Source of the DNA: Chiloscyllium plagiosum
Taxonomy: Eukaryota
NCBI RefSeq assembly: GCF_004010195.1
Contig: NC_057742.1
Location: 31,456,479 to 31,520,478, forward strand
Length of the DNA stretch: 64,000 nucleotides
Direction of reading: 5' to 3'
The position numbers and the translations under genes were made by a program. The number at the start of each line of letters is the position of its first letter. Within the stretch, counting starts at the first letter, position 1. The notes under the pieces are model-generated. The model was not told where the DNA came from. It made no database searches and saw only the letters and a list, made by a program, of their open reading frames with translations. This document shows, piece after piece, positions 1 through 64,000 of this stretch.

Positions 1-87
1 GGGCAAGGAGAGAAGAAGCTAGAGACTGCTACCAACAGCGGGAAGGAAGGAGCAAGAAGTCTAGATACAGCTTGCTATTCCAAAACT

Positions 88-400
88 CCACTGCTGACTC
101 TCAGCGCCAGGGACACAGGTTCAATTCCAGCCTCAGGTTACTGTCTGTGTGGAGTTTGCACATTCTCCCCGTGTCTGCCTACGTTTACTCAGGGTGCTCC
201 AGTTTCGTCCTACAGTCCAAAGATGTACAGGGTGGGTGGATTGGCCATACTAAATTGCTCAGTGTTCAGGGATGTGTAGGCTTGGTATATTGGTCAGGGG
301 AAGTGTAGAGTAGTAGGGGAGTGGATCTGGGTAGTATGCTCTTCAGAGGATCAGTGAGGACTTGTTGGGCCAAGTGGCCTGTTTCCACACTGCAGAGATT
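88..400 (+). mobile_element. tRNA-derived HE1/V-SINE-type SINE, 5' truncated
   Basis: cactgctg...ggttcaattcc B-box, V-domain-like ctgtgtggagtttgcacattctccccgtgtctgc, and 3' tail gggcctgtttccacactg. Confidence 0.8.
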
Positions 401-1797
401 CAGTGAACTAAGTCAGTATAGAGGTTTGGTGGGTGTAGGGAAACAGAGGCTGGGGGTGCTGTAAATTCAGTGAAGCCAATATGAAATACAAGAATGAATA
501 TTTTAAATTAACATCTCAGGGATGGATCAGCAAAGATGGAATGTTAGGTAAGCAACACTGCATTCATGTAATTAAATGTTGTACAAGTTGAAAGGCTATT
601 AAGTAACCGGAGTCAGTATGCTGCAAATCCTTCCCTGTCTCATCTACCCTGATACTCAAGAATTGAAAGGAATTCATGGACAGCTTTCTCTCAGAGACTG
701 AGATTACCCAGCCAGTTGCCACCATCTCTTCCCACCAGACTAACAGGTCAAACATTCTCTAACATTCTCACCTTGTTCTCATTGTGAACATCCCCTTCAG
801 CATCCCCAATTGCACAACCATTGGTGACTGCATATAGCTACAGAGATCCTAAATACAGGATTTCCGTCCTGATAAAAGGTCTGGAAAGCACTCAGAGTCT
901 ATGGGGAAGTAGATTCAATTGAAGCATTCAAAAGGGAATTAGACTGTTATCAGCATGTGCACAGTTATAGAGAGAAGGTGGGACAATGGCATTGTGAATT
1001 GCTCACATGGAAAGTTGGTGCAGGCATAATTGCCCAACTGTCTGCAGCATTTCCAAATCCTATGAAAACCTTTCCAATTACCCACTCCCTTTATGACAGT
1101 TCTTTAAATCATCTGATCATTTTTCATCACCTGTTCCAATATCTCTTGCGGCCTGGTGGAAAATTTTGCATGATAGCAGTCCAATGAAGCATCTTGAGAT
1201 GTTTTATTAAAGGTGCCATATAAATTCAAGTTGTAGGTGACAGGGAAATCAATTGCTGAGGTCACAAGATTAGGGGTAATGGTTTCAATTACAATGACAG
1301 TAAGGTAGGGTCAGAGTCAGTCATATTGCACAGGTAGAAGCAAGCAGGATGTGGGAATGATGTGGTATAATTTGGAGATCAGGTCTGTATCAGAGTGGCA
1401 TTTATCATCCTTCATGAATATGGAATGATAGTCAAATAGTAAGGGGTACTCGGTTTATGACGAAAATTTAGAAGTTTTGATCTTCTCTTTTTTAGTTGGA
1501 CAAAATACTGATGTGTGTCTTGAACAGCGAGTCAGGCAGCTTATCTGGAGGATCTAGTTCAAAATTAAATGGGACCGTTCAAGAATTCATCTTCCAAATC
1601 TAAACTAGGATTTAAACACAAATACCTATTGTAGCAGTTGAAAATTTTTCAATGGTACTCAGCTGCCAGATTGAACAGGACAGATCTGAGTAAATGTCAA
1701 ATGCAAGACTTTTTTCGCTGCGGAGTATAGTGCAGTTTGATGAAGTTCTTTCAAACGAGCCCTTATAAACAGGGAATTTACATAATTTTCCACTCAC

Positions 1798-2025
1798 CTG
1801 AGGTAAAGGGCAACAGTTCCAGCCGCCAGCGTTATTTTTGCAGCAACTGCTCCCTGATGGGCATATTGTACCATCATCACAGATCTCGTCCTTCATTTTT
1901 TCCATACTGTTTGTAAGCTTTAGGACCATGGGAATGGAAGAATCCTTCATCTCACACATTCCTTTCTGAACATCACATGTGTAGCCACTGGGACAACAGT
2001 GTATATGATCTTCACAGCAAACTGC
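1798..2025 (-). CDS. grn: Progranulin coding exon 11: C-half + linker + N-half (duplicate unit B, second exon); gene continues beyond the window
   Basis: taatag|[76 protein letters not shown]|gtgagt. 228 nt, phase 0-0. Confidence 0.95.
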
Positions 2026-2683
2026 CTATTAGTACAAAATAACAATATAAAATTAAGATGCAAGTTCAAACAAAAAATTCAACATCCATCTTAATCCTTC
2101 TGAGATTCCCCCGCACTTTTGAAGCCTGCAGGGTGGGCTGTGCATGCGTGTGTTTGCAACAGTTAAACTCTATCCAGTGTGAAACACAAATCCAACTGCA
2201 GTTCAGAATACCATCTGGAGGTTCACTCCTTCACCAATTTACACAATACTACCGAAAAAAATAGCAATCACCCGAAATATTCAACACACATGATGAATCA
2301 ATAATCATCTGATACTGTGAAGAGGCAGACTTGAAATGCAGTGAATGTTGTGATGAAATAAAACTTAAGTATCAGATCAATGTGGGGAGCATACTAGATA
2401 TTGTTAATCCATAATCGTCGGTATTTCAATTTTTCTTCCTGAAAATCCATTTCTCAGTAATACGATTTTCTGAGGAAGGCTACTAAATATACATTCAAAC
2501 TCCACTCTCATTCCAGTTTACACACAATTTGCCTCCCAGCTGGAAAAGAAAGTGCTGATAGCATTATTAAAAGAATGGAACTTCATTCACTGCTTTGAAT
2601 ATCTACCTCAAACAAAGATTCTACATATTGTCAATGATACGTTTTCTAGTGTTCAGGTCAAGATTTTTGTTATTAAAACCAAC

Positions 2684-2923
2684 CTGTGGAATGGGACAGC
2701 ATGCCCAACCTCCTGAAGTGCCCTTGCAGCATGTTTGATTGTCAGCACAGCTCTTGGTTTCATCACACTTGACATTCCTTATTGTACCCTGCACAATAGC
2801 TGGAGTCTTGGTCATCCAGGGAATAGAGATGCCCATCTTATAGCAATCTCCAGTATCAGGATTGCATTTGAAGCCCTTAGGACAACAATCTGGTCTTTGT
2901 ATGTGGTCTTTGCAGCAAACTTT
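2684..2923 (-). CDS. grn: Progranulin coding exon 10: atypical C-half + linker + N-half (duplicate unit B, first exon)
   Basis: aatcag|KVCCKDHIQRPDCCPKGFKCNPDTGDCYKMGISIPWMTKTPAIVQGTIRNVKCDETKSCADNQTCCKGTSGGWACCPIPQ|gttggt. 240 nt, phase 0-0, all 12 Cys retained. Confidence 0.85.
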
Positions 2924-3684
2924 CTGATTGGGAAAATAAACATGCAATAAATTAATCATAGCCCCAAATTTTCTCCTATTAAAATTGATTTTGGGATACA
3001 AACATAATTTAAAACTTTCTGACCTACAATTATGTCAACATTTGTATTTCAAATCATTGTTGGCAGAGTTGCACCTTAAATATTCTTTCATTGTTTACCT
3101 CTCCCGAAGCTGTAAGCAATGTTTTCTGTTTATTTACAGTAAGTCAATAGTGAAGTCTCTTGGTAATTGTTATCAGTTGCTGATTATTTAACCATTTAAC
3201 ATTTACCTTCAGTTCTTGAAAGCCAATGAATATATTTTACAGTTGAATTCAAGGCCTGTGACATGCTCTTGTATCCACAGTATTTATATGGCGAGTTCAG
3301 TTCATTTTCTGAACACTGGTAACCCCCCCGAATGTTGATAGGGGAAGATTTCGTGATAGCAATGCCACTGAATGTCAAGGGGCCATGGTTAGATTCTCTC
3401 TTCTCAGGGATGGTCATTTCCTGGCCCTTATGCGACTCTAGTGTTCTGAAGTGGGAAGGTGATTAACGTACAAGTTGAAGATGGTTGGACCTAGCACACT
3501 GTCGTGACAAAATCCCACAAAGACGGCCTGAAACAGGATGACTGACTCCAGTAAACTCAGTCATCTTACCTTGGGTGTGACTCTAACCAGCAGTTTTCTC
3601 TTCCTTGATTCTCACCCAATTCCCATTGACTCTAGTTTTGCCAAGGCTTCACAGTTAAATTCGGTTTCAATATGGTTGTGTGCA

Positions 3685-4937
3685 AGATAAATCGTGTCTC
3701 AAACTTGATTGAGATTTTTGAGCAAGTAATCAACATGATTGATGAGGGCAGAACAGTAGGTATTATTTACTTGGATTTTAGTAAAACCTTTGACAAGTCC
3801 CGCATGTTAGATTAATTAATAAAGTTAGATCACATGGAATTCAGGGTGAGCTTGCCAATTGGATACCAGATTGGCTTAATGGCAGCAGACAGAGTGTGAT
3901 GATGGAAGGTTGCTTTTTGGACTGCAGGCATATGACCGGTCGTGTTCCACAAGGATCGGTACTGGCTCCACTTTTGTTTCTCATTTATATAAGTGATTTA
4001 GATGAGAATATAGAAGCATGGTTCGTAAGTTTGCAGATGACATCAAAATTGGTGGTACAGTAGACAACGAAGGAGGTTATCTAAAGTTACAAAGAGATCT
4101 TGTTCACTTGGGTCAATGGGATGAAGAATAGTAGATGGAGTTTAATTTGGATAAATGCAAGGTATTGTATTTTGATAATTCGAACAAGGACAGGATTTAT
4201 ACAATTAAAAAGACAGTCTCGGTTAGTTTTGTAGAATAGAGACACTTAGGGGCTCAAGTACATAATTCTTTGAAATTTGTGTCTTGGGTAGACAAAGTGG
4301 TTAAGAAAGTGTTTAGCACGCTTGTCTTCATTGCTCAGACCTTCGAGTAAAAGGGTTGGGACATCATGTTAAGGTTGTACAGTACATTGATGAGGCCTAT
4401 TTTGGAGTAGTATGTTCAATTCTGGTCCTTCCATTATAGGAAGAATATCAAGTTACAGAGGGCTCAAAAAAGATCTACCAGGATGTTGCCAGGAATGGAG
4501 GGTTTGAATTATGAAGACAGCCTGGACAGATTGGGACTTTTTTCACTGGAGCGTATGAGATTGAGGGGTGACTTTATAGATGTTTATAAAATCATGAGGG
4601 GTACAGTTACAGTGAATTGCAGGTGCCTTCACCCTAATGTGGGGAATTTCAAGACTGGGGCATATTTTTAAGTTAAGAGGAGAACGATTAAAAAAATGAT
4701 ATGGGGCAATTATTTGATTTTAAACACAGATTGGTTCATGTGTGGAATAAACTTCCAGAAGAAGTGGTGAATGCAAGTACTGTTACAACATTTAAAAGAC
4801 ATTTAGATAAGGACCAGAATAAGGAATGTTTGGAGGGGTATAGGCTTAGCGCAAGAGGGTGGGACTAGTTTAGCCTAGGATTATGTTCTGCTTGATTGGA
4901 CCAATAGGTCAGTTTTAGTGTTGCAAGACTCTATGAT
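3685..4937 (+). mobile_element. CR1-clade LINE, 3' portion, degenerate
   Basis: Reverse-transcriptase remnants (YLDFSKTFDK, KFADDIK), C-terminal LGLFSLERMRLRGD motif and a gactctatga-type tail. Confidence 0.85.
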
Positions 4938-4984
4938 ACTATTATCAAGGGCAGTCACACGCCTCACCTCTGAAATTCAGTTCT

Positions 4985-5510
4985 ATTTCGGCTGTACACT
5001 TATCCTCACCCTTTCCCACATTACACTGTCAGGTTTTTGCCCACTCACTTAATTTGCCGATATTTTTCTGTTGATTCCTTGAGACATCCTCACCATTTGC
5101 TTTCCCACAATTTTGAGTGATCCGCAAACTTGGTAATAGCATACTCATTTCCCTCACCCATGTCATCAATATAGTTGTAAATAATTGTGGCCCCAACACT
5201 GACCTCCCGAAACACTCCACTAGATACAGCTTGCTATCCTGAAATTGCCTGTTTTAACCCAACACTATCTTCTGTTAATTAGTCAATCCTCTATCCATGA
5301 AAATCTACAACTCTCAATACCATGCAGTCATCCTATTAAGTAACTTTTACTTAATAGGATGAGTCATTACCCCAAATGCATTTTGGAAATTCAAATATAT
5401 TATATTGACTGGCTCCTTTTTATCTATACTGCTGTTAAGTCTCCAAAGAATTCTAATAAATTTGTCAGTCATCACTTCCCTTCATGAAGCCATAATGACG
5501 CTACCTAATT
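4985..5510 (-). mobile_element. CR1-clade LINE RT fragment
   Basis: Minus strand gives GSVLGPQLFT and KFADH-like reverse-transcriptase remnants. Confidence 0.65.
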
Positions 5511-6478
5511 TTGTATCTCAGAATGAGATTACCCAGCCAGTTGCCTCCACCAGTTTAACAGGTCTCTGACATTCGAATCCTGTTCTCAGTGTGAACATCC
5601 CCTTCAGTGTTCCCAATTTAATTGCACAACCATTGATGACTGCATTATGCTACAGAGACCCTAAATACAGGAATTCCCTCCTGATAAAGGTTTGGAAAGC
5701 ACTCAGAGTCTATGGTGAAGTAGGTTCAGTTGGGGTTCAAAAGGGAATTAGATTGACTTTGGAAAAGAAAGAATGTGCATGGTTATAGGGAGAAGGTGGG
5801 ACAATGGCATTGTGAATTACTCACATGGCAAGTTGTTGCAGCCATAATTAGCCAACTGTCTGCAGCATTTCTAAATCCTATGAAAACCTCTCCAATTACT
5901 CTCTTACTTTATGACAGTTCTTTAAATCACCTGATCATTTTTCGTCACCGGTCCCAATATCTCCTATGGCCTAGTGGAAACTTTTGCATCATAGCATTAC
6001 TGTGAAGCATGTGCCATATAGATTCAAGCTGTAGGTGGCAAGATTAGGGGTAATGATTTCAATTTCAATGGCAGTAAGGTAGGGTCAGAGTCAGTCATGT
6101 TATACAGGTAGAAGCAAGCAGGATGTGGGAGGGATGTGATAGGATTTGAAGATTGGTGCTGCATCAAAGTAACATGCTTCAGACTTCATGAATGATGGTC
6201 AAATGGTGAGGGGTACTTGGTTTATGACAAAAATTTAGAAGTTTTGATCTGCCTGTTTTTTAGTTTAAAATACAGTGTGTCTTGAACTAAGGCTTGAACA
6301 TTTGTACCTACTGTAGTAGGCAAAAGCTTTTCAATGGTACACAGCTGCCAGATCAAAAAGGACAGATCTGACTAAACGTCAAATGCAAGATTCCTCACTG
6401 TGGAGGATAGTGCGATTTGATGATGTCCTTTCAAATGATCTCTTATTAACAGGAAAATTGCACAAATGTTCCTCTAAC

Positions 6479-6570
6479 CTGAGGTAAAGAGCAACAGCTC
6501 CAGCTGCCAGTCTTATTTCTGCAGCAACTGCTCCATCACGTGCATTTTATACCATCATCACAAGTCTTAC
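6479..6570 (-). pseudogene. Degenerate N-half granulin remnant (intronised part of the former exon)
   Basis: Paralogous to 1798-1890 but 1 nt shorter. The ancestral frame reads [29 protein letters not shown] with TGA at 6536-6538. The old donor has decayed to CAG|gttaga. Confidence 0.85.
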
Positions 6571-6705
6571 CTTCATTTTTTCCATACTGCTTGTCAACTT
6601 CAGGACCATGGGAATGAAAGAATCCTTCGTCTTACATAAGCCTTTCTGAATGTCACATGTGTAGCCATTGGGACAACAGTGTGTATGATCTTCACAGCAA
6701 ACTGC
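6571..6705 (-). CDS. grn: Progranulin coding exon 9: C-half + linker only (shortened by a new donor)
   Basis: caatag|[45 protein letters not shown]|gtaaga. 135 nt, phase 0-0. Use of this donor is inferred from the consensus match and frame preservation. Confidence 0.72.
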
Positions 6706-6951
6706 CTATTGGTACAAAAGCAACAATATATTAAGTTGTATTTAATCACAGCATTCACTGCATTTCAAATCTGGCTCTTTCCAGCTTCCAGATGGTTTTT
6801 GATGCATCATGTGTGTGGATATTTTGGGTGATCTATCTTTTGGGGGTCGTATTATTGGAAAAGAAACATACCTCCAGCTGGTATTCTGAACTGCAGGTGG
6901 ATTTGTGTTACACAGTGGATAGTGTTTAACTGTTGGAAACATGCATGAACA

Positions 6952-9303
6952 CTGAATTGAATTGAATTGAATTTATTGTCACATATACCGAGGCACAATG
7001 AAAAGCTTTGTCTTGCAAGCAATACAGGCAGATCACAGAGTTAAATAGCATAGATAGTAAATCATAGGTAAACAGCAGGAAAAACAAAAACACAGATACA
7101 GGGACATGTTAAGAGTTTGAGAGTCCATTCAGTATTCTAACAACAGTAGGGTAGAAACTGTTGCGTAACCGGCTGGGGAGGCTGGGGAGAGAAGGCTTCT
7201 ATACCTTCTCTCTGATTGTACAGGTTGTAGAAAAACATTGCCAGGGTGGGATGGATCATTAAAAATGCTGGCAGCCTTTCCTTGACAGCGAGCCTGGTAG
7301 ATGGATTCTACACATGGGAGGTTGGCCTTTGTGACTGTCCGGGCCGAGCTCACTATTCTCTGTAACCATCTCCAATGTTGAATGGTGTAGTTGCCATACC
7401 AGGTAGTGATAAATCAAGACAGAATGCTCTCGATGGCGCACCTGTAAAAGTTGGCAAGGGTATTCACCGTCATGCCAAATTTCCTCAGCTGCCTGAGGAA
7501 GGGGAGATGTTGTTGGGCCTTTGTAACCAGTGCGTCCACATGAAGAGTCCAAGAAAGGTTGTTGTGGATGACCACTCTCAAGAGCTTGACATGCTTCACT
7601 CATTCCACCTCTGCTGTTAGTGTGTAGGGGGGTATGAGTAACATCCCACTGAAAGTCAATAACGAGTTCCTTGGTTTTTGCTGGCATTGAGAGCTAGAGC
7701 ACCATTTTTCCAGGTCTTCCACCTCCCATCTGTAGTCTGTTTCGTCGCCGTCTGAGAGTTCACCAACTATGGTGGTGTCATCAGCTAACTTGTAAATGGA
7801 ATTGCAGTCATGGGTATACACTGTGTACAGTAGGGGGCTGAGTGCGCATGCCGGGGGCTCCTGTGTAAGTGAATGAAATATTGTCCCCATTCTTCACTGA
7901 TTGTGGTCTGTGGGTCAGGAAACTGAGGATCCAGTTGCAGAGAGTGGGGTTTAGTCCAACATCACTAAGTTTAGTAATCAGTCTCAAGGGGGTAATAGTG
8001 TTAAAGGTTAAACTGTAGTCAATGAGTAGGATTCTTATGCAGCTATTCTTGGTGTCAAGATGTTCGAGGGAGGAGTGAAGGGCAAATGATATGGATCTGT
8101 TATTCCGATACGCAAATTGGAGTGGTCAAGAATCGTGGGGAGGCTTGAGCTGATTAATGCTATGACCAGCCTTTCAAAGCACTTCATGACCACCGAGGTG
8201 AGGGTCACTGGGCGGTAGTCATTGAGACATGCTGCATGAGCCGCCTTAGGCACAGGGATGATGTTGGCCCTTTTGAAGCAGGCAGGGACAGGGGACTGCT
8301 GCAGCGAGAGGTTGAAGATGTCCCAGAACACCTCTGCCAGTTGATCTGCGCATGCTCTGAGTGCGCAGCGTGGTACTCCATCTGGTCCCATCACTTTCCC
8401 TGAATTCACACGAAGGAAAACTGATCTGACCTCTGATGTTGGGACAGGTTCGTCAGGACTTGTCAGAATAGGTGTTACCTCTCTGCCGAAATTCTGCTCA
8501 AAGCGAGCATAGAAGGCTTTGAGGTGTTGTCATCGCCTGCTATCTTGCACTGTCTCTTTTTAGAACCTGTGATGTCATTCAGTCCTTGCCATAATCGCTG
8601 GGTGTCTGTCTGGATCTCTAGTTTGGATCAGTATTGATCCTGGGCTGTCTTAATGGCTCTGCAAAGGTCATACTTAGATTTCTTATATTTGAGTGGGTCT
8701 CCTGATCTGAAGGCCTCACGCCTGGTTTTTAGCAGGTTCTCTATGTCCTGATTCATCCAGGGTTTCCTGCTGGGGTACATCCGCATTGATTTCCTCGGTA
8801 TGCAGTCCTCCACACATTTGCTGTTAAAGTCTGTGACAATGTCGTCCATAGGTAACTGTTTGAAAATGTCCCAATCTGCCGATTCCAGACAGCACTGGAG
8901 TTGATCCTCTGCCTCCTCCAACCAGCACTGGACCTCTATCCGCGAGGGAGCCTCCTGGCTAGAGTTTTTGCCTGTAAGCCGGGAGAAGCATGGCATTATG
9001 GTTGGAGTTCCCAAAATGAGGGCAGGGGATGGAGCGGTACACATCCTTCCCAGTGGTGTAACAGTGGTCTAAAATGTTCGTGCCCCTGGTGGAGCAGGTA
9101 ATGTTCTGGTGGTACTCCGGCAACACCTTCCTTAGGTTGGCTTGATTAAAGTCGCCAGTTACAATAAACAGGGCCTCAGGGTGTTCAGTCTCCAGGGTGT
9201 TAGTAGTGGAATACAGCACATCCAGAGCTTCCTCAACCTTTGCTTGTGGCGATATGTACACAGCAGTGGTACATTCCAGTGGTAGATAGAAGGGGGCGAC
9301 AGT
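6952..9303 (-). mobile_element. Rex1/Babar-like LINE, 5' truncated
   Basis: Endonuclease remnant (ALFIVTGDFNQANL), RT remnant (GPDGVP...LNDYRPVTLTSVVMKCFERLV), (AATTC)n 3' tail, and TSD TGAACA at 6946-6951 and 9304-9309. Confidence 0.88.
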
Positions 9304-9617
9304 TGAACATTCCGCTTTGCAGGCATTAAAAAGTACAGGGGGAGGAAACTAGATATCCTTAGCATTCCTGATATTCCACTTTTCAGTAATAAGGTTTATT
9401 GGGCAACGTTACTGAATGTACACTCTTAACTCCACTTCCCCTCCAGCTTACACAAAAATCTTTTTCAAATGAAAGCCAAATTAAGGTGCTGATACTATTA
9501 TTGTAACAATAGATCTTCACTCTCAGCTTTGAAAATGTACCTCTCACAAAGATTCTGCATATTATCATAGATACGGTTTCAAGTGTTCTGGTCAAGATTT
9601 TTGTTCTGAAAACCAAC

Positions 9618-9845
9618 CTGTGGAATGGGGCAGCACGCCCAATCTCCTGAAAGGCCCTCGCAGCATGTTTGATTGTCAGGACAGCTCTTGGTTTCATCAC
9701 ACTTGACATCCCTCACTGTAACTTGCACAATAGCTGGAGTCTTGGTCATCCAGGGGATAGAGATGCCCCTCTGGTAGCAGTGTCCTTCCGAATCACATTC
9801 GAAGCCATGAGGACAACAATGTACGTGGTCTTCGCAGCAAACTGC
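9618..9845 (-). CDS. grn: Progranulin coding exon 8: C-half + linker + N-half (duplicate unit A, first exon)
   Basis: cattag|AVCCEDHVHCCPHGFECDSEGHCYQRGISIPWMTKTPAIVQVTVRDVKCDETKSCPDNQTCCEGLSGDWACCPIPQ|gttggt. 228 nt, phase 0-0. Confidence 0.95.
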
Positions 9846-10758
9846 CTAATGGGGAAAAAAGAACACGCGATAAATTAATCACAATCCCAAATTTTTTCCT
9901 GTAAAAGTTGCTTTTGGGGTACAAACATCATTTTAAACTTTCTGACCTACAATTATGTCAACATTTGTATTTCAAGTCATTATTGGCAGAGTTGCACCGT
10001 AACTATTCTTTCAGTGCTTACCTCTCCCGAAGCCGCAAATAATGGCATACCAAGACTCTCACCAAGCAGACCTAAAAATAAGGCGTTATCCTGTTGAAAT
10101 TGCAACACAGCCAGGACAATTTGCATGCCAAGCAGCATAAACAGCATTTGACAGAGCTAATCAATCCACAACCCACCAATCCCATATCAGATCCAAGCCT
10201 GTAGTTCTGCCACATGCAGTCACTAAAGTGGTGGACAATTTAACAAATAACAGGAGGATATTTTATAAATATCCCAATCCTCAAAGATGGGACAGGCCAG
10301 CAAAGGAGCTTACAAGACAATCTTGCAATATTTGAAGCACCTTCAGCCAGAGGTGCTGACTAGATGATCCTTCATGGCCTCTTCCATAAATTCCAAACAT
10401 CATAGATACCAAGCTTAAGCCAATGTTCATATGATGTCAAAAAATGACTGAAGACTTGATACTGCAACATACTGTCAATAGAATTGAAGACTTGTGCTCC
10501 AGAACTAGCCACACCCCTAGTCAAGTTGCTCCAGTAGTGTTGCACATTGGCATTTACTAGCAACGTGGAAAATTGCACAGGTACATCCTGTCCATAAAAA
10601 GGAGGGCAAATTCAACCCAGCACAATCAAACAGTCTACTCTCATTTATTAGCCAAGTGGTAGAATATGTCATCAATAGTTTCAACAAGTATCATTTACTC
10701 AATTACCTCCACAATGACACTTAGTTTGGGTTCTACCAGGGCCACTCGGTTCCTGACT

Positions 10759-12111
10759 CACCCTTAACAATTTCTCCATCGAATCCTCCACTTCCTCCAG
10801 ATGAAAGGGGTAGCCATGGGCTCCAGCTAAGCCTGTCTCTTTGTTGGCTACTTAGAATAGTCCATCTTCCATAATTACGCCAGCACCACTCCCCACCTCT
10901 TCCTCCGCTGCATTGATGACTGCATCGGCACCACCTCGTGCTCCCGCGAGGAGGTTGAGGAGTTCATCAACTTCACTAACACATTCCACCCAGACTTTAA
11001 ATTCACTGGATCATCTCTGACACCTCCCTCCCCTTCCTGGACCTCTCCATCTCCATCAATGACGACCGACTTAACACTGACATTTTTTAGAAATCCACCG
11101 ACTCCCACAGCTACCTGGATTACACCTCATCAGACCCTACCTCCTGCAAAAATGCTATCCCGTATTCCCAATTCCTCCGCCTCTGCTGTATCTGCTCCCA
11201 GGAGGACCAGTTCCACCACAGAACATACCAGATGGCCTTTTTCTTTAAAGACTGTAATTTCCCTTCCCATGTGGTTGAAGATGCCCTCCAAAGCATCTCA
11301 TCCACGCCATTCACCTCTGCCCTCAAACCCCACCTCTCCAACCGCAACAAGGACAGAACCCCTCCTGGTCCTCACCTTCCACCCTGCTAATCTCCCCATA
11401 AACTGCGCCATGCGCCGACATTTCTGCCACCTCCAAACGGACCCCACCACGAGGGATATATTTCCCTCCCCACCCCTTTCTGCCTTCTGCAAAGGCCATT
11501 CCCTCAGTGACTACCTGGTCAGGTCAATGCCCAACAACCGACCCTCCCCTCCTAGCATCTTCCCCTGCCACCACAGAAATTGCAAAACCTGCGCCCACAC
11601 CTCACCCCCAGTCTCCATCCAAGGCCCCAAAGGAGCCTTCCACATCCATACTTTCACCTGCGCATCCATCAATGGTCATTTGTTGTATTTGTTGCTCCCG
11701 ATGTGGTCTCCTTGACATTGGGGAGACTGGACGCCTTCTCACAGATCACTTTAGGGAAATCTCCGGGTCACCTGTACCAATCAATCCTACCGCCCCGTGG
11801 TTGAATATTTCAACTCCACCTCCCACTCTGCTGAGGACATGCAGGTCCTGGGCCTCCTCCACCCAATGCCTGGAGGAAGAACGCTTCATTTTCTGCCTTG
11901 GAACACTTCAGCCCCAGGGCATCAATGTGGACTTCCACCTGTTTCCTCATTCACCCTCTCCCCACCTTACCCCAGTTCCAACATTTATCTCTCCAGCCCA
12001 GAGGCTCACTGCCTCATTCCTGATGAAGGGCTTTTGCCTGAAATGTCGATTTTCCTGCTCCACGGATGCTGCCTGACTTCCTGTGCTTCTCCAGCACCAC
12101 TCTAATCTAGA
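10759..12111 (+). mobile_element. Penelope-like element (RT + GIY-YIG remnants, 3' terminal repeat)
   Basis: KGVAMG...LFLRCIDDC RT motif, CSRCGLLDIGETGR GIY-YIG-like motif, and TSD TCCTGACT at 10751-10758 and 12112-12119. Confidence 0.88.
12016..12051 (+). ncRNA. Minimal hammerhead-ribozyme-like motif in Penelope 3' end (slightly degenerate)
   Basis: CTGATGA-a-GGGC-tttt-GCCT-GAAA-t-GTC. Confidence 0.5.
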
Positions 12112-12382
12112 TCCTGACTATCATAGCCTTGGTACAAGAAACTGGAACTCATGAGGGGAAGAGAGGCAGCATTTCTGATAGCGTGGCTTCAAAGAAGCTC
12201 TGATCAAACACAGCATCAGGAAAAACATTCGCCCTGGTTGGAGTCAGATGGTAAGGAAGGTGGTTATGATTGCTGAGGGAAAATCATCTTAACCCCAGAA
12301 ATTCACTGCAAGAGTTCCTCAGCCGTTGCATCACCCTCCCTCCATCAAAAGGTCAGGAGTGGGGATCTTCGTTAATAATTAC

Positions 12383-12993
12383 TGTTGTGGTTAAATTACC
12401 ACAAGCTATCTTTAATTCAGCTACTTTTTAAGAAACCTCACAATCAAGTACTGAAACAATTGCTTGGAACTTTATTGTGCCTATCAACCAAATAAGACCC
12501 CAAAGTAACCAAGTCAAGTCTCACAATCCAACTAGGCTATTACCCATGATTCCAATCAACAGTGTCTGTTTCTAGATGTGTCCTGGAGTTGAATTTTTCT
12601 GTTCTTCAAGTTTGTGGTTTGACATTATTAATGATCCTTTAGATTCTTTCGTCCAAAACATTGACTACTCCTCTGGAGCTATCAAATCTGCAACATGCCT
12701 CCTGGTCAGAAATAGCTTCCCTGTTCCTTGTTACATTTGGCATCAACTGCCTTTTCAAAGGCACAGCTTTCCTGTTATTAACTCTTGAGATCATGCTATA
12801 CAGCAGGCATTTATCAGGAAGTGTTAGAAGTTGTTTACATAGCTTTGACTTCTTCTCCCAGGCATGGCGAATTTCTTTCAATTCTGGAATAACAGTTTGT
12901 CCTGGACTCTTAACAGTTTATCCCAGAATGAGTTATTGTTGTTTCTTTCAATTCATGACCAGTTATCAACTTTCTGAAGTTTACACCATCACA
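12383..12993. mobile_element. Probable solo LTR
   Basis: TG...CA termini with imperfect terminal inverted repeats and a 4-bp TSD TTAC (12379-12382, 12994-12997). It interrupts a LINE that resumes collinearly. Confidence 0.6.
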
Positions 12994-13544
12994 TTACCAC
13001 AAAGTTCAGGACTATTTTCAACTTCTAAGATACTGAAGCAGTCTGTGTCAAAATACAGTAAGACCTGGAGAACATTCCAGCTTGGGATGGTGAGTGGCAA
13101 GTAACATTTGCACCACAAAAAATGCCATGCAATAACCATCTCCAATAAGCAAGAGTCTAACTATTGGCCTTTGACATTCAGCACACACAATACTCTGGGT
13201 GGGTCTCATCAAGGTCCTGCATAATTGCAGCAAGATATTTCTGTTCCTGTCTTTGAATCATTTTGCTATGAAGACCTTTTTCACCAACTGCTGTACTGCA
13301 TGCTCACTTTGTGACTGGTGATCAAGAACACCTTCCATTTTCTCAAAACATCTCCATTAAGAGAATAATGTGCCTTCCTATTTCTCCCTCCAAAGTCAAC
13401 AATCTTACATTTAGCCATATCATACTAAACATTTGTGTACCAAAAGTTAGTGATAAATTCAATGCTTTAAAAGTTGTCAAAACTTGAGCAAATAATACCG
13501 AAGTAAGTACGAACTATCACTCGAAGAAACAAATACCAGGGGAG

Positions 13545-15050
13545 CTAATGGAGCTAAAGGCCAATGAGTCCCCTGGACTTAATGAGATAAGAGATGCATT
13601 GGTAGTAATTTTCCAAAAATCCTTAGATTCAGAATAAGTCCCAGAGGATTGGAAAACTGTCATTGGAACACCTTTATTTAAAAAGGAAAGAAAGACAAAA
13701 AAAAGAGACTGCAGGCCAGTTAATTTAATATCAATCATTGGGAAAATGTTATAAATGAGTTGATTATAAAGGATATAATAACAGAGCTTTTAGATAGCCA
13801 TAACAATCAAGCAGAGCAAGGATGGCTCCATGAAAGGAAATCATGCCTGACGTATTTATTAAAGCCTCTGAGGAGGTAACAAGCAGGGTAGATAGAGGTT
13901 AACCATTATATGGAATATATTCGAATTTCCAAGTAGCATTCTACGGAGTATGACACAAAAGGTTACTTCAGATAAAAGCCCATGGCTTGGGGTAATTTAT
14001 TAGCATGGTTAGAGGATGGGCTAACAAATAGAAAACAGAGTTGGGATAAAGAGGAAACTTTCAGGATGGCAACCTGCAACTATGGAGTGCCAAAGGAATC
14101 CGTGCAGGGCCCACAATCGTACAAGATATATTAATGATTTGGAAGACGGAAGTAAATGTACTAACATCACGTTTGTGGATGACACAAAATTAAGTGGAAA
14201 GACAAGTAATGAGGATGCCATGGGAGTATAAAGAGGGGTATAGACAGACTTTGTAGATCGAATACAATATGAGAAAGAGTGAGGTTATGCACTTTGGCAG
14301 GAATTGAAAAGCGGAATGTCACTTGAATGGAGAAAGACTGCAGAAAGCTGTGGTACAGCTGTGGTACAGTGGAATTTGGGCATCCTAGTGCATGAATCAT
14401 AAAAAGCTGTTGTTTCAAGTTCTATACATCATAAGGAAGGCAAATGGAAATCGGCCTTTTTCTCATAGAGAACAAGAATAGGAAGGTTAGTTAAAACTGT
14501 ACAAGCATGAGTCATAACACATTTGGAATACTGTTGACAATTTTGGTCCTAATATCTAAGGAAATTCATATTGCTGTTGGAGCAGGATGACCCCAACTTC
14601 GAGATTTTTATAAGAGTAGAGATTTGGCAGATTAAGCTTGCGTTCATTACAGTCTAGAAGAATAAGAAGGCTCCTTATTTTAAAAAAATAATTAGGCTTT
14701 TGAGGAATTTGAAAGGGTAGATGCTCAGAAGTTGTTTACCCTGTGGGAGAATTCGGTCCAGAGAGCATAACCCTTGAATGAGGAGTGACTCATTTGAGAG
14801 AGAGATAAGAAGAAACTTTTTCTTAGGATGATGAATCGGTGGAATTCTTTCCCCACAGAGGGCTGTTAAGTCTGGGTTGCTATGTATATTCAAGCTGAGA
14901 TAGAATAGTTTTTAATCATTCAGGAAATAAAGGGTTATGGGGTTAAGGCAGCAAAGTGGAGTTGAGAATCATCAGATCATCCACGATTTCATTGAGTGGT
15001 GGAGTAGATGCAATGGGCCATAGCCGATTTAGGCTCCTACGTCTTATGGT
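13545..15050 (+). mobile_element. CR1-clade LINE, degenerate RT to 3' end
   Basis: VPEDWK...CRPVNL and FVDDTKL remnants, with a tcttatggt tail. Confidence 0.75.
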
Positions 15051-16131
15051 TTATTGGATAAAGCAGCCTGCTTGATTTGCAGCCCGTCCATCAACTTCAA
15101 TATTTAACCCCCACCACCAACTCAGAAGCAGTAGTATGCACCACTTATAAGAAAGATACACTGTCAAAACTCACCAAAGCCTCTTCAATTGCATTTTCCT
15201 CCACCATCTAGAAGGACAAGGGTACATGGATAGGAAAGATTTAGAGAGATACAGGCCAAGTGCAGCTAAATGGGACTAGTTCGTTTCAGGTCAGCATGGA
15301 CAGGTTGGGCCTGAAGGCCTATTTCCATGCTGTATGACTCCACGACAGAAACACAGGAATAACATTGCCAAACCTTCACTATTCCAGGTCTAAAATGTAG
15401 AACTGCTTTAGCAGGACAGGGTTCTATCTACACCATGTGAACCATAGGAGTTCAATGCAGCACTCAGCACCATCTTCGCAAAGACAATTAGGGTCACAAT
15501 AAATGCTGGCTAAGCCAGCAGATTCTGTGAATGGTAAAGAAAACACAGTAAAATGCATTTCACTTGGTGTCTATGGTAAACTCAAGACTAAGACCAAAAT
15601 ATGTGGAGTCAAGAGATAAGAAACAGAATAAAGAGCCAGCTGGCCACAAAACAGTGTATAAGGGTTAAATAAAACTATTTATTGAATGTAGTAAGTGGTC
15701 AAAAGTGACAGTTACTTAGAAAATTCTTACAGAGCACAACATGGTAGCTCACAGATATTTCTCTGGCTGGTTAAATCAAAGAACAAAATCCAGGATTGCT
15801 GTTAAGCCACTTAAGACTGACATGCGGAGGAAATACATCAGAGTGTGATGTTTTGGAATTCTCGATCCAGAGGGCCAAAGAAACTTGATCACTTTGCATG
15901 TTCAAAACAGAAATCCTTAGATTTTTTGAGGCAATAACGTCAATGGATAGGAGGATATGGGGGAGGTGATACAGTTAAATTACAAGGAGGTAAATGATCG
16001 GCCATGATCGAATTGAAAGGCTGAGCAACCACAATGGCCTACTCCTGTTTCCATGCTCCACAATAATAGCTGCTGAAACCACTGTTAATTACCATCTACA
16101 GGAAACAGTTTGGATTCATCATTTTTTTTAA

Positions 16132-16435
16132 TTACATTACAGTGTGGAAACAGGCCCTTTGGCCCAACAAGTCCACACCGACCTGCCGAAGCGCAACCCA
16201 CCCATACCCCTACATTTACCCCTTACCTAACACTACGGACAATTTAGCATGGCCAATTCACCTGACCTGCACATCTTTGGACTGTGGGAGGAAACCGGAG
16301 CACCCAGAGGAAACCCACGCAGACACGGGGAGAATGTGCAAACTCCACACAGTCAGTCACCTGAGGCGGGAATTGAACCCGGGTCTCAGGCGCTGTGAGG
16401 CAGCAGTGCTAACCACTGTGCCACCATGCCGCCCA
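16132..16435 (-). mobile_element. HE1/V-SINE-type SINE, near full length
   Basis: Reverse complement begins gggcggcatggtggcacagtggttagcactgctgcc (A-box), then B-box gggttcaattccc and the conserved tail. Confidence 0.9.
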
Positions 16436-17440
16436 CCAATGGGGACAATGAATTGGGGAGGTCAGTACAGTTAACACAGGGAGGACTGCAATAACAGACA
16501 GTCTTGATAAGCTTGCAGAAAGGACGTGTCATTAGTAAACTAATACCCACAATAACTACATTAATGAAATGCGAAGTGGTGCATTTTGGGCAGAAAAAAA
16601 GCCACATGGACTGAAAAGTGGCAGGTAACATTTACATCATACGAATATCAGGCAATAACCAACTCCAACAAAAGTATAAAAAAAAGTCTCCCCTACCACT
16701 GCCATGCAGGATATCACCGTTGACCACAAACCCAGCCCATCTAGGGTATAAAAGGAGATCAGAGGCCTGCTTTTTTGCAGCATATAACTCAACACCTAAC
16801 TCGCTAAAGCCTACCTATCAAATGAAATGTGCAAGTCATGGTGTGATTCTTTCTACTGGTCTGGATGAGTGCAGTTCTAACACTCACAGGGAAGGCCATT
16901 CATTCCCTTGAGCCTGTTCCTCCATTCAAGGAGATCCTAATCCATACACTTGCCTTTGGCCCATATTTCTTAATACCTTTGCTTAACAAAAAAAATTCTC
17001 TCCTATTCAAAGTTACAACTGACCAAGCACCACCTGTCATTTATGGAAGAGTGTTCCAAACATCTACCATTCTTTACGTATAGAAGTGCTTTCCAACATC
17101 TCTCCTGAATAGTCTAACCCAAATTCTCAGATGATGCCCCCTAGTTCTAGAATCTCCACCCAGCGGAAATAGTTTATATACACTGCCCATTCCTAAAGAC
17201 TACAACAAATCATTCTTTAACTTTGTAAATTCTAGAGAAAACAGGTCCAATTTGTATAATCTCTCCTCACAGCATAATACCTGAAGCCAGGTATCATTCT
17301 TGAAAACCTATGTTGTACTCCCTCCAAGAACAATATATTCTTCGTAAGATGTGGTGCCTAAGAATGGGTCTGGGTGGGTTGCGCTTCGGCGGGTCAGTGT
17401 GGACTTGTTGGGCCGAAGGGCCTGTTTCCACACTGTAAGT

Positions 17441-17490
17441 AATCTAATCTAATCTAATCTAATCTAATCTAATCTAATCTAATCTAATCT
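17441..17490 (+). repeat. (AATCT)10 microsatellite expanded from a SINE 3' tail (SINE fragment 17362-17440)
   Basis: Perfect pentamer array directly after gggcctgtttccacactgtaagt. Confidence 0.95.
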
Positions 17491-17662
17491 AAATCTGCTC
17501 TCAGTACTGCAAGTGGGGTCTAACCAGGGTTTTGTATAACAACAGCAGACTTTCGGTATCATTATGCTCCAGTCCTCTATATATCAAGGCCAGCAGTAGC
17601 TTTCTTGATTATTTTATGCACCTGTTCATGGCATTTTAAAGACGCACATACCTGAACCACCA

Positions 17663-17880
17663 GGCAGAAGTGGGTAGTGCAGATGCTGGAAATTAGAGTG
17701 GTGCTAGAAAAGCACAGCAAATCAGGCAGCATCCGAGAAGCAGGAAAATTGACGTTTTGGGCAAAAGCCCTTCATCAGGAATGGCTCCCGATGAAGGGCT
17801 TTTGCCTGAAACGTCAATTTTCCAGCTCCTCAGATGCTGTCTAATCTGCAGTGCTTTTCCAGCACCACTCTAATCTTGTG
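17663..17880. mobile_element. Penelope-derived fold-back (inverted repeat) element
   Basis: Two inverted copies of the terminal sequence seen at 12016-12110, with TSD CCTGAACCACCA at 17651-17662 and 17881-17892. Confidence 0.85.
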
Positions 17881-19152
17881 CCTGAACCACCAACCTTTTT
17901 TTGGCTATCCATTGCATTTAAGTTCATACCATCCGGAAAGAACCCTGATCTCTCCTTTCTCAGTCCAAAATGCTTACTTTGAACTCAATCTGCCACAGTT
18001 TAGCCCATTCACTTAAATTATCAATTACAAATTGTAATTTTTACATTACCATCTACAGTGTCTACAATACCACGTAACTTTTTGCCATTCAATTTGGATA
18101 TATGACTTTCTGTGCAAGTCATTTTATTCAAAATGTTAATAAATAATTGAGACCCTCACAGATCCTTATTGGCTACATTCTGCCAATTTGAGTATCTACC
18201 CATTATTCCTACTTTCTGTTGCCTGCAACTCAACCAATTTCCCAGCTGTATCAATAATATACCCTAAGTTCCCTGGGCTTTTATTTTAGTTAACATCTTC
18301 GGCGGGACTTGAACGAATGACTTCTTGGGAAGTCCATATAAACAAAATCCATAGATATCCCCTGCCCACCACCACTTCAAAAAATTCAGAATGGTTTGTC
18401 AGGCATCATCTATGTTACAATATGGAGACAGACAGCTGAACCAAATCTGCCTTTCTACTTCTATATTTGCAATGCAGTTAAATTAAAACCTTCTAAAGCA
18501 CTCAAAATTGACCCGCAAGGTTCCTAACCAGAATAACCCATCTCAGATTCTGCAAATAATCAATCCCTGCCACCCATTACATTTTAAACAAAAACTAGCA
18601 ATTTATTAACAATATGTTAACTTTGGCAGATCAAAATTAAACAAAAGTAACCAAAATGTTCATCATTTAAACCCAATAGCCTTTATTTTCAGCACTATTC
18701 ACAAAAAATAGATAAAAAAAGTGTCATGGAATAAGTAAAAAAAAAAATACAAAACTAGCCAGATTACCTAAGTGGTTTTCAAGATGCATTGTTCCACAGG
18801 CATAAAAGATTTTTTTTGTGGTTGATTTTTCTGATGTTGATTAGGGTCCCCTTTATAGTTTTCTCAGATGGAGGCTACAATACTTATAACTTTATTTTCT
18901 ATTCTCTGAGCTTCCAAAAGCTGTTCATGGGAGGTTAATCAGGAAGCTTTCAAATCTTCATGCTGCAGAATCAACAGCCAGAATCTTTATTCCTGAAAGA
19001 ACTGCCCAAAACCCAGTTCAAACTCTAGCCACTCCCTGACAGATTGTCTGTCTACTCCACAAGTCCCTGTTACCATTCATTATCTCCATCTGCTTCAGCA
19101 CAAAGTCTTTTCCACACTTGCTGGAACCAATTCCCACGTACGAGTTTCATTA

Positions 19153-19560
19153 CAGGTACAAGATGCTTTATCCGAACATCCAAAAACTGAAAAGCTCAGA
19201 AATCTGAAGGTTTTTTTGTGAAGTTGTTTTCTCATTAACAAGATTGTTTGGCATGCTAACAGTTTACCCAAGTCGATACCCACTTGATGTGTGTCATACA
19301 GATGCAACATGGGGGGCATGGCCAAGCACTGACAGGTCTGGGGTTTCTCAGTGAACACCCCCAAGTCAACACCCACTTGATGCATGTCACGGAGATGCGA
19401 TGGGGGTGCGTGGCCAAGCACTTTCTTACTTAGAAGTCTACTTCTCCGGTAAGATTTTTAAAACTTTCACCATTAAACGGCTACATTCTGAAAACCAAAA
19501 AATCCCAAACTCCCAAAAACAGCTGGTCCCGAGCATTTCAGATAAAGGATCTTATACCTG
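19153..19560. mobile_element. Tc1/mariner-pogo-type MITE
   Basis: 24-bp terminal inverted repeats CAGGTACAAGATGCTTTATCCGAA / TTCAGATAAAGGATCTTATACCTG (3 mismatches), flanked by TA on both sides. Confidence 0.88.
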
Positions 19561-20297
19561 TAGTAGCCAACTTTTGCTATCTGCTTGAGCATAAGGCCCT
19601 TCCACGGTGACAAAGCATCTGCAGAATCTTTTCATCAGGAACTAACCTGTAATCAACTTTCAGGCCTGGCTTCACAAATAAACAAAAGTTTGTTTAGTCT
19701 GCTTTCTTTTTAACACAAGCTGTTACCCACAGTCCTAAGTCATTTTTAGCTCACAGTTCCAAACCAAAATTGATAAAAAAGAAAAAGAAAAATGATGAAA
19801 AATCAGCAAGGGCTCTCACCTGTCATGAGTCCATGCTTGCTCACCCTGATTAACTGAAAATCTGAACTGTTTAGTTACCACATGTTTACAGACTCCAATA
19901 ATTCCCCTCCACGTATGCTAGGCTAACTGGTCTGTCATATCTCAGCTTTCCTCTTATACCCATTTTAAACATTCACTGTTTCGTTACTGGCAATTGTAGT
20001 CGCAGAGTGTGCTATTAACGAGGTGTACTTCAAAACAACTTGCCAAAGTTTCAACCTTTTCATAATCTGCAACCTTAAATGACAAGGAAAATAGATGCAA
20101 GGGAAGATTAGCTTTCAAAAACTAGCAAGTAAGGATCTTTGAAGTACATGCCTTCTATTCAAAACAACATTTAAACTCAGTGTCAGGAAAAGATAAAATA
20201 TTTGAATACCACTGAGTTGTAGCAGTACTGTCGTGGCCCTCGGAGAAAGATTGAAGCATGCCATTGTATTTCAAATGTACAGATAATTGAGTCTTAC

Positions 20298-20395
20298 CTT
20301 TGGTGCAGGACAGCATCCAAATTCTCCTGAAGGAAGCTTACAGCAAGTATTATTATCAGGGCAGAACACTGTTTCGTTGCACCACACATATTGAA
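20298..20395 (-). CDS. grn: Progranulin coding exon 7: N-half module
   Basis: ttttgtag|(V)[32 protein letters not shown]|gtaaga. 98 nt, phase 1-0. N-glycosylation sequons NET and NNT. Confidence 0.95.
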
Positions 20396-21772
20396 CTACA
20401 AAAGCAAATAAGATAATTAATTAATGGAAGACAAAATCTAATGGTGTCACATGGTGGAGCATAGGAACAAGAGAAAGAGAAATAAGTGGACATTATACAC
20501 AACATACATGGGAACAAAACGAAAATCAGTAATTTCAACAATAATTTTTCCTTCAACGGTGCTCTGAAAGCAATCGACTATTTTATTCATTTGCGCGACC
20601 AATTTGTTTTTGTGGACTGACCAATTGAGCCTCATCTGATTGAAATATCTAGCCCTAGTTCCATGTTCAACTTAAATCAAAGGAGCAGGAATAGGCTATT
20701 TGGCCCTTCAAACCTGCTCCACCATTTAACATGATCATGGCTGATCATCCAACTCATACCTCATTCCTACTTTCTCCCCCACACCCTTTGATCCCTTCAG
20801 CCCCAAGAACGATACCTAATTTCTAACTGAAGACATTCAATGCTTTGGTTTCAATTGCTTTCTGTGACAGAAAGTTCCAGAGGCTCACTACTCTCTGGAT
20901 GAAGAAATTTCACTCCACCTCAGTCCAAAATAGCCTACCCATAACCTTAAACTGTGAATCTTAGTTCTGAAAACTCTATCGGGTAAATCATTTATAGACT
21001 GCTAGGAGCTCTAAAGTGGATAACCTCACAATTACCCACATTATACATCATCTTCCATAGATTTGCCCATGTACTTAACTTGCCCAAAACTTTTGAGCAT
21101 CTCTGCATGCTGCTCACAGCTCATCCACCCACCCTCCCAGCTTTGTGTCTCCTGTAAACTTGGAGATTTACATTTAGTTCCCTAAACTAAATCATTAACG
21201 TATATTGTGAATAGCTGGGATCCAAGCAGTGATCCCTACAGTAGCCCACTAATGCTAACTTTAGATGGCAGAGGACGTTTAGTTGTGAAAGGATAGATTG
21301 ATGTTATGGCAGATTTCTTTCAAATGTTGAAAAAGTTAAATTTTGTCCACAGGGTAGAAAATTTGATCAAGAGAAGAGAAAAGAATTATAGTGGTTAGTA
21401 TAAACAACAACAAAAAAAAGTCAGGTTAAATGTTGAGAACTGCTTTTCCATTTTCAAACTGAAACACAGAATCAAGTGTAGGCCATTCAGTCTCTCAAGC
21501 CTGTTACATTATTTGATGAGAGCAAGGCAGCTCTGCAGTGTGAACTCCTTTACCTCCACGGGGTCCATAATAATAGGTCACAGTTAGGGCAGTAAAATAT
21601 AACACGGCACTTTGCACCAATGTTTTCACACCAAATTTGACACTTTGTCATGTACAGGAGTTATTAAATGAATAATGGCTTAGTTAATGAGGTATGAATT
21701 AAGGACATTGCAGAGACAAAGATTTAGAGCGGAAGTTTCAGAGATCAGAGTTTCAACAATCATAAAGTGATT

Positions 21773-22038
21773 AAAACCAGGGTCACGAGAAAGGCCAGAA
21801 TTGGTGTAGCGCAGACAAAGCTTGTAGACCTGTGGAAAACTACAAAGAGGGTCATGAGGGAAGTTACAAAAACAAGTGGAAGTAGTTTAAAATGGAGTAA
21901 TCAAAAACCAGGGTCACGAGAAAGGCCAGAATTGGTGTAGCGCAGACAAAGCTTGTAGACCTGTGGAAAACTACAAAGAAAGAGGGTCATGAGGGGAGTT
22001 ACAAAAACAAGTGGAAGTAGTTTAAAATGGAGTAATCA
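21773..22038 (+). repeat. Recent two-copy tandem duplication (131 + 135 bp)
   Basis: aaaaccagggtcacgagaaagg...ggagtaatca is repeated. The copies differ by a 4-bp indel and one substitution. Confidence 0.95.
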
Positions 22039-23757
22039 GTTAACTAGAGCACAGGGCGATGGATGACTGGGACTTGGTGCATGTTACAGAAATTTCAATG
22101 AGCTCAAGTTTTTGGAAAGTGGCAGACGAGAAACCAGGCAGTACAGTGTTTGAATAGTTGATAGGTTATAATGTATTTGTTTCTTTGAAGTCCAGATTGC
22201 AAGAAGAAATAATAAATTTACCTCATTCACTAAGCCATTATTCATTTAATAACTCCTGGGGTTTACCAGAATGGCTGCATAATTTGAAAGGAATTTGACA
22301 CCTATTGTGAAATCTGTTTATTTGTGATGATAGGTTCCTGCAATCCACAAGAACTGAAGAAAATTCATTTCAGATGCAAAATGTTAACTGTTTTTTTCTT
22401 CACAGATGCTACCAGAGCTGCTGAGTTTTTCCAATATTCTGTGTGCGTTCTAGAAAAGTTTATCTATTCAGTAGCAGATAGATGCCAGAGTGAGGGATGG
22501 AGTTGGTGGCTAAGGAAGTAATTTGCAGTGGGGTTCAAAGACAATAGCTTTGGTACTCCCAACATTTAGTTAGAAGAAATTTCTCCTCATCCACTACTGG
22601 GATATTAGACATAGGCATAGGCACAGTTGTAATTCAGAAACAATGGTCCTGTTAATAGTGACGCATGTATGTTAGCTGACAAAGTTTCAGGAGCAGAAAC
22701 AAAGAACAGCAGCATCAAAGGCTCAATGGATGAGAAGGGATAGTTTACCTTTCCTACTGGATGTTATATGTGACGTTAAGATTGTTTCACAACAATGATG
22801 GAATGGAACATCTTCAAAACCTTCAAATTGTGAACCCACTCCCGTTCCTTCCCTTTCTTTTAGCTTTACTTGTTATATTCTCTGTCACCAGGACTGGCTG
22901 TTCTTTCCAGTTTAGCAATTAGACACACCATGGTTCTGCAATTCACACATTCCAATCCTTTAATCTGAACTATCAGCATCCTTTCTCCTAAGGCACTCTC
23001 CCTCTCCCCCGCCATTCTATCCCCTCCACATTTCATGTCAGGTCTGAAGAACAGTGATCTGGACTCGAAACATAAGCTTACTTTCTCTCCATGCTTGCTG
23101 CCTGGCCCACTGTGATCTCCAGCATATTTTATTTTCTGTACAGATTCCAGCATCTGCAGTATTTTGCTCCTACATGGTAGAATGGAAATTTGATTGGAGG
23201 AATTCCTACATGAAATTCCAGGAAAGAAGGGTTTGGCTTATGGAAGATGGCTGAATGTTCAAAGAATCAAGAGGAAACGGAAATTGGTGACGGGGTGGTA
23301 GTTGCAAAAATGGACAAAACATTCCGGGCCTTTGATCCAAAGAGAGGACTGATGTTTGGAAAATTTGAGAAGGAGAGAAGCAGTACCAGAACAGGGAGAA
23401 CCATTAACAATATCAAGTAACGCTGGGATCAGTAAAGGAATCAGCAGTTTGTTGGGAGCATTTGAAGAAGCAAGAAGTGGGACTCATAACAATCAGCTCA
23501 TGATCAGAGGCAGGATAGACTTCAGGGAACGACAAGAGTATTCAGGGCTAGGAATGCCTGAGGGAATCTTGGAGGATGTTTTGCCTGGTGGTCCAAGGAA
23601 TGAATGTTAGCGGCAAAGGGAGTTGAATAGACGAGCTCAATCTTATGTGAACACTTCAATTATTATTGGTGGCAAAGGCAGAAGATACACAGAGGAAACG
23701 TTTTTAAAAGACTGTGTAATAAAAGTCTATTAGCTTTTTTGAAGTTCATGATGAACC

Positions 23758-24066
23758 GTGGGTGGCACGGTGGTTAGCACTGCTGCCTCACAGCGCCAGA
23801 ATCCCGGGTTCAATTCCCGCCTCAGGCAACTGTCTGTGTGGAGTTTGCACATTCTCCCCGTGTCTGTGTGGGTTTCCTCCGGGTGCTCCGGTTTCCTCCC
23901 ACAGTCCAAAAAATGTGCAGGTTAGGTAAATTGGTCATGCTAAATTGTTCGTAGTGTTAGGTGAAGGGGTGAATGTAGGGGAATGGGTCTGGGTGAGTTG
24001 CTCTTCGGAGGGTCGGTGTGGAGTTGTTGGGCCGAAGGGCCTGTTTCCACACTGTAAGTAATCTAA
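23758..24066 (+). mobile_element. HE1/V-SINE-type SINE
   Basis: gggtggcacggtggttagcactgctgcctcacagcgcc...gggcctgtttccacactgtaagtaatcta. Confidence 0.92.
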
Positions 24067-24822
24067 TTAAACATCATCAGCTCTTTGGATAGTGTTTCAG
24101 CTCTCCATTACATTGTGTGTGAAGTGCTAATTCTGATATCACCCTGGAAAAGCCTTTGTCTAACTATAACTTTATACTCTTCGCTTAGGACTCCCTCACC
24201 ACAGGAAATGCCCATAGTTTATTTCTCTCAAGATGTCAGCACATATGGTGAATAACAATTCACTGGAAGCATTCAGAGGAAATTGGCCAAGTTAAGCCTA
24301 TCAAGCTAGGAAAGGAAATGGATTACAATAAAAACTAAGCACTGAAGAAACTTAGATCTGGCAGCATCTCTGGAGAGAGAAACAATTAACATTTTAAGTC
24401 CCATGCACATTTTTTCATATACACATTTCTCTTGACCTGCTACCAAATGTCAACTGGTAGTTTCTTTCACTACAAACTCAAAAAAAATGCATAGACCAGC
24501 TGATCCATTGGTCTTCTGCTGCCCTTGGAAAATAGTTAACATAACTATCTTATCTCCACAGACAATCCAATAATGCTCAGGATGCCATCATAACTGGACC
24601 CTCTAACTTCATTTTAATATCTGGATTGATTTTGAGCTACAAGGGAAAAAGGCACCTTTCATACTGAATAGATGGATTATCCTTGTCTTAGCTCAATATG
24701 GCTTCAATTACTGAAGTGACACAAGCATATTAAAGGTACAAAAACAATGATCAGCAGAAAAGAAGATATTTAAATGATCATCCTAAGAATTTATTTTCCA
24801 TTGTGAACAATATTATGAGAAA

Positions 24823-25115
24823 TTAGATTAGATTAGATTACTTACAGTGTGGAAACAGGCCCTTCGGCCCAACAAGTCCATACCAACCCTCCGAAGAGCA
24901 ACCCCTCCAGACCCATTCCCCTACATTTACCCCTTCACCTAACACTATGGGCAATTTAGCATAGCCAATTCACCTAACCTGCACATTTTTTGGACTGTGG
25001 GAGGAAACCCATGCAGACACGGGGAGAACGTGCAAACTCCATACAGACAGTTGCCGGAGGTGTTAATTGAACCCAGGCCTCTGGTGCAGTGAGGGAGCAT
25101 TGCTAACCACTGTGG
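24823..25115 (-). mobile_element. HE1/V-SINE-type SINE
   Basis: Reverse complement of the same family, with a (TAGAT)n tail at 24823-24840. Confidence 0.9.
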
Positions 25116-25204
25116 TTAATAATTAACAAAATCTAATCTGGATGAATCCTTCTATTAATTAGAGTTTGGACTATGCGGCTAAATAACAATAAAATTTGCA
25201 ATAC

Positions 25205-25352
25205 CTTTAGTATCCTTCACTGTAAATCTCTTGAAAGCTGGAAACTTTTTCCACATTTCCATCATACCAAATTGAGACACACACTTGGACTGTTTCAGAT
25301 CACATCTGGTTTCAGAAGGGCAGCAGTGCAAACGATCCTCACAGCACACAGC
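25205..25352 (-). CDS. grn: Progranulin coding exon 6: C-half of F/B-like module + linker
   Basis: gtgtag|AVCCEDRLHCCPSETRCDLKQSKCVSQFGMMEMWKKFPAFKRFTVKDTK+G|gtattg. 148 nt, phase 0-1. Confidence 0.94.
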
Positions 25353-25950
25353 CTACACAAGAAGTGATTAAACAAAATGTACAGGAGCTTATTCTGTGTT
25401 TCCAGCATGAAATATTTATTCATCAAAAAGCTGATAAATAATGTACACATATTTCGTAATCCATTCTATTAGTTTTTTAGAGGCAGGCGGCAACTATCTT
25501 TAACATGTTCTCCTAAATTTCTAAACATCACACCATTAAAGTTAAAAGCCAACTTATCCACTGTAATACTAGCCCCTTTTACGTTTTCATAAGAAGAAAG
25601 CATGAAAAAAGTTAAAAGAGTTCGTTATAAACCAGAAAACAAACTTTTTAACCAGCTTTCCTGCAAAGTTATTTTGGAATTTTCCTACCTTGGAACTCAG
25701 ACAGTCAAACAATTAGTCGCATATGGGTCAAACTGTTAAGAGTTACAGAGTAACATAGGACATAGGAAATAGTTGCCTTCCCTGAGCAGCTGGGCTTTTG
25801 CAATAGCCTGTCCACAAATTTACTGAATTAATTTGAGTGATTTATAGCACTGCATTTCACAATTTATCAACACAGGTTTCGAATGCTCAATCATTTAGTT
25901 AAAATACACAATACCTCAGAGCTAAAATGAAATTATTGGTCAAACTATAC

Positions 25951-26060
25951 CTTTTCTAAGGGGCAGCACCCCCACAGCTGGTTTGGAAGTATGCAACATG
26001 TTGAGCCATCAGGACACTCAGACCCTCCATCTGGGCAAATAATTGCTTTTTCATTCTCAT
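25951..26060 (-). CDS. grn: Progranulin coding exon 5: N-half of F/B-like module
   Basis: ttcacag|(D)ENEKAIICPDGGSECPDGSTCCILPNQLWGCCPLEK|gtatag. 110 nt, phase 1-0, which matches the phase-1 end of the preceding exon. Confidence 0.95.
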
Positions 26061-27319
26061 CTGTGAACAACATGTGGCATTTCAGTTTTTATATGATAAT
26101 TATATTGTAGCAACACAAAACAGTTTCCATTTAAAAAGACAGGTTGTAACCTTGATAGTTCTTCCTTGTGAAAAAGTCAGCCCTGTAAGGAAAGGTAAAG
26201 GAATTCAATTTTAAAAATGCTTGCAATTGGCAGATCATGGTGACCATCTGGAAGTAACAGATTGTGTTTGGCTCTCTATATATAAACTTTACAGCACAGA
26301 AAACAGCCATCCTTACTTCCACACAACCCACTTTAAATTTTTATTCAAAGTGTACTTCAACAAGAATCTGGTGCTGCTAATGTCACCACGATGCAGGTCT
26401 GCACTGGAACCAGAATTGGTAAACCTACTGTTGCTGCCTCACTCTAATCTTGACTCTGAACTCCAGCATCTGCAGTACTTACTTTCACCTACCTCATCAT
26501 TGCAGTCCACACATTCCAATCCCCTTACCTCTGGGCTAACCCGATGGTGGAGAACCTTTGGTTGTGATATCAATTAGTTAATGTTATATCAGGTCCATAC
26601 GGATCCAGCCGAAAATTTAAATTATAAAATACTAACTTTTAATGGTAGAACTTGCATTTGTGTTGAGAGCACTTTCTGCAATTGAACTGGCAGAAAATAC
26701 AGTCTTTCTTTAACAGAACCCAGGTTAAGTTTCTCATTTGTAAGAATCTGACCATGTTCTTTCTTAAACAATTTATGCAATCAACCTCCACCATCTTATT
26801 GGGTACAGCATCACAGATTCCAATATCTTGGAAAAGAACTTATTTCCAACCTAGATATTTCAGAATTATTTTCGTCCTATAATTTTTGATTAATCATCTA
26901 ATCACAGAAGAACTTCTTTTTCTTATCTAAACTAATCCTTTTGAAAACCCTCACAAGGTTACCCCTGTTCCAAGGAACACCGTCCTAATCTTTTCCAACC
27001 CTCATTTCATAATGAATGCCTCACATTTAGGTGGAATTGTCTATCCAGAACCATTTTCTCTAGTAAGAAAAAGCGTCTCACTGCCCACACCTCGCTCCAG
27101 TCGAATTAGACCATTTGCTCAGAACTTTCATTGGCATTACACCAACCCCAAAGGCTGTATCATTTTACTCTTTGTGACTGAGGCACATCAGGGCAGCTCA
27201 GCAAATGTAAAACCAAACATTTTAATTAGTTGTTCTGCTCACTAAAAGGTTGTTACGAACTGGGCTAATTATTGAAAACTAACTGAAGAGATATTGGATA
27301 TTCCTCAAGATTCCAAGGA

Positions 27320-30300
27320 AAAGATAAAGCAGAAGTATTTCCAGCAACCTTTAGCCAGAAATGCAGAGTAGGTAATCCATCTCAGCCTCCTCCAGGGATC
27401 CCACCATGAGATGCCAGTCTTCAACCAATGCAATTCACTCCACTGATAAAGAAACAGTTTGAGACATTGGATACTGCAAAGACTATTGGCCCTGACAACA
27501 TTCCTGCAATAGTACTGAAGGCTTCTGCACCAGAACTTGCCGCACTCCTAGCCAAGCTGTTCCACTACTTTTACAACACTGGTATGTACCCGACAATGTG
27601 GAAAATTGCCCAGATACGTCCTGTACACAAACTGCAGAACAAACTCAACCGAGCCAATTACCTCCCCATCAGTCAACCTTCGATCATCAGGAAAGAGATG
27701 GAAGCTGTCATCACCACTGTTATCAAGTAGACTTGCTTAGCAATAAGCTTAAAAATGTGTTGCTGGAAAAGTGCAGCAGGTCAGACAGCATCAAAGAAGG
27801 GCTTATGCAGGTCGATTCTCCTGTTCCTTTGATGCTGCCTGACCTGCTGCGCTTTTCCAGCAACACATTTTTAAGCTCTGATCTCCAGCATCTGCAGTTC
27901 TCACTTTCTCCTTGCTCAGTAATAACCTGTTCAATGAAACCTAGCTTGAGTTCTGCCTGGGCCACAGCTCCTGACTTCACTGCAGTCATAGTTTAAACAT
28001 GAATCATAGAAACCTCAGTTCAGAAAATGGCCATTTGGCCCAATGGATCTGCACCAACCCTCCAAAGAGCATCCCACACAGACTCACCCTGTCCTCATAA
28101 CCCCACATGGGGTTTTTACCATGGCTAGTCCACCTATCCTATAGATTTCTGGACACTAAAGACAATTTGGGATGGCCAATCCACATAACCTGCATTTCTT
28201 TAGGTTGGGGGAGGGGGAATTGGAGCATCAAGATTTAATCTATGCAGATACTGAGAGAACTTGCAAACTTCACAGAGGCTGGAATCGAACCTGGGTTCCC
28301 AGCAGTGCTAACCACTGTGCTGCAAAAGAGTTTAATTCCAGAAGCAAGGCCAAAGTGACTTCAAGGCTGCATATGACCAGATATGGCATCTAACAGCCCT
28401 AGCAGAACTGGAATCAATGGGTATTTGGGGGTAAACGCTCCACTAATTGGAGTCATACCAGACACATAAGATAGTTGCGGTCGTTGGAGGTCACTCATCT
28501 CAACGCCAGGATATCTCTGCAGAAATTCCTTATGTAGTGTCCTAGTCCAAATTATCTTCAGCTGCTTCAATGACCTTTCTTCAATCAAGTGGGGATGTTC
28601 GCCAATGGTTTCACAGTATTCAGTACCATTCCCTCCTAACATACTTAAGCAGCCTATGTTCAAATGCATCAAGACCTGGAAAACATCCAAGCTTAGGGTG
28701 ACAAACAGCAAATACATTCAAGCCAAAATAAAAGCCAGGCAATGACCATTTCCAATAAGGGTTAATCTAACCACCACAACATAACATTCAATGGTGTTAC
28801 CATCACTGAATCCCCCACTATCAACATCCTGTGGGGTTATCGTCGACCAGAAACTGAACTGGACTTGCCATTATAAATACAATGGCTACACATGCAAATC
28901 AGAGGCTAGGAATCTTGTGGAATCTCCCGATTCCTCAAAGCCCATCTACTATCTATGAGGCACAAGTCACGAGTATGATGGAATACTGCCCACTGTCTGG
29001 ATAGGTGCAGCTTCAACACCAATCACAAAGCTTGACACCATCCAGGACAAAGCAGCCCACTTGATTAGCACCACATCCACAAGCATCCATTCCCTCCCTC
29101 CAAGCAACACACAGTAGCAGCAGTGTACACTATCTCCAAGATATCCTGCAGAAACTCACCAAAGATCATCGAACTGTACAGCACAGTACAGGCCCTTCCG
29201 CCCACAATGTTGTGTCGAGCATTTATCTTAATCTAAGATCAACCTAACCTACACACCCCTCAATTTACTGCCATCCATGTGCTTATCCAGCAGTCGCATA
29301 AATGTCCCTAATGTATCTGACTCTACCACCACTGCTGGCAGTGCATTCCACGCACCCTACACTCACTACATAAAGACATCACTGACATCTCCCCAAACCT
29401 TCCTCCAATCTTCTTGAAATTATGACCCACATGACATCCATTTCTGCCCTGGGGAAAAATCTCTGGCTATCTATGCCTTTCATTACCTTGTACATCTCTA
29501 TCAAGTCACATCACTTTTTTCTTCTCTCCAGTATGAAAAGCCCGAGCTCACTCAACCTCTTTTCATAAGACAAGCCCTCCAATCCAAGCAGCATCCTAGT
29601 AAATCTCCTCTGCAACCTCTCTAAAGCATCTACATCCTTCCTAGAATGAGGCGACCAGACCTGGATACAATATTCCAAGTAGATCTATTTACTTGGAATA
29701 TACAAATTATTCTCCCACCCTAGTCACTCTTTAACCACCAGACCGCACAGTTTACCTATCCTTCGCTACATTTCATCTCGACACTCTTTAACACTCACTG
29801 CAACTCTGTCCTCAGTGCTCATTGGAGTCCTGCAGCTTGTCATGCTTAAATGCAGGATCCTAGTCTCAGTATTAACTATATCACTCTTCACCTCAATGAA
29901 AAGTTCTATTACTTATGGTTGCTCATCCCAAGGGGCCTCACATTATTAGATTATCAAATATTCCTTTCTCTTTGCATGATAGCTAGTCTAGGGTGGCCTG
30001 TGTTGTAGTTGGTTCCTCAACATATTGATTCAGAAAGCCATCCCCTGGAACTCTTCCTGTAAGGTAATGTTACTAATTTGATTTGTCCAATCTACGTGCA
30101 AATCAAAGTCACCCATAATTACAGATGTTCGTTCATTGCATGTATCCCTAAATTTCCTGTTTAACGCCATTAGTGCGACATGGTGTCACGGTGGTCAGCA
30201 CTGCTATCCCACAGTGCCAGAGCCTGGGCCCGACTCTAGCCCCTAGAAACTGCGTGGAGCCCACATGCTCTCCCCACGACCACACGGGCTTCCTCCCACA

Positions 30301-31530
30301 GTCTAAAGACATATAGGTCAGGTGTATTAACCATGGTTACTGTGGAGTTATGGGGATAAGATAGGGGTCTGAGTCGGTTGCTCCTCTGAGTGCCTGCGCA
30401 GACCCGATGAGACGAATGGCCCCTCTACCATTCCCAACAGTTTGGGGGTCTATACAAAACACCCATAATGTCTTTTGTCCCTTGATGTTTCACACTCCTG
30501 ACCATACAGCTTCCACAAATGTTCTCTTTAACTAGGAAGGCAAATCCTTTTTATCTGTCTTTCCAAAATACTGAAAACTCTTGGATATTCAAGTTCCCAT
30601 CCTTGGTCACCTGCAACCCTAACTATATCATTCCTGTTTTCATCTATTTACACAATTAATCCATTCACTATTGAGGATGCTCTGTGCATTAGGACACAAA
30701 GCCTTAAGGTGTGTCTTTTTAACATTACTTCTCCATTTTCAGTATTTTTCACTGTCGCCATATTTGGTCCTGGCCCTTAGTTTCTCTGCAAAACATTTTT
30801 CTTATTCCTCTTTGTGTTTTGTCCTTGATTCCTCTTCTCTGACTCCTTGCGTAGTTTCTCATCCTTCTGCCATTTGAGTTTAAAGCCTCCCAGCCACTCT
30901 AGCAAATACCCCCTCGAGGACATCAGTTCTGGTCTTTCCCCAAGTGTAACTTGCCCAGTTTGTATTGATCCCATCTCCCCCAAACCAATCCTAATGCCCC
31001 AGGAATCTGCAATCCTACCTGTCAAGCCATCTCTTCAGACTAGTTTCCGTCTTGTTGAGGATGGTTAATGCTTGGCATTTGTGTGAAGCAAATGTTACTT
31101 GCCACTTGTCAACCCAAGCCCAGACATTGTTTATAGGCTCCAAATTCAACGGCATTTGAAACTACTCAAGAAGAGGTTTTTACAACAAGAGGAAACTCAT
31201 TATATCACTGGTTGAAAGCATTAAAAAGTGCTTCTTAAGCAGCATTTTCCAAACCCTTGACCACTTCCATCTAGAAGGACAAGGGCTGCAGAAACATGGG
31301 ATCACCACCAGCTGCAAGTTCCCCTTCAGGTCACTTACTATCCTGACTCAGCAAAGCATTGCTGATTGTTCAATTACACAATTTCTTCAAAATCCTTGAA
31401 TTCCCCAAACAGCATTGTGGGTCTATCAACAGCATATGGACTACAGTGGTTCAAGACAGTAACTCCATCACCTTTCAATGTTGACTAGGGACAGACAATA
31501 AATGCTCACCAGCCAGTAATGCCCATTTCC
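27320..31530 (+). mobile_element. L2/CR1-group LINE split by nested fold-back, SINE and antisense CR1 fragments
   Basis: GPDNIPAIVLKASAPELAALLAKLF...NYLPIS RT remnant. Pieces lie at about 27320-27746, 27911-28000, 28325-29170 and 31245-31530. Inserts: SINEs at about 28005-28320 (-) and 30175-30430 (+), CR1 pieces at about 29170-29680 (-) and 29800-31030 (-). Confidence 0.65.
27747..27910. mobile_element. Penelope-derived fold-back element with deleted centre
   Basis: Inverted arms ttaaaaatgtgttgctggaaaag / cttttccagcaacacatttttaa, with an imperfect 15-bp TSD at 27732-27746 and 27911-27925. Confidence 0.8.
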
Positions 31531-32599
31531 TACAAGTGTATAACAAAAACTGACTGCATGACAGGATACAAATAGAACATTAGGAATTTGATCATTTTGC
31601 ATCTTCACCTGTCATCTAATGCTAAAATTAAAGCCTGGTTCTTCATAAACCAGAAGCCAAGTACGAAACTCTTCAGATGTTGAATGCCTCAATGCCACTG
31701 TCCCCAACTTAGGGAAACTAAACTGCCTTGAAAAAAATGGAAGTCATTTCATTATTCAATTAATCAGCAGTACTCACTGCCTGTATAGGTGCTATGCACC
31801 AAACTTAGTCTGTCTTATAACTTTGTAGTTTTAAGTACCCTATCAAATCATCTTTCAATCTCTTAAAAGAGTCCTAACTTTCTAAATGCTTCCTCCTGCT
31901 GAAGCTCCCTCCTACAGGTAAAGTTCTATTAATTTCATGTTGCAACTACAATACTGTCCCAATACTGCCACCCATAGTCATGCCTGAAGTGTACAAAATT
32001 TTTCAATTATGGTATTGCAAACTTTTTTTTTAAGATCAATTATATCTCAATTTTAAATTTTACAGCTTGCAATAAAACCCAGCATTATATTTGATTTTAT
32101 TTTAAAAGCAGAAATTCATCAAGTCTTCCATATTGTGTAACTTTTCACCTGTACAAGTATAAATACTGCTTTACTGAAAAAAGATTGGATCACCTCATTT
32201 ATTAGCAATTGAATCCCAGCTGCAGATTTCCTTGCTCATTTCACTGTCTCCTATGCCTCTTTGTTGCTTCTTTTCATTTTCAGTTACTTTTAATTTCAAA
32301 ATTAGTAGTTTTAATACCTGGACTCATCTCTCTCCCTCAGCAGAAATGAGTTCATCAAATTGATAATTTGTGAATCATATGTACTCAAGAAGCTTAGATC
32401 ATCTGCGCCAAATACTAGAGGTACAGAACTATATGAATAGGAAGGATTTGGATGGATATGGGCCGGGTGCTGGCAAGTGGGACTAGATTGGGTTTGGATA
32501 TCCGGTCAGCATGGACAAGTTCGACCGAAGGATCTGTTTCCATGCTGTGCATCGCTATGACTCTATACTCCAGCTGGACTGACATGCCTTTATATAAGG

Positions 32600-33190
32600 T
32601 TTGGATCCTCAAAAAAACTTGCTAAGTGGCAGAGAAGCCTGGGTAACTCTCACCTAACAAGATGAAAAGTTCAAGAATTTAGGTCATAATTTTGGCATTA
32701 AAAGAAAAAAAAAGTCTAACGCATCAACAAATCAGTCCTTAGTAGGTCCAATATGCCAAGTTTGCTAGTGCGAATCAAGCAAATGAGGCTTCACTAGCTT
32801 GGACAAGTGCACAGGTTGGAAAGTGGCTGCATCTCCACAGCAAGGTAGCCTATTGCTAGAGACCAGTAGAGTGCCTAAAGCTCTGACACAGGACACTCCC
32901 AAGAGACATGAATGCCTTCACATCAATCACAAGTGCGAAAAACAGCAGTAGCCCGAGTTCACCACCAGACGATGAATGGCTCCAGAAACACCAAAGCAGA
33001 TGCCAGGCATACAAATAAGGAGACAGCAAAGATCATTCTACAACATTGACAAAGGCCATTTTCATGTGTGGCACTTGTGGTAGACTATGTCTTTCCAAAA
33101 ACAGTTTGACCAGCCTTAAAAAGTGCAGATGATCTCATTCAAATTCAACAAAGATCTGAGGCTGCATTCCTACCATCTCAGACAGAGAGA
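32600..33190 (+). mobile_element. RTE-like LINE 3' remnant
   Basis: Degenerate C-terminal zinc-finger-like FMCGTCGRLCLSK at about 33060-33100. Confidence 0.4.
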
Positions 33191-33290
33191 AGTATGCTAA
33201 CAAACCAGAATTATAATGCAATATTCACAGTGAATTTAAAGTTAAGAAACTGCAAAAATTAACATTTCCATAAACTATGCAACAGCTTAC

Positions 33291-33372
33291 CAACAGGTTT
33301 GATGCAGGTTTTTTTTGCTTTATCACATTTGAAATCTTTTGGACAGCAGTAGTGGTCATCACAGCATACTGC
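33291..33372 (-). CDS. grn: Progranulin coding exon 4: C-half of extra module
   Basis: tttgcag|AVCCDDHYCCPKDFKCDKAKKTCIKPV+G|gtaagc. 82 nt, phase 0-1. Not in the ORF track in this frame. Confidence 0.93.
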
Positions 33373-33694
33373 CTGCAAACAGAATGATACTTTATGACAA
33401 CATTTTCAGCAGGCATACCATATTTCAAAAAGACTTGATTATTTGAAATAAATTTGCTTAATTTGCCCAAAACTATTAGATAAGATGGACAGAAGATACC
33501 AGAATTCAAAGCTAGCACGTCATGTTATGGGCATGAAGCAAATATTATTTTGGGCTATTCTAAGAGCTCCTACAAATTTTCACGCATGTGGTTCCCAATT
33601 TGTGAGGACTGAACTAACAATTATTTAGAACTCTGCTTCGTCAGTATTCTATCATTCAGAAACTAAACAACTGCATGAATCGCAAGTCGTGGAG

Positions 33695-34115
33695 AGGTGG
33701 TTGTGGTGAGACTGTAATGCAACTGGACTTGTAATCCAGAGTACCAGACTAATGTGGGAGAAAGTAAGGACTGCAGATGCTGGAGATCAGAGCTGAAAAT
33801 GTGTTGCTGGAAAAGCGCAGGTCAGGCAGCATCCAAGGAGCGGGCTAATGTTCTGGGGACATGCATCTGAGTTCCATCTTGGGAAATGGTGAAATCTGAA
33901 TTCAATACAATTTTGGAATTAGAAATAAGCTAATCTAATGGAGTAAAAGTCATGAAAACAAAAAATTAGCAAAAATAAATCAGCCACACTTATTTGGTAT
34001 GTATGTGACTCCAGATCCACTGTAATGTGGTGGACTCTTAATTGCCTTCTGAAATGGCCTGTCAGGCAGTTCAAAGACCAATTAGGGATAGGCAACAAAT
34101 TGTGGCTCAGGCAAT
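33695..34115 (+). mobile_element. Second tRNA-derived SINE family (related copy at about 46360-46660 on the minus strand), interrupted by a Penelope-end fragment at 33756-33844
   Basis: tRNA-like head, 3' end caattagggataggcaacaaat shared with the L2/CR1-group LINE tails, and TSD CTAATGT around the internal insert. Confidence 0.55.
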
Positions 34116-34973
34116 GATAACCAAATAAATGATTAAAACAAAAGCTTTAAATTTGATTATTCCTGATTTGTCTTTAAAATTGACATCATTTTAAACATTT
34201 TGGTTTATACTTTTGATTTACTAAAATTTAAGTGTTTACTCTTTGAAATGATCCTGAACCCACAGTTCCATCAATCCAAACAAAAAGTGCGCAACTATTA
34301 TTTCTGGACTTAAGCCACGCATTAGGTAGCAGTATGTCTAAAATCGATAATCAATGATTTGCTGTGATGCTAAACATTAAATGAACCGAGTCCAGTTCTC
34401 CAGTTAGGGGGATGGTTGGTCAATTTCTGATGTTTTACAAAGGTGATCACAAAGTAAATCCTACTGTCAGAATTTAAATCGTGTCTTTGAAATGAAAGCA
34501 GCTGTAATATCAGTGAAGAATTTTTGTTTTAGATAGCTAGCTGGATTTCCTGCTGCTCTTTTACAGCAACAGATGAGGTCTGGGTATGGTTGTAACAGCA
34601 AGAAGCTACCTAGGAGTCAAAGGACTATCACAATGCCTTTATAAAATGGGCAAATCAACCTCCTTCTTGGTCTATCATGCTCACATTTGCAAGCAGTTTC
34701 ATTTAGGCACAGGTCACAAACTGCAGTTGAGTTTTTTCTGAACTTCAGGGCAGCCACTATATTTTTGTTTTGAGTTGGATGGAGATCGGAGTAGGATAAC
34801 ACACAGAAGCATATCACCTGCCAATAATAATCAAGAGTGTTACATTTCCTATAGCTAAATGGAATTTGCACCCGAGAGTATATTAAGATGACATTCTTTT
34901 TGACTATTTTTCTGCAGAAATGACACTTTAGGTCAAACTGATCACCCAATTTTGGGAAAAAAATTGATTGTAC

Positions 34974-35285
34974 TGGCACGGCGGCACAGTGGTTAGCACT
35001 GCTGCCTCACAGCACCAGGGTCCCAGTTCGTTTCCAGCCTCGGGCAACTGTCTGCGTGGAGTTTGCACATTCTCCCCATGTCTGCGTGGGTTTCTTCCAG
35101 GTGTTTCGGTTTCCTCCCACAGTCCAAAGATGTGCAGGTCAGGTGAATTGGCTGTGCTAAATTGCCCATAGTGTTGGGTGCATTCGTCAGAGGAAAATGG
35201 GTCTGGGTGGGTTGCTCTTCAGAGGGTCGGTATGGACATGTTGGGCCGAAGGGCCTGTTTCCACACTGTAGGGAATCTAATCTAA
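34974..35285 (+). mobile_element. HE1/V-SINE-type SINE (additional 3' fragment at 35376-35523)
   Basis: tggcacggcggcacagtggttagcactgctgcc...ccacactgtagggaatctaatcta. Confidence 0.9.
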
Positions 35286-35820
35286 CCTACTCTATTTTGT
35301 CCTCTCACAGAAAAGCTGGTTTGGTTGAATTAAATTCTAGCCCTGCAGCAGAATTCATTTGAGAATAAGAAAGGCTAGGTGAATTGGCCATGCTAAATTG
35401 CCAGTAGTGTTAGATGAAGGGGTAAATGTAGGTGAATGGGTCTGGGTGGGTTACGCTTCAGCAGGTCGGTGTGGACTTGTTGGGCCGAAAGGCCTGTTTC
35501 CACACTGTAAGTAATCTAATCTACACTTGTGAAAGGCTCAGCTACAATGTGAAGTTACAAAAGTACTCTCCTGAATAGGTCCATCTCTGGTTTGCACTGC
35601 TGCACATTTAGATATAGGGAAGAGACTTAACTACCATAAAACTAAATGCTAAGGTCATCTACTGGAGCTACTGCATAAGAATTACCCAGAAGAGAATAAT
35701 AAGATGATCACATCATTCTGCATTAATATTCCATCCATTTGGCAGTACTAACAAGTTTTATCAGCACTTAACTAGTTTACAAAGACAGTCCATAAAATGA
35801 TAAGAGGACTCAGGACTCAC

Positions 35821-36051
35821 ATCTTTCATAGGACAGCAACCCCAACCAAAGTTCTTCAACCTGCAACAGGTGTATCCCCCAGAACAGGTCATATTGCCAC
35901 AGAGCTCACTATCATCAGTTCGCAAGTTGTCTACTGCAGAAATCAATGGCAACTTGTCTTCCCTTGCTCCAGTCCTTTTGCATTTGGCTTCAATCAGGTC
36001 ACATTCATATCCCTTTGGGCAACAATGCTCCCAATCCTTGCAAATAGTTGC
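35821..36051 (-). CDS. grn: Progranulin coding exon 3: C-half of G-type module + N-half of extra module
   Basis: tatcag|ATICKDWEHCCPKGYECDLIEAKCKRTGAREDKLPLISAVDNLRTDDSELCGNMTCSGGYTCCRLKNFGWGCCPMKD|gtgagt. 231 nt, phase 0-0. Confidence 0.95.
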
Positions 36052-36355
36052 CTGATACCAGGGAATAAAGATATATTTTCATAATATTCAGCAATAAAAA
36101 GAAATGAACATAGAAAATGCATAATTTATATTAAATTAATGAAAAACTGGAAATCCATAGACCTTGGAGAAAGAAGTCACCAATGATGTGAACAGGTTTA
36201 TTTGATTTTAACATTTTAATTGAATTTCTGTTCTCACAAAGTTAAATAATGTTTAAGTTGTATGGCATAAAGTTTAAAAGTTTGATTATTAAATGCAAAC
36301 ATACAATTAAAGGTCACGAGAAAGCTACTGCTAAAAATTAACTATTCTATTTTAC

Positions 36356-36505
36356 CTTAGTGAATGGGCAGCAACCATAAAAGCCTTTTGACGTGGGCAT
36401 ACAAGTGTATTCAGGGGGACATTCAGTATTATCCAGACAGATATTTTCAGTCACTGCATTCGGTGTTCCCGCCTGAACAAGTGGGGTGGCTTTTGCTTCT
36501 TTCCA
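36356..36505 (-). CDS. grn: Progranulin coding exon 2: linker + N-half of G-type (10-Cys) granulin
   Basis: ttttag|WKEAKATPLVQAGTPNAVTENICLDNTECPPEYTCMPTSKGFYGCCPFTK|gtaaaa. 150 nt, phase 0-0. Single Cys where a CC is usual. Confidence 0.93.
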
Positions 36506-38454
36506 CTAAAATCAAATAAATACGTGAAACAGAATGATTCTCCTTAATCTCTCTTCGGCACTATACTGATGAGTTATGGTTTGCATTTAAAAAGATTTAC
36601 ACCACACTAGAGCTGTATGAACTTACAATATGGCAACTGTGTTCAGGATCTTATTCAGAGTGGCACACACCAATATACAAGCCAAAAAAAAGCCCAAAGT
36701 ACAAAGACTAAAAGATAAACACTTGTTTTCAATACAGCCAACAATTGATGAATGGATGCAAGAGTTGCATTCTGTAATTTTTTAAAAAGTCACACACATT
36801 GTGATGATATGCATTTTTTAAAACAGCTTTTCATCTTTTAAAGATTAAGGCACGTAAAGATCTTACTTTATTATTGATTATGGACTGACGTGGGAGAAGG
36901 ACTGTTTAAAAACAGTGGATTGTGGAAGGAATCGCTACACTTTTAAAATATGTAGCTGAAACTGTGGAACATTTATACTGTTATTCTGTTGAAGCAGTCA
37001 GGAAATTGTAAGATTTAGCAAGCAACAAGCAGCTAATTAGTTTGTGATACTGTGACAAGTTATGGATGCCAAAGGTCATCAGTTTAATGATGATTCTGAA
37101 CGGTTCCCTGGTAGCAAAACACCTTGTGGGCATGAAAGGTACAGTAAAAAGCCTCTGGAAAGGCAGATTATGCCCCTCCCTTTCTGCACACTAGATATTT
37201 TACTCCAACAGTTGCTGTAAGCTATTGCCTTTAACCGGTAACTAAAAGACTTTGCAGTTAGTGTACCAATCATCCTTTGCCTCCTGCAATGTGGTGAAGG
37301 AATCGAGAGAAAAGAGACTGAAGACTGGCAACTCAAAAGAATCGTCTTCTAGTGGCCAGGCAGTAATGAACTGAGGTTCCCAATTTTTTTCTTCCACCCA
37401 GAAAACCCATGTTATTTTGAGTGTCTGTGTGAGGAAGTAAGAGTATTAGGAGGTTAGAGCTTTAACTACTCGAGACACGTCTTCTTAACTGAACTCGCCC
37501 ATCCTTGTAACCATTCTAGTAAACCTATTCGGCACTCTCTTCTTCAGATGAAATTCAAGCAGAGAAATACCGTTTAATAGCTTTATACTGTCAACCCTCA
37601 AGAGTTTATATTGTTTTCAAATTTCTTTCTACCAACAAACCAGGCTTACAATCAGAACTAGGAACTTACTAAAAACAGGAAGGAGTGTAGAAGTACAAAT
37701 GCTGCTGAGATTAATTTAATTAGAATATTTCTAAAATTAGATTAATAAGTTTATATTAGATAACATATCATGTACAACAGGATTCGGTTAAGTTTAGTTA
37801 TAACACAGATCAGTTACAATCTAATTAATTACTGGAAGAGGTTAAAGAGGTTGCATGGCCTTCTCCAGTTCCTATACCTAGTTAATTCACTGATGATAAT
37901 ATTATCTCTTTATGAGAATTAACTGAATCAGGAATTACCACTTTATTGAATGCTGATCCAAGTAAGTTTGCACACTGCAGAAGGAACAAAACTTCAGCCC
38001 AAACATTCCTGCATCTCTCGATGAATGGCAGCCACCATTATTTAGAATGCCCTTTGCCCATTTCATATTCATGGGATTTCCTGGCAGAATACTGGAAATG
38101 ATTGAAGAAAAAAGGTGGGGCCCTCTGCAGAACATCTGAGACATAAGCATTCAGGAAAAGCAAACCTAATTCCTTAACCAGATTTAACAATGAAATGCTG
38201 TTCACTTCAGCTGTGAAGTGATGAAGGAATGTGGTTTCAAACTTGTTAAATTTTCAGTGCCAGAGAACAGGTGGCAATTACGTTTAGAATGTAAGGTTCG
38301 CACAAGCAGTTGAAAGAGAACACATCCTAAATGAGATACAGCCAGAGTAACTGCATATTTCTGGAAATGTGGAGCTCAGTCAAAATTTTGTATAGAGAGG
38401 AACAGGTTTTGTTTTAGCTCTTTTTGTCCCCCTATGTTTTATAACTTGTAAGGA

Positions 38455-38728
38455 CTATTTTTAAGGTTAGAGGAGAGTGAGATTTAAAAAAAACAAGTGA
38501 GGGGCAATTTTTGTTTTCTTACACAGACAGTGGTTTGTATGTGGTAGGAACTTCCTCGGGAAGTCATGGATGTACAATTACAAGGTTTAAAAGACATTTG
38601 GAGAAGTACATGAATATAAATGGCTTGGAGGGATATGGGCCAAGAGCAGGCACTTGGGACTACTTTAAGATTATGTTCGGCATAGGCTGGTCGGACCAAA
38701 GGGTCTGTTTCCATGCTGTATGACTCCG
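38455..38728 (+). mobile_element. CR1-clade LINE 3' end
   Basis: tttaaggttagaggagag...gggtctgtttccatgctgtatgactc. Confidence 0.8.
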
Positions 38729-38849
38729 TAACTATATTTTATAGTAACAAGGATCAGGGAATAAGGGCCCCAGTGTAATTGATACCATTTGATAGTAAGC
38801 ATTTTCCAAAAAGTTTAAATTCAAGTAGTACAACATAACAGGAGGGTTC

Positions 38850-39005
38850 AAAGTCAGGGTGTGTCCTTCCTGTTCTGTGAGAGAAGCTGGGAACATTGCC
38901 AGTGCTGGGGCAGGGTGCATGCATCCGGGAAGCCTGGGTTTTGGAGCCAGAGTGGCAGCTGCCGACACTGTGGAGAATCCATGAAGCAGACAGTATCATG
39001 GATAG
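38850..39005 (+). mobile_element. CR1-type ORF1 remnant
   Basis: VCPSCSVRE...VLEPEWQLPTLWRIHEADSIMDR resembles the zinc-finger/leucine-zipper N-terminus of CR1 ORF1 (recognised from memory). Confidence 0.5.
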
Positions 39006-39839
39006 AGGGCAGCCACAGCATTCAATGTACAGATTGTATCTATTTTAACCAGTACTCTGATCAAGCAACCACAACATTTCCTGTTTTCACTATGTGTGAA
39101 ACTCAAAAACAGATTAAAATACATTGACAAACCACACTGCAAGTCACTCAAAAAGAGAGAAAAGCAAAGTGGTCAACCTGTGCTCTACAAGTGTGCTAAC
39201 CCTATATCTAAACAGTCAAATAGTGGCCACCATTATAGGTTCAGAGGTGCAGATGGATCCTGCAAGTCAGCATCTTCAGAATTGGAGAATAAGAAAAGTA
39301 ATGTTTCCAAACTCCAGTGCTGACTTACATACAACTTCCCATGACCCGGAAAAAATGTCTGGTGTGGCAAACATCTGTTCCAGAGGCTAAAGGATTGCAG
39401 ATTAAATAAATTGCACACAAAAGTTAGCCTCACCATTACCTTTGCCAAGCAAAATGTGAAGCACTACTTTTAATATTTGAGATATCAGGCTTGTCTCAGA
39501 TAGGCGCTGTTTCAGGTTTATTAGATCTTGCAGACTTGAGATTCAGGAAATGCAAGGCAGCTTTATATCTGCTAATACTTCATTTAGACTACGTGATAAA
39601 ATCTGATTTGGAAATTTTCAAATATAGGGGCTTTCTTTCAGAGAATTTCACTTCTTATTTTAAAGGTGGAAGGAACTGAGAGAGGTCCAACACACTGGTA
39701 TCACAGGTTAAACTTCAGAAACTATCGGAATGAGGTTCTAAATATTCAATACTTAATTTTAAACAAGTAGTAAGTTAAGGACTATGCAGCTAGTTTCATG
39801 ATATCTACATCTATCAATATTAAATACTCATTCAAAAGG

Positions 39840-42053
39840 AGGTAGTGAGAAAAAAAGATCAGTCTGAGACTTGTGCAGTTGGGAGAAGGAGCAAATCGAA
39901 CAGTCAAGGCAGGCAGCAACAAAGCAGAGAATGAGGTAGAACTTAAATGCAAGAGGCCTAACAGTTAAGGCAGATAAACTCAGGCATGATTGGGAACATG
40001 GCATTGGGATATCATAGCGATTACAGAAACGTGGTTCACTGATGCACAGGGCTGGCACCTTAACGTTCTAGAGTACAGTTGCTATAGAAAGGAGAGAGGA
40101 GAGGGAGTGGTGTTTTTGAATAGGGATAACATTACAGTTGTACTGAGGGAGGACATTCCTGGGAGTATGTCCAGGGATGTTATTTGGGTTGAACTGAGAA
40201 ATAAGAAAGGCATGGTCACCTTTTTGGGATTGTACTATAGACCTCAAATAGTCAGAGGTAAATTGAGAAGCAAATTTGTAAAGAGATCTCAAATATCTGC
40301 AAGAATAATAGGGTGGTAATGGTAGCGGATTTAATTTTCCAAACCTCAAACTGAGATTGCCATGTTTCGGGCTTCGATGGAGAGAAATTTATTAAGTTTG
40401 TACAAGAAAATTGTTTGATTCAATAGGTGGCTGTACCTACTAGAGAAGGTGCAAAACTGACCTACTCTTGGGAAATAAGGCAGGGCAGGTGACTGAGGTG
40501 TCAGTAGGGGTGCACTTCATGGCCAGTAATCATAATTCCATTAGTTTCAAAACAGTGACAAAAACGAATAGACTGGTTCTAATAGTTAATGTTCGAAACA
40601 CAAGAAAGGCAGTATTAGGTAGATATTTTGACAGTATTAGGTAGATATTCACAGGTAAAGGGACGGCTGGAAAGAAAGGGAAGAAATCAAAAATGAGATA
40701 ATGGGAGTCCAAAGACAATAGGCTCCTGTTAGGATGAAAGGAAAGGCTGATAGGTTTAGGAAATGTTGGATGACTAGAGAAATTGAGATTTTGGTCAAGG
40801 AAATGAATGAATCAACTGAATCCCTAGAACAGTATATTAGGAGGGCAAAATGGGAACACAAAATAGCTTTGGCAAATAGGGTTAAGGAGAATCCAAAGGG
40901 ATTAAGGACAAAAGCCTTACCAGGGAGAGCATAGGGCTCCTTAAAGATCAGCAAGGCCGTCTATACATGAAACCGTAGGAGATTGGAGGGGGGTGGGGGA
41001 AGATACAAAACGAGTATCGTGCATCAGTGTTTACCATGGAAAAGGACATGGAAGATACAGAACTTGGGGAAATAAATAGCGACATCTTGAAAAATGTCCA
41101 TATTACACAGGTGGTACTGTCTTAAAATGCATAAATCCCTAGGAACTGATCAGGTGTACCCTAGAACTTTGTGGGAAGCTAGGGAAGTGATTGCTCAGCC
41201 CCTTGCTGACATATTTGTATCATCAATACCTACACGTGAGGTTCCGGAAGACTGGAGGTTAGCTAACATGGCGCCACTATTTAAGAAACATGATAAGGAA
41301 AAACCAGGCAACGAAAGACCAGTGAGCCTGACATCAGTGGGGGCAGGTTGTTGGAGGTGATGCTGAGGGACAGGATTTACAAGTATTTGGAAAGGCAAGG
41401 ACTGATTATGGTACAGTGGACATGAATTATCCATGGGAAATCACATCTCACCCTACCTCAAGTTTTTTGAAGAAGTAATAAAGAGGATTGATGAAGGCAG
41501 AGTGGTGGGCTTCTGTAAGACGTACAAGAAGGTTCTGCATGGTAGACTGGTTAGCAAGGTTAGATCACATAGAATTTAGGGAGAACTAGCCATTTTGATA
41601 CAAAACTGGCTCAAAGATAGGACACAAATGGTAGTGGTGGTGTATTGTTTTTCAGGCTAAATAGGCTGGGACTAATTTTCCTTGGAGTGTCAGAGGCTGA
41701 GGACTGACCTTATAGAGTTAATAAAATTGTGAGGGACATTGATAGGGTGAAAAGCCAAGGTCTTGTCCCCAATGCAAAGCAGTTCAAAACTAGAGGGCAT
41801 AGATTTAAGGTGAGAGGGGAAAGATTTAAAAGGGACCTGAGGGGCAGTCTTTTCAAGCAGAGGGTAGTGCTTGTATGGAATGAGTTACTCGAAGTGAAGG
41901 CTGGTACGATTACAACATTTAAAATACATTTGAATGGATATATGAATAGGAAAGGTTTACAGGGGCATGGTCCAAATGCTGGCATATAGGATATCTGGTC
42001 AGCATGGACGAGTTGGAGGAAAGGGTCTGTTTCCATTCTATATAGCTCTATGA
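39840..42053 (+). mobile_element. CR1-clade LINE with endonuclease and RT remnants, internally deleted
   Basis: WDIIAITETW, GLYYRP, VPEDWRLAN...RPVSLTSVG and KTRGHRFKV motifs, plus a 3' tail. Confidence 0.88.
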
Positions 42054-42360
42054 CGCTAAAAAGACTTGTTCGTTTGCTGACAAGCTCTTGGCAAATTTCA
42101 AGCAAATCTGGTGGGATCTTATCTTGAAGCAAAGGAGGCAAGTCATACTGAGTTGATATCTAGCCTCCCTAGAGACAGCATGTGTAGGCTTCCTAACAGG
42201 GATTCAGTGTCCCTACTGATCCTGAAACGTAGATGTGCTGTAACTAACCTTTACCAAATCTTTCCAGAAAGAATGCAAGAGATTTATCCCTGTATCCATG
42301 AATTATCAACATAGTTCATTTGGTTTTATCCTCCAAATCTCAATTGTTTCATACAATTTG

Positions 42361-42705
42361 TGGCATGGTGGCTCAGTGGTTAGCACTACTGCTTCACAGT
42401 GCCAGGGATCCGGGTTCGATTCCAGCATCAGCCAACCGTCTGTGTGGAGTCTGCACATTGTCCCCATGTCTGCATGGGTTTCCTCCTGATGCTCCGGTTT
42501 CCTCCCACAATCCAAACGTGTGCAAATTAAATGAATTGGCCATGCTAAGTTGCCATTGTGGTCAGGGATGCGTAGGTTAGGTACATTAGTCAGGAGTAAA
42601 CGTAGAGCAACAGGGTAGGGGAATAGGTCTGGGTGAAGTACTCTTCGGAGAGTCAATATGGACTTGTTGGACCTAATGGCCTGTTTCCACACTGTAAGGA
42701 TTCTC
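42361..42705 (+). mobile_element. HE1/V-SINE-type SINE
   Basis: tggcatggtggctcagtggttagcact...gggttcgattcc...cctgtttccacactgtaagg. Confidence 0.9.
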
Positions 42706-43214
42706 TGATTCGATGAATTTGTGTTCTAGCTCGGTGAGGCCAGACAGCTGGCTTGGACTCCAAGTGATGCCAACAGCATGGGTTCAATTCTTACACTGAC
42801 TGAGGTTACCACAATACTTCCCTTTTTTAACCTCGCCACTCACCTGAGATGTCGTAATCCTTTGGTTTAACTACAATCAACAGACTCACTCTCTCTCTCA
42901 CTAATGCGAGAGCAGCCCTAAGGTACTCTATGACAATGATGATTTTGTACGTCATGAGACATAACCCGTTATTACTTGGTAAGGAAGTGACCAGCAGCAT
43001 CCAGAACCAGGGAAGGTGAAGTGTTTAGACAAAAAAGGCAAAGAGCTGATAAAATGGCAGAAATCAGAGAATGGATTGAAGTGTTAAAGCAAGAATGTGT
43101 GAGGATGACAAAGTAACAGAATGCAAGAACCAATCTTGCAAGTAACAGACTATTACTCTTTAAGGTGGCTTTTCATGGACTTCATCGTTGTTGAGTCAGA
43201 CCCAAAATATAATT

Positions 43215-44020
43215 TTTATTTTTAATTAACTTGTGGGACATGCATTTTCCTAGGCCAGCCAGTATTTATTGCCTATCCCAAGTTGTCCTTGAAAAGATGA
43301 GCTGCCTTCTTGAATCACTGCAATCAACATGCTGTAGAGGTTGCCCGCAATGCTCTTAGGAGGAAATTCCAGGATTTTGACCCGCCAGTGAAGGGAATTG
43401 CGATGTATTTCCAAGTCAAAATGGTAAATGGCTTGGAAGGGAACTTGCAGGTAGTCAGGTTCCCATGTATCTGCTTGCCCTTGTGTGTCTAGGTGGATCT
43501 AGCCTTGGATTTGGAAGGATTGTTGGTGCAGTTCTGCAGTGCTTCTTCTAGGTATTAAACAATGCTGCTGCTGAGTTTTGATGGTGGAGTGGATGCAGTG
43601 CCAATTAAGCAGGCTGCTTTGTCCCGGGTGGTGTTGAGCTTCTTGATTGTTGTTGGATTTGCACCCATCCAGACAAGTGGTGAGTATTCCATCACACTCC
43701 TGAATTGTGCCTTGCAGATGGTGGACAGACTTTGGAAAGGTGGTGAGCTATGTGCTGCTCTTGTGGCAACTCCAACTGAATGTTGGTCAATGGTAACCCC
43801 CCCCCCCTTCAGAACGTTGATAGTGGGAGATTCAGTGATGGTAACACCAATGAATGTCAGAGGGCAGTAATTAGATTATCTTTTACTGGAGCTGGTTATT
43901 GTCTGGTATTTTTATGGTTCATATAGGGCTTGTCACCCCCAAGCCTAAATACAGTTCCAATCTTGGTACATTTGAACATGGACTGCCTCAGCATCAAATG
44001 GTGCAGAATATTATGTAGTT
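43215..44020 (-). mobile_element. L2/CR1-group LINE 3' fragment (related pieces at about 45590-46170)
   Basis: Reverse complement resembles 28740-29160 and 31245-31530. Confidence 0.55.
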
Positions 44021-44910
44021 ACTGGCAAGCAATATAAATGAAACACACCTTGAAACACATCAGAAAATGTAACTAAGTAGCATTGTCAACAAATTCTTTA
44101 TTGTGCTCAAGAAAGAATAAACTTCAACACAAAGTGCAGACAGTGACAATGAAAACAGAGTGGAAATGGAGATTTGATCTTGATTTTGAGTGACACTCAA
44201 TACTTAAATTAGCAAACTCGAAGTAGTAAAAATTGCAAATTTAATTAAACTAGTCAGGTCAAGTAAAGCCAATTTTATTATTGGAAAATATTTTCTGTCA
44301 CAATCTGATAGTACAATTATATCAATTAAGGTATATTTGTTTCATATTTGTGGTGCAAAAGTGATAATTAAAATAATTGTGTGGAGGAAGATAATTAAGT
44401 TGAGTAAAATCTATTGGAAACAAGGAGCACTTTAAATAAATCACTTCATAGAAAAGTTTCACAGTCTGATTTTCACTTTTAATACCCATTTTGTTCAGTC
44501 CATATACCTCATACGGTGAATAACTGAGCTTAATACTTCATTAATTATTTTTCTTCCTTATTTTTAAACTTTCATCTATTTATTTCCCATATGCAGGGGG
44601 GATACGTTTGACCTACAGTCTTAACTTGAGTTTGCTGGCTGACCAAATGATAGTAGACAAGACATGGTCACTCGTATATGACATGTAATAATACTATATC
44701 TTTTCATTTGAACAAAGGCTGCACACTTCAGCTCTGAAGAGTTACAGCTATTTTCTGGAAAGCCCCTCATTATTGTGAATGTGTTACAGGAGCTGCCCAA
44801 ATCATAACAACATATCAATATGAAGCCTAACAGATAATATAAGAATTATTTGCTCCCTGTACATTAAATTTCCATTTTCTCTAGCATTCTCAAACAGTTA
44901 CCTAAATGAG

Positions 44911-45131
44911 CTGAAAAATGTGTTGCTGGAAAAGCGCAGCATGTCAGGCAGCATCCAAGAAGGAGAATCGATGTTTCAGGCATAAGCCCTTCATCAGGAA
45001 ATGCTTCAGGAAGGGCTTATGCCCGAAACGTCGATTCTCCTACTCCTTGGATGCTGCCTGACCTGCTGCGCTTTTCCAGCAACACATTTTTCAGCTCTGA
45101 CCTCCAGCATCTGCAGTCCTCACTTTCTCCT
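44911..45131. mobile_element. Penelope-derived fold-back element with opposed hammerhead-like cores
   Basis: Roughly 90-bp inverted arms, with a perfect 15-bp TSD AGTTACCTAAATGAG at 44896-44910 and 45132-45146. Confidence 0.9.
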
Positions 45132-47559
45132 AGTTACCTAAATGAGTCAATTTTCAAGCTACTCAATCTCCTCGGCATATTATTGTACCATGAGTTAATA
45201 GTACAAGCAGAACAAAAGTTACTGTTCTTAGTTTTACTCAGACAGTGCACAAGTAGGAGTCAAATTCATAAACATTCCTATCTCTCAGGCACATTGCAGG
45301 AGAAAACTAAGGTTCTTTGAAACAGGGTTAAATATCTAGAATATTCTCCTTAATAACACTGAGTCTTCTGCACCACAAAGACCACAGTTCTTTCAAGGCA
45401 GGGCCTTGCCATCACCTTCTCAAAAGCAATTAAGCATTGACAACAAATGTTGTCTTTCCTAACTATTTCCACACCCATGCACAAATGAAACAAACATCAT
45501 ATTTTCTCAAATTGAGCTCTCTGGTTGCCCTGAAGGAACACCATGTGAAGGGAGTTGCTTATGGAATTTTTCACCTTACTGACCTTAATATTCATTCAGG
45601 GGATGTGGGCATCACTGGTTGTGCCAGCATTTATTGTCCATCCCCGGCTGCTCCTTTGTACTAAGTATGACTCCAACCAATGGAGAGCTTTACCCCTCAA
45701 TGCTAGAGCTCCTTAATACCATAATCTGTCCAACGTGGCCTTGATGTCAACTGCAGTCACTCCTACCTCCCTCTGGAATTCAGCTTCTTTGTCAAAGGCT
45801 GAAACAAGGTTGTAATTAAGTGAGGTGCAGAATGGCCCTGGCAGAATACAAAACTGAGCATCGGTGAACAGGTTATTGCTAAGCAAGTGCTATTTGATGA
45901 CACTTTCCATCACTACAGTGTTGATTGAAAATAAATTAGGAGGAAGACGGTCAATAATACTACCCTGCCAGGGGAACAAGTCATTTCCAGGATGTTGGTC
46001 AGCAAGGTGTAATTCCATGCATATGACTATATCAGGCTGTGGTTGACTAGTCTGTGAGACAGCTGCCCCAATACTGGCTCTAATCACCAGATATTGCTAA
46101 GGAGGATTTTGCAAGATTAAAAGGGCTGCATTTGACATTGTTGACTCCAGTGCTGAAGTCAATGCCAGGTCATACTCTGAGATTCATTCCTTTTTAATGC
46201 CTAAACATGTTATGATTATTCTACTTTCTTCAGCAGTGAATCATTAACAATAGGAGGAAAGCATCGGTAACTGCAGTTTCTTTGTTGTTAACTTTACCCA
46301 AGAAGTTCTTCACTCAATGACAACATTTTTGTTTCAAGAGTCATTCTAAGCTTCAATGATTTCTATTTTGTTGACTATCCCTAATTTGCCCAGAGGGCAG
46401 TTAAGAGTCAAACACATTGATGAGTATTTGGAGTTACACATAGGCCCCACCAAGAAAAGATGGTGGTTTCCCTCCCTAAAGCACATTAATGAACCAAATG
46501 GGGTTTTCACGACAATTAACAGTGGATACATGGTCATCATTAGATTCTTAGTCCCAGATTTTTATTGAAATCAAATTGTGCCATTTGTCATGGGAGGATT
46601 TGAACCAGGTCCCCAGAACATTATTATGGGTCCCTGGATTAACATGAGACCATCGCCTCCCCAATACTTAAGTAAAGCTTTACAAATAAAATTCTGCTCA
46701 GTTAGCAGTGGCAGGGAGTGAGGTGGTTTTCCAGAAACAGTGCCTCTGAGACTGCACATTATTAACTATATTGTTAATAACATTCTTGATTCTCAAAGCT
46801 GAAGATCAAATCCAGGTTTTCTTCGGTCAATAAAAGACGCCATTTGCTATTGTACACAAGCTTGATCACTAAATCAGTTGCAGCATAGGTAAGTTATATT
46901 AAACCCAAATGGGTCTGTCCTTTTCCTACACTCAAAAGCTATCAAAAGATTGTCCTCCACACAATCAAACTGAGCCAACATGTTTATAGCAATTATTCAA
47001 TTATGTATGTTTTACTTCTAGCAGAATAGGGTTGTTTCATTGAAGTCAAGTTTCACTATTTCTAAAAATCTACAAAATGGTAGGTTTAAAAACAAATAGG
47101 CCTTTCTTCAATTTGCAGGATGTAGAGCGACTTCCGCCAAATTCCCCAAACTCAGAGATTTACCATCTGTTACTGATAACCAAATAAAAAGCCGCCTGGA
47201 GATGATGATTAGAAGAACATATTTTACATGGGTGTTGACTGCTCCATTCCCTTTAGTGACCAAATAGATTATTTATCTATTTTTGAAGGAAATATGGAAT
47301 GCGAAGGCAAAAAGCTGCAGTTAAAAACTAGTTGATGTCTAATTTCTTTGGGAGAATCAGATAATTCAAGATGAGGGAATCTCAACAGACAGCCAATACT
47401 GAAATTTTTATCAGAAAAAATGGCAAAATACAAACAAGATACCACAGTACCAAGACTTTAGGGGAGATTAAAGAGTAAGGGAAGAGGCAAATTCCTAACA
47501 ATTGAAGGAGTTGTGGTTATTAAAAATTTAAAATGAGTATTACTTCACAGGAGTGGCAT

Positions 47560-48392
47560 AGTTGATAATACAAAGGGATCTTAATCAATTGGGCCAATGG
47601 GCTGGGGTGTGGCAGATAGCATTTAATTTGGATGAATGCAAGTTATGCATTTTGGTAAAACAATCATGGCCAGGACTTAAACAATTAATGGTAGGGCCCA
47701 GAGAGACTGAGGGGTTCGGGTACATGATTCTTTTAAAGTTGCTTCAGAGGTAGCCAGAGGGGTTAAGGCGGTGTTTAGCATGTTGCCTTCATTGCTCATA
47801 CCACTGAGTATAGGAGTTGGGCCATCATTTTGAGGTTATACAGGACATTGGTGAGACCACGTTTGAAGTACTGTGCACAGTTCTGGTCACACTGCTATAG
47901 GAAGGATATTATTAAATTGGAGACTGTTCAGAAATGATTTAACAGGACGGTGCCAAGACTGGAGGGCTTGAATTATAAAGGAGGGGCTGGATAGGCTGGG
48001 ACTTTTTTCACTGGAGCATAGGACGTTGAGGGGTAGCCTTATGGAGATTTATAAAATAATGAGGGGCATAAAGTGAATAGCAAAGGTATTTTCCCTCAGG
48101 TAGGGAATTCAAAACTAGGGACATATTTTTAACCTGAGAGGAGAAAGACTTAAATGGGACCTGAGGGGCAATTTTCAGAGAGGATGGTTCATATTTAGAA
48201 TGAACTGCCAGAGGAAGGGGTAGATGCGGGTGCAGTTGCATCATTTAAAAGACATTTGGATAGGCACATGAATTGGAAAGGTTTAGAGGGTTATGGGCCA
48301 AATGCAGGCAAGTGGGACTAGTTTGCTTTAAGAAACTTGGTCGTCATGGACAAATTGGACTGAAAGGTCTGTTTCCATTCTGTATGACTCTG
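47560..48392 (+). mobile_element. CR1-clade LINE 3' portion
   Basis: QRDLNQLGQWA and LGLFSLE motifs, with a tctgtatgactc tail. Confidence 0.85.
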
Positions 48393-49030
48393 AGTCAATT
48401 GTTCTGCTTGCACTGAACAACAATCTTTTTCTCTCAAAAATACTCAAGTTACATTCCAAAACTCCCTAGATTCTGGAATAACCCTTTGGATTGGAAAACT
48501 GTATTATCACTATAATTTTTAAGATGCAGAACCTAAGCAATTACAGCACACCAGTTTAATAACATCTGTGTTAAGTCACTGGAACCCATAAAGGGGCAAG
48601 TGGCTGAGCAGTTGGACAAATGGAAGTTGACTGGAGTATTGATTTGTGAAGGGTAGATCTGATCTATCTGGACTAGATGAATTTGTTGATCTGAAACACA
48701 CTGGTGGACAACAGAATGCATATGGATGTTTTTATTGATTTTGAAAATGCTACACAAAATTAGCAAAAATAAAAACAAAGTGAACCGCAAGCAAATTGCA
48801 ATGTGAATTAATAATTAATGGTTTGTGAAGCAGAAGGAAGCGCAGGTTTAAAGGAAGCACACTTTGATCACCAGCATGTGCTAAATTGTTTCCTTTCTAC
48901 TCAGATTGACAGAAAACGTTCTGTGCAAAATCAAAGAAAACAAATCATAACATGAGTATTTCAGACGAATTCCAAGAAGAAAAAAAATGAAAGGATTACT
49001 ACCCAATAAGCGTAACTGGGCACAACCTAC

Positions 49031-49168
49031 CTGAGGGAGAGGGCAACAGGTATAACCACCATTTGGCTTCTTACAACAGGTTGTTCTGTATGGGCAGGTA
49101 GATCCATCTGGACAGACAGCGGAGGCCAGGCCAGTGGCCAGACACAGGAGGACAAACTGTTGGATCAT
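49031..49168 (-). CDS. grn: Progranulin first coding exon: signal peptide + paragranulin (N-half module)
   Basis: Encodes MIQQFVLLCLATGLASAVCPDGSTCPYRTTCCKKPNGGYTCCPLPQ (46 aa, 138 nt). Acceptor tttcgtttcag|ACCATG (exon starts at 49171), donor CAG|gtaggt. Hydrophobic leader followed by a C-C-CC-CC half module, with the same coding length as the first coding exon of human GRN. Confidence 0.96.
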
Positions 49169-49435
49169 GGTCTGAAACGAAAAACAGAAAACTTTATCAA
49201 TTTAATAGATAGTACGTAAGCAATGGCAAAAGGCATATGAATAAACAAAAGTCAGTCCCTCTATCTGACTGTGTAAACAAGATGACAGCATTAGACACAC
49301 AGCTTTCCCGGTGACCAGCACCCAGACCCTGCAACAAAATGCCCTTGTCTAATTTCAGTAAGCATCCTCACTTGATGCCCAGCTCACAGACTGAATGATG
49401 GCAGAGAGGTTTAGAGGCAAACCTCATCAATTCGA

Positions 49436-49606
49436 AGGGGGCGGAGGGAGAGAGTTGGGGTGCGGGGGGAGAGTGGGGCGGGCATTGGCAGGAGCAGGGG
49501 GAGAGAGATATGGGGGGATGGGAGAATGGGAGAGAGAGAGAGAGATGAGTGGGGCAAGATGCAAGCGAAGAGAGAGAGGGGAAGAGAGACAGAGGGAGAA
49601 AAGAGA
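49436..49606 (+). repeat. Purine-rich (GA/G) low-complexity tract
   Basis: Almost exclusively G/A, with several G-runs and (GA)n. Confidence 0.85.
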
Positions 49607-49911
49607 CTTTTAACCTCTCAGGTCTAGTCATTTTATTAGTATATCTGCCACCTGCGTCTCTTGCTAACCAGTGGAAGAAACTAGAGAATGACGATTAAAG
49701 CAATATGCCAGCCAGCGGAAGAATCAAAGTTCATCTCAACCACAGTACCTGGGAACAAAAATAATTAAACTGACTTTCCAGTTTTTTGTCTCTGTTGATA
49801 ACCTATTTACTTTATTTAACTGTGTATTTTAAAGGAATTTAGAAAAGTTTTACATAGCAGTATTATAAGCTGATGGCCTATAACTGTTTACATGTAACCA
49901 GAATCTAAATG

Positions 49912-51258
49912 AGAGAAAGTGAGAACCGTAGGTGGTAGAGATCAGAGTTGAAAAGTGTGGTGCTGGAAAAACAGAGCAGGTCAGGCACTATGCAAGGAAC
50001 AGGAGAGTCGATATTTCAGACATAAGGCCTTCATGAGGAATGTGGGTGGGGGGGGTGCGTCTGACAGATAAGACAGAAAAATAAGAGGGTGGGAGGGAAG
50101 GTAGCTGGGAAGGTGATAGGTAGATGCAGGTGGGGGTGTGAATGTGATAGGGAAGGAAGATGGACAGGTAGGACAGTTCAAGAGGACGTGCCCAGTTGGA
50201 GGGTTGGATCTGGGATGAGGTGGGGGAGGGGAGATAAGGAAACTGGTGAAGTCGAAGTTGATGCCATGTAGTTGGTGGCTCCCAAGGCAGAAGATGAGAC
50301 GTTCTTCCTCTAGTCATCGGGTAGCTTGGATTTGGCAGTGGAGGCGGCCTAGGACTTGCATATCCTTGCTGGAGTGGGAGGGGGAGTTGAAGTAGTCGGC
50401 CACAGGATGATGGGGTTGTTTGGTGCATGTGTCCCAGAGATGTTCCCTCAGCGAGGTGGCGTCCTGTCTCCTCAATGTAGAGGAGACCACATCAAGAGCA
50501 ATGGGCACAGTAGTGCACAAAAATCTCTGCCAGATGTGGAAAGATCCCTTGGGGCCTTGGTCGGAGGTGAAGGGGTAGGTATAGCTCAGGTTTTACACCT
50601 CTTGAAGCAGCAAGGTACGGTTCCAGGAATGGAGGGTGAGTTGGTGGGGACGTGGACCTAACAAGGGAGTCGCGGAGGGAATGGTCTCCACGTAATGCAG
50701 ATAGGGGTGGGGAGGTCTGATTGCAGGTGGCGGAAATGGCAGAGGATAATGCGTTGTGTCTAGAGATTAGTGGGGTGAAAGGTGACAACCAGGGAGTCCT
50801 ATCCTTGTTGCAGTTGAGGGACTGAAGTCAAGGGCAGAAGTGCAGGAAGTGGAGGAGATACGCTGGAGGGCATTGTAGATCACGTGGGAAGAGAAACTGT
50901 AGTCAGTCCAAATGTGCAGGTTAGGTGAATTGGCCAAGCTAAATTGCCCTTAGTGTTAGGTGCAAGGGCAAATGTAGGGGAATGGGTCTGGGTGGGTGCG
51001 CTTTAGCGGGTCGGTGTGGACTTGTTGGGCCAAAGGGCCGTCCAAATGTGCAGGTTAGGTGAATTGGCCAAGCTAAATTGCCCTTAGTGTTAGGTGCAAG
51101 GGCAAATGTAGGGGAATGGGTCTGTTTGGTGCGCTTTAGCGGGTCGGTGTGGACTTGTTGGGCCAAAGGGCCTGTTTCCACACTAAGTAATCTAAGAAAC
51201 TGTAGTCCTTGAATCTGGAATGTCCTGGAGAGGAACTGCTCTTCCTGGGAGCAGATCG
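49912..51258 (-). mobile_element. Penelope-like element, 5' truncated, with nested SINE fragments
   Basis: Reverse complement of the family at 10759-12111 (HPVADYFNSPSHS...MQVLG), with TSD CTAAATG at 49905-49911 and 51259-51265. Confidence 0.85.
50905..51194 (+). mobile_element. Two tandem 3' halves of the HE1-type SINE inside a single TSD
   Basis: Units at about 50906-51039 and 51040-51194, with TSD AGAAACTGTAGTC at 50892-50904 and 51195-51207. Confidence 0.88.
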
Positions 51259-54200
51259 CTAAATGCTTGTAATAAATAGTGACTTTTGTTCAGTCTCCAA
51301 ATCTAGAAAATCCTTTCTATTAATCCAGGTAAATAGAAAACCAGGTAAATTGGGGAACTTTGCATACATTATAAAATCTTTAACTTTTTTGACCATTCCG
51401 GAATAGCAGGGCTCAATATCCAGCGAGTCATAACGATAGGAAGATCCCATATTCAACCAATAGTCTGTGCTGAGATTAGTGATCACAGCACTCATTTAAA
51501 AAGTGAAGACCACCTTAAATAAAATGACTTATTTTGTTGTGTTATAAAGGAACCAGCCATATGCATATTGTACTTTGCAGTGTTTCACACTATGGGATGA
51601 AATACATTTGCTGCCATTGAAGGTCGCTTTGGCAGAAGAAGTGCTTTAATGACAAACAGTTCAAACAACGACTCATAACTGAATGTTATTTTGAAAAACA
51701 TGGCAGGGAGCATTTTTCTTTGGAAACATATAATTTATCAAAAAAAGTGAAAGCTCATTTTGGGGGTCAAGTGAGGCATTCTATCTACCAGAACTTAGAA
51801 AAATGAAAGAGGATTGAAAAATTGGTGAAAAGCTAATGCAAGAGAAAGAAGTTGTTATGTGCTGTATAATATTTAGGTTCTTAATGGAGAACAAGCATTT
51901 TGACATGTAGCATAATATTATACCACTAAGGGAGTTTGGATTGCATGCATTCATATTCACTGATAAGTTCGACTGTAATACTAGTCATCAATGCAGTATC
52001 TGCCTGAGTGACTGAACTGTGCTTTGATAAAATTGTATTACAATTGTACTTTTATATCATTTAGATAGATTTGGCAAATAGACAACAACTTTACAGACCT
52101 AAATGCACATTTAGTTTGAAATTCAGATACACCAGGAAGAGTTAAGATGCGTAGATGTTTGAAATGGATGCTGATATCAATTGCATTTTCATAAGTTGAA
52201 AGTGGGAGGTAATGGAGGGTAAAAAAAGCAGCAAGTACATGAAGCTGGAGTTGCACAACACAAAGAATTCAAAATGTGCACCCACTATGGTTAGTGAGTC
52301 ACTGTGTCAAACAAATCAGGGTGGTCTCAGTTTTGAATTAGAATTATACAGATGGAAGCTTTTAAGCTTTTCTTGCTTGTATGCAGTTTTTGCAAGAGTC
52401 ATATGATTAGTTCCATTCACCTGCTGCCCCCCACCCCCATAAATGGGGAACTAAATTTTATTCTATTGCATAGTTAATATGTAGTTCCCTCCTGAAGGTT
52501 AATATTGAAACTATTTCCACCACCCTTTCAGAAAGTGCATTTTGCATCAAGATTCACTGGAAAACAAAATTTCTCGACCACCTTAAATTTATTTCCTGTG
52601 GTCACTAACAACTTTGTCACCTAATTATATCTCCCCATTTATTCAAAATCCTTCAATTTTGAACATTTATCTCAAAAACTCCCCTTCACTTATTTTGCTT
52701 TGAGAACAAGTTATCTCCTCTCTCCACAAAATATCCATGATATTATTCATGTAAATCACACTCTACTTCCTCTGCATGGTTTGAGCATCCTTCTTAAAAC
52801 AGTGCAGAAAACAAGAAGCATTCCAGCTGAGGTCTAACCAATGGTTAAGATATTGAGCTATACTTCCTTATTTCTGTTCCCTATATCTTTACTTATAAAG
52901 GCATATATGCCCAATGTTTTCATCTTACGATAAGCAACATCAACTTATTCTACCACCTTCAAATATTTGTCTATGTAAACTTGAGGTTTCAGTATTCTTG
53001 CACGACCTTTAAAATTATACAACTTAGTTTACAGAGTCTTTGATTTTTTTTCTTCCAAATACAGTACATCACTTCACACTTCTTGGAATAAGTAATTTGT
53101 CATGGTTCTGCACTAGCTCTGATGGTTTGAGTTTGCCAAACTCAATCTGAGTGACAGTAGCCATATCAGATAAAACAAAAGGTCAAATTGTGTTATGCAA
53201 GATTGCAATCTTAACACTGTGCAAAAACAGGAAGCAATACCAGAAAACAGGAACGTAAATCACATGCCCAACAGCACTGGAAACTCCCCATTTAGTTGAA
53301 AGGTATTGGTTAGATTTCAGACTTTTTAAACAACACTGCTTGACAACAGCCTCCATGGCAAGATCATATTTTTGCAATCTGAAATCAGTTCTTTCACTTT
53401 CTGTACCTGATATAACATTTGATAAGTATATTTTAATAGCCAGTAAGCAAATTGATTTCTCTCCAAGCACAGATCAGATGGCAATATTACTTTCAACAAA
53501 ATCCTACAGGTTAGTAACAGGCAATTTGATTTACAAACTATTTGGCCCAACATCTGTGTTACATAAGTTACAAAATATATTGAACAATGGTCTGCAAATG
53601 AATTTATGCTTTCTCCAGACCAAATCGGTCCACGTGGGTTAACCCTGTGACTGAGCATTGTCTTCTCCATATTAAACAACTTCACAGCTACAACAGTGAC
53701 TTCACTCCAAAAGAATTTTATTGACTGTAAAACTGCTTTAGGATGGCCACAGTAGAGATGCTAATTTTCGTTCACAGAAAGACCACTTGGTTTAAGCTCC
53801 TGGAATTCTGGATCAAATTCCAATAATAATCTGCTGTTTACAACAGAACACAAATTCTTCTCTACTGGTTCCACAAAAACACAGAACTGTCATTCAAGTC
53901 TTTAATCTTGGCATTTAATCCTACTTTTGGGTCAGCATGCCCATGAAATGTACAGGTGTCTTAGTACAGTACACTAGTACACCTTTTAGGTCTGTGAGGA
54001 TACTGTCAAATTTTGGAATATGACCAATCTATATATTCATTTCAAAACCATGACCTTGAGCTTTGAGAGTCCTGAAGATGTAGTTAACAAACAGTATTTC
54101 TGGATTTTAGTACTTAATAATAAGCTTCAATGTATTGAGGCACCGCAGATGCTGCATCCCAATATCTAACATCAGGCAACTTGTTTTCCTTCATCTTTAA

Positions 54201-54737
54201 ACAGGCATGATGCAGGTCAAGTGACACACAAGCAAATCCATAGTTTCTTTAAAAAAAATTCTTCTAAATCTCCTGTATGTTTTCTTCATTTGCTTCCACT
54301 CAATTTTTTTAAAAAAAAAGTTACAAAATAAGGATTGGTTAAAATTGATAATATTGCCTGTATCATTCACGTACAAGTTGCTGTGAAGGCTGTGTTTGCC
54401 TGAAAACAATGTGCAAGGTTGCCAACAACACTGCAGCCTGCTACCAGCTAATTGCAATTGGAGTTGAGCAATTCTTTACGTTTTCAGTAGAGTCTAGCTC
54501 TGTTTTCTACAAAAATATCAATTGTGTCATTCTTGTCACAATCCGGGGTCAACACAGCACACAATGCTATCGCCACCACTGAAATCCAATCCATTTTCAA
54601 AAGTCAATATTCTGTTGCAAGATTGGTTTTGAAAATAATCTGCCCTCTATTACAGGCTCAGTATTTTTAATCTATACCGGTCTTGAGTACTGCCTTAGCT
54701 TTGTAAACCAGATCTATTTTGCACATTTCTTCAGCTG

Positions 54738-56570
54738 CCTTGTACAACTAGGCGTGAGGCCTTCAGATCAAGCGACCCACTCAACTCTAAGGAATCCAAG
54801 AATCACCTTCACAGAGTCATTAAGACAGCCAAGGGCCAATACTGATCCAAACCAGAGACCCAGACAGACACGCGGCGACTATGGCAAGGACTGAATGACA
54901 TCACAGGTTCTAAAAAGAGACAGTGTCAGATAGCAGATACACATCCCTGCCAGATCGTCTCAACACCTTCTATGCTTACTTTGAGCAGAACTTCAGCGGA
55001 GAGGTAACACCTATTCTGACAAGTCCTGACAAACCTATCCCAACAGTCACTGCATTAGAGGTCAGATCAGTTTTCCTTTGTGTGAACCCAGGGAAAGCGA
55101 TGGGACCAGACGAAGTACCAGGCCATGCACTGAGAGCATGCACAGATCAACTGGCAGAGGTGTTCTCGGACATCTTCAACCGCTCCCTGCAGCAGGCCAC
55201 TGTCCCTGTCTGTTTCAAGAGGGCCAACGTCATCCCTGTGCCTAAGGAGGCTCATACAGCATGTCTCAATGACTACCACCTAGTGGCCCTAACTTCAGTG
55301 GTCATGAAGTGCTTTGGAAGGCTGGTCATGGCATCAATCAACTTCAGCCTCCCCGCTACTCTTGATCCACTCCAATTTGCCTATCAGACCAACAGATCCA
55401 CGTCAGATGCCATACCACTTGCCCTTCACTCCTCCCTAGAACATCTTGACACCAAGAACAGCTACGTAAGAATTCTATTCATTGACTACAGTTCAGCCTT
55501 CAATACTATCATCCCCTCGAGACTGATTACTAAGCTTAGTGATCTCGGACTAAACCCCATTTTCTGCAACTGGATCCTCAGTTTCCTGACCTACAGGCCA
55601 CAATCAGTGAAGATTGGGTACAATATTGCATCCTCACTAACACTCAACATTGCAGCCCCCCAGGGGTGCGTACTGTACTCACTGTATAACCACGACTGCA
55701 TCACCAAATACTAGACTAATGCCATTTACAAGTTCACTGATGACCCAACCATGGTCGGTCGAATCTCAGATGGCAACGAAATAGACTACAGTCAGGAGGT
55801 GGAAGACCTGGAAAAATGGTGCACTGAGAACAACCTAGCTCTCAATGCCAGCAAAACTAAGGAACTCATTATTGACTTTCGGCGGGATGTTACTCCTGCC
55901 CCCCTACATATTCACAGCACAGAGGTGGAATGAGTGTAGAGTGTCAAGCTCCTGGGAGTGGTCATCCACAACAAGCTTTCTTGGACTCTTCATGTGGACG
56001 TACAGGTTACAAAGGCCCAACAACATCTCTTCTTTCTCAGGCAACTGAGGAAATTTGGCATGATGGCAAATACCCTTGCCAACTTTTATAGGTGCGCCAT
56101 CAAGAGCATTCTGTCTGAATGTATCACTATCTGGTATGGCAACTGTACCATTCAAGATCGAAGACAGTTACAGAGAGTGGTGAACTCAGCCCTGACAATC
56201 ACCAAGGCCAACCTCCCAGCTATGGAATCCATCTATCAGGCCCGCTGTCAAGGAAAGGCCACCAGCATTCTCAAAGATCCATCCTACCCTGACAATGCTT
56301 TTCTACAACCTGTACCATTGGGGAGAAGGTACAGAAGCCTGAACACACACACACACAGCCGGTTTTGAAAAAGTTTCTACCTTACTGTTAGAATACTGAA
56401 TAGACTCTCAAACTCTTAACATTCGCCTGTATCTGTTTTTTTGGTTTTGCTGCTGTTTACCTATTATTTACCTATCTATGCTACTTAACTCTGATCTGCC
56501 TATATTGCTTGCAAGACAAAGCTTTTCACTGTGCCTTGGTACACACGACAATAAATTCAATTCAAATCAA
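54738..56570 (+). mobile_element. Rex1/Babar-like LINE, 5' truncated (same family as 6952-9303)
   Basis: 263-aa RT segment (LDPLQFAY, ILFIDYSSAFNTI, PQGCVL), (AATTC)n tail, and candidate TSD TTCAGCTG at 54730-54737 and 56571-56578. Confidence 0.9.
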
Positions 56571-58254
56571 TTCAGCTGGATATTGAACGAAAGCAATAGA
56601 AACTTAGCAGTTGTGGCAGCATCTGTGGAAAAAGAAAATGTCAATATGGATACTGAATGACTTACTGCATGGAATTCACTAGGGTCTGTGTCCCCTCAAG
56701 TGGACAGTGTTTGGTCCTGAGCATACTTCTCTTGGGTTACATACAAATTCTTTGTCCCTGCCTTAAGAATTAATGGGGCAATCTCAAACAAATTATTGAA
56801 GTCAACCATAATTACTTACCACCCTAAATTCAAGCAGCGGTCAATTATTCTATCCATTCCAAAAGTATGAAAGTGTTAATTTGATAATGTGAGAATATTC
56901 ATGACAGTTCATATTCATATGAACTGCGCATGTACAAATGCACAAACACATACATAGACAGAGTTCAGGACACATTACGTGGTACACAGACCGGTTAAAA
57001 ACTACATAGCCTCAGGCAAAAATCAGTGTTTAGTTCTGAGAACCCAGTGGCAAAGAAAACAGTAATCCACTACGAAATGTTTATTAAAATGAAAGGTAAC
57101 ATTTCAAACAATTCTGAATGCATTGTTAGGTTGTTTTAAATAAGCAAGCATTATTGTTAACACACAGAAATGTAGAAGCTTTTTAAAACCAAGCCCACTC
57201 CACATTTCAATGAGATCATGGCTGATCGTGAATTAAGTTCACATCCTTTAATATTTTTGGTTAACAATTTTAAATGAGATTAACAGATTTTTAATCGTTG
57301 ACATAGAAGCAACTGCCACAGCAGAGTTTGCAAAACTCCAGTAATTGAAGTGTTACCTAAATTCATCCCTAAAAAGCTTTGATTTTAACTCAGACTATCT
57401 CCTAGTGCTAGGCTCATGCATGAGGAGAAATAATTTTCTCTCTTCCCAACTGAACAGGTTTTGTTAATATTTTTAAAACATCATTCAAATCAACCCTCAA
57501 CTTACTGAATACCGGGACAAACAATCTCGATTTGTAATCTCTCCTCGTAAATTAACTTCCAAAGTTCAAGCATCATTCTGGTGAAATTATTCTATAATTC
57601 CTCCTTTGCCAACACAAGGTCCACTTGCCATTCATCCAGCTGCTCTGTGTACTTACATGTGTCGATATCTGAGAACCAGTGTCTCCAGCATTAAGGAGGA
57701 ACAGCCCAATGTGACGAGAAATTAAGTTTTTAAATAAAGTACCTTACTAAATATTGCACAGTAATGTTCTTGCATATGCAAGCTCCATTGCATACACTAA
57801 CCGAATTTAGAGCTTGGGCTTTCAGAAAACCAAATGAAAGTGACTGTATGCTTCTCAGAAACCACACTTCTTGAAAAATTTGCTTTCTGCCACACAGCAT
57901 TCTATATGAAGCCCCAAGGGAAAGCAGCTAATCTTGCCTTGCCATACTGTGACAATCCAGACTGCAGGGGTGAGCTGGAGACATGAGAGAGAACACGAGT
58001 GAGTGAGCATGTGAGTCAGAGTAAATGTACGTGTATATAAGAGAGGGAGATCTCATCTATACTAACGTATATTCAACATCAGGAACAGAGAGATTGCTGC
58101 CATGGTAGACATTCTATTCACAAAACAAAAAGCTTGAGAGTAAAGTGATTGAGCATACCAGCGAAGTACTTCTCAAGTGTTGTTACTGTTGCAAAGTACA
58201 AAAATACGACAGTTAATCTGCACACAGCAAACTGCAAAAACAATCACTAGTTTC

Positions 58255-58570
58255 CACACACTACAGACAAAGGAGGACACCACATACATCCTAGGACAGG
58301 CGAAACAAAGACATGCATGAGAATGCTTAGAGGCATGGCATGCGCACCAGAACTCCATCAATAAACATAGATTTAGATCCTATCTACCTTCCCTTGAAAA
58401 AAGAACCGTAAATGTCTTCACCCACCTTAAGAAACCAAGACCTAGAAAGAGAGAGACGGGACATGCTACCAGCGCTTCACCGGAGACTCTCACTGATGAT
58501 GTTACCTAGTCATGGTGACGAAACGTCTGAAAACAAACATTCCAGCTCAGCGAGCTAACTTACATACTTA
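58255..58570 (+). mobile_element. Penelope-like element 3' end, second family
   Basis: ILGQAKQRHA*ECLEAWH...SINKH GIY-YIG C-terminal remnant followed by a hammerhead motif. Confidence 0.75.
58488..58532 (+). ncRNA. Minimal type I hammerhead ribozyme, core intact
   Basis: TCA-CTGATGA-t-GTTACC-tagtcat-GGTGAC-GAAA-C-GTC-TGA: conserved core, 6-bp stem II, ACGT palindrome at stem III, GUC cleavage triplet and 3-bp stem I. Confidence 0.7.
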
Positions 58571-59739
58571 TAAAAATCTTCTATTTGAGTGATAAATGTT
58601 GTTTGGCTATTAAGCAGTGAAGTTCTGCACACATGACAGTAATCTGTGCAATGAATTGTGCTAAATATTGAAGACACCACAATTTAATACTTCGTTGTGA
58701 AGTTATAATTTGTACTTTAAAAAATGAATTTATAGGAAGCAATTTATGTTATCAACCATAGAAAGGATTACCAACTCTTGCCCATATGATGTTAGAGAAG
58801 TTGTAGGCCATTTGATCCATCAAGTCTGCTTCACCATACAAAGAGATCATGATTCATCTAATAATCCTTAACTCCATTTTCCTGCTTTTCCCCACAACCT
58901 TTGATTCCCTTACCAATTCCCTTCCTAGACTCTTCCCCAACTGAAACAACATAACAGGACCTACAGTATCAAATATTCTTACATTGAATACCATGTGCAC
59001 CCACCACCCCCAAGGTCTGGTCCAGTCTCATTCAACAGTCCAAAGACGTGTAGATTAGATTGACCGGTCATGTCAAATTGAATAGTATCTGGAGATGCGG
59101 TTAGCTGGATTAGCCACGGTAAATGCGGGATTACAGGGATGGATAGGGAGTAGGGTACTGGGCAGGGATGGGATGCTCTTCAGCAGAATGGAGCAGAGCA
59201 GATGCAATGGGACAAATGACCTCTTTTCGTACTGTAAGTATTCTCTGATTCTATTATCTAAACCTGTATACTAGCTTTTCATGATTTATGTACAAGAACT
59301 CCCATAACCCATTCCATAGCTTTCTGCAGGCTCTCGCTATTCAAGTAATATTCAGCTCCTCTATTCTTCCTGCCACAGTAGATAAACTCATGTTTTCCCA
59401 CCTTAATTTCCACCGGCCAAGTTTTTGCCCAATCACTTAACCTGTCTATATCCCACTGTAGTTTGTGTCATCCTCACCATTTGTCTTCTTATCTGTTTTT
59501 GCATTATCTGTAAACTTGGCTATAATATATTCACTTTCCTCATCCAATTCATTATATATACTGTAAATAATCACTTAACAATAGTCAATACGGTCCACTG
59601 TTAGCAAGCATCAGTCATACAAACATGAAGAACTCTTATGGCTGATAAGTGAGCTATGTTTCTAAGCCAAATTTCAATTTTGAAATAGAATATGTTAGAG
59701 AGAGACAATTACACTTTCAACAAAAGCAAGATTTTCCGA

Positions 59740-60125
59740 TGGGTTATCACTAGTATACTTACATACAGATGAAGAAGGACAGCGCTTTGACTGGGACAAC
59801 ACATCCATCTTACAACAAGCTAAACAGAGACACGCACGGGAATTCCTACAGGCCTGGCACTCCAACTGGAACTCCATCAATAAACACATCCATTTGGACC
59901 CCATCTACCATCCTCTGAGAAAAAGAACTGGAAATGATATCACCCACCTTAAGAAACCAAGACACATAAATAGCAAGCAGGACATAACACCAGCGCTTCA
60001 CCAAAGGCTAACTGATGATGTTACCTAGTATGGTGACAAAACGTCTGAAAACAAACATTCCAGCTCAGCGAGCAAACTTACAACCAGAACCTCAACCTGA
60101 GCTACAAATCTTCTCAAAAATCGCA
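59740..60125 (+). mobile_element. Penelope-like element 3' end, second family (hammerhead GAAA mutated to AAAA)
   Basis: HTDEEGQRFDWDNTSILQQAKQRHAREFLQAWHSNWNSINKH, paralogous to 58255-58570. Confidence 0.8.
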
Positions 60126-60214
60126 AACCCTAAATCATAGAGACCTTATTATCTTGAGTCGTATCTGTGGACTCACCACTCAAGGACAATTGTAGGTGAA
60201 AATGGGTTGGCTTC

Positions 60215-60955
60215 CATGCCTTTCATGACCTTATACTCCTGTACAAACGCCCCCCTCAGTCTCCCTCGCTTAAAAGAAAAACCTCTCCTGATAGCTCAGA
60301 ACACTGAATCCACACACAACATCCTTGTAAATTTCTTCTGCACTCTTTCCAGTTTAATAATATCCTTCCTATATCAAGGTGACCAAAACTGAACACAATA
60401 CTCCAAGTGCGGTCTCACCAATGTCCTTACAAGTGCAACATAACTTCCCACTTCTATACTCAATGCCCTGACTGATGAAGGCCACTATGCCCTGTCTACC
60501 AGTGACTCCACTTTCAGAGAACTGTGCACCTGAACGCCAAGGTCCGTCTGTTCCACTATACTCCTTAAGACCTACCATTCACCATGAAACTTCTACCTTG
60601 ATTTGACTTTCCAAAATGCTAGACTTCACACTTATCTATATTAACGTCCCATTTGCCATTTCTCAGCCTATTTCGCCCGTTGATTAAGGCCCTGCTGCAA
60701 TTTCTGATAACCTTCTTCACTGTCCACGATACCGCCTATTTAAGTGTCATCTACAAACTTACTAATCATGCCTTGTGTATTCTCATCCAATTCATCGAAG
60801 CAGGTGACAAACAGTAATAGGCCCAGCACCAATCCCTGAGGCAATCGACTGGACACAGGCCTCCGGTGCGGCAAGCATCCTTCCACTGTTAACCTTGGCT
60901 TACTACCATCAAGCCAATTTTGTATCCAATTTGCCAGCTCCCCCTGGATTCAATG
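60215..60955 (-). mobile_element. CR1-clade LINE fragment
   Basis: Minus-strand RT remnants (SKFVDDT; AFISQGIEYRS). Confidence 0.75.
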
Positions 60956-62884
60956 ATATATTAGATAATCATCATTTTATAACATTGTAATCAATCTCTC
61001 CCCACCCCCACTATTACTCTGCATTGACTTCATCTTCCAGTTTTACAGCTCCCTAATTTCCCCACCTCCTTAAAAGTGTCCTTAAATAGAAAAAGTGAAT
61101 TCAGGACAAACTTATTTGCCTAAAAAAAGGTAACAAATGGAACTTATCACCATAGTGGTTCAAATAAATATCAGAGGGGCAAGTCCAAAGGAGAAAGAAA
61201 AAAAAGTTTATGCTGAAGGGACATGGAAACGAGCGATTATTTTGCCTTGGTCTTCAATTCCACGTGATACTAATGAAGCCAGAAATTTTCTCAGTCATTC
61301 ACTCACCTCCACCTTCATTCTCCACTAAAAAAGTTTTCCTCAATCCCATCTCATCTGCTCCCCTCAGCATTTCTTGTTTTGTCCTTTCAAGACTTCTCTC
61401 AAAGCTCTTGAGGTCCACCTCCTGTTTCTTTTACCTGATTCCCATTAATTGAAATTTTCTTGACCCCCCTGGATTGTCAGTCACTGCACTTCATTCTCAG
61501 ACCTTATCACTATCTAAATGTGCAAGCTATTATATTATCTCCAAAGCCCTTGAACATTGCTGAATACTCATGGGAGTCGTGGTCTTAAAAACTAACAATA
61601 TTTTCAACACTTTGCAGCAACATACCCTCTTGGTTTTCATCTGAGTAAAATAGACTATTTGAAGACAATTGGCCAAATTTTGCTATAGAATGAACAGTCA
61701 GTGCTCACCATTATTCAAGTGAAATATGTCAGTAACTTCAAGCCTCCACACTTTGCTTACAATGTAGCATTGCTGAAATACTCATGAGTTAAAATTTTAA
61801 AATAATAACATGAATCAGTGTGAAGTTTCTGTACATTTATGATAAACCCATTAGGAAAAGTTGCAGACTGTCTGTTCTAATGGAAATACATTTATAAACC
61901 ATAATGAACACTTAACCATTCATCTGCCACAAATTAAAGTCTATGCTATTTTTAAAAAATATGAAAACATCTGTCTGAAATCCACATATATTGTGAGCAT
62001 CTAAGATAAACCCAACAGCTGCCAGTCAGGATGCAGTTCAAGTAAAGATGTCAGCAGTAAGTTCAGTGAAATCAGTCTCAATTCAAAATTGGCAGAGGGT
62101 GGGTTACAGTCCTACTGTAATGCAGGACTAAGGAAGTGCGGCATTTATTTTTTGGATATGATAGTAAACCAAAACCTCATCTACCTCTTAACATTCCACA
62201 TGTGGTTATGAACGACTCCCTGATTTGCTCAGTCCTGACAGCCCTCAAATCTAAAACTCTCTTTTAAATCATTCCATGGTCTCAACCCTCTCCAGCATTC
62301 CAAGATATGTACAATCCTCCAATTTCAGCCTCTCATATAATCGCTAATTTCCATCATTCCACTTCAGCTGCCCAAGCCTAATCTCAGTTATTCATTTCCT
62401 TATCCGGTCTCCCTACTTCTCTCCATTTTACAATTTATCTCCTTGTTGAACTTTGAACACCTTACTTAATATCTCCATGATGCTTGATGTTAAATTTAGT
62501 TCAATAATGCTCACAAAGCATCAGGCCCTTTTACTTCAAAAGGACTATACGATTGGCAGTTGCAATTTACTTCACTACTGTTCATAAATTTGCTGCTTAC
62601 TTACACTTATCGCATTTTGTAGTTACTTAACTGGTCATAAAGCTTTATGAAACATTCAAGGCTTTGAACTGTGCTAAATAAATGATAGTCCTTTAATCAA
62701 CAGTTTTAATCCAGTTCCACTACAGATGCCATCCACTTGACAAATAACAATACTTCTCTTAAGACTGCATCGGATCTTATTCTAACTGTATCCAACTTGT
62801 TTTCCAGAAATTAGAATATTTAAGTGTCACAGAGTCTTAGTCATCAATGTTAAACTATGATATTGCTCTTAAAAGTTATCAGTT

Positions 62885-63882
62885 CGCAGATTAGATCACA
62901 TGGGATCCATGGAGTGCTAGCCATTTGGATACAAAGTTGGCTTGAACATAGGAGACAGAGGTTGGTGATAGAGGGTTGCTTTCCCGACTGGAAGCCTGTG
63001 ACCAAAGATATGTCACAAGGATCGATGCAGGGTCAACCACCTTTTGTTATTTATATGTGAATGGTCAGTAAGTTTGCAGAATGACACCAAAATAGGTGGT
63101 GTAGTAGATGGAGTTTAAGTAAACATGAGGAATTGCATTTTGGTAAGGCAAACAAGGGCAGGACTTATAAGTTAATGGTAGGGCCCTCGGAGCGTTGCTG
63201 AACAAAGATTTAGCACTGTAGGCGCATACAGAGTAGCTCCTTCAAAATGGAGTCATAGGTAGACAGGGTGGTGAAGAAGGCATTTAGCACACTTGACTCC
63301 ATCGGTCAGTGCATTGAGTATAGGATTTGGAACATCATGTTGCAGCTGTCCAGGACATTGGTAAGCCACTTTCAGATTACTGCATACAATTCTGGTTGCC
63401 CTGCTTTAGGAAGGATGCTGTTAAGGTTGAGAGGGTGCAGAAAAGATTTACAGGAATGTTGCCAGGACAGGAGGATTTGAGCTATAGGGAGAAGTTGAAT
63501 GGGCTGAGGCCTTTTACCCCAGAATGTCAGAAGCTGACGGGTGACCTTACAGAGGTTTATAGAGTCATGAGGGAGATGGATTGGCTGAATAGCTGAGGTC
63601 TTTTTCCCCCCCCAAGGTTTGGGAGTCCCAAACTAGAGAACATAGGTTTAAGGCCTAAGAAGTAACTTTTTAATGCAGAGGATGGTGCATGTATGGAGCA
63701 AACAGGAAGTCATAAAAGCTCACACAATTGAAGAGGCATCGGGACAGGTATATGAATATGATGGGTTTAGAAGGATACAGACCAAATGAGGGCAAATGGG
63801 ACTAGATCAGATTGGGATGACTGGTCAGCACAGATGAGTTAGACTGAACAGTCTGTTTTCATGCTGTACAAATTTATGACTC
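62885..63882 (+). mobile_element. CR1-clade LINE 3' portion
   Basis: IRSHGIHGVLAIWIQSWL and VERVQKRFTGMLPG motifs, plus a 3' tail. Confidence 0.85.
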
Positions 63883-64000
63883 TTTGACGAGTCTCAAAAG
63901 AGAACACAAAACTAGCGATTGAATTAGCTTGCTCTACAGACGTTTTAACTTTGAGATATGCTAGAACACAGTATAGCTGTAACATTTGAAAACTGAAGTG

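Follow-up and report, generated by a model that had tools for sequence, protein, structure and literature searches.

[quoted passage not shown] Its first two cysteine doublets are spaced as CC-x8-CC, a loop length that is unique among the C-halves examined in this study. The unpaired C-half is already known as a category and the bamboo-shark case is not the first of its kind; in the available text of Palfree et al. 2015 (PMC4527844) such a half is designated 'q', and an EST-confirmed case is given from the elephant shark. An earlier note on this DNA had described the half as a mirror image of paragranulin, which is right inasmuch as it is an unpaired C-half, but the category itself had been named by Palfree et al. 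We use the designation q for the bamboo-shark module below.

The progranulin locus

The window, by which we mean the whole 64-kb stretch of DNA analysed, encodes part of a progranulin of the bamboo shark (Chiloscyllium plagiosum) that is identical to XP_043531176. A cysteine-pattern scan of the window revealed that its minus strand carries a series of granulin exons (Table 1). The gene starts at 49168 and continues beyond the low end of the window, where four further exons are found. The exon at 2923-2684 (minus strand, 240 nt, ends CAG/ and /GT, phase 0/0), hereafter the q exon, matches C. plagiosum progranulin by 100% and encodes residues 441-520 of its 870-aa form (P0018). The sequences of the q exon and of its paralogue at 9845-9618 both read as the earlier note quoted them, but the 30-mer of q spans 2923-2834 and not 2923-2840.

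The 870-aa protein contains 12 Pfam Granulin stretches, its precursor has 130 cysteines, and its layout is p-g-g-g-g-g-q-g-g-g-g-g, beginning with a single unpaired N-half and having a single unpaired C-half in the middle. The paragranulin (49120-49031) is the sole unpaired half in the protein other than q. A signal peptide followed by tandem granulin modules on N, C and CN exons is as found in the long-form (GrnA type) progranulins, and one orthologue carries the source name 'granulin a'.

Table 1. Features of the q exon, its paralogues and the surrounding gene (positions in the window)
Feature	Position	Strand	Remarks
Orphan C-half granulin (q)	2834..2923	-	Residues 441-470 of the 870-aa protein; Cys 443, 444, 453, 454, 460, 467
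Linker downstream of q, same exon	2774..2833	-	
N-half of the q exon (2923-2684)	2684..2773	-	Transcript contig record joins two exons
9-nt insertion	2890..2898	-	His to Gln-Arg-Pro-Asp; CC-x5-CC to CC-x8-CC; boundary slides by one base
Likely insertion template	2904..2911	-	13 nt upstream of the insertion; templating presumed
Shortened exon B1, C-half and linker only	6571..6705	-	Spliced directly to 2923
New 5' splice site AAG/GTAAGA	6565..6573	-	Sister exon: AAG GAC GAG; used in transcript contigs
Dead N-half, now intronic	6479..6570	-	1-nt deletion; stop 6538-6536; six Cys codons; old donor visible
Exon A1, paralogue of the q exon	9618..9845	-	Canonical paired C-half; lineage-specific 3-nt deletion; more acidic
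Exon B2, intact sister of B1	1798..2025	-	
First coding exon	49031..49168	-	Signal peptide and unpaired N-half (paragranulin, 49120-49031)
Upstream granulin exons, same gene	20298..36505	-	About 36505-36356, 36051-35821, 33372-33292, 26060-25951, 25352-25206, 20395-20298

Some further observations were made on granulin sequences outside this exon chain. At 15523-15424 on the minus strand lies a pseudo-exon that resembles an N-half but has decayed, containing a stop besides its good acceptor; it is absent from the annotated proteins and is the best non-exon match to the N-half profile (10.9 bits). Between 49031 and 36505 the first C-half exon is missing in the carpet sharks examined, and is present in Heterodontus, Heptranchias, Scyliorhinus and the elephant shark; the paragranulin of carpet sharks was apparently gained independently of that of tetrapods. 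A search of 49031-36505 found no remnant of the lost exon, and a possible one near 48010 was rejected as it lies in repeat DNA. A second granulin gene was also detected (L007 2513-2752 and L008 9510-9731; G000:C5, about 23.237-23.257 Mb), in which one C-half ends without its final two cysteines, a feature also described for C_mil2 of the elephant shark, and a sister exon is without nearly all C-half cysteines and has no in-frame stop over the stretch.

Exon duplication and loss of the partner N-half

Two neighbouring exons, A and B, have been duplicated in tandem to give the order A1-B1-A2-B2. A1 (9845-9618) and A2 (2923-2684, the q exon) are copies of each other, as are B1 (6705-6479) and B2 (2025-1798), flanking intron included. 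B1 gained a donor just before its N-half, this N-half decayed, and B1 is now spliced to A2. Where B2 reads AAG GAC GAG ahead of its N-half, B1 has AAG/GTAAGA, and the former N-half of B1 (6570-6479) is disrupted by a 1-nt deletion and by two stops, a TGA in its own frame and a TAA in the read-through frame. As read-through to the old B1 donor meets this TAA, a full-length protein is made only via the new donor. With B1 spliced to A2, the C-half of A2 has no N-half before it; a complete module of 12 cysteines has the N-half directly followed by the C-half, while here the upstream exon stops short of the N-half. What characterises a q module, six C-half cysteines and no preceding N-half in the spliced transcript, is found. 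The loss of the partner at 6479-6570, proposed in the earlier note, is hence borne out by the deletion, the stops and the new donor, and q is both translated and unpaired. We regard the locus as a clean case of module loss through splice-donor gain; tandem duplication and exon loss are described as recurrent in the available text of Palfree et al. 2015 (PMC4527844).

The 9-nt insertion in A2 (2898-2890) splits a His codon and repeats the 8-mer at 2911-2904, with 8/9 bases equal. The note had read it as an echo of the adjacent sequence that lengthens CC-x5-CC to CC-x8-CC and removes the His, and we agree on each of these points; judged from the repeat, the insertion is probably of templated origin. 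The second indel between the copies is a deletion in the paralogue, as the six-residue second loop is found in 9/12 rows, so the paralogue lost a codon. Two sequences of events are possible: the insertion may have compensated for a preceding loss of the N-half, or it may have spoiled the pairing, with the N-half lost afterwards.

Stegostoma (zebra shark) and Rhincodon (whale shark) have a single A-B pair and no duplication. Most simply, the duplication would be specific to Hemiscylliidae, though the trees leave its timing relative to Stegostoma and Rhincodon unordered. The whale-shark orthologue of the dead N-half of B1 (P0005, about 330-355) has lost two cysteines in the gene model.

Splicing and expression

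RNA contig runs were aligned to positions 1600-10100. The three runs carry differing organism labels, but their exon pieces are 0-1 base off the window, and they are not to be counted as three species. The joint 6571 to 2923, with GT..AG ends, was detected in 3/3 contig runs at depths of 127, 412 and 4, no lower than the depths of the neighbouring exons (82; 283-346; 3.0-3.3), and in each of the runs the contig continues unbroken through the joint at full depth. The same junction and the insertion are present in 9/9 RefSeq gene models of the protein cluster, which come from C. plagiosum, C. punctatum and Hemiscyllium ocellatum. The joint 9618 to 2923 was not found among the 15 of 62 joints shown, from contigs that drop rare variants.

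These data bear on several points of the earlier note. The mRNA includes the q exon; it is joined there from 6571, rather than exclusively after the intact N-half of A1 (9618 to 2923); and the orthologous RefSeq proteins are intact in two more species. The term free-standing half module used in the note is justified as to pairing only, as seen from the joint 6571 to 2923, and not in the sense of a released peptide.

An apparent joint that goes back from 6704 to 1797 was rejected, as it is explained by the exon that follows downstream and is similar to B1. At 6651, in exon B1, all three contig runs differ from the window base (Ile to Val), due to either an allele or an assembly error.

Loop length and cysteine framework

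The census of C- and N-halves covered those 286 of 288 proteins that have at least 100 aa, mainly the best 120 of 746 and the best 150 of 633 matches; it should be noted that this set leans to long repeats and isoforms and that a few rows were mis-parsed by the pattern. CC-x5-CC was found in 1318 of the 1352 unique C-halves, a loop of x7 or more in three, and x8 in one, which is q. A His stands before the second CC in 1256/1352 unique C-halves, at the position where q has Asp. The C-half of a complete module is recognised by these two traits, and q, with x8 and Asp, has neither. The x8 spacing is found in 1248/1528 unique N-halves.

Unpaired C-halves recur in the census, with 14 unique ones in 13 proteins. 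Besides q there are 13, of which 11 have x5 and two have x6, and many of these others may be gene-model errors. Two similar progranulins, P0140 and P0146, one of them from Pecten maximus, share an unpaired C-half with a lengthened x6 loop (416-438 in each); in a Mizuhopecten protein the matching half is paired, which makes this a possible parallel case. In the progranulin P0204 the signal peptide is immediately followed by a unit that resembles a C-half and has CC-x10-CC spacing (27-53).

The identity of q as a C-half is supported by profile searches. The q exon matches Pfam PF00396 at 26.9 bits, over the cut-off, q itself scores 22.6 bits on the C-half profile versus 6.8 on the N-half profile, and its alignment to human granulin A (PDB 2jye) has a gap of 3 residues. 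The ESM Atlas gave granulin clusters only, under 0.9.

Through the insertion the distance from Cys7 to Cys9 has increased from 7 to 10 residues (Cys443 to Cys453). As a span along the sequence, this equals the CysIV-CysVI span of the paragranulin in the same protein (32 to 42), and in q as in the paragranulins, again in terms of span, ten residues separate the two partnerless cysteines over a CC-x8-CC hairpin. The paragranulin cysteine order C-C-CC-CC, with CysI-III and CysII-V bonds, is on the other hand not that of q, which is CC-CC-C-C.

Charge

Net charge was calculated as K+R-D-E, and the comparison was made against six outgroup sharks. The net charge of q is +2 in C. plagiosum, +1 in C. 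punctatum and +1 in H. ocellatum. In Stegostoma and Rhincodon the paired orthologues have a net charge of 0, and the paralogue has -4/-2/-2; a value of +2 is likewise found for two ordinary C-halves of the protein. The shift to basic charge reported in the earlier note for the most part does not hold up; its reference was the copy that had drifted acidic.

Two of the five Lys of q are also present in the paired orthologues and one is species-specific. K5 is common to the paired orthologues of Stegostoma and Rhincodon, K19 is found in 11/12 rows, only the C. plagiosum paralogue having Glu, and K1 is private to C. plagiosum, with Thr in the other two species. A to T, H to QRPD, K16, N21, K29 and M30 are the changes truly derived in q, where the new Arg is accompanied by a new Asp and K29 by the loss of R30. 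Basic charge as a derived trait of q was hence rejected, the residues being largely ancestral and the paralogue having become acidic. Cationic disulfide-rich antimicrobial peptides commonly have a net charge of +3 or more, a level that q does not reach in any of the three species. The new cationic peptide that the note had envisaged is not supported, the half having a net charge of +1 to +2 and largely ancestral residues.

Sequence divergence and selection

Compared with the paralogue, the linker and N-half of the q exon differ at 13/150 nt, whereas the C-half differs at 17/78 nt and has two indels (Fisher p=0.007). The flanking introns of A1 and A2 have diverged by 12-24% in three well-aligned stretches, one further stretch being poorly aligned. 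In the N-halves at 9707-9618 and 2773-2684 residues co-vary within species, a pattern that suggests gene conversion between the duplicated exons. The near identity of linker and N-half to the paralogue pointed out in the earlier note is real, but the contrast to the C-half is probably inflated by such conversion. For the q half, pN/pS against the paralogue is 0.84 (11 nonsynonymous and 3 synonymous changes), a figure that mixes changes on both copies.

Across the three species q varies at 1/30 sites (1/24 non-Cys), and the inserted residues are invariant. The other C-halves vary at 16/207 sites, the N-half of the same exon at 6/24 (versus q, Fisher p=0.10) and the whole protein at 72/870. The probability of at most one change in a neutral 30-mer is 0.04 at a protein-wide dN/dS of 0.5, 0.002 at 0.3 and 0.12 at 0.7, where the dN/dS values are assumed and the orthologous data are proteins. 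As 33% of all 30-residue windows in the protein vary as little as q, it seems that q is constrained about like any C-half, and not more. In a C-half tree of 27 columns the stem of q is 0.44, followed by branches of 0-0.035, and the stem of the paralogue is 0.13.

The note had further stressed that all cysteines are kept. This is true but uninformative, and we rejected cysteine retention as evidence of selection, as the dead N-half keeps its six Cys codons too. The available parts of PMC11406177 and PMC10587355 gave no value for the neutral divergence of these sharks, and a short-length homologue search gave no candidate and added no further shark species.

A proposed self-closed half-module and its alternatives

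In a full granulin module the disulfides are 1-3, 2-5, 4-7, 6-9, 8-11 and 10-12. Given the bonds 4-7 and 6-9, Cys7 and Cys9 are left partnerless in q. Parts of this disulfide pattern are confirmed in the available text of PMC7463432 and PMC4527844.

We tentatively favour, at somewhat short of an even chance, the explanation that q is a self-closed, thiol-neutral half-module under ordinary constraint. It would keep Cys8-Cys11 and Cys10-Cys12, and its orphaned cysteines would bond to each other, Cys7-Cys9, the lengthened loop setting them ten residues apart in the manner of CysIV and CysVI in paragranulins. The outcome would be a half-module with three disulfides and a precursor with two free thiols fewer, and self-closure would allow folding and secretion of this precursor with its 130 cysteines. 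As progranulin needs PDI-family enzymes for its secretion (PMC3196579, part available), free thiols would be expected to be costly. We predict that q is probably freed in lysosomes by cleavage along the linkers it has kept; as both flanking linkers are kept such release is plausible, and granulins are released and stable in lysosomes according to the part of PMC5562298 at hand. The charge being near neutral, no new killing or signalling role would have to be assumed.

The Cys7-Cys9 pairing, raised as an idea in the earlier note, gains a geometric argument from the post-insertion span, as this equals the CysIV-CysVI span of paragranulin. In a zebrafish paragranulin and in N-half peptides a CysIV-CysVI bond links the two free cysteines over a hairpin that reaches from residue 13 to 23, and Cys13-Cys23 is the cross-strand pair of the zebrafish NMR structures (PMC7463432, as far as available). 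Self-closure is also favoured by the joint found in 3/3 contig runs and 9/9 cluster members, by the single variable site of q in three species, by the x8 loop being otherwise N-half-typical, and by the long stem of q followed by near stasis. Several points speak against it. The q loop contains Pro and is without the Gly-rich turn of N-halves, and the bond needed is first-Cys to first-Cys while that of paragranulin is second to second. A liver-fluke granulin C-half alone gave no single folded form (PMC13348780, part available). The conservation of q is not significantly above that of the N-half of the same exon, and the paralogue stem is also lengthened. Nor is the insertion required, since the elephant shark tolerates an orphan with x5 and His and 11/13 of the other unpaired C-halves have x5.

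The most serious alternative, which we still consider unlikely, is that the insertion and substitutions accumulated under relaxed constraint after the partner was lost, and that q is a tolerated passenger kept only through sharing an exon with a needed N-half. It would be partly disordered with mixed disulfides and end in lysosomal degradation, and the x8 match would be coincidental. This would agree with the unstructured state and several isomers of an isolated granulin C-half (PMC13348780, part available), with the pN/pS of the q half, with the loss of a His that is conserved in most C-halves and with the recurrence of unpaired x5 C-halves elsewhere; the pN/pS figure however combines changes of both copies, and a single variable site in three species together with invariant inserted residues is not what a passenger would predict.

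A stronger form of self-closure is a natural self-folding C-terminal mini-granulin, in which the insertion would have given hairpin 3 the geometry of hairpin 2 and fixed a 7-9, 8-11, 10-12 fold that is released as a stable active peptide. We find this doubtful. If true, q would go against what has been published, namely that N-halves alone are able to fold by themselves and exist as discrete peptides. In the available text of a 2025 peptide study (PMC13348780) it is stated that the C-half, unlike paragranulin, is not found in nature as a discrete peptide, and q would not yet seem to contradict this.

It is improbable, in our view, that q pairs over a long range with the paragranulin (residues 17-46) via Cys4-Cys7 and Cys6-Cys9, either within one chain, where some 400 residues would be closed into a loop, or as covalent oligomers of separate chains. 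The protein does have just one unpaired half of each type, N and C, and the free cysteines of the two are complementary. The paragranulin is however older, Stegostoma having it without any q, and paragranulins close on themselves (PMC7463432, part available); five modules lie between the two halves, no paired C-half among the 1352 has the x8 loop, and the elephant-shark q protein is without paragranulin. The bolder variant, where the bonding of q to the N-terminal paragranulin closes the precursor into a covalent loop, is quite improbable.

The view of the earlier note, a neofunctionalised peptide in which linker cleavage frees a new cationic, e.g. antimicrobial or signalling, peptide, likewise has a small probability in our judgement. 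The burst followed by stasis in the C-half tree would fit, as would the little changed linkers kept on both sides, the stability of released granulins in lysosomes (PMC5562298) and the mitogenic activity of even an unstructured C-half (PMC13348780, both in part available). The net charge is, however, the same as that of two ordinary C-halves of the protein, and the basic residues are inherited (K5 and K19), private (K1) or offset (the new Arg and K29). Finally, skipping of B1, which would stay in frame (both exon ends are phase 0), could escape contigs that lose rare variants and would make a paired isoform with q behind the N-half of A1 the relevant one, is very improbable given the unbroken, full-depth 6571 to 2923 contig in 3/3 runs, a displayed set of 15 of 62 joints in which 9618 to 2923 does not occur, and a skip in 0/9 annotated proteins.

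Comparison with known granulin systems

An unpaired C-half kept in three shark species, with a loop length otherwise typical of N-halves, is a natural test of solo folding. Together with its natural controls, the paralogue and the elephant-shark x5 half, q bears on whether loop length lets a half-granulin close on itself, and hence on the folding rules of granulins and on minimised granulin scaffolds for wound healing. The reach is moderate, as q is a single variant restricted to one lineage, and shuffling of modules is a known trait of the family. A literature search covering few subscription journals found no paper on the bamboo-shark q module.

The closest known system is the 'q' of elephant shark C_mil1 (P0064, second C-half; PMC4527844, available text). 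Like the bamboo-shark module it is an internal six-Cys C-half with no preceding N-half in a chondrichthyan long-form progranulin, and it is cDNA-supported, by one EST as compared to three contig runs here. It differs in that it follows the first module and has retained both the x5 loop and the His, whereas the bamboo-shark q is placed mid-chain, arose by tandem duplication and a new splice donor, and has x8 without His.

The paragranulins and mini-granulins (zebrafish ZF-para_3s and Ov-GRN12-35_3s; PMC7463432, available part) resemble q in having six cysteines, two of them partnerless, CC-x8-CC and a 10-residue span. In q the cysteines come in the inverse order (CC-CC-C-C instead of C-C-CC-CC), closure would be through a bond between the first Cys of one doublet and that of the other, and the loop contains Pro but is without the Gly turn. 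The synthetic Ov-GRN39-66_3s (PMC13348780, available part) is, like q, an isolated CysVII-CysXII fragment with six cysteines, but it was engineered from a paired module and takes no single fold, while q is natural, kept in three species and has a longer loop. With the canonical granulin C-half (PF00396; human granulin A, 2jye) q shares the CC..CCP..C..C framework, and it differs from it by the lack of an N-half partner, by x8 in place of x5 and by Asp in place of His before the second CC.

Follow-up and report, generated by a model that had tools for sequence, protein, structure and literature searches.

One exon of the progranulin gene of the bamboo shark Chiloscyllium plagiosum is a single base shorter than its duplicate in the same gene, and the missing base shifts the reading frame in the middle of the exon. 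The locus thus raises the question of how a gene can carry such a frameshift and remain open. The initial annotation of this DNA proposed that the deletion had itself created the in-frame splice donor that rescued the gene. We examined the proposal in a stretch of 64,000 nucleotides (hereafter the window, to which all coordinates refer), with the help of sequencing runs, protein models from related sharks and the literature on granulins. The account that we consider probable is that the duplicated exon uses a new, in-frame donor in its middle, which was likely switched on by a one-base deletion that lies inside it, probably soon after the duplication and in the ancestor of the bamboo and epaulette sharks.

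A long-form progranulin gene with a duplicated exon pair

The minus strand of the window holds the progranulin gene of C. plagiosum. Exon B′ (2025-1798) is a 100% match to a RefSeq protein of this species, and mapping of an 870-residue isoform, P0128, resulted in 15 coding exons, all with GT-AG ends, in the exon pattern sn-n-cn-c-n-c-n-cn-c-cn-cn-cn-cn-cn-c. The isoform matched the Pfam family PF00396 with 462 bits in 10 stretches, and its N-terminus, encoded by exon 49168-49031, is hydrophobic and was judged by eye to be a putative signal peptide. The gene thus has tandem PF00396 modules, exons of the N, C and CN types and a putative signal peptide, as is typical of a long-form progranulin. 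The first full granulin module contains 10 cysteines, as described for GrnA.

In intron 1 (36506-49030), the bamboo, epaulette and zebra shark proteins are without a C-only second exon that is present in the white, basking, saw and sevengill sharks. Its absence leaves a paragranulin-like N-half and represents a second, older half-module loss in the progranulin gene; no remnant of the white shark second exon was found between exons 1 and 2 by tblastn. A second granulin locus (G000:C5:23240312-23242985) contains at least two C+N-like exons and is perhaps a short-form or GrnC-type gene.

Two C+N exons, A and B, have been duplicated in tandem with their introns into A′ and B′, and the blocks of the two copies are 77-84% identical in a self-BLAST. 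Tandem duplication of C+N exons is a recurrent feature of progranulins (PMC4527844). The duplicated region consists of the following features:

1..49168, minus strand: part of the progranulin gene in the window, with 11 of the 15 coding exons; the other 4 lie up to 22.5 kb past window base 1
5520..10044, minus strand: first copy of the A-B unit (self-BLAST, 77-84% identity to 695-3121)
9618..9845, minus strand: exon A, an intact C+N exon, the N-half of which forms a full module with the C-half of exon B (mapping; 3 raw reads of run X21 run B into A)
6571..6705, minus strand: exon B as spliced now, a 6-Cys C-half plus linker, 135 nt, phase 0-0 (mapping, runs; PF00396, E 2e-9)
695..3121, minus strand: second copy of the A-B unit (self-BLAST)
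2684..2923, minus strand: exon A′, the duplicate of A, with an unpaired C-half and a 9-nt insertion (mapping, alignment)
1798..2025, minus strand: exon B′, the intact duplicate of B (alignment, mapping)

Pairwise divergence between the duplicate copies of the introns was 0.13 (753 sites) and 0.19 (173 sites). A 1.8-kb repeat (6952-8727) interrupts the first copy of the unit between A and B and is absent between A′ and B′; it is 83% identical to 54746-56575 in the opposite orientation.

A one-base deletion and a decayed N-half in exon B

Counted from 6705 to its old donor at 6479, exon B measures 227 nt, as compared to 228 nt for B′, and the single exon gap in the alignment is located at 6570/6569. 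As the initial annotation had described, AAG/GTAAGA (the slash marking the exon end) is a strong donor after base 6571. It coincides with a codon boundary and ends the exon after 135 nt, or 45 codons, in phase 0, which is also the phase in which the next exon (2923-2684) begins. Three features can be distinguished at this end of the exon:

6563..6573, minus strand: new donor AAG/GTAAGACT, with the 1-base deletion at its +2 to +4 (alignment, donor scores, joint 2923-6571 with GT..AG ends)
6479..6570, minus strand: dead N-half, now intron, 92 nt, with 9 amino-acid changes on the B branch (alignment; no contig depth in 4 of 4 runs)
6471..6481, minus strand: old donor CAG/GTTAGA, unused in the runs examined (runs, donor scores)

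The claims made for the damage downstream of the new donor held in part. The C-half of exon B retains its 6 cysteines and the His motif, CCP has become CCS in the dead N-half, and the old donor reads CAG/GTTAGA, all as claimed. The donor was attributed to a single-base change; there is one deletion, but the donor also needs two substitutions relative to the paralogue (GAC GAG versus G-T AAG). The TGA exists at 6538-6536, but in the ancestral frame of the N-half, and read-through from the exon start stops at a TAA at 6549-6547. Donor strength was expressed as the energy of the duplex with U1, which is a rough score. On this scale, the old donor (-7.1 kcal/mol) is indeed weaker than that of the paralogue (-13.3 kcal/mol). 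It is nevertheless stronger than 4 of the gene's 13 other working donors, so the old donor has been outcompeted rather than destroyed.

All 6 cysteine codons of the dead N-half can still be read. We considered whether these signify that the half is still coding and rejected the idea, because a stop codon and 9 changes mark it as not coding. Substitutions on the B branch were polarised by hand with proteins from the zebra, whale, white and basking sharks. Amino-acid-changing substitutions affected 9 of 73 sites in the dead half, whereas in the live half there were 4 among 111 sites (Fisher p 0.037); inclusion of the allele that the assembly carries at position 6651 raises the latter count to 5 (p 0.085). 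In comparison with B′, pN/pS was 0.45 for the live half and 1.55 for the dead half. Relaxed constraint thus appears to begin at the new donor, on a contrast between the live and dead halves that is marginally significant only. At 0.12, the rate of change in the dead half equals or exceeds half the divergence of the duplicated introns, which suggests that the N-half was released at or soon after the duplication. Substitutions are also clustered at the donor itself, with 4 of the first 8 aligned sites changed versus 12 of the 84 others (p about 0.02-0.03).

The deletion and the new junction in sequencing runs

The stretch 6250-6940 is covered by a single DNA contig, X1, which has 0 gaps and 1 substitution and may be the source of the assembly. 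Low-depth contigs from two other samples (X3 and X7) show no difference over the dead half and fully bridge the TGA; they pass the deletion site by 22 and 30 letters, which is below our 31-letter rule. No indels were listed in any of the four runs X1, X3, X7 and X21. An assembly error was rejected as the source of the deletion on account of the gapless contig X1 and an identical junction in two other species. At position 6651 in exon B, all 8 runs carry another base than the assembly (Val instead of Ile); the allele of the assembly is either rare or an error.

The junction from 6571 to 2923 was present in 7 of 7 transcript-like runs, six of which were taken as RNA by guess or from their behaviour, while X21 alone is on record as RNA (about 2% of it was read). 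In a first set of four runs, three contain a contig, at depths of 127, 4 and 412, in which 2923 is joined to 6571 across 3,647 bases bounded by GT..AG. In the fourth run, a loose end of 12 letters continues into exon A′. In all four, the depth of the bin that holds the dead half was fully accounted for by contigs of the live part. Contigs from X3 and X7 stop at 6571 with loose letters from exon A′, and the contig depth of the live exon versus the dead half was about 1,400x in X3 and 4,100x in X7. Among 18 raw RNA reads of X21 that were aligned to the region, 7 run from 6571 into A′, 3 run from the start of exon B into A, and none falls on 6250-6561.

At the old donor, 6479, neither a joint nor a loose end was found in 8 runs, among the joints listed, and no skip of exon B was found among the 15 joints listed, with 47 others outside the listing. 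Contigs lose rare forms, and exon B may be skipped, or the old donor used, at a low level. The contig that joins B to A′ is at least as deep as the one that carries B′ (127 versus 82, and 412 versus 283), which fits mostly constitutive inclusion of exon B. Part of the interpretation in the initial annotation is thereby borne out: a C+N exon has become C-only with its frame kept, the new donor is the one used in transcripts, and the module architecture of progranulin has changed.

At 6576-6581, a run of six A in exon B, 8 raw X21 reads and contigs from X3 and X7 end in poly-T. This is most likely due to internal oligo-dT priming rather than to a poly(A) site.

Distribution of the truncated exon in sharks

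A comparison with related sharks had been suggested as a check. The junction from the linker of B to the C-half of A′ occurs in 9 of 9 proteins of the hemiscylliid cluster, which are RefSeq models from C. plagiosum, C. punctatum and Hemiscyllium ocellatum. In the zebra and whale shark models there is only one A-B pair, the N-half of which is intact and starts with DEIC, and the white and basking shark models likewise have one pair and an intact N-half; the single pair in these outgroups is known from protein models. The junction is thus common to three hemiscylliids while the outgroups keep the N-half at the protein level, which places both the duplication and the truncation on the hemiscylliid side of the split from the zebra and whale sharks. 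The truncated exon looks fixed in the Hemiscylliidae, and the outgroups and the paralogue both point, at the protein level, to the new donor as the derived state. By the end of the Cretaceous, most carpet shark families had already separated (PMC8529718). In the linker of exon B, 0 of 19 columns vary across the three species.

Searches with the junction region, by a method that needs shared exact words, returned only the hemiscylliid cluster (1 candidate), from a sample without nurse sharks and wobbegongs, and no shorter protein. In the whale shark model P0089, the N-half orthologous to the dead half has lost two cysteines (C2 to Tyr and C5 to Gly); this module may be relaxed as well, or the model may contain errors.

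Origin of the new donor

The ancestral residues at the site are Asp-Glu-Ile. On every short mutational path that we scored, the site made a poor donor as long as the base was present (-3.4 to -5.8 kcal/mol). Once the base had been lost, the score reached -9.5 to -9.6 kcal/mol with T at position +2 and about -5 with C. Since the donor is strong only after the deletion on all of these paths, the deletion was very probably the donor-making step. The proposal that the deletion created the donor stands to the extent that it was likely the decisive step, but by itself it is enough only on a GAT background. Removal of the same base from the present-day paralogue, which reads GAC, yields a GC donor only, and of the 228 possible single-base deletions of this paralogue, none gives a strong GT donor in phase 0. 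If a silent C-to-T change at a CpG comes first, 1 of 228 does, and this is the observed deletion. The cluster of substitutions at the donor argues against a pure one-step account, as the changes there go beyond a single deletion. The deletion is thus very likely the step that made the donor, though it needed a primed background or passed via a GC donor.

The sequence of events that we favour would have started from an Asp codon that was, or had silently become, GAT, so that the loss of its A gave AAG/GTGAG at once; a GC donor that was later turned into GT would be a less likely route. A later G-to-A change would have converted GTGAG into GTAAG. The frameshift would have fallen inside the new intron, so that the gene remained open with the loss of a spare N-half. 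This half would then have drifted, and the C-half of the next exon, A′, would have lost its partner and acquired a 3-residue insertion.

The order of events could also have been the reverse, with an A-to-T change that made a weak GT in the intact exon, which came into use, and a deletion that improved the donor later, in what was already part intron. Such an order avoids a frameshifted intermediate, and the gap can be placed at +2, +3 or +4 with equal numbers of substitutions relative to the paralogue. We nevertheless consider it unlikely, since the GT site before the deletion would have scored -5.7 to -5.8 kcal/mol against -13.3 kcal/mol for the competing donor as seen in the paralogue, and would hardly have been used. 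It would also require a transversion and a missense change, as against CpG transitions on the favoured path, and the deletion is still the step that makes the donor strong. Very unlikely, in our opinion, is a templated patch, by which the first 8 bases of the new intron were copied at once from the donor of intron 7 and replaced 9 exon bases. The 11-mer at the new donor is identical to that at the donor of exon 7 (20300-20290), there is no third copy on either strand of the 64-kb window, and a patch would explain the deletion and the clustered substitutions together. However, 8 of the 11 bases simply follow the donor consensus and a ninth is ancestral, which leaves only about two to be explained, the match stops at once on both sides, the template is 13.7 kb off, and selection for a stronger donor could explain part of the cluster.

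Least probable of all, and hardly credible, is that there was no rescue because exon B, once duplicated, was already being skipped or had become optional, decayed without constraint and was later brought back by a chance donor. It is true that skipping of a C+N exon keeps the frame (phase 0-0), that transcripts with hybrid modules are known (PMC4527844, S3 Text), and that the live and dead halves differ with marginal significance only. Free decay is at odds with a live half that has neither stop nor indel, keeps its 6 cysteines and His motif and is followed by a linker invariant in three species, with the pN/pS values against B′ (0.45 for the live half, 1.55 for the dead half), and with an intact acceptor and high inclusion.

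We therefore retain the probable account of a deletion that switched on the donor. Although such a deletion is rare per mutation, no other kind of frameshift in a constitutive exon leaves a working gene, and survivorship would account for our seeing so lucky an event.

The orphan C-half of exon A′

In the protein, the N-half of exon A and the C-half of exon B remain a pair, and the order is N-C, then an unpaired C-half from A′ (at about 2923-2840; residues 441-468 of P0128), then N-C. The initial annotation had noted neither this consequence nor the age of the event, its occurrence in three species and the fact that it struck a newly duplicated, spare module. No cysteine lies between positions 420 and 442 of P0128, so there is no 6-Cys N-half directly before the C-half of A′. 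The 9-nt insertion in this half resembles the bases just before it, removes the His that precedes the second double cysteine and lengthens the loop from 5 to 8 residues. Across the 139 proteins fetched, the loop measures 5 residues in 1,588 of 1,649 C-halves, and a loop of 8 occurs only in 9 hemiscylliid records; in N-halves, a loop of 8 is usual (1,539 of 1,642). The C-half of A′ accordingly lacks both the partner N-half and the CC-x5-CC loop ending in His of a canonical 12-Cys module. It corresponds to the unpaired C-half termed “q” (PMC4527844), with six C-terminal cysteines and no paired N-half in the transcript.

The bonds of a normal granulin module are C1-C3, C2-C5, C4-C7, C6-C9, C8-C11 and C10-C12 (PMC4527844, S2 Text). 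C7 and C9 of the orphan half are therefore without their native partners, C4 and C6. The orphan most likely persists as a half-module that the protein tolerates, and in which C8-C11 and C10-C12, two of the three native disulfides, can still form. Isolated N-halves fold via C4-C6, while the isolated C-half of a fluke granulin is a mixture without regular structure, yet active (PMC13348780). With the insertion, C7 and C9 of the orphan half are ten residues apart, which equals the spacing of C4 and C6. The insertion may represent compensation, or decay of a relaxed half. In the former case, the N-half-like loop of 8 residues would let the hemiscylliids make a self-folding, C-terminal counterpart of paragranulin, an idea that we consider rather doubtful.

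The three species agree at all 19 non-Cys positions of the orphan C-half, but this falls short of significance (p 0.14), and the same invariance is seen in 5 other C-halves. In an AlphaFold2 model of the full protein (mean pLDDT 54 overall), the orphan half had pLDDT values mostly below 50 (432-458, 460-463, 465-490), in disagreement with a model of the exon alone, in which it had values of 73-79; neither provides a disulfide pairing. A fold search against 334 chains gave no match at Z 2 or more and was uninformative.

Discussion

Exonic donor gain, rescue of frameshifts by splicing and unpaired C-halves are all already known, and the case described here involves no new mechanism. The exon boundary is also already in the RefSeq gene models. 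We found no publication on granulin in Chiloscyllium or on this progranulin locus in the literature covered, most subscription journals being outside it. The closest study, by Palfree et al. (2015; PMC4527844), describes long-form vertebrate progranulins with tandem C+N repeats and includes the elephant shark; there is no true shark among its 48 progranulins, and the word “frameshift” does not occur in the main text and supplements searched. In that work, CN exons are discussed as products of intron loss, whereas in the bamboo shark a CN exon has been cut back to C by the gain of a donor. The elephant shark gene C_mil1 (exon string sn-c-c-n-...) has a C-half directly after a C-half, the “q” supported by one EST, as in the bamboo shark, and we saw the same arrangement in P0014 and P0095. 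The loop of the elephant shark half still has 5 residues and its His, while that of the bamboo shark half is 8 residues long and has no His. The two unpaired halves also differ in position and are of independent origin, and in the bamboo shark the lost N-half can still be read in the intron.

New donors within exons that shorten them in frame have been catalogued in humans, for example in NUB1 and SMOX (PMC3538075), and shifts of splice sites are routine in comparative annotation (TOGA2 preprint, 10.64898/2026.06.30.735536). Like the human cases of splice-site shift and partial intronization (PMC3538075), that of the shark consists of a new GT in what is exon in the homologue, used in transcripts and removing coding sequence in frame. 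The human cases are alternative isoforms beside the ancestral form; in the shark, by contrast, the new form is dominant and present in three species, and the donor mutation is itself a frameshift. A one-base indel combined with a splicing change that restores the frame is also seen in CHM c.1335dup (PMC7667377), which is, however, a hypomorphic disease allele in one patient, whereas the shark event, apparently fixed in its lineage, has cost no more than a spare half-module.

Loss of a single copy of progranulin is harmful in humans (PMC4527844, introduction). The hemiscylliid gene illustrates one route by which a half-module is lost from progranulin, and why such a loss may be tolerated. It also implies that frameshifts called at the level of exons can, in duplicated exons, be false gene losses. 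The orphan C-half with a loop of N-half length offers a test of why granulin C-halves fail to fold alone. With the intact twin, the lost half, the old donor, the deletion and the new donor all within 5 kb, and the outcome visible in RNA, the locus is a clean fossil record of a step in exon evolution.
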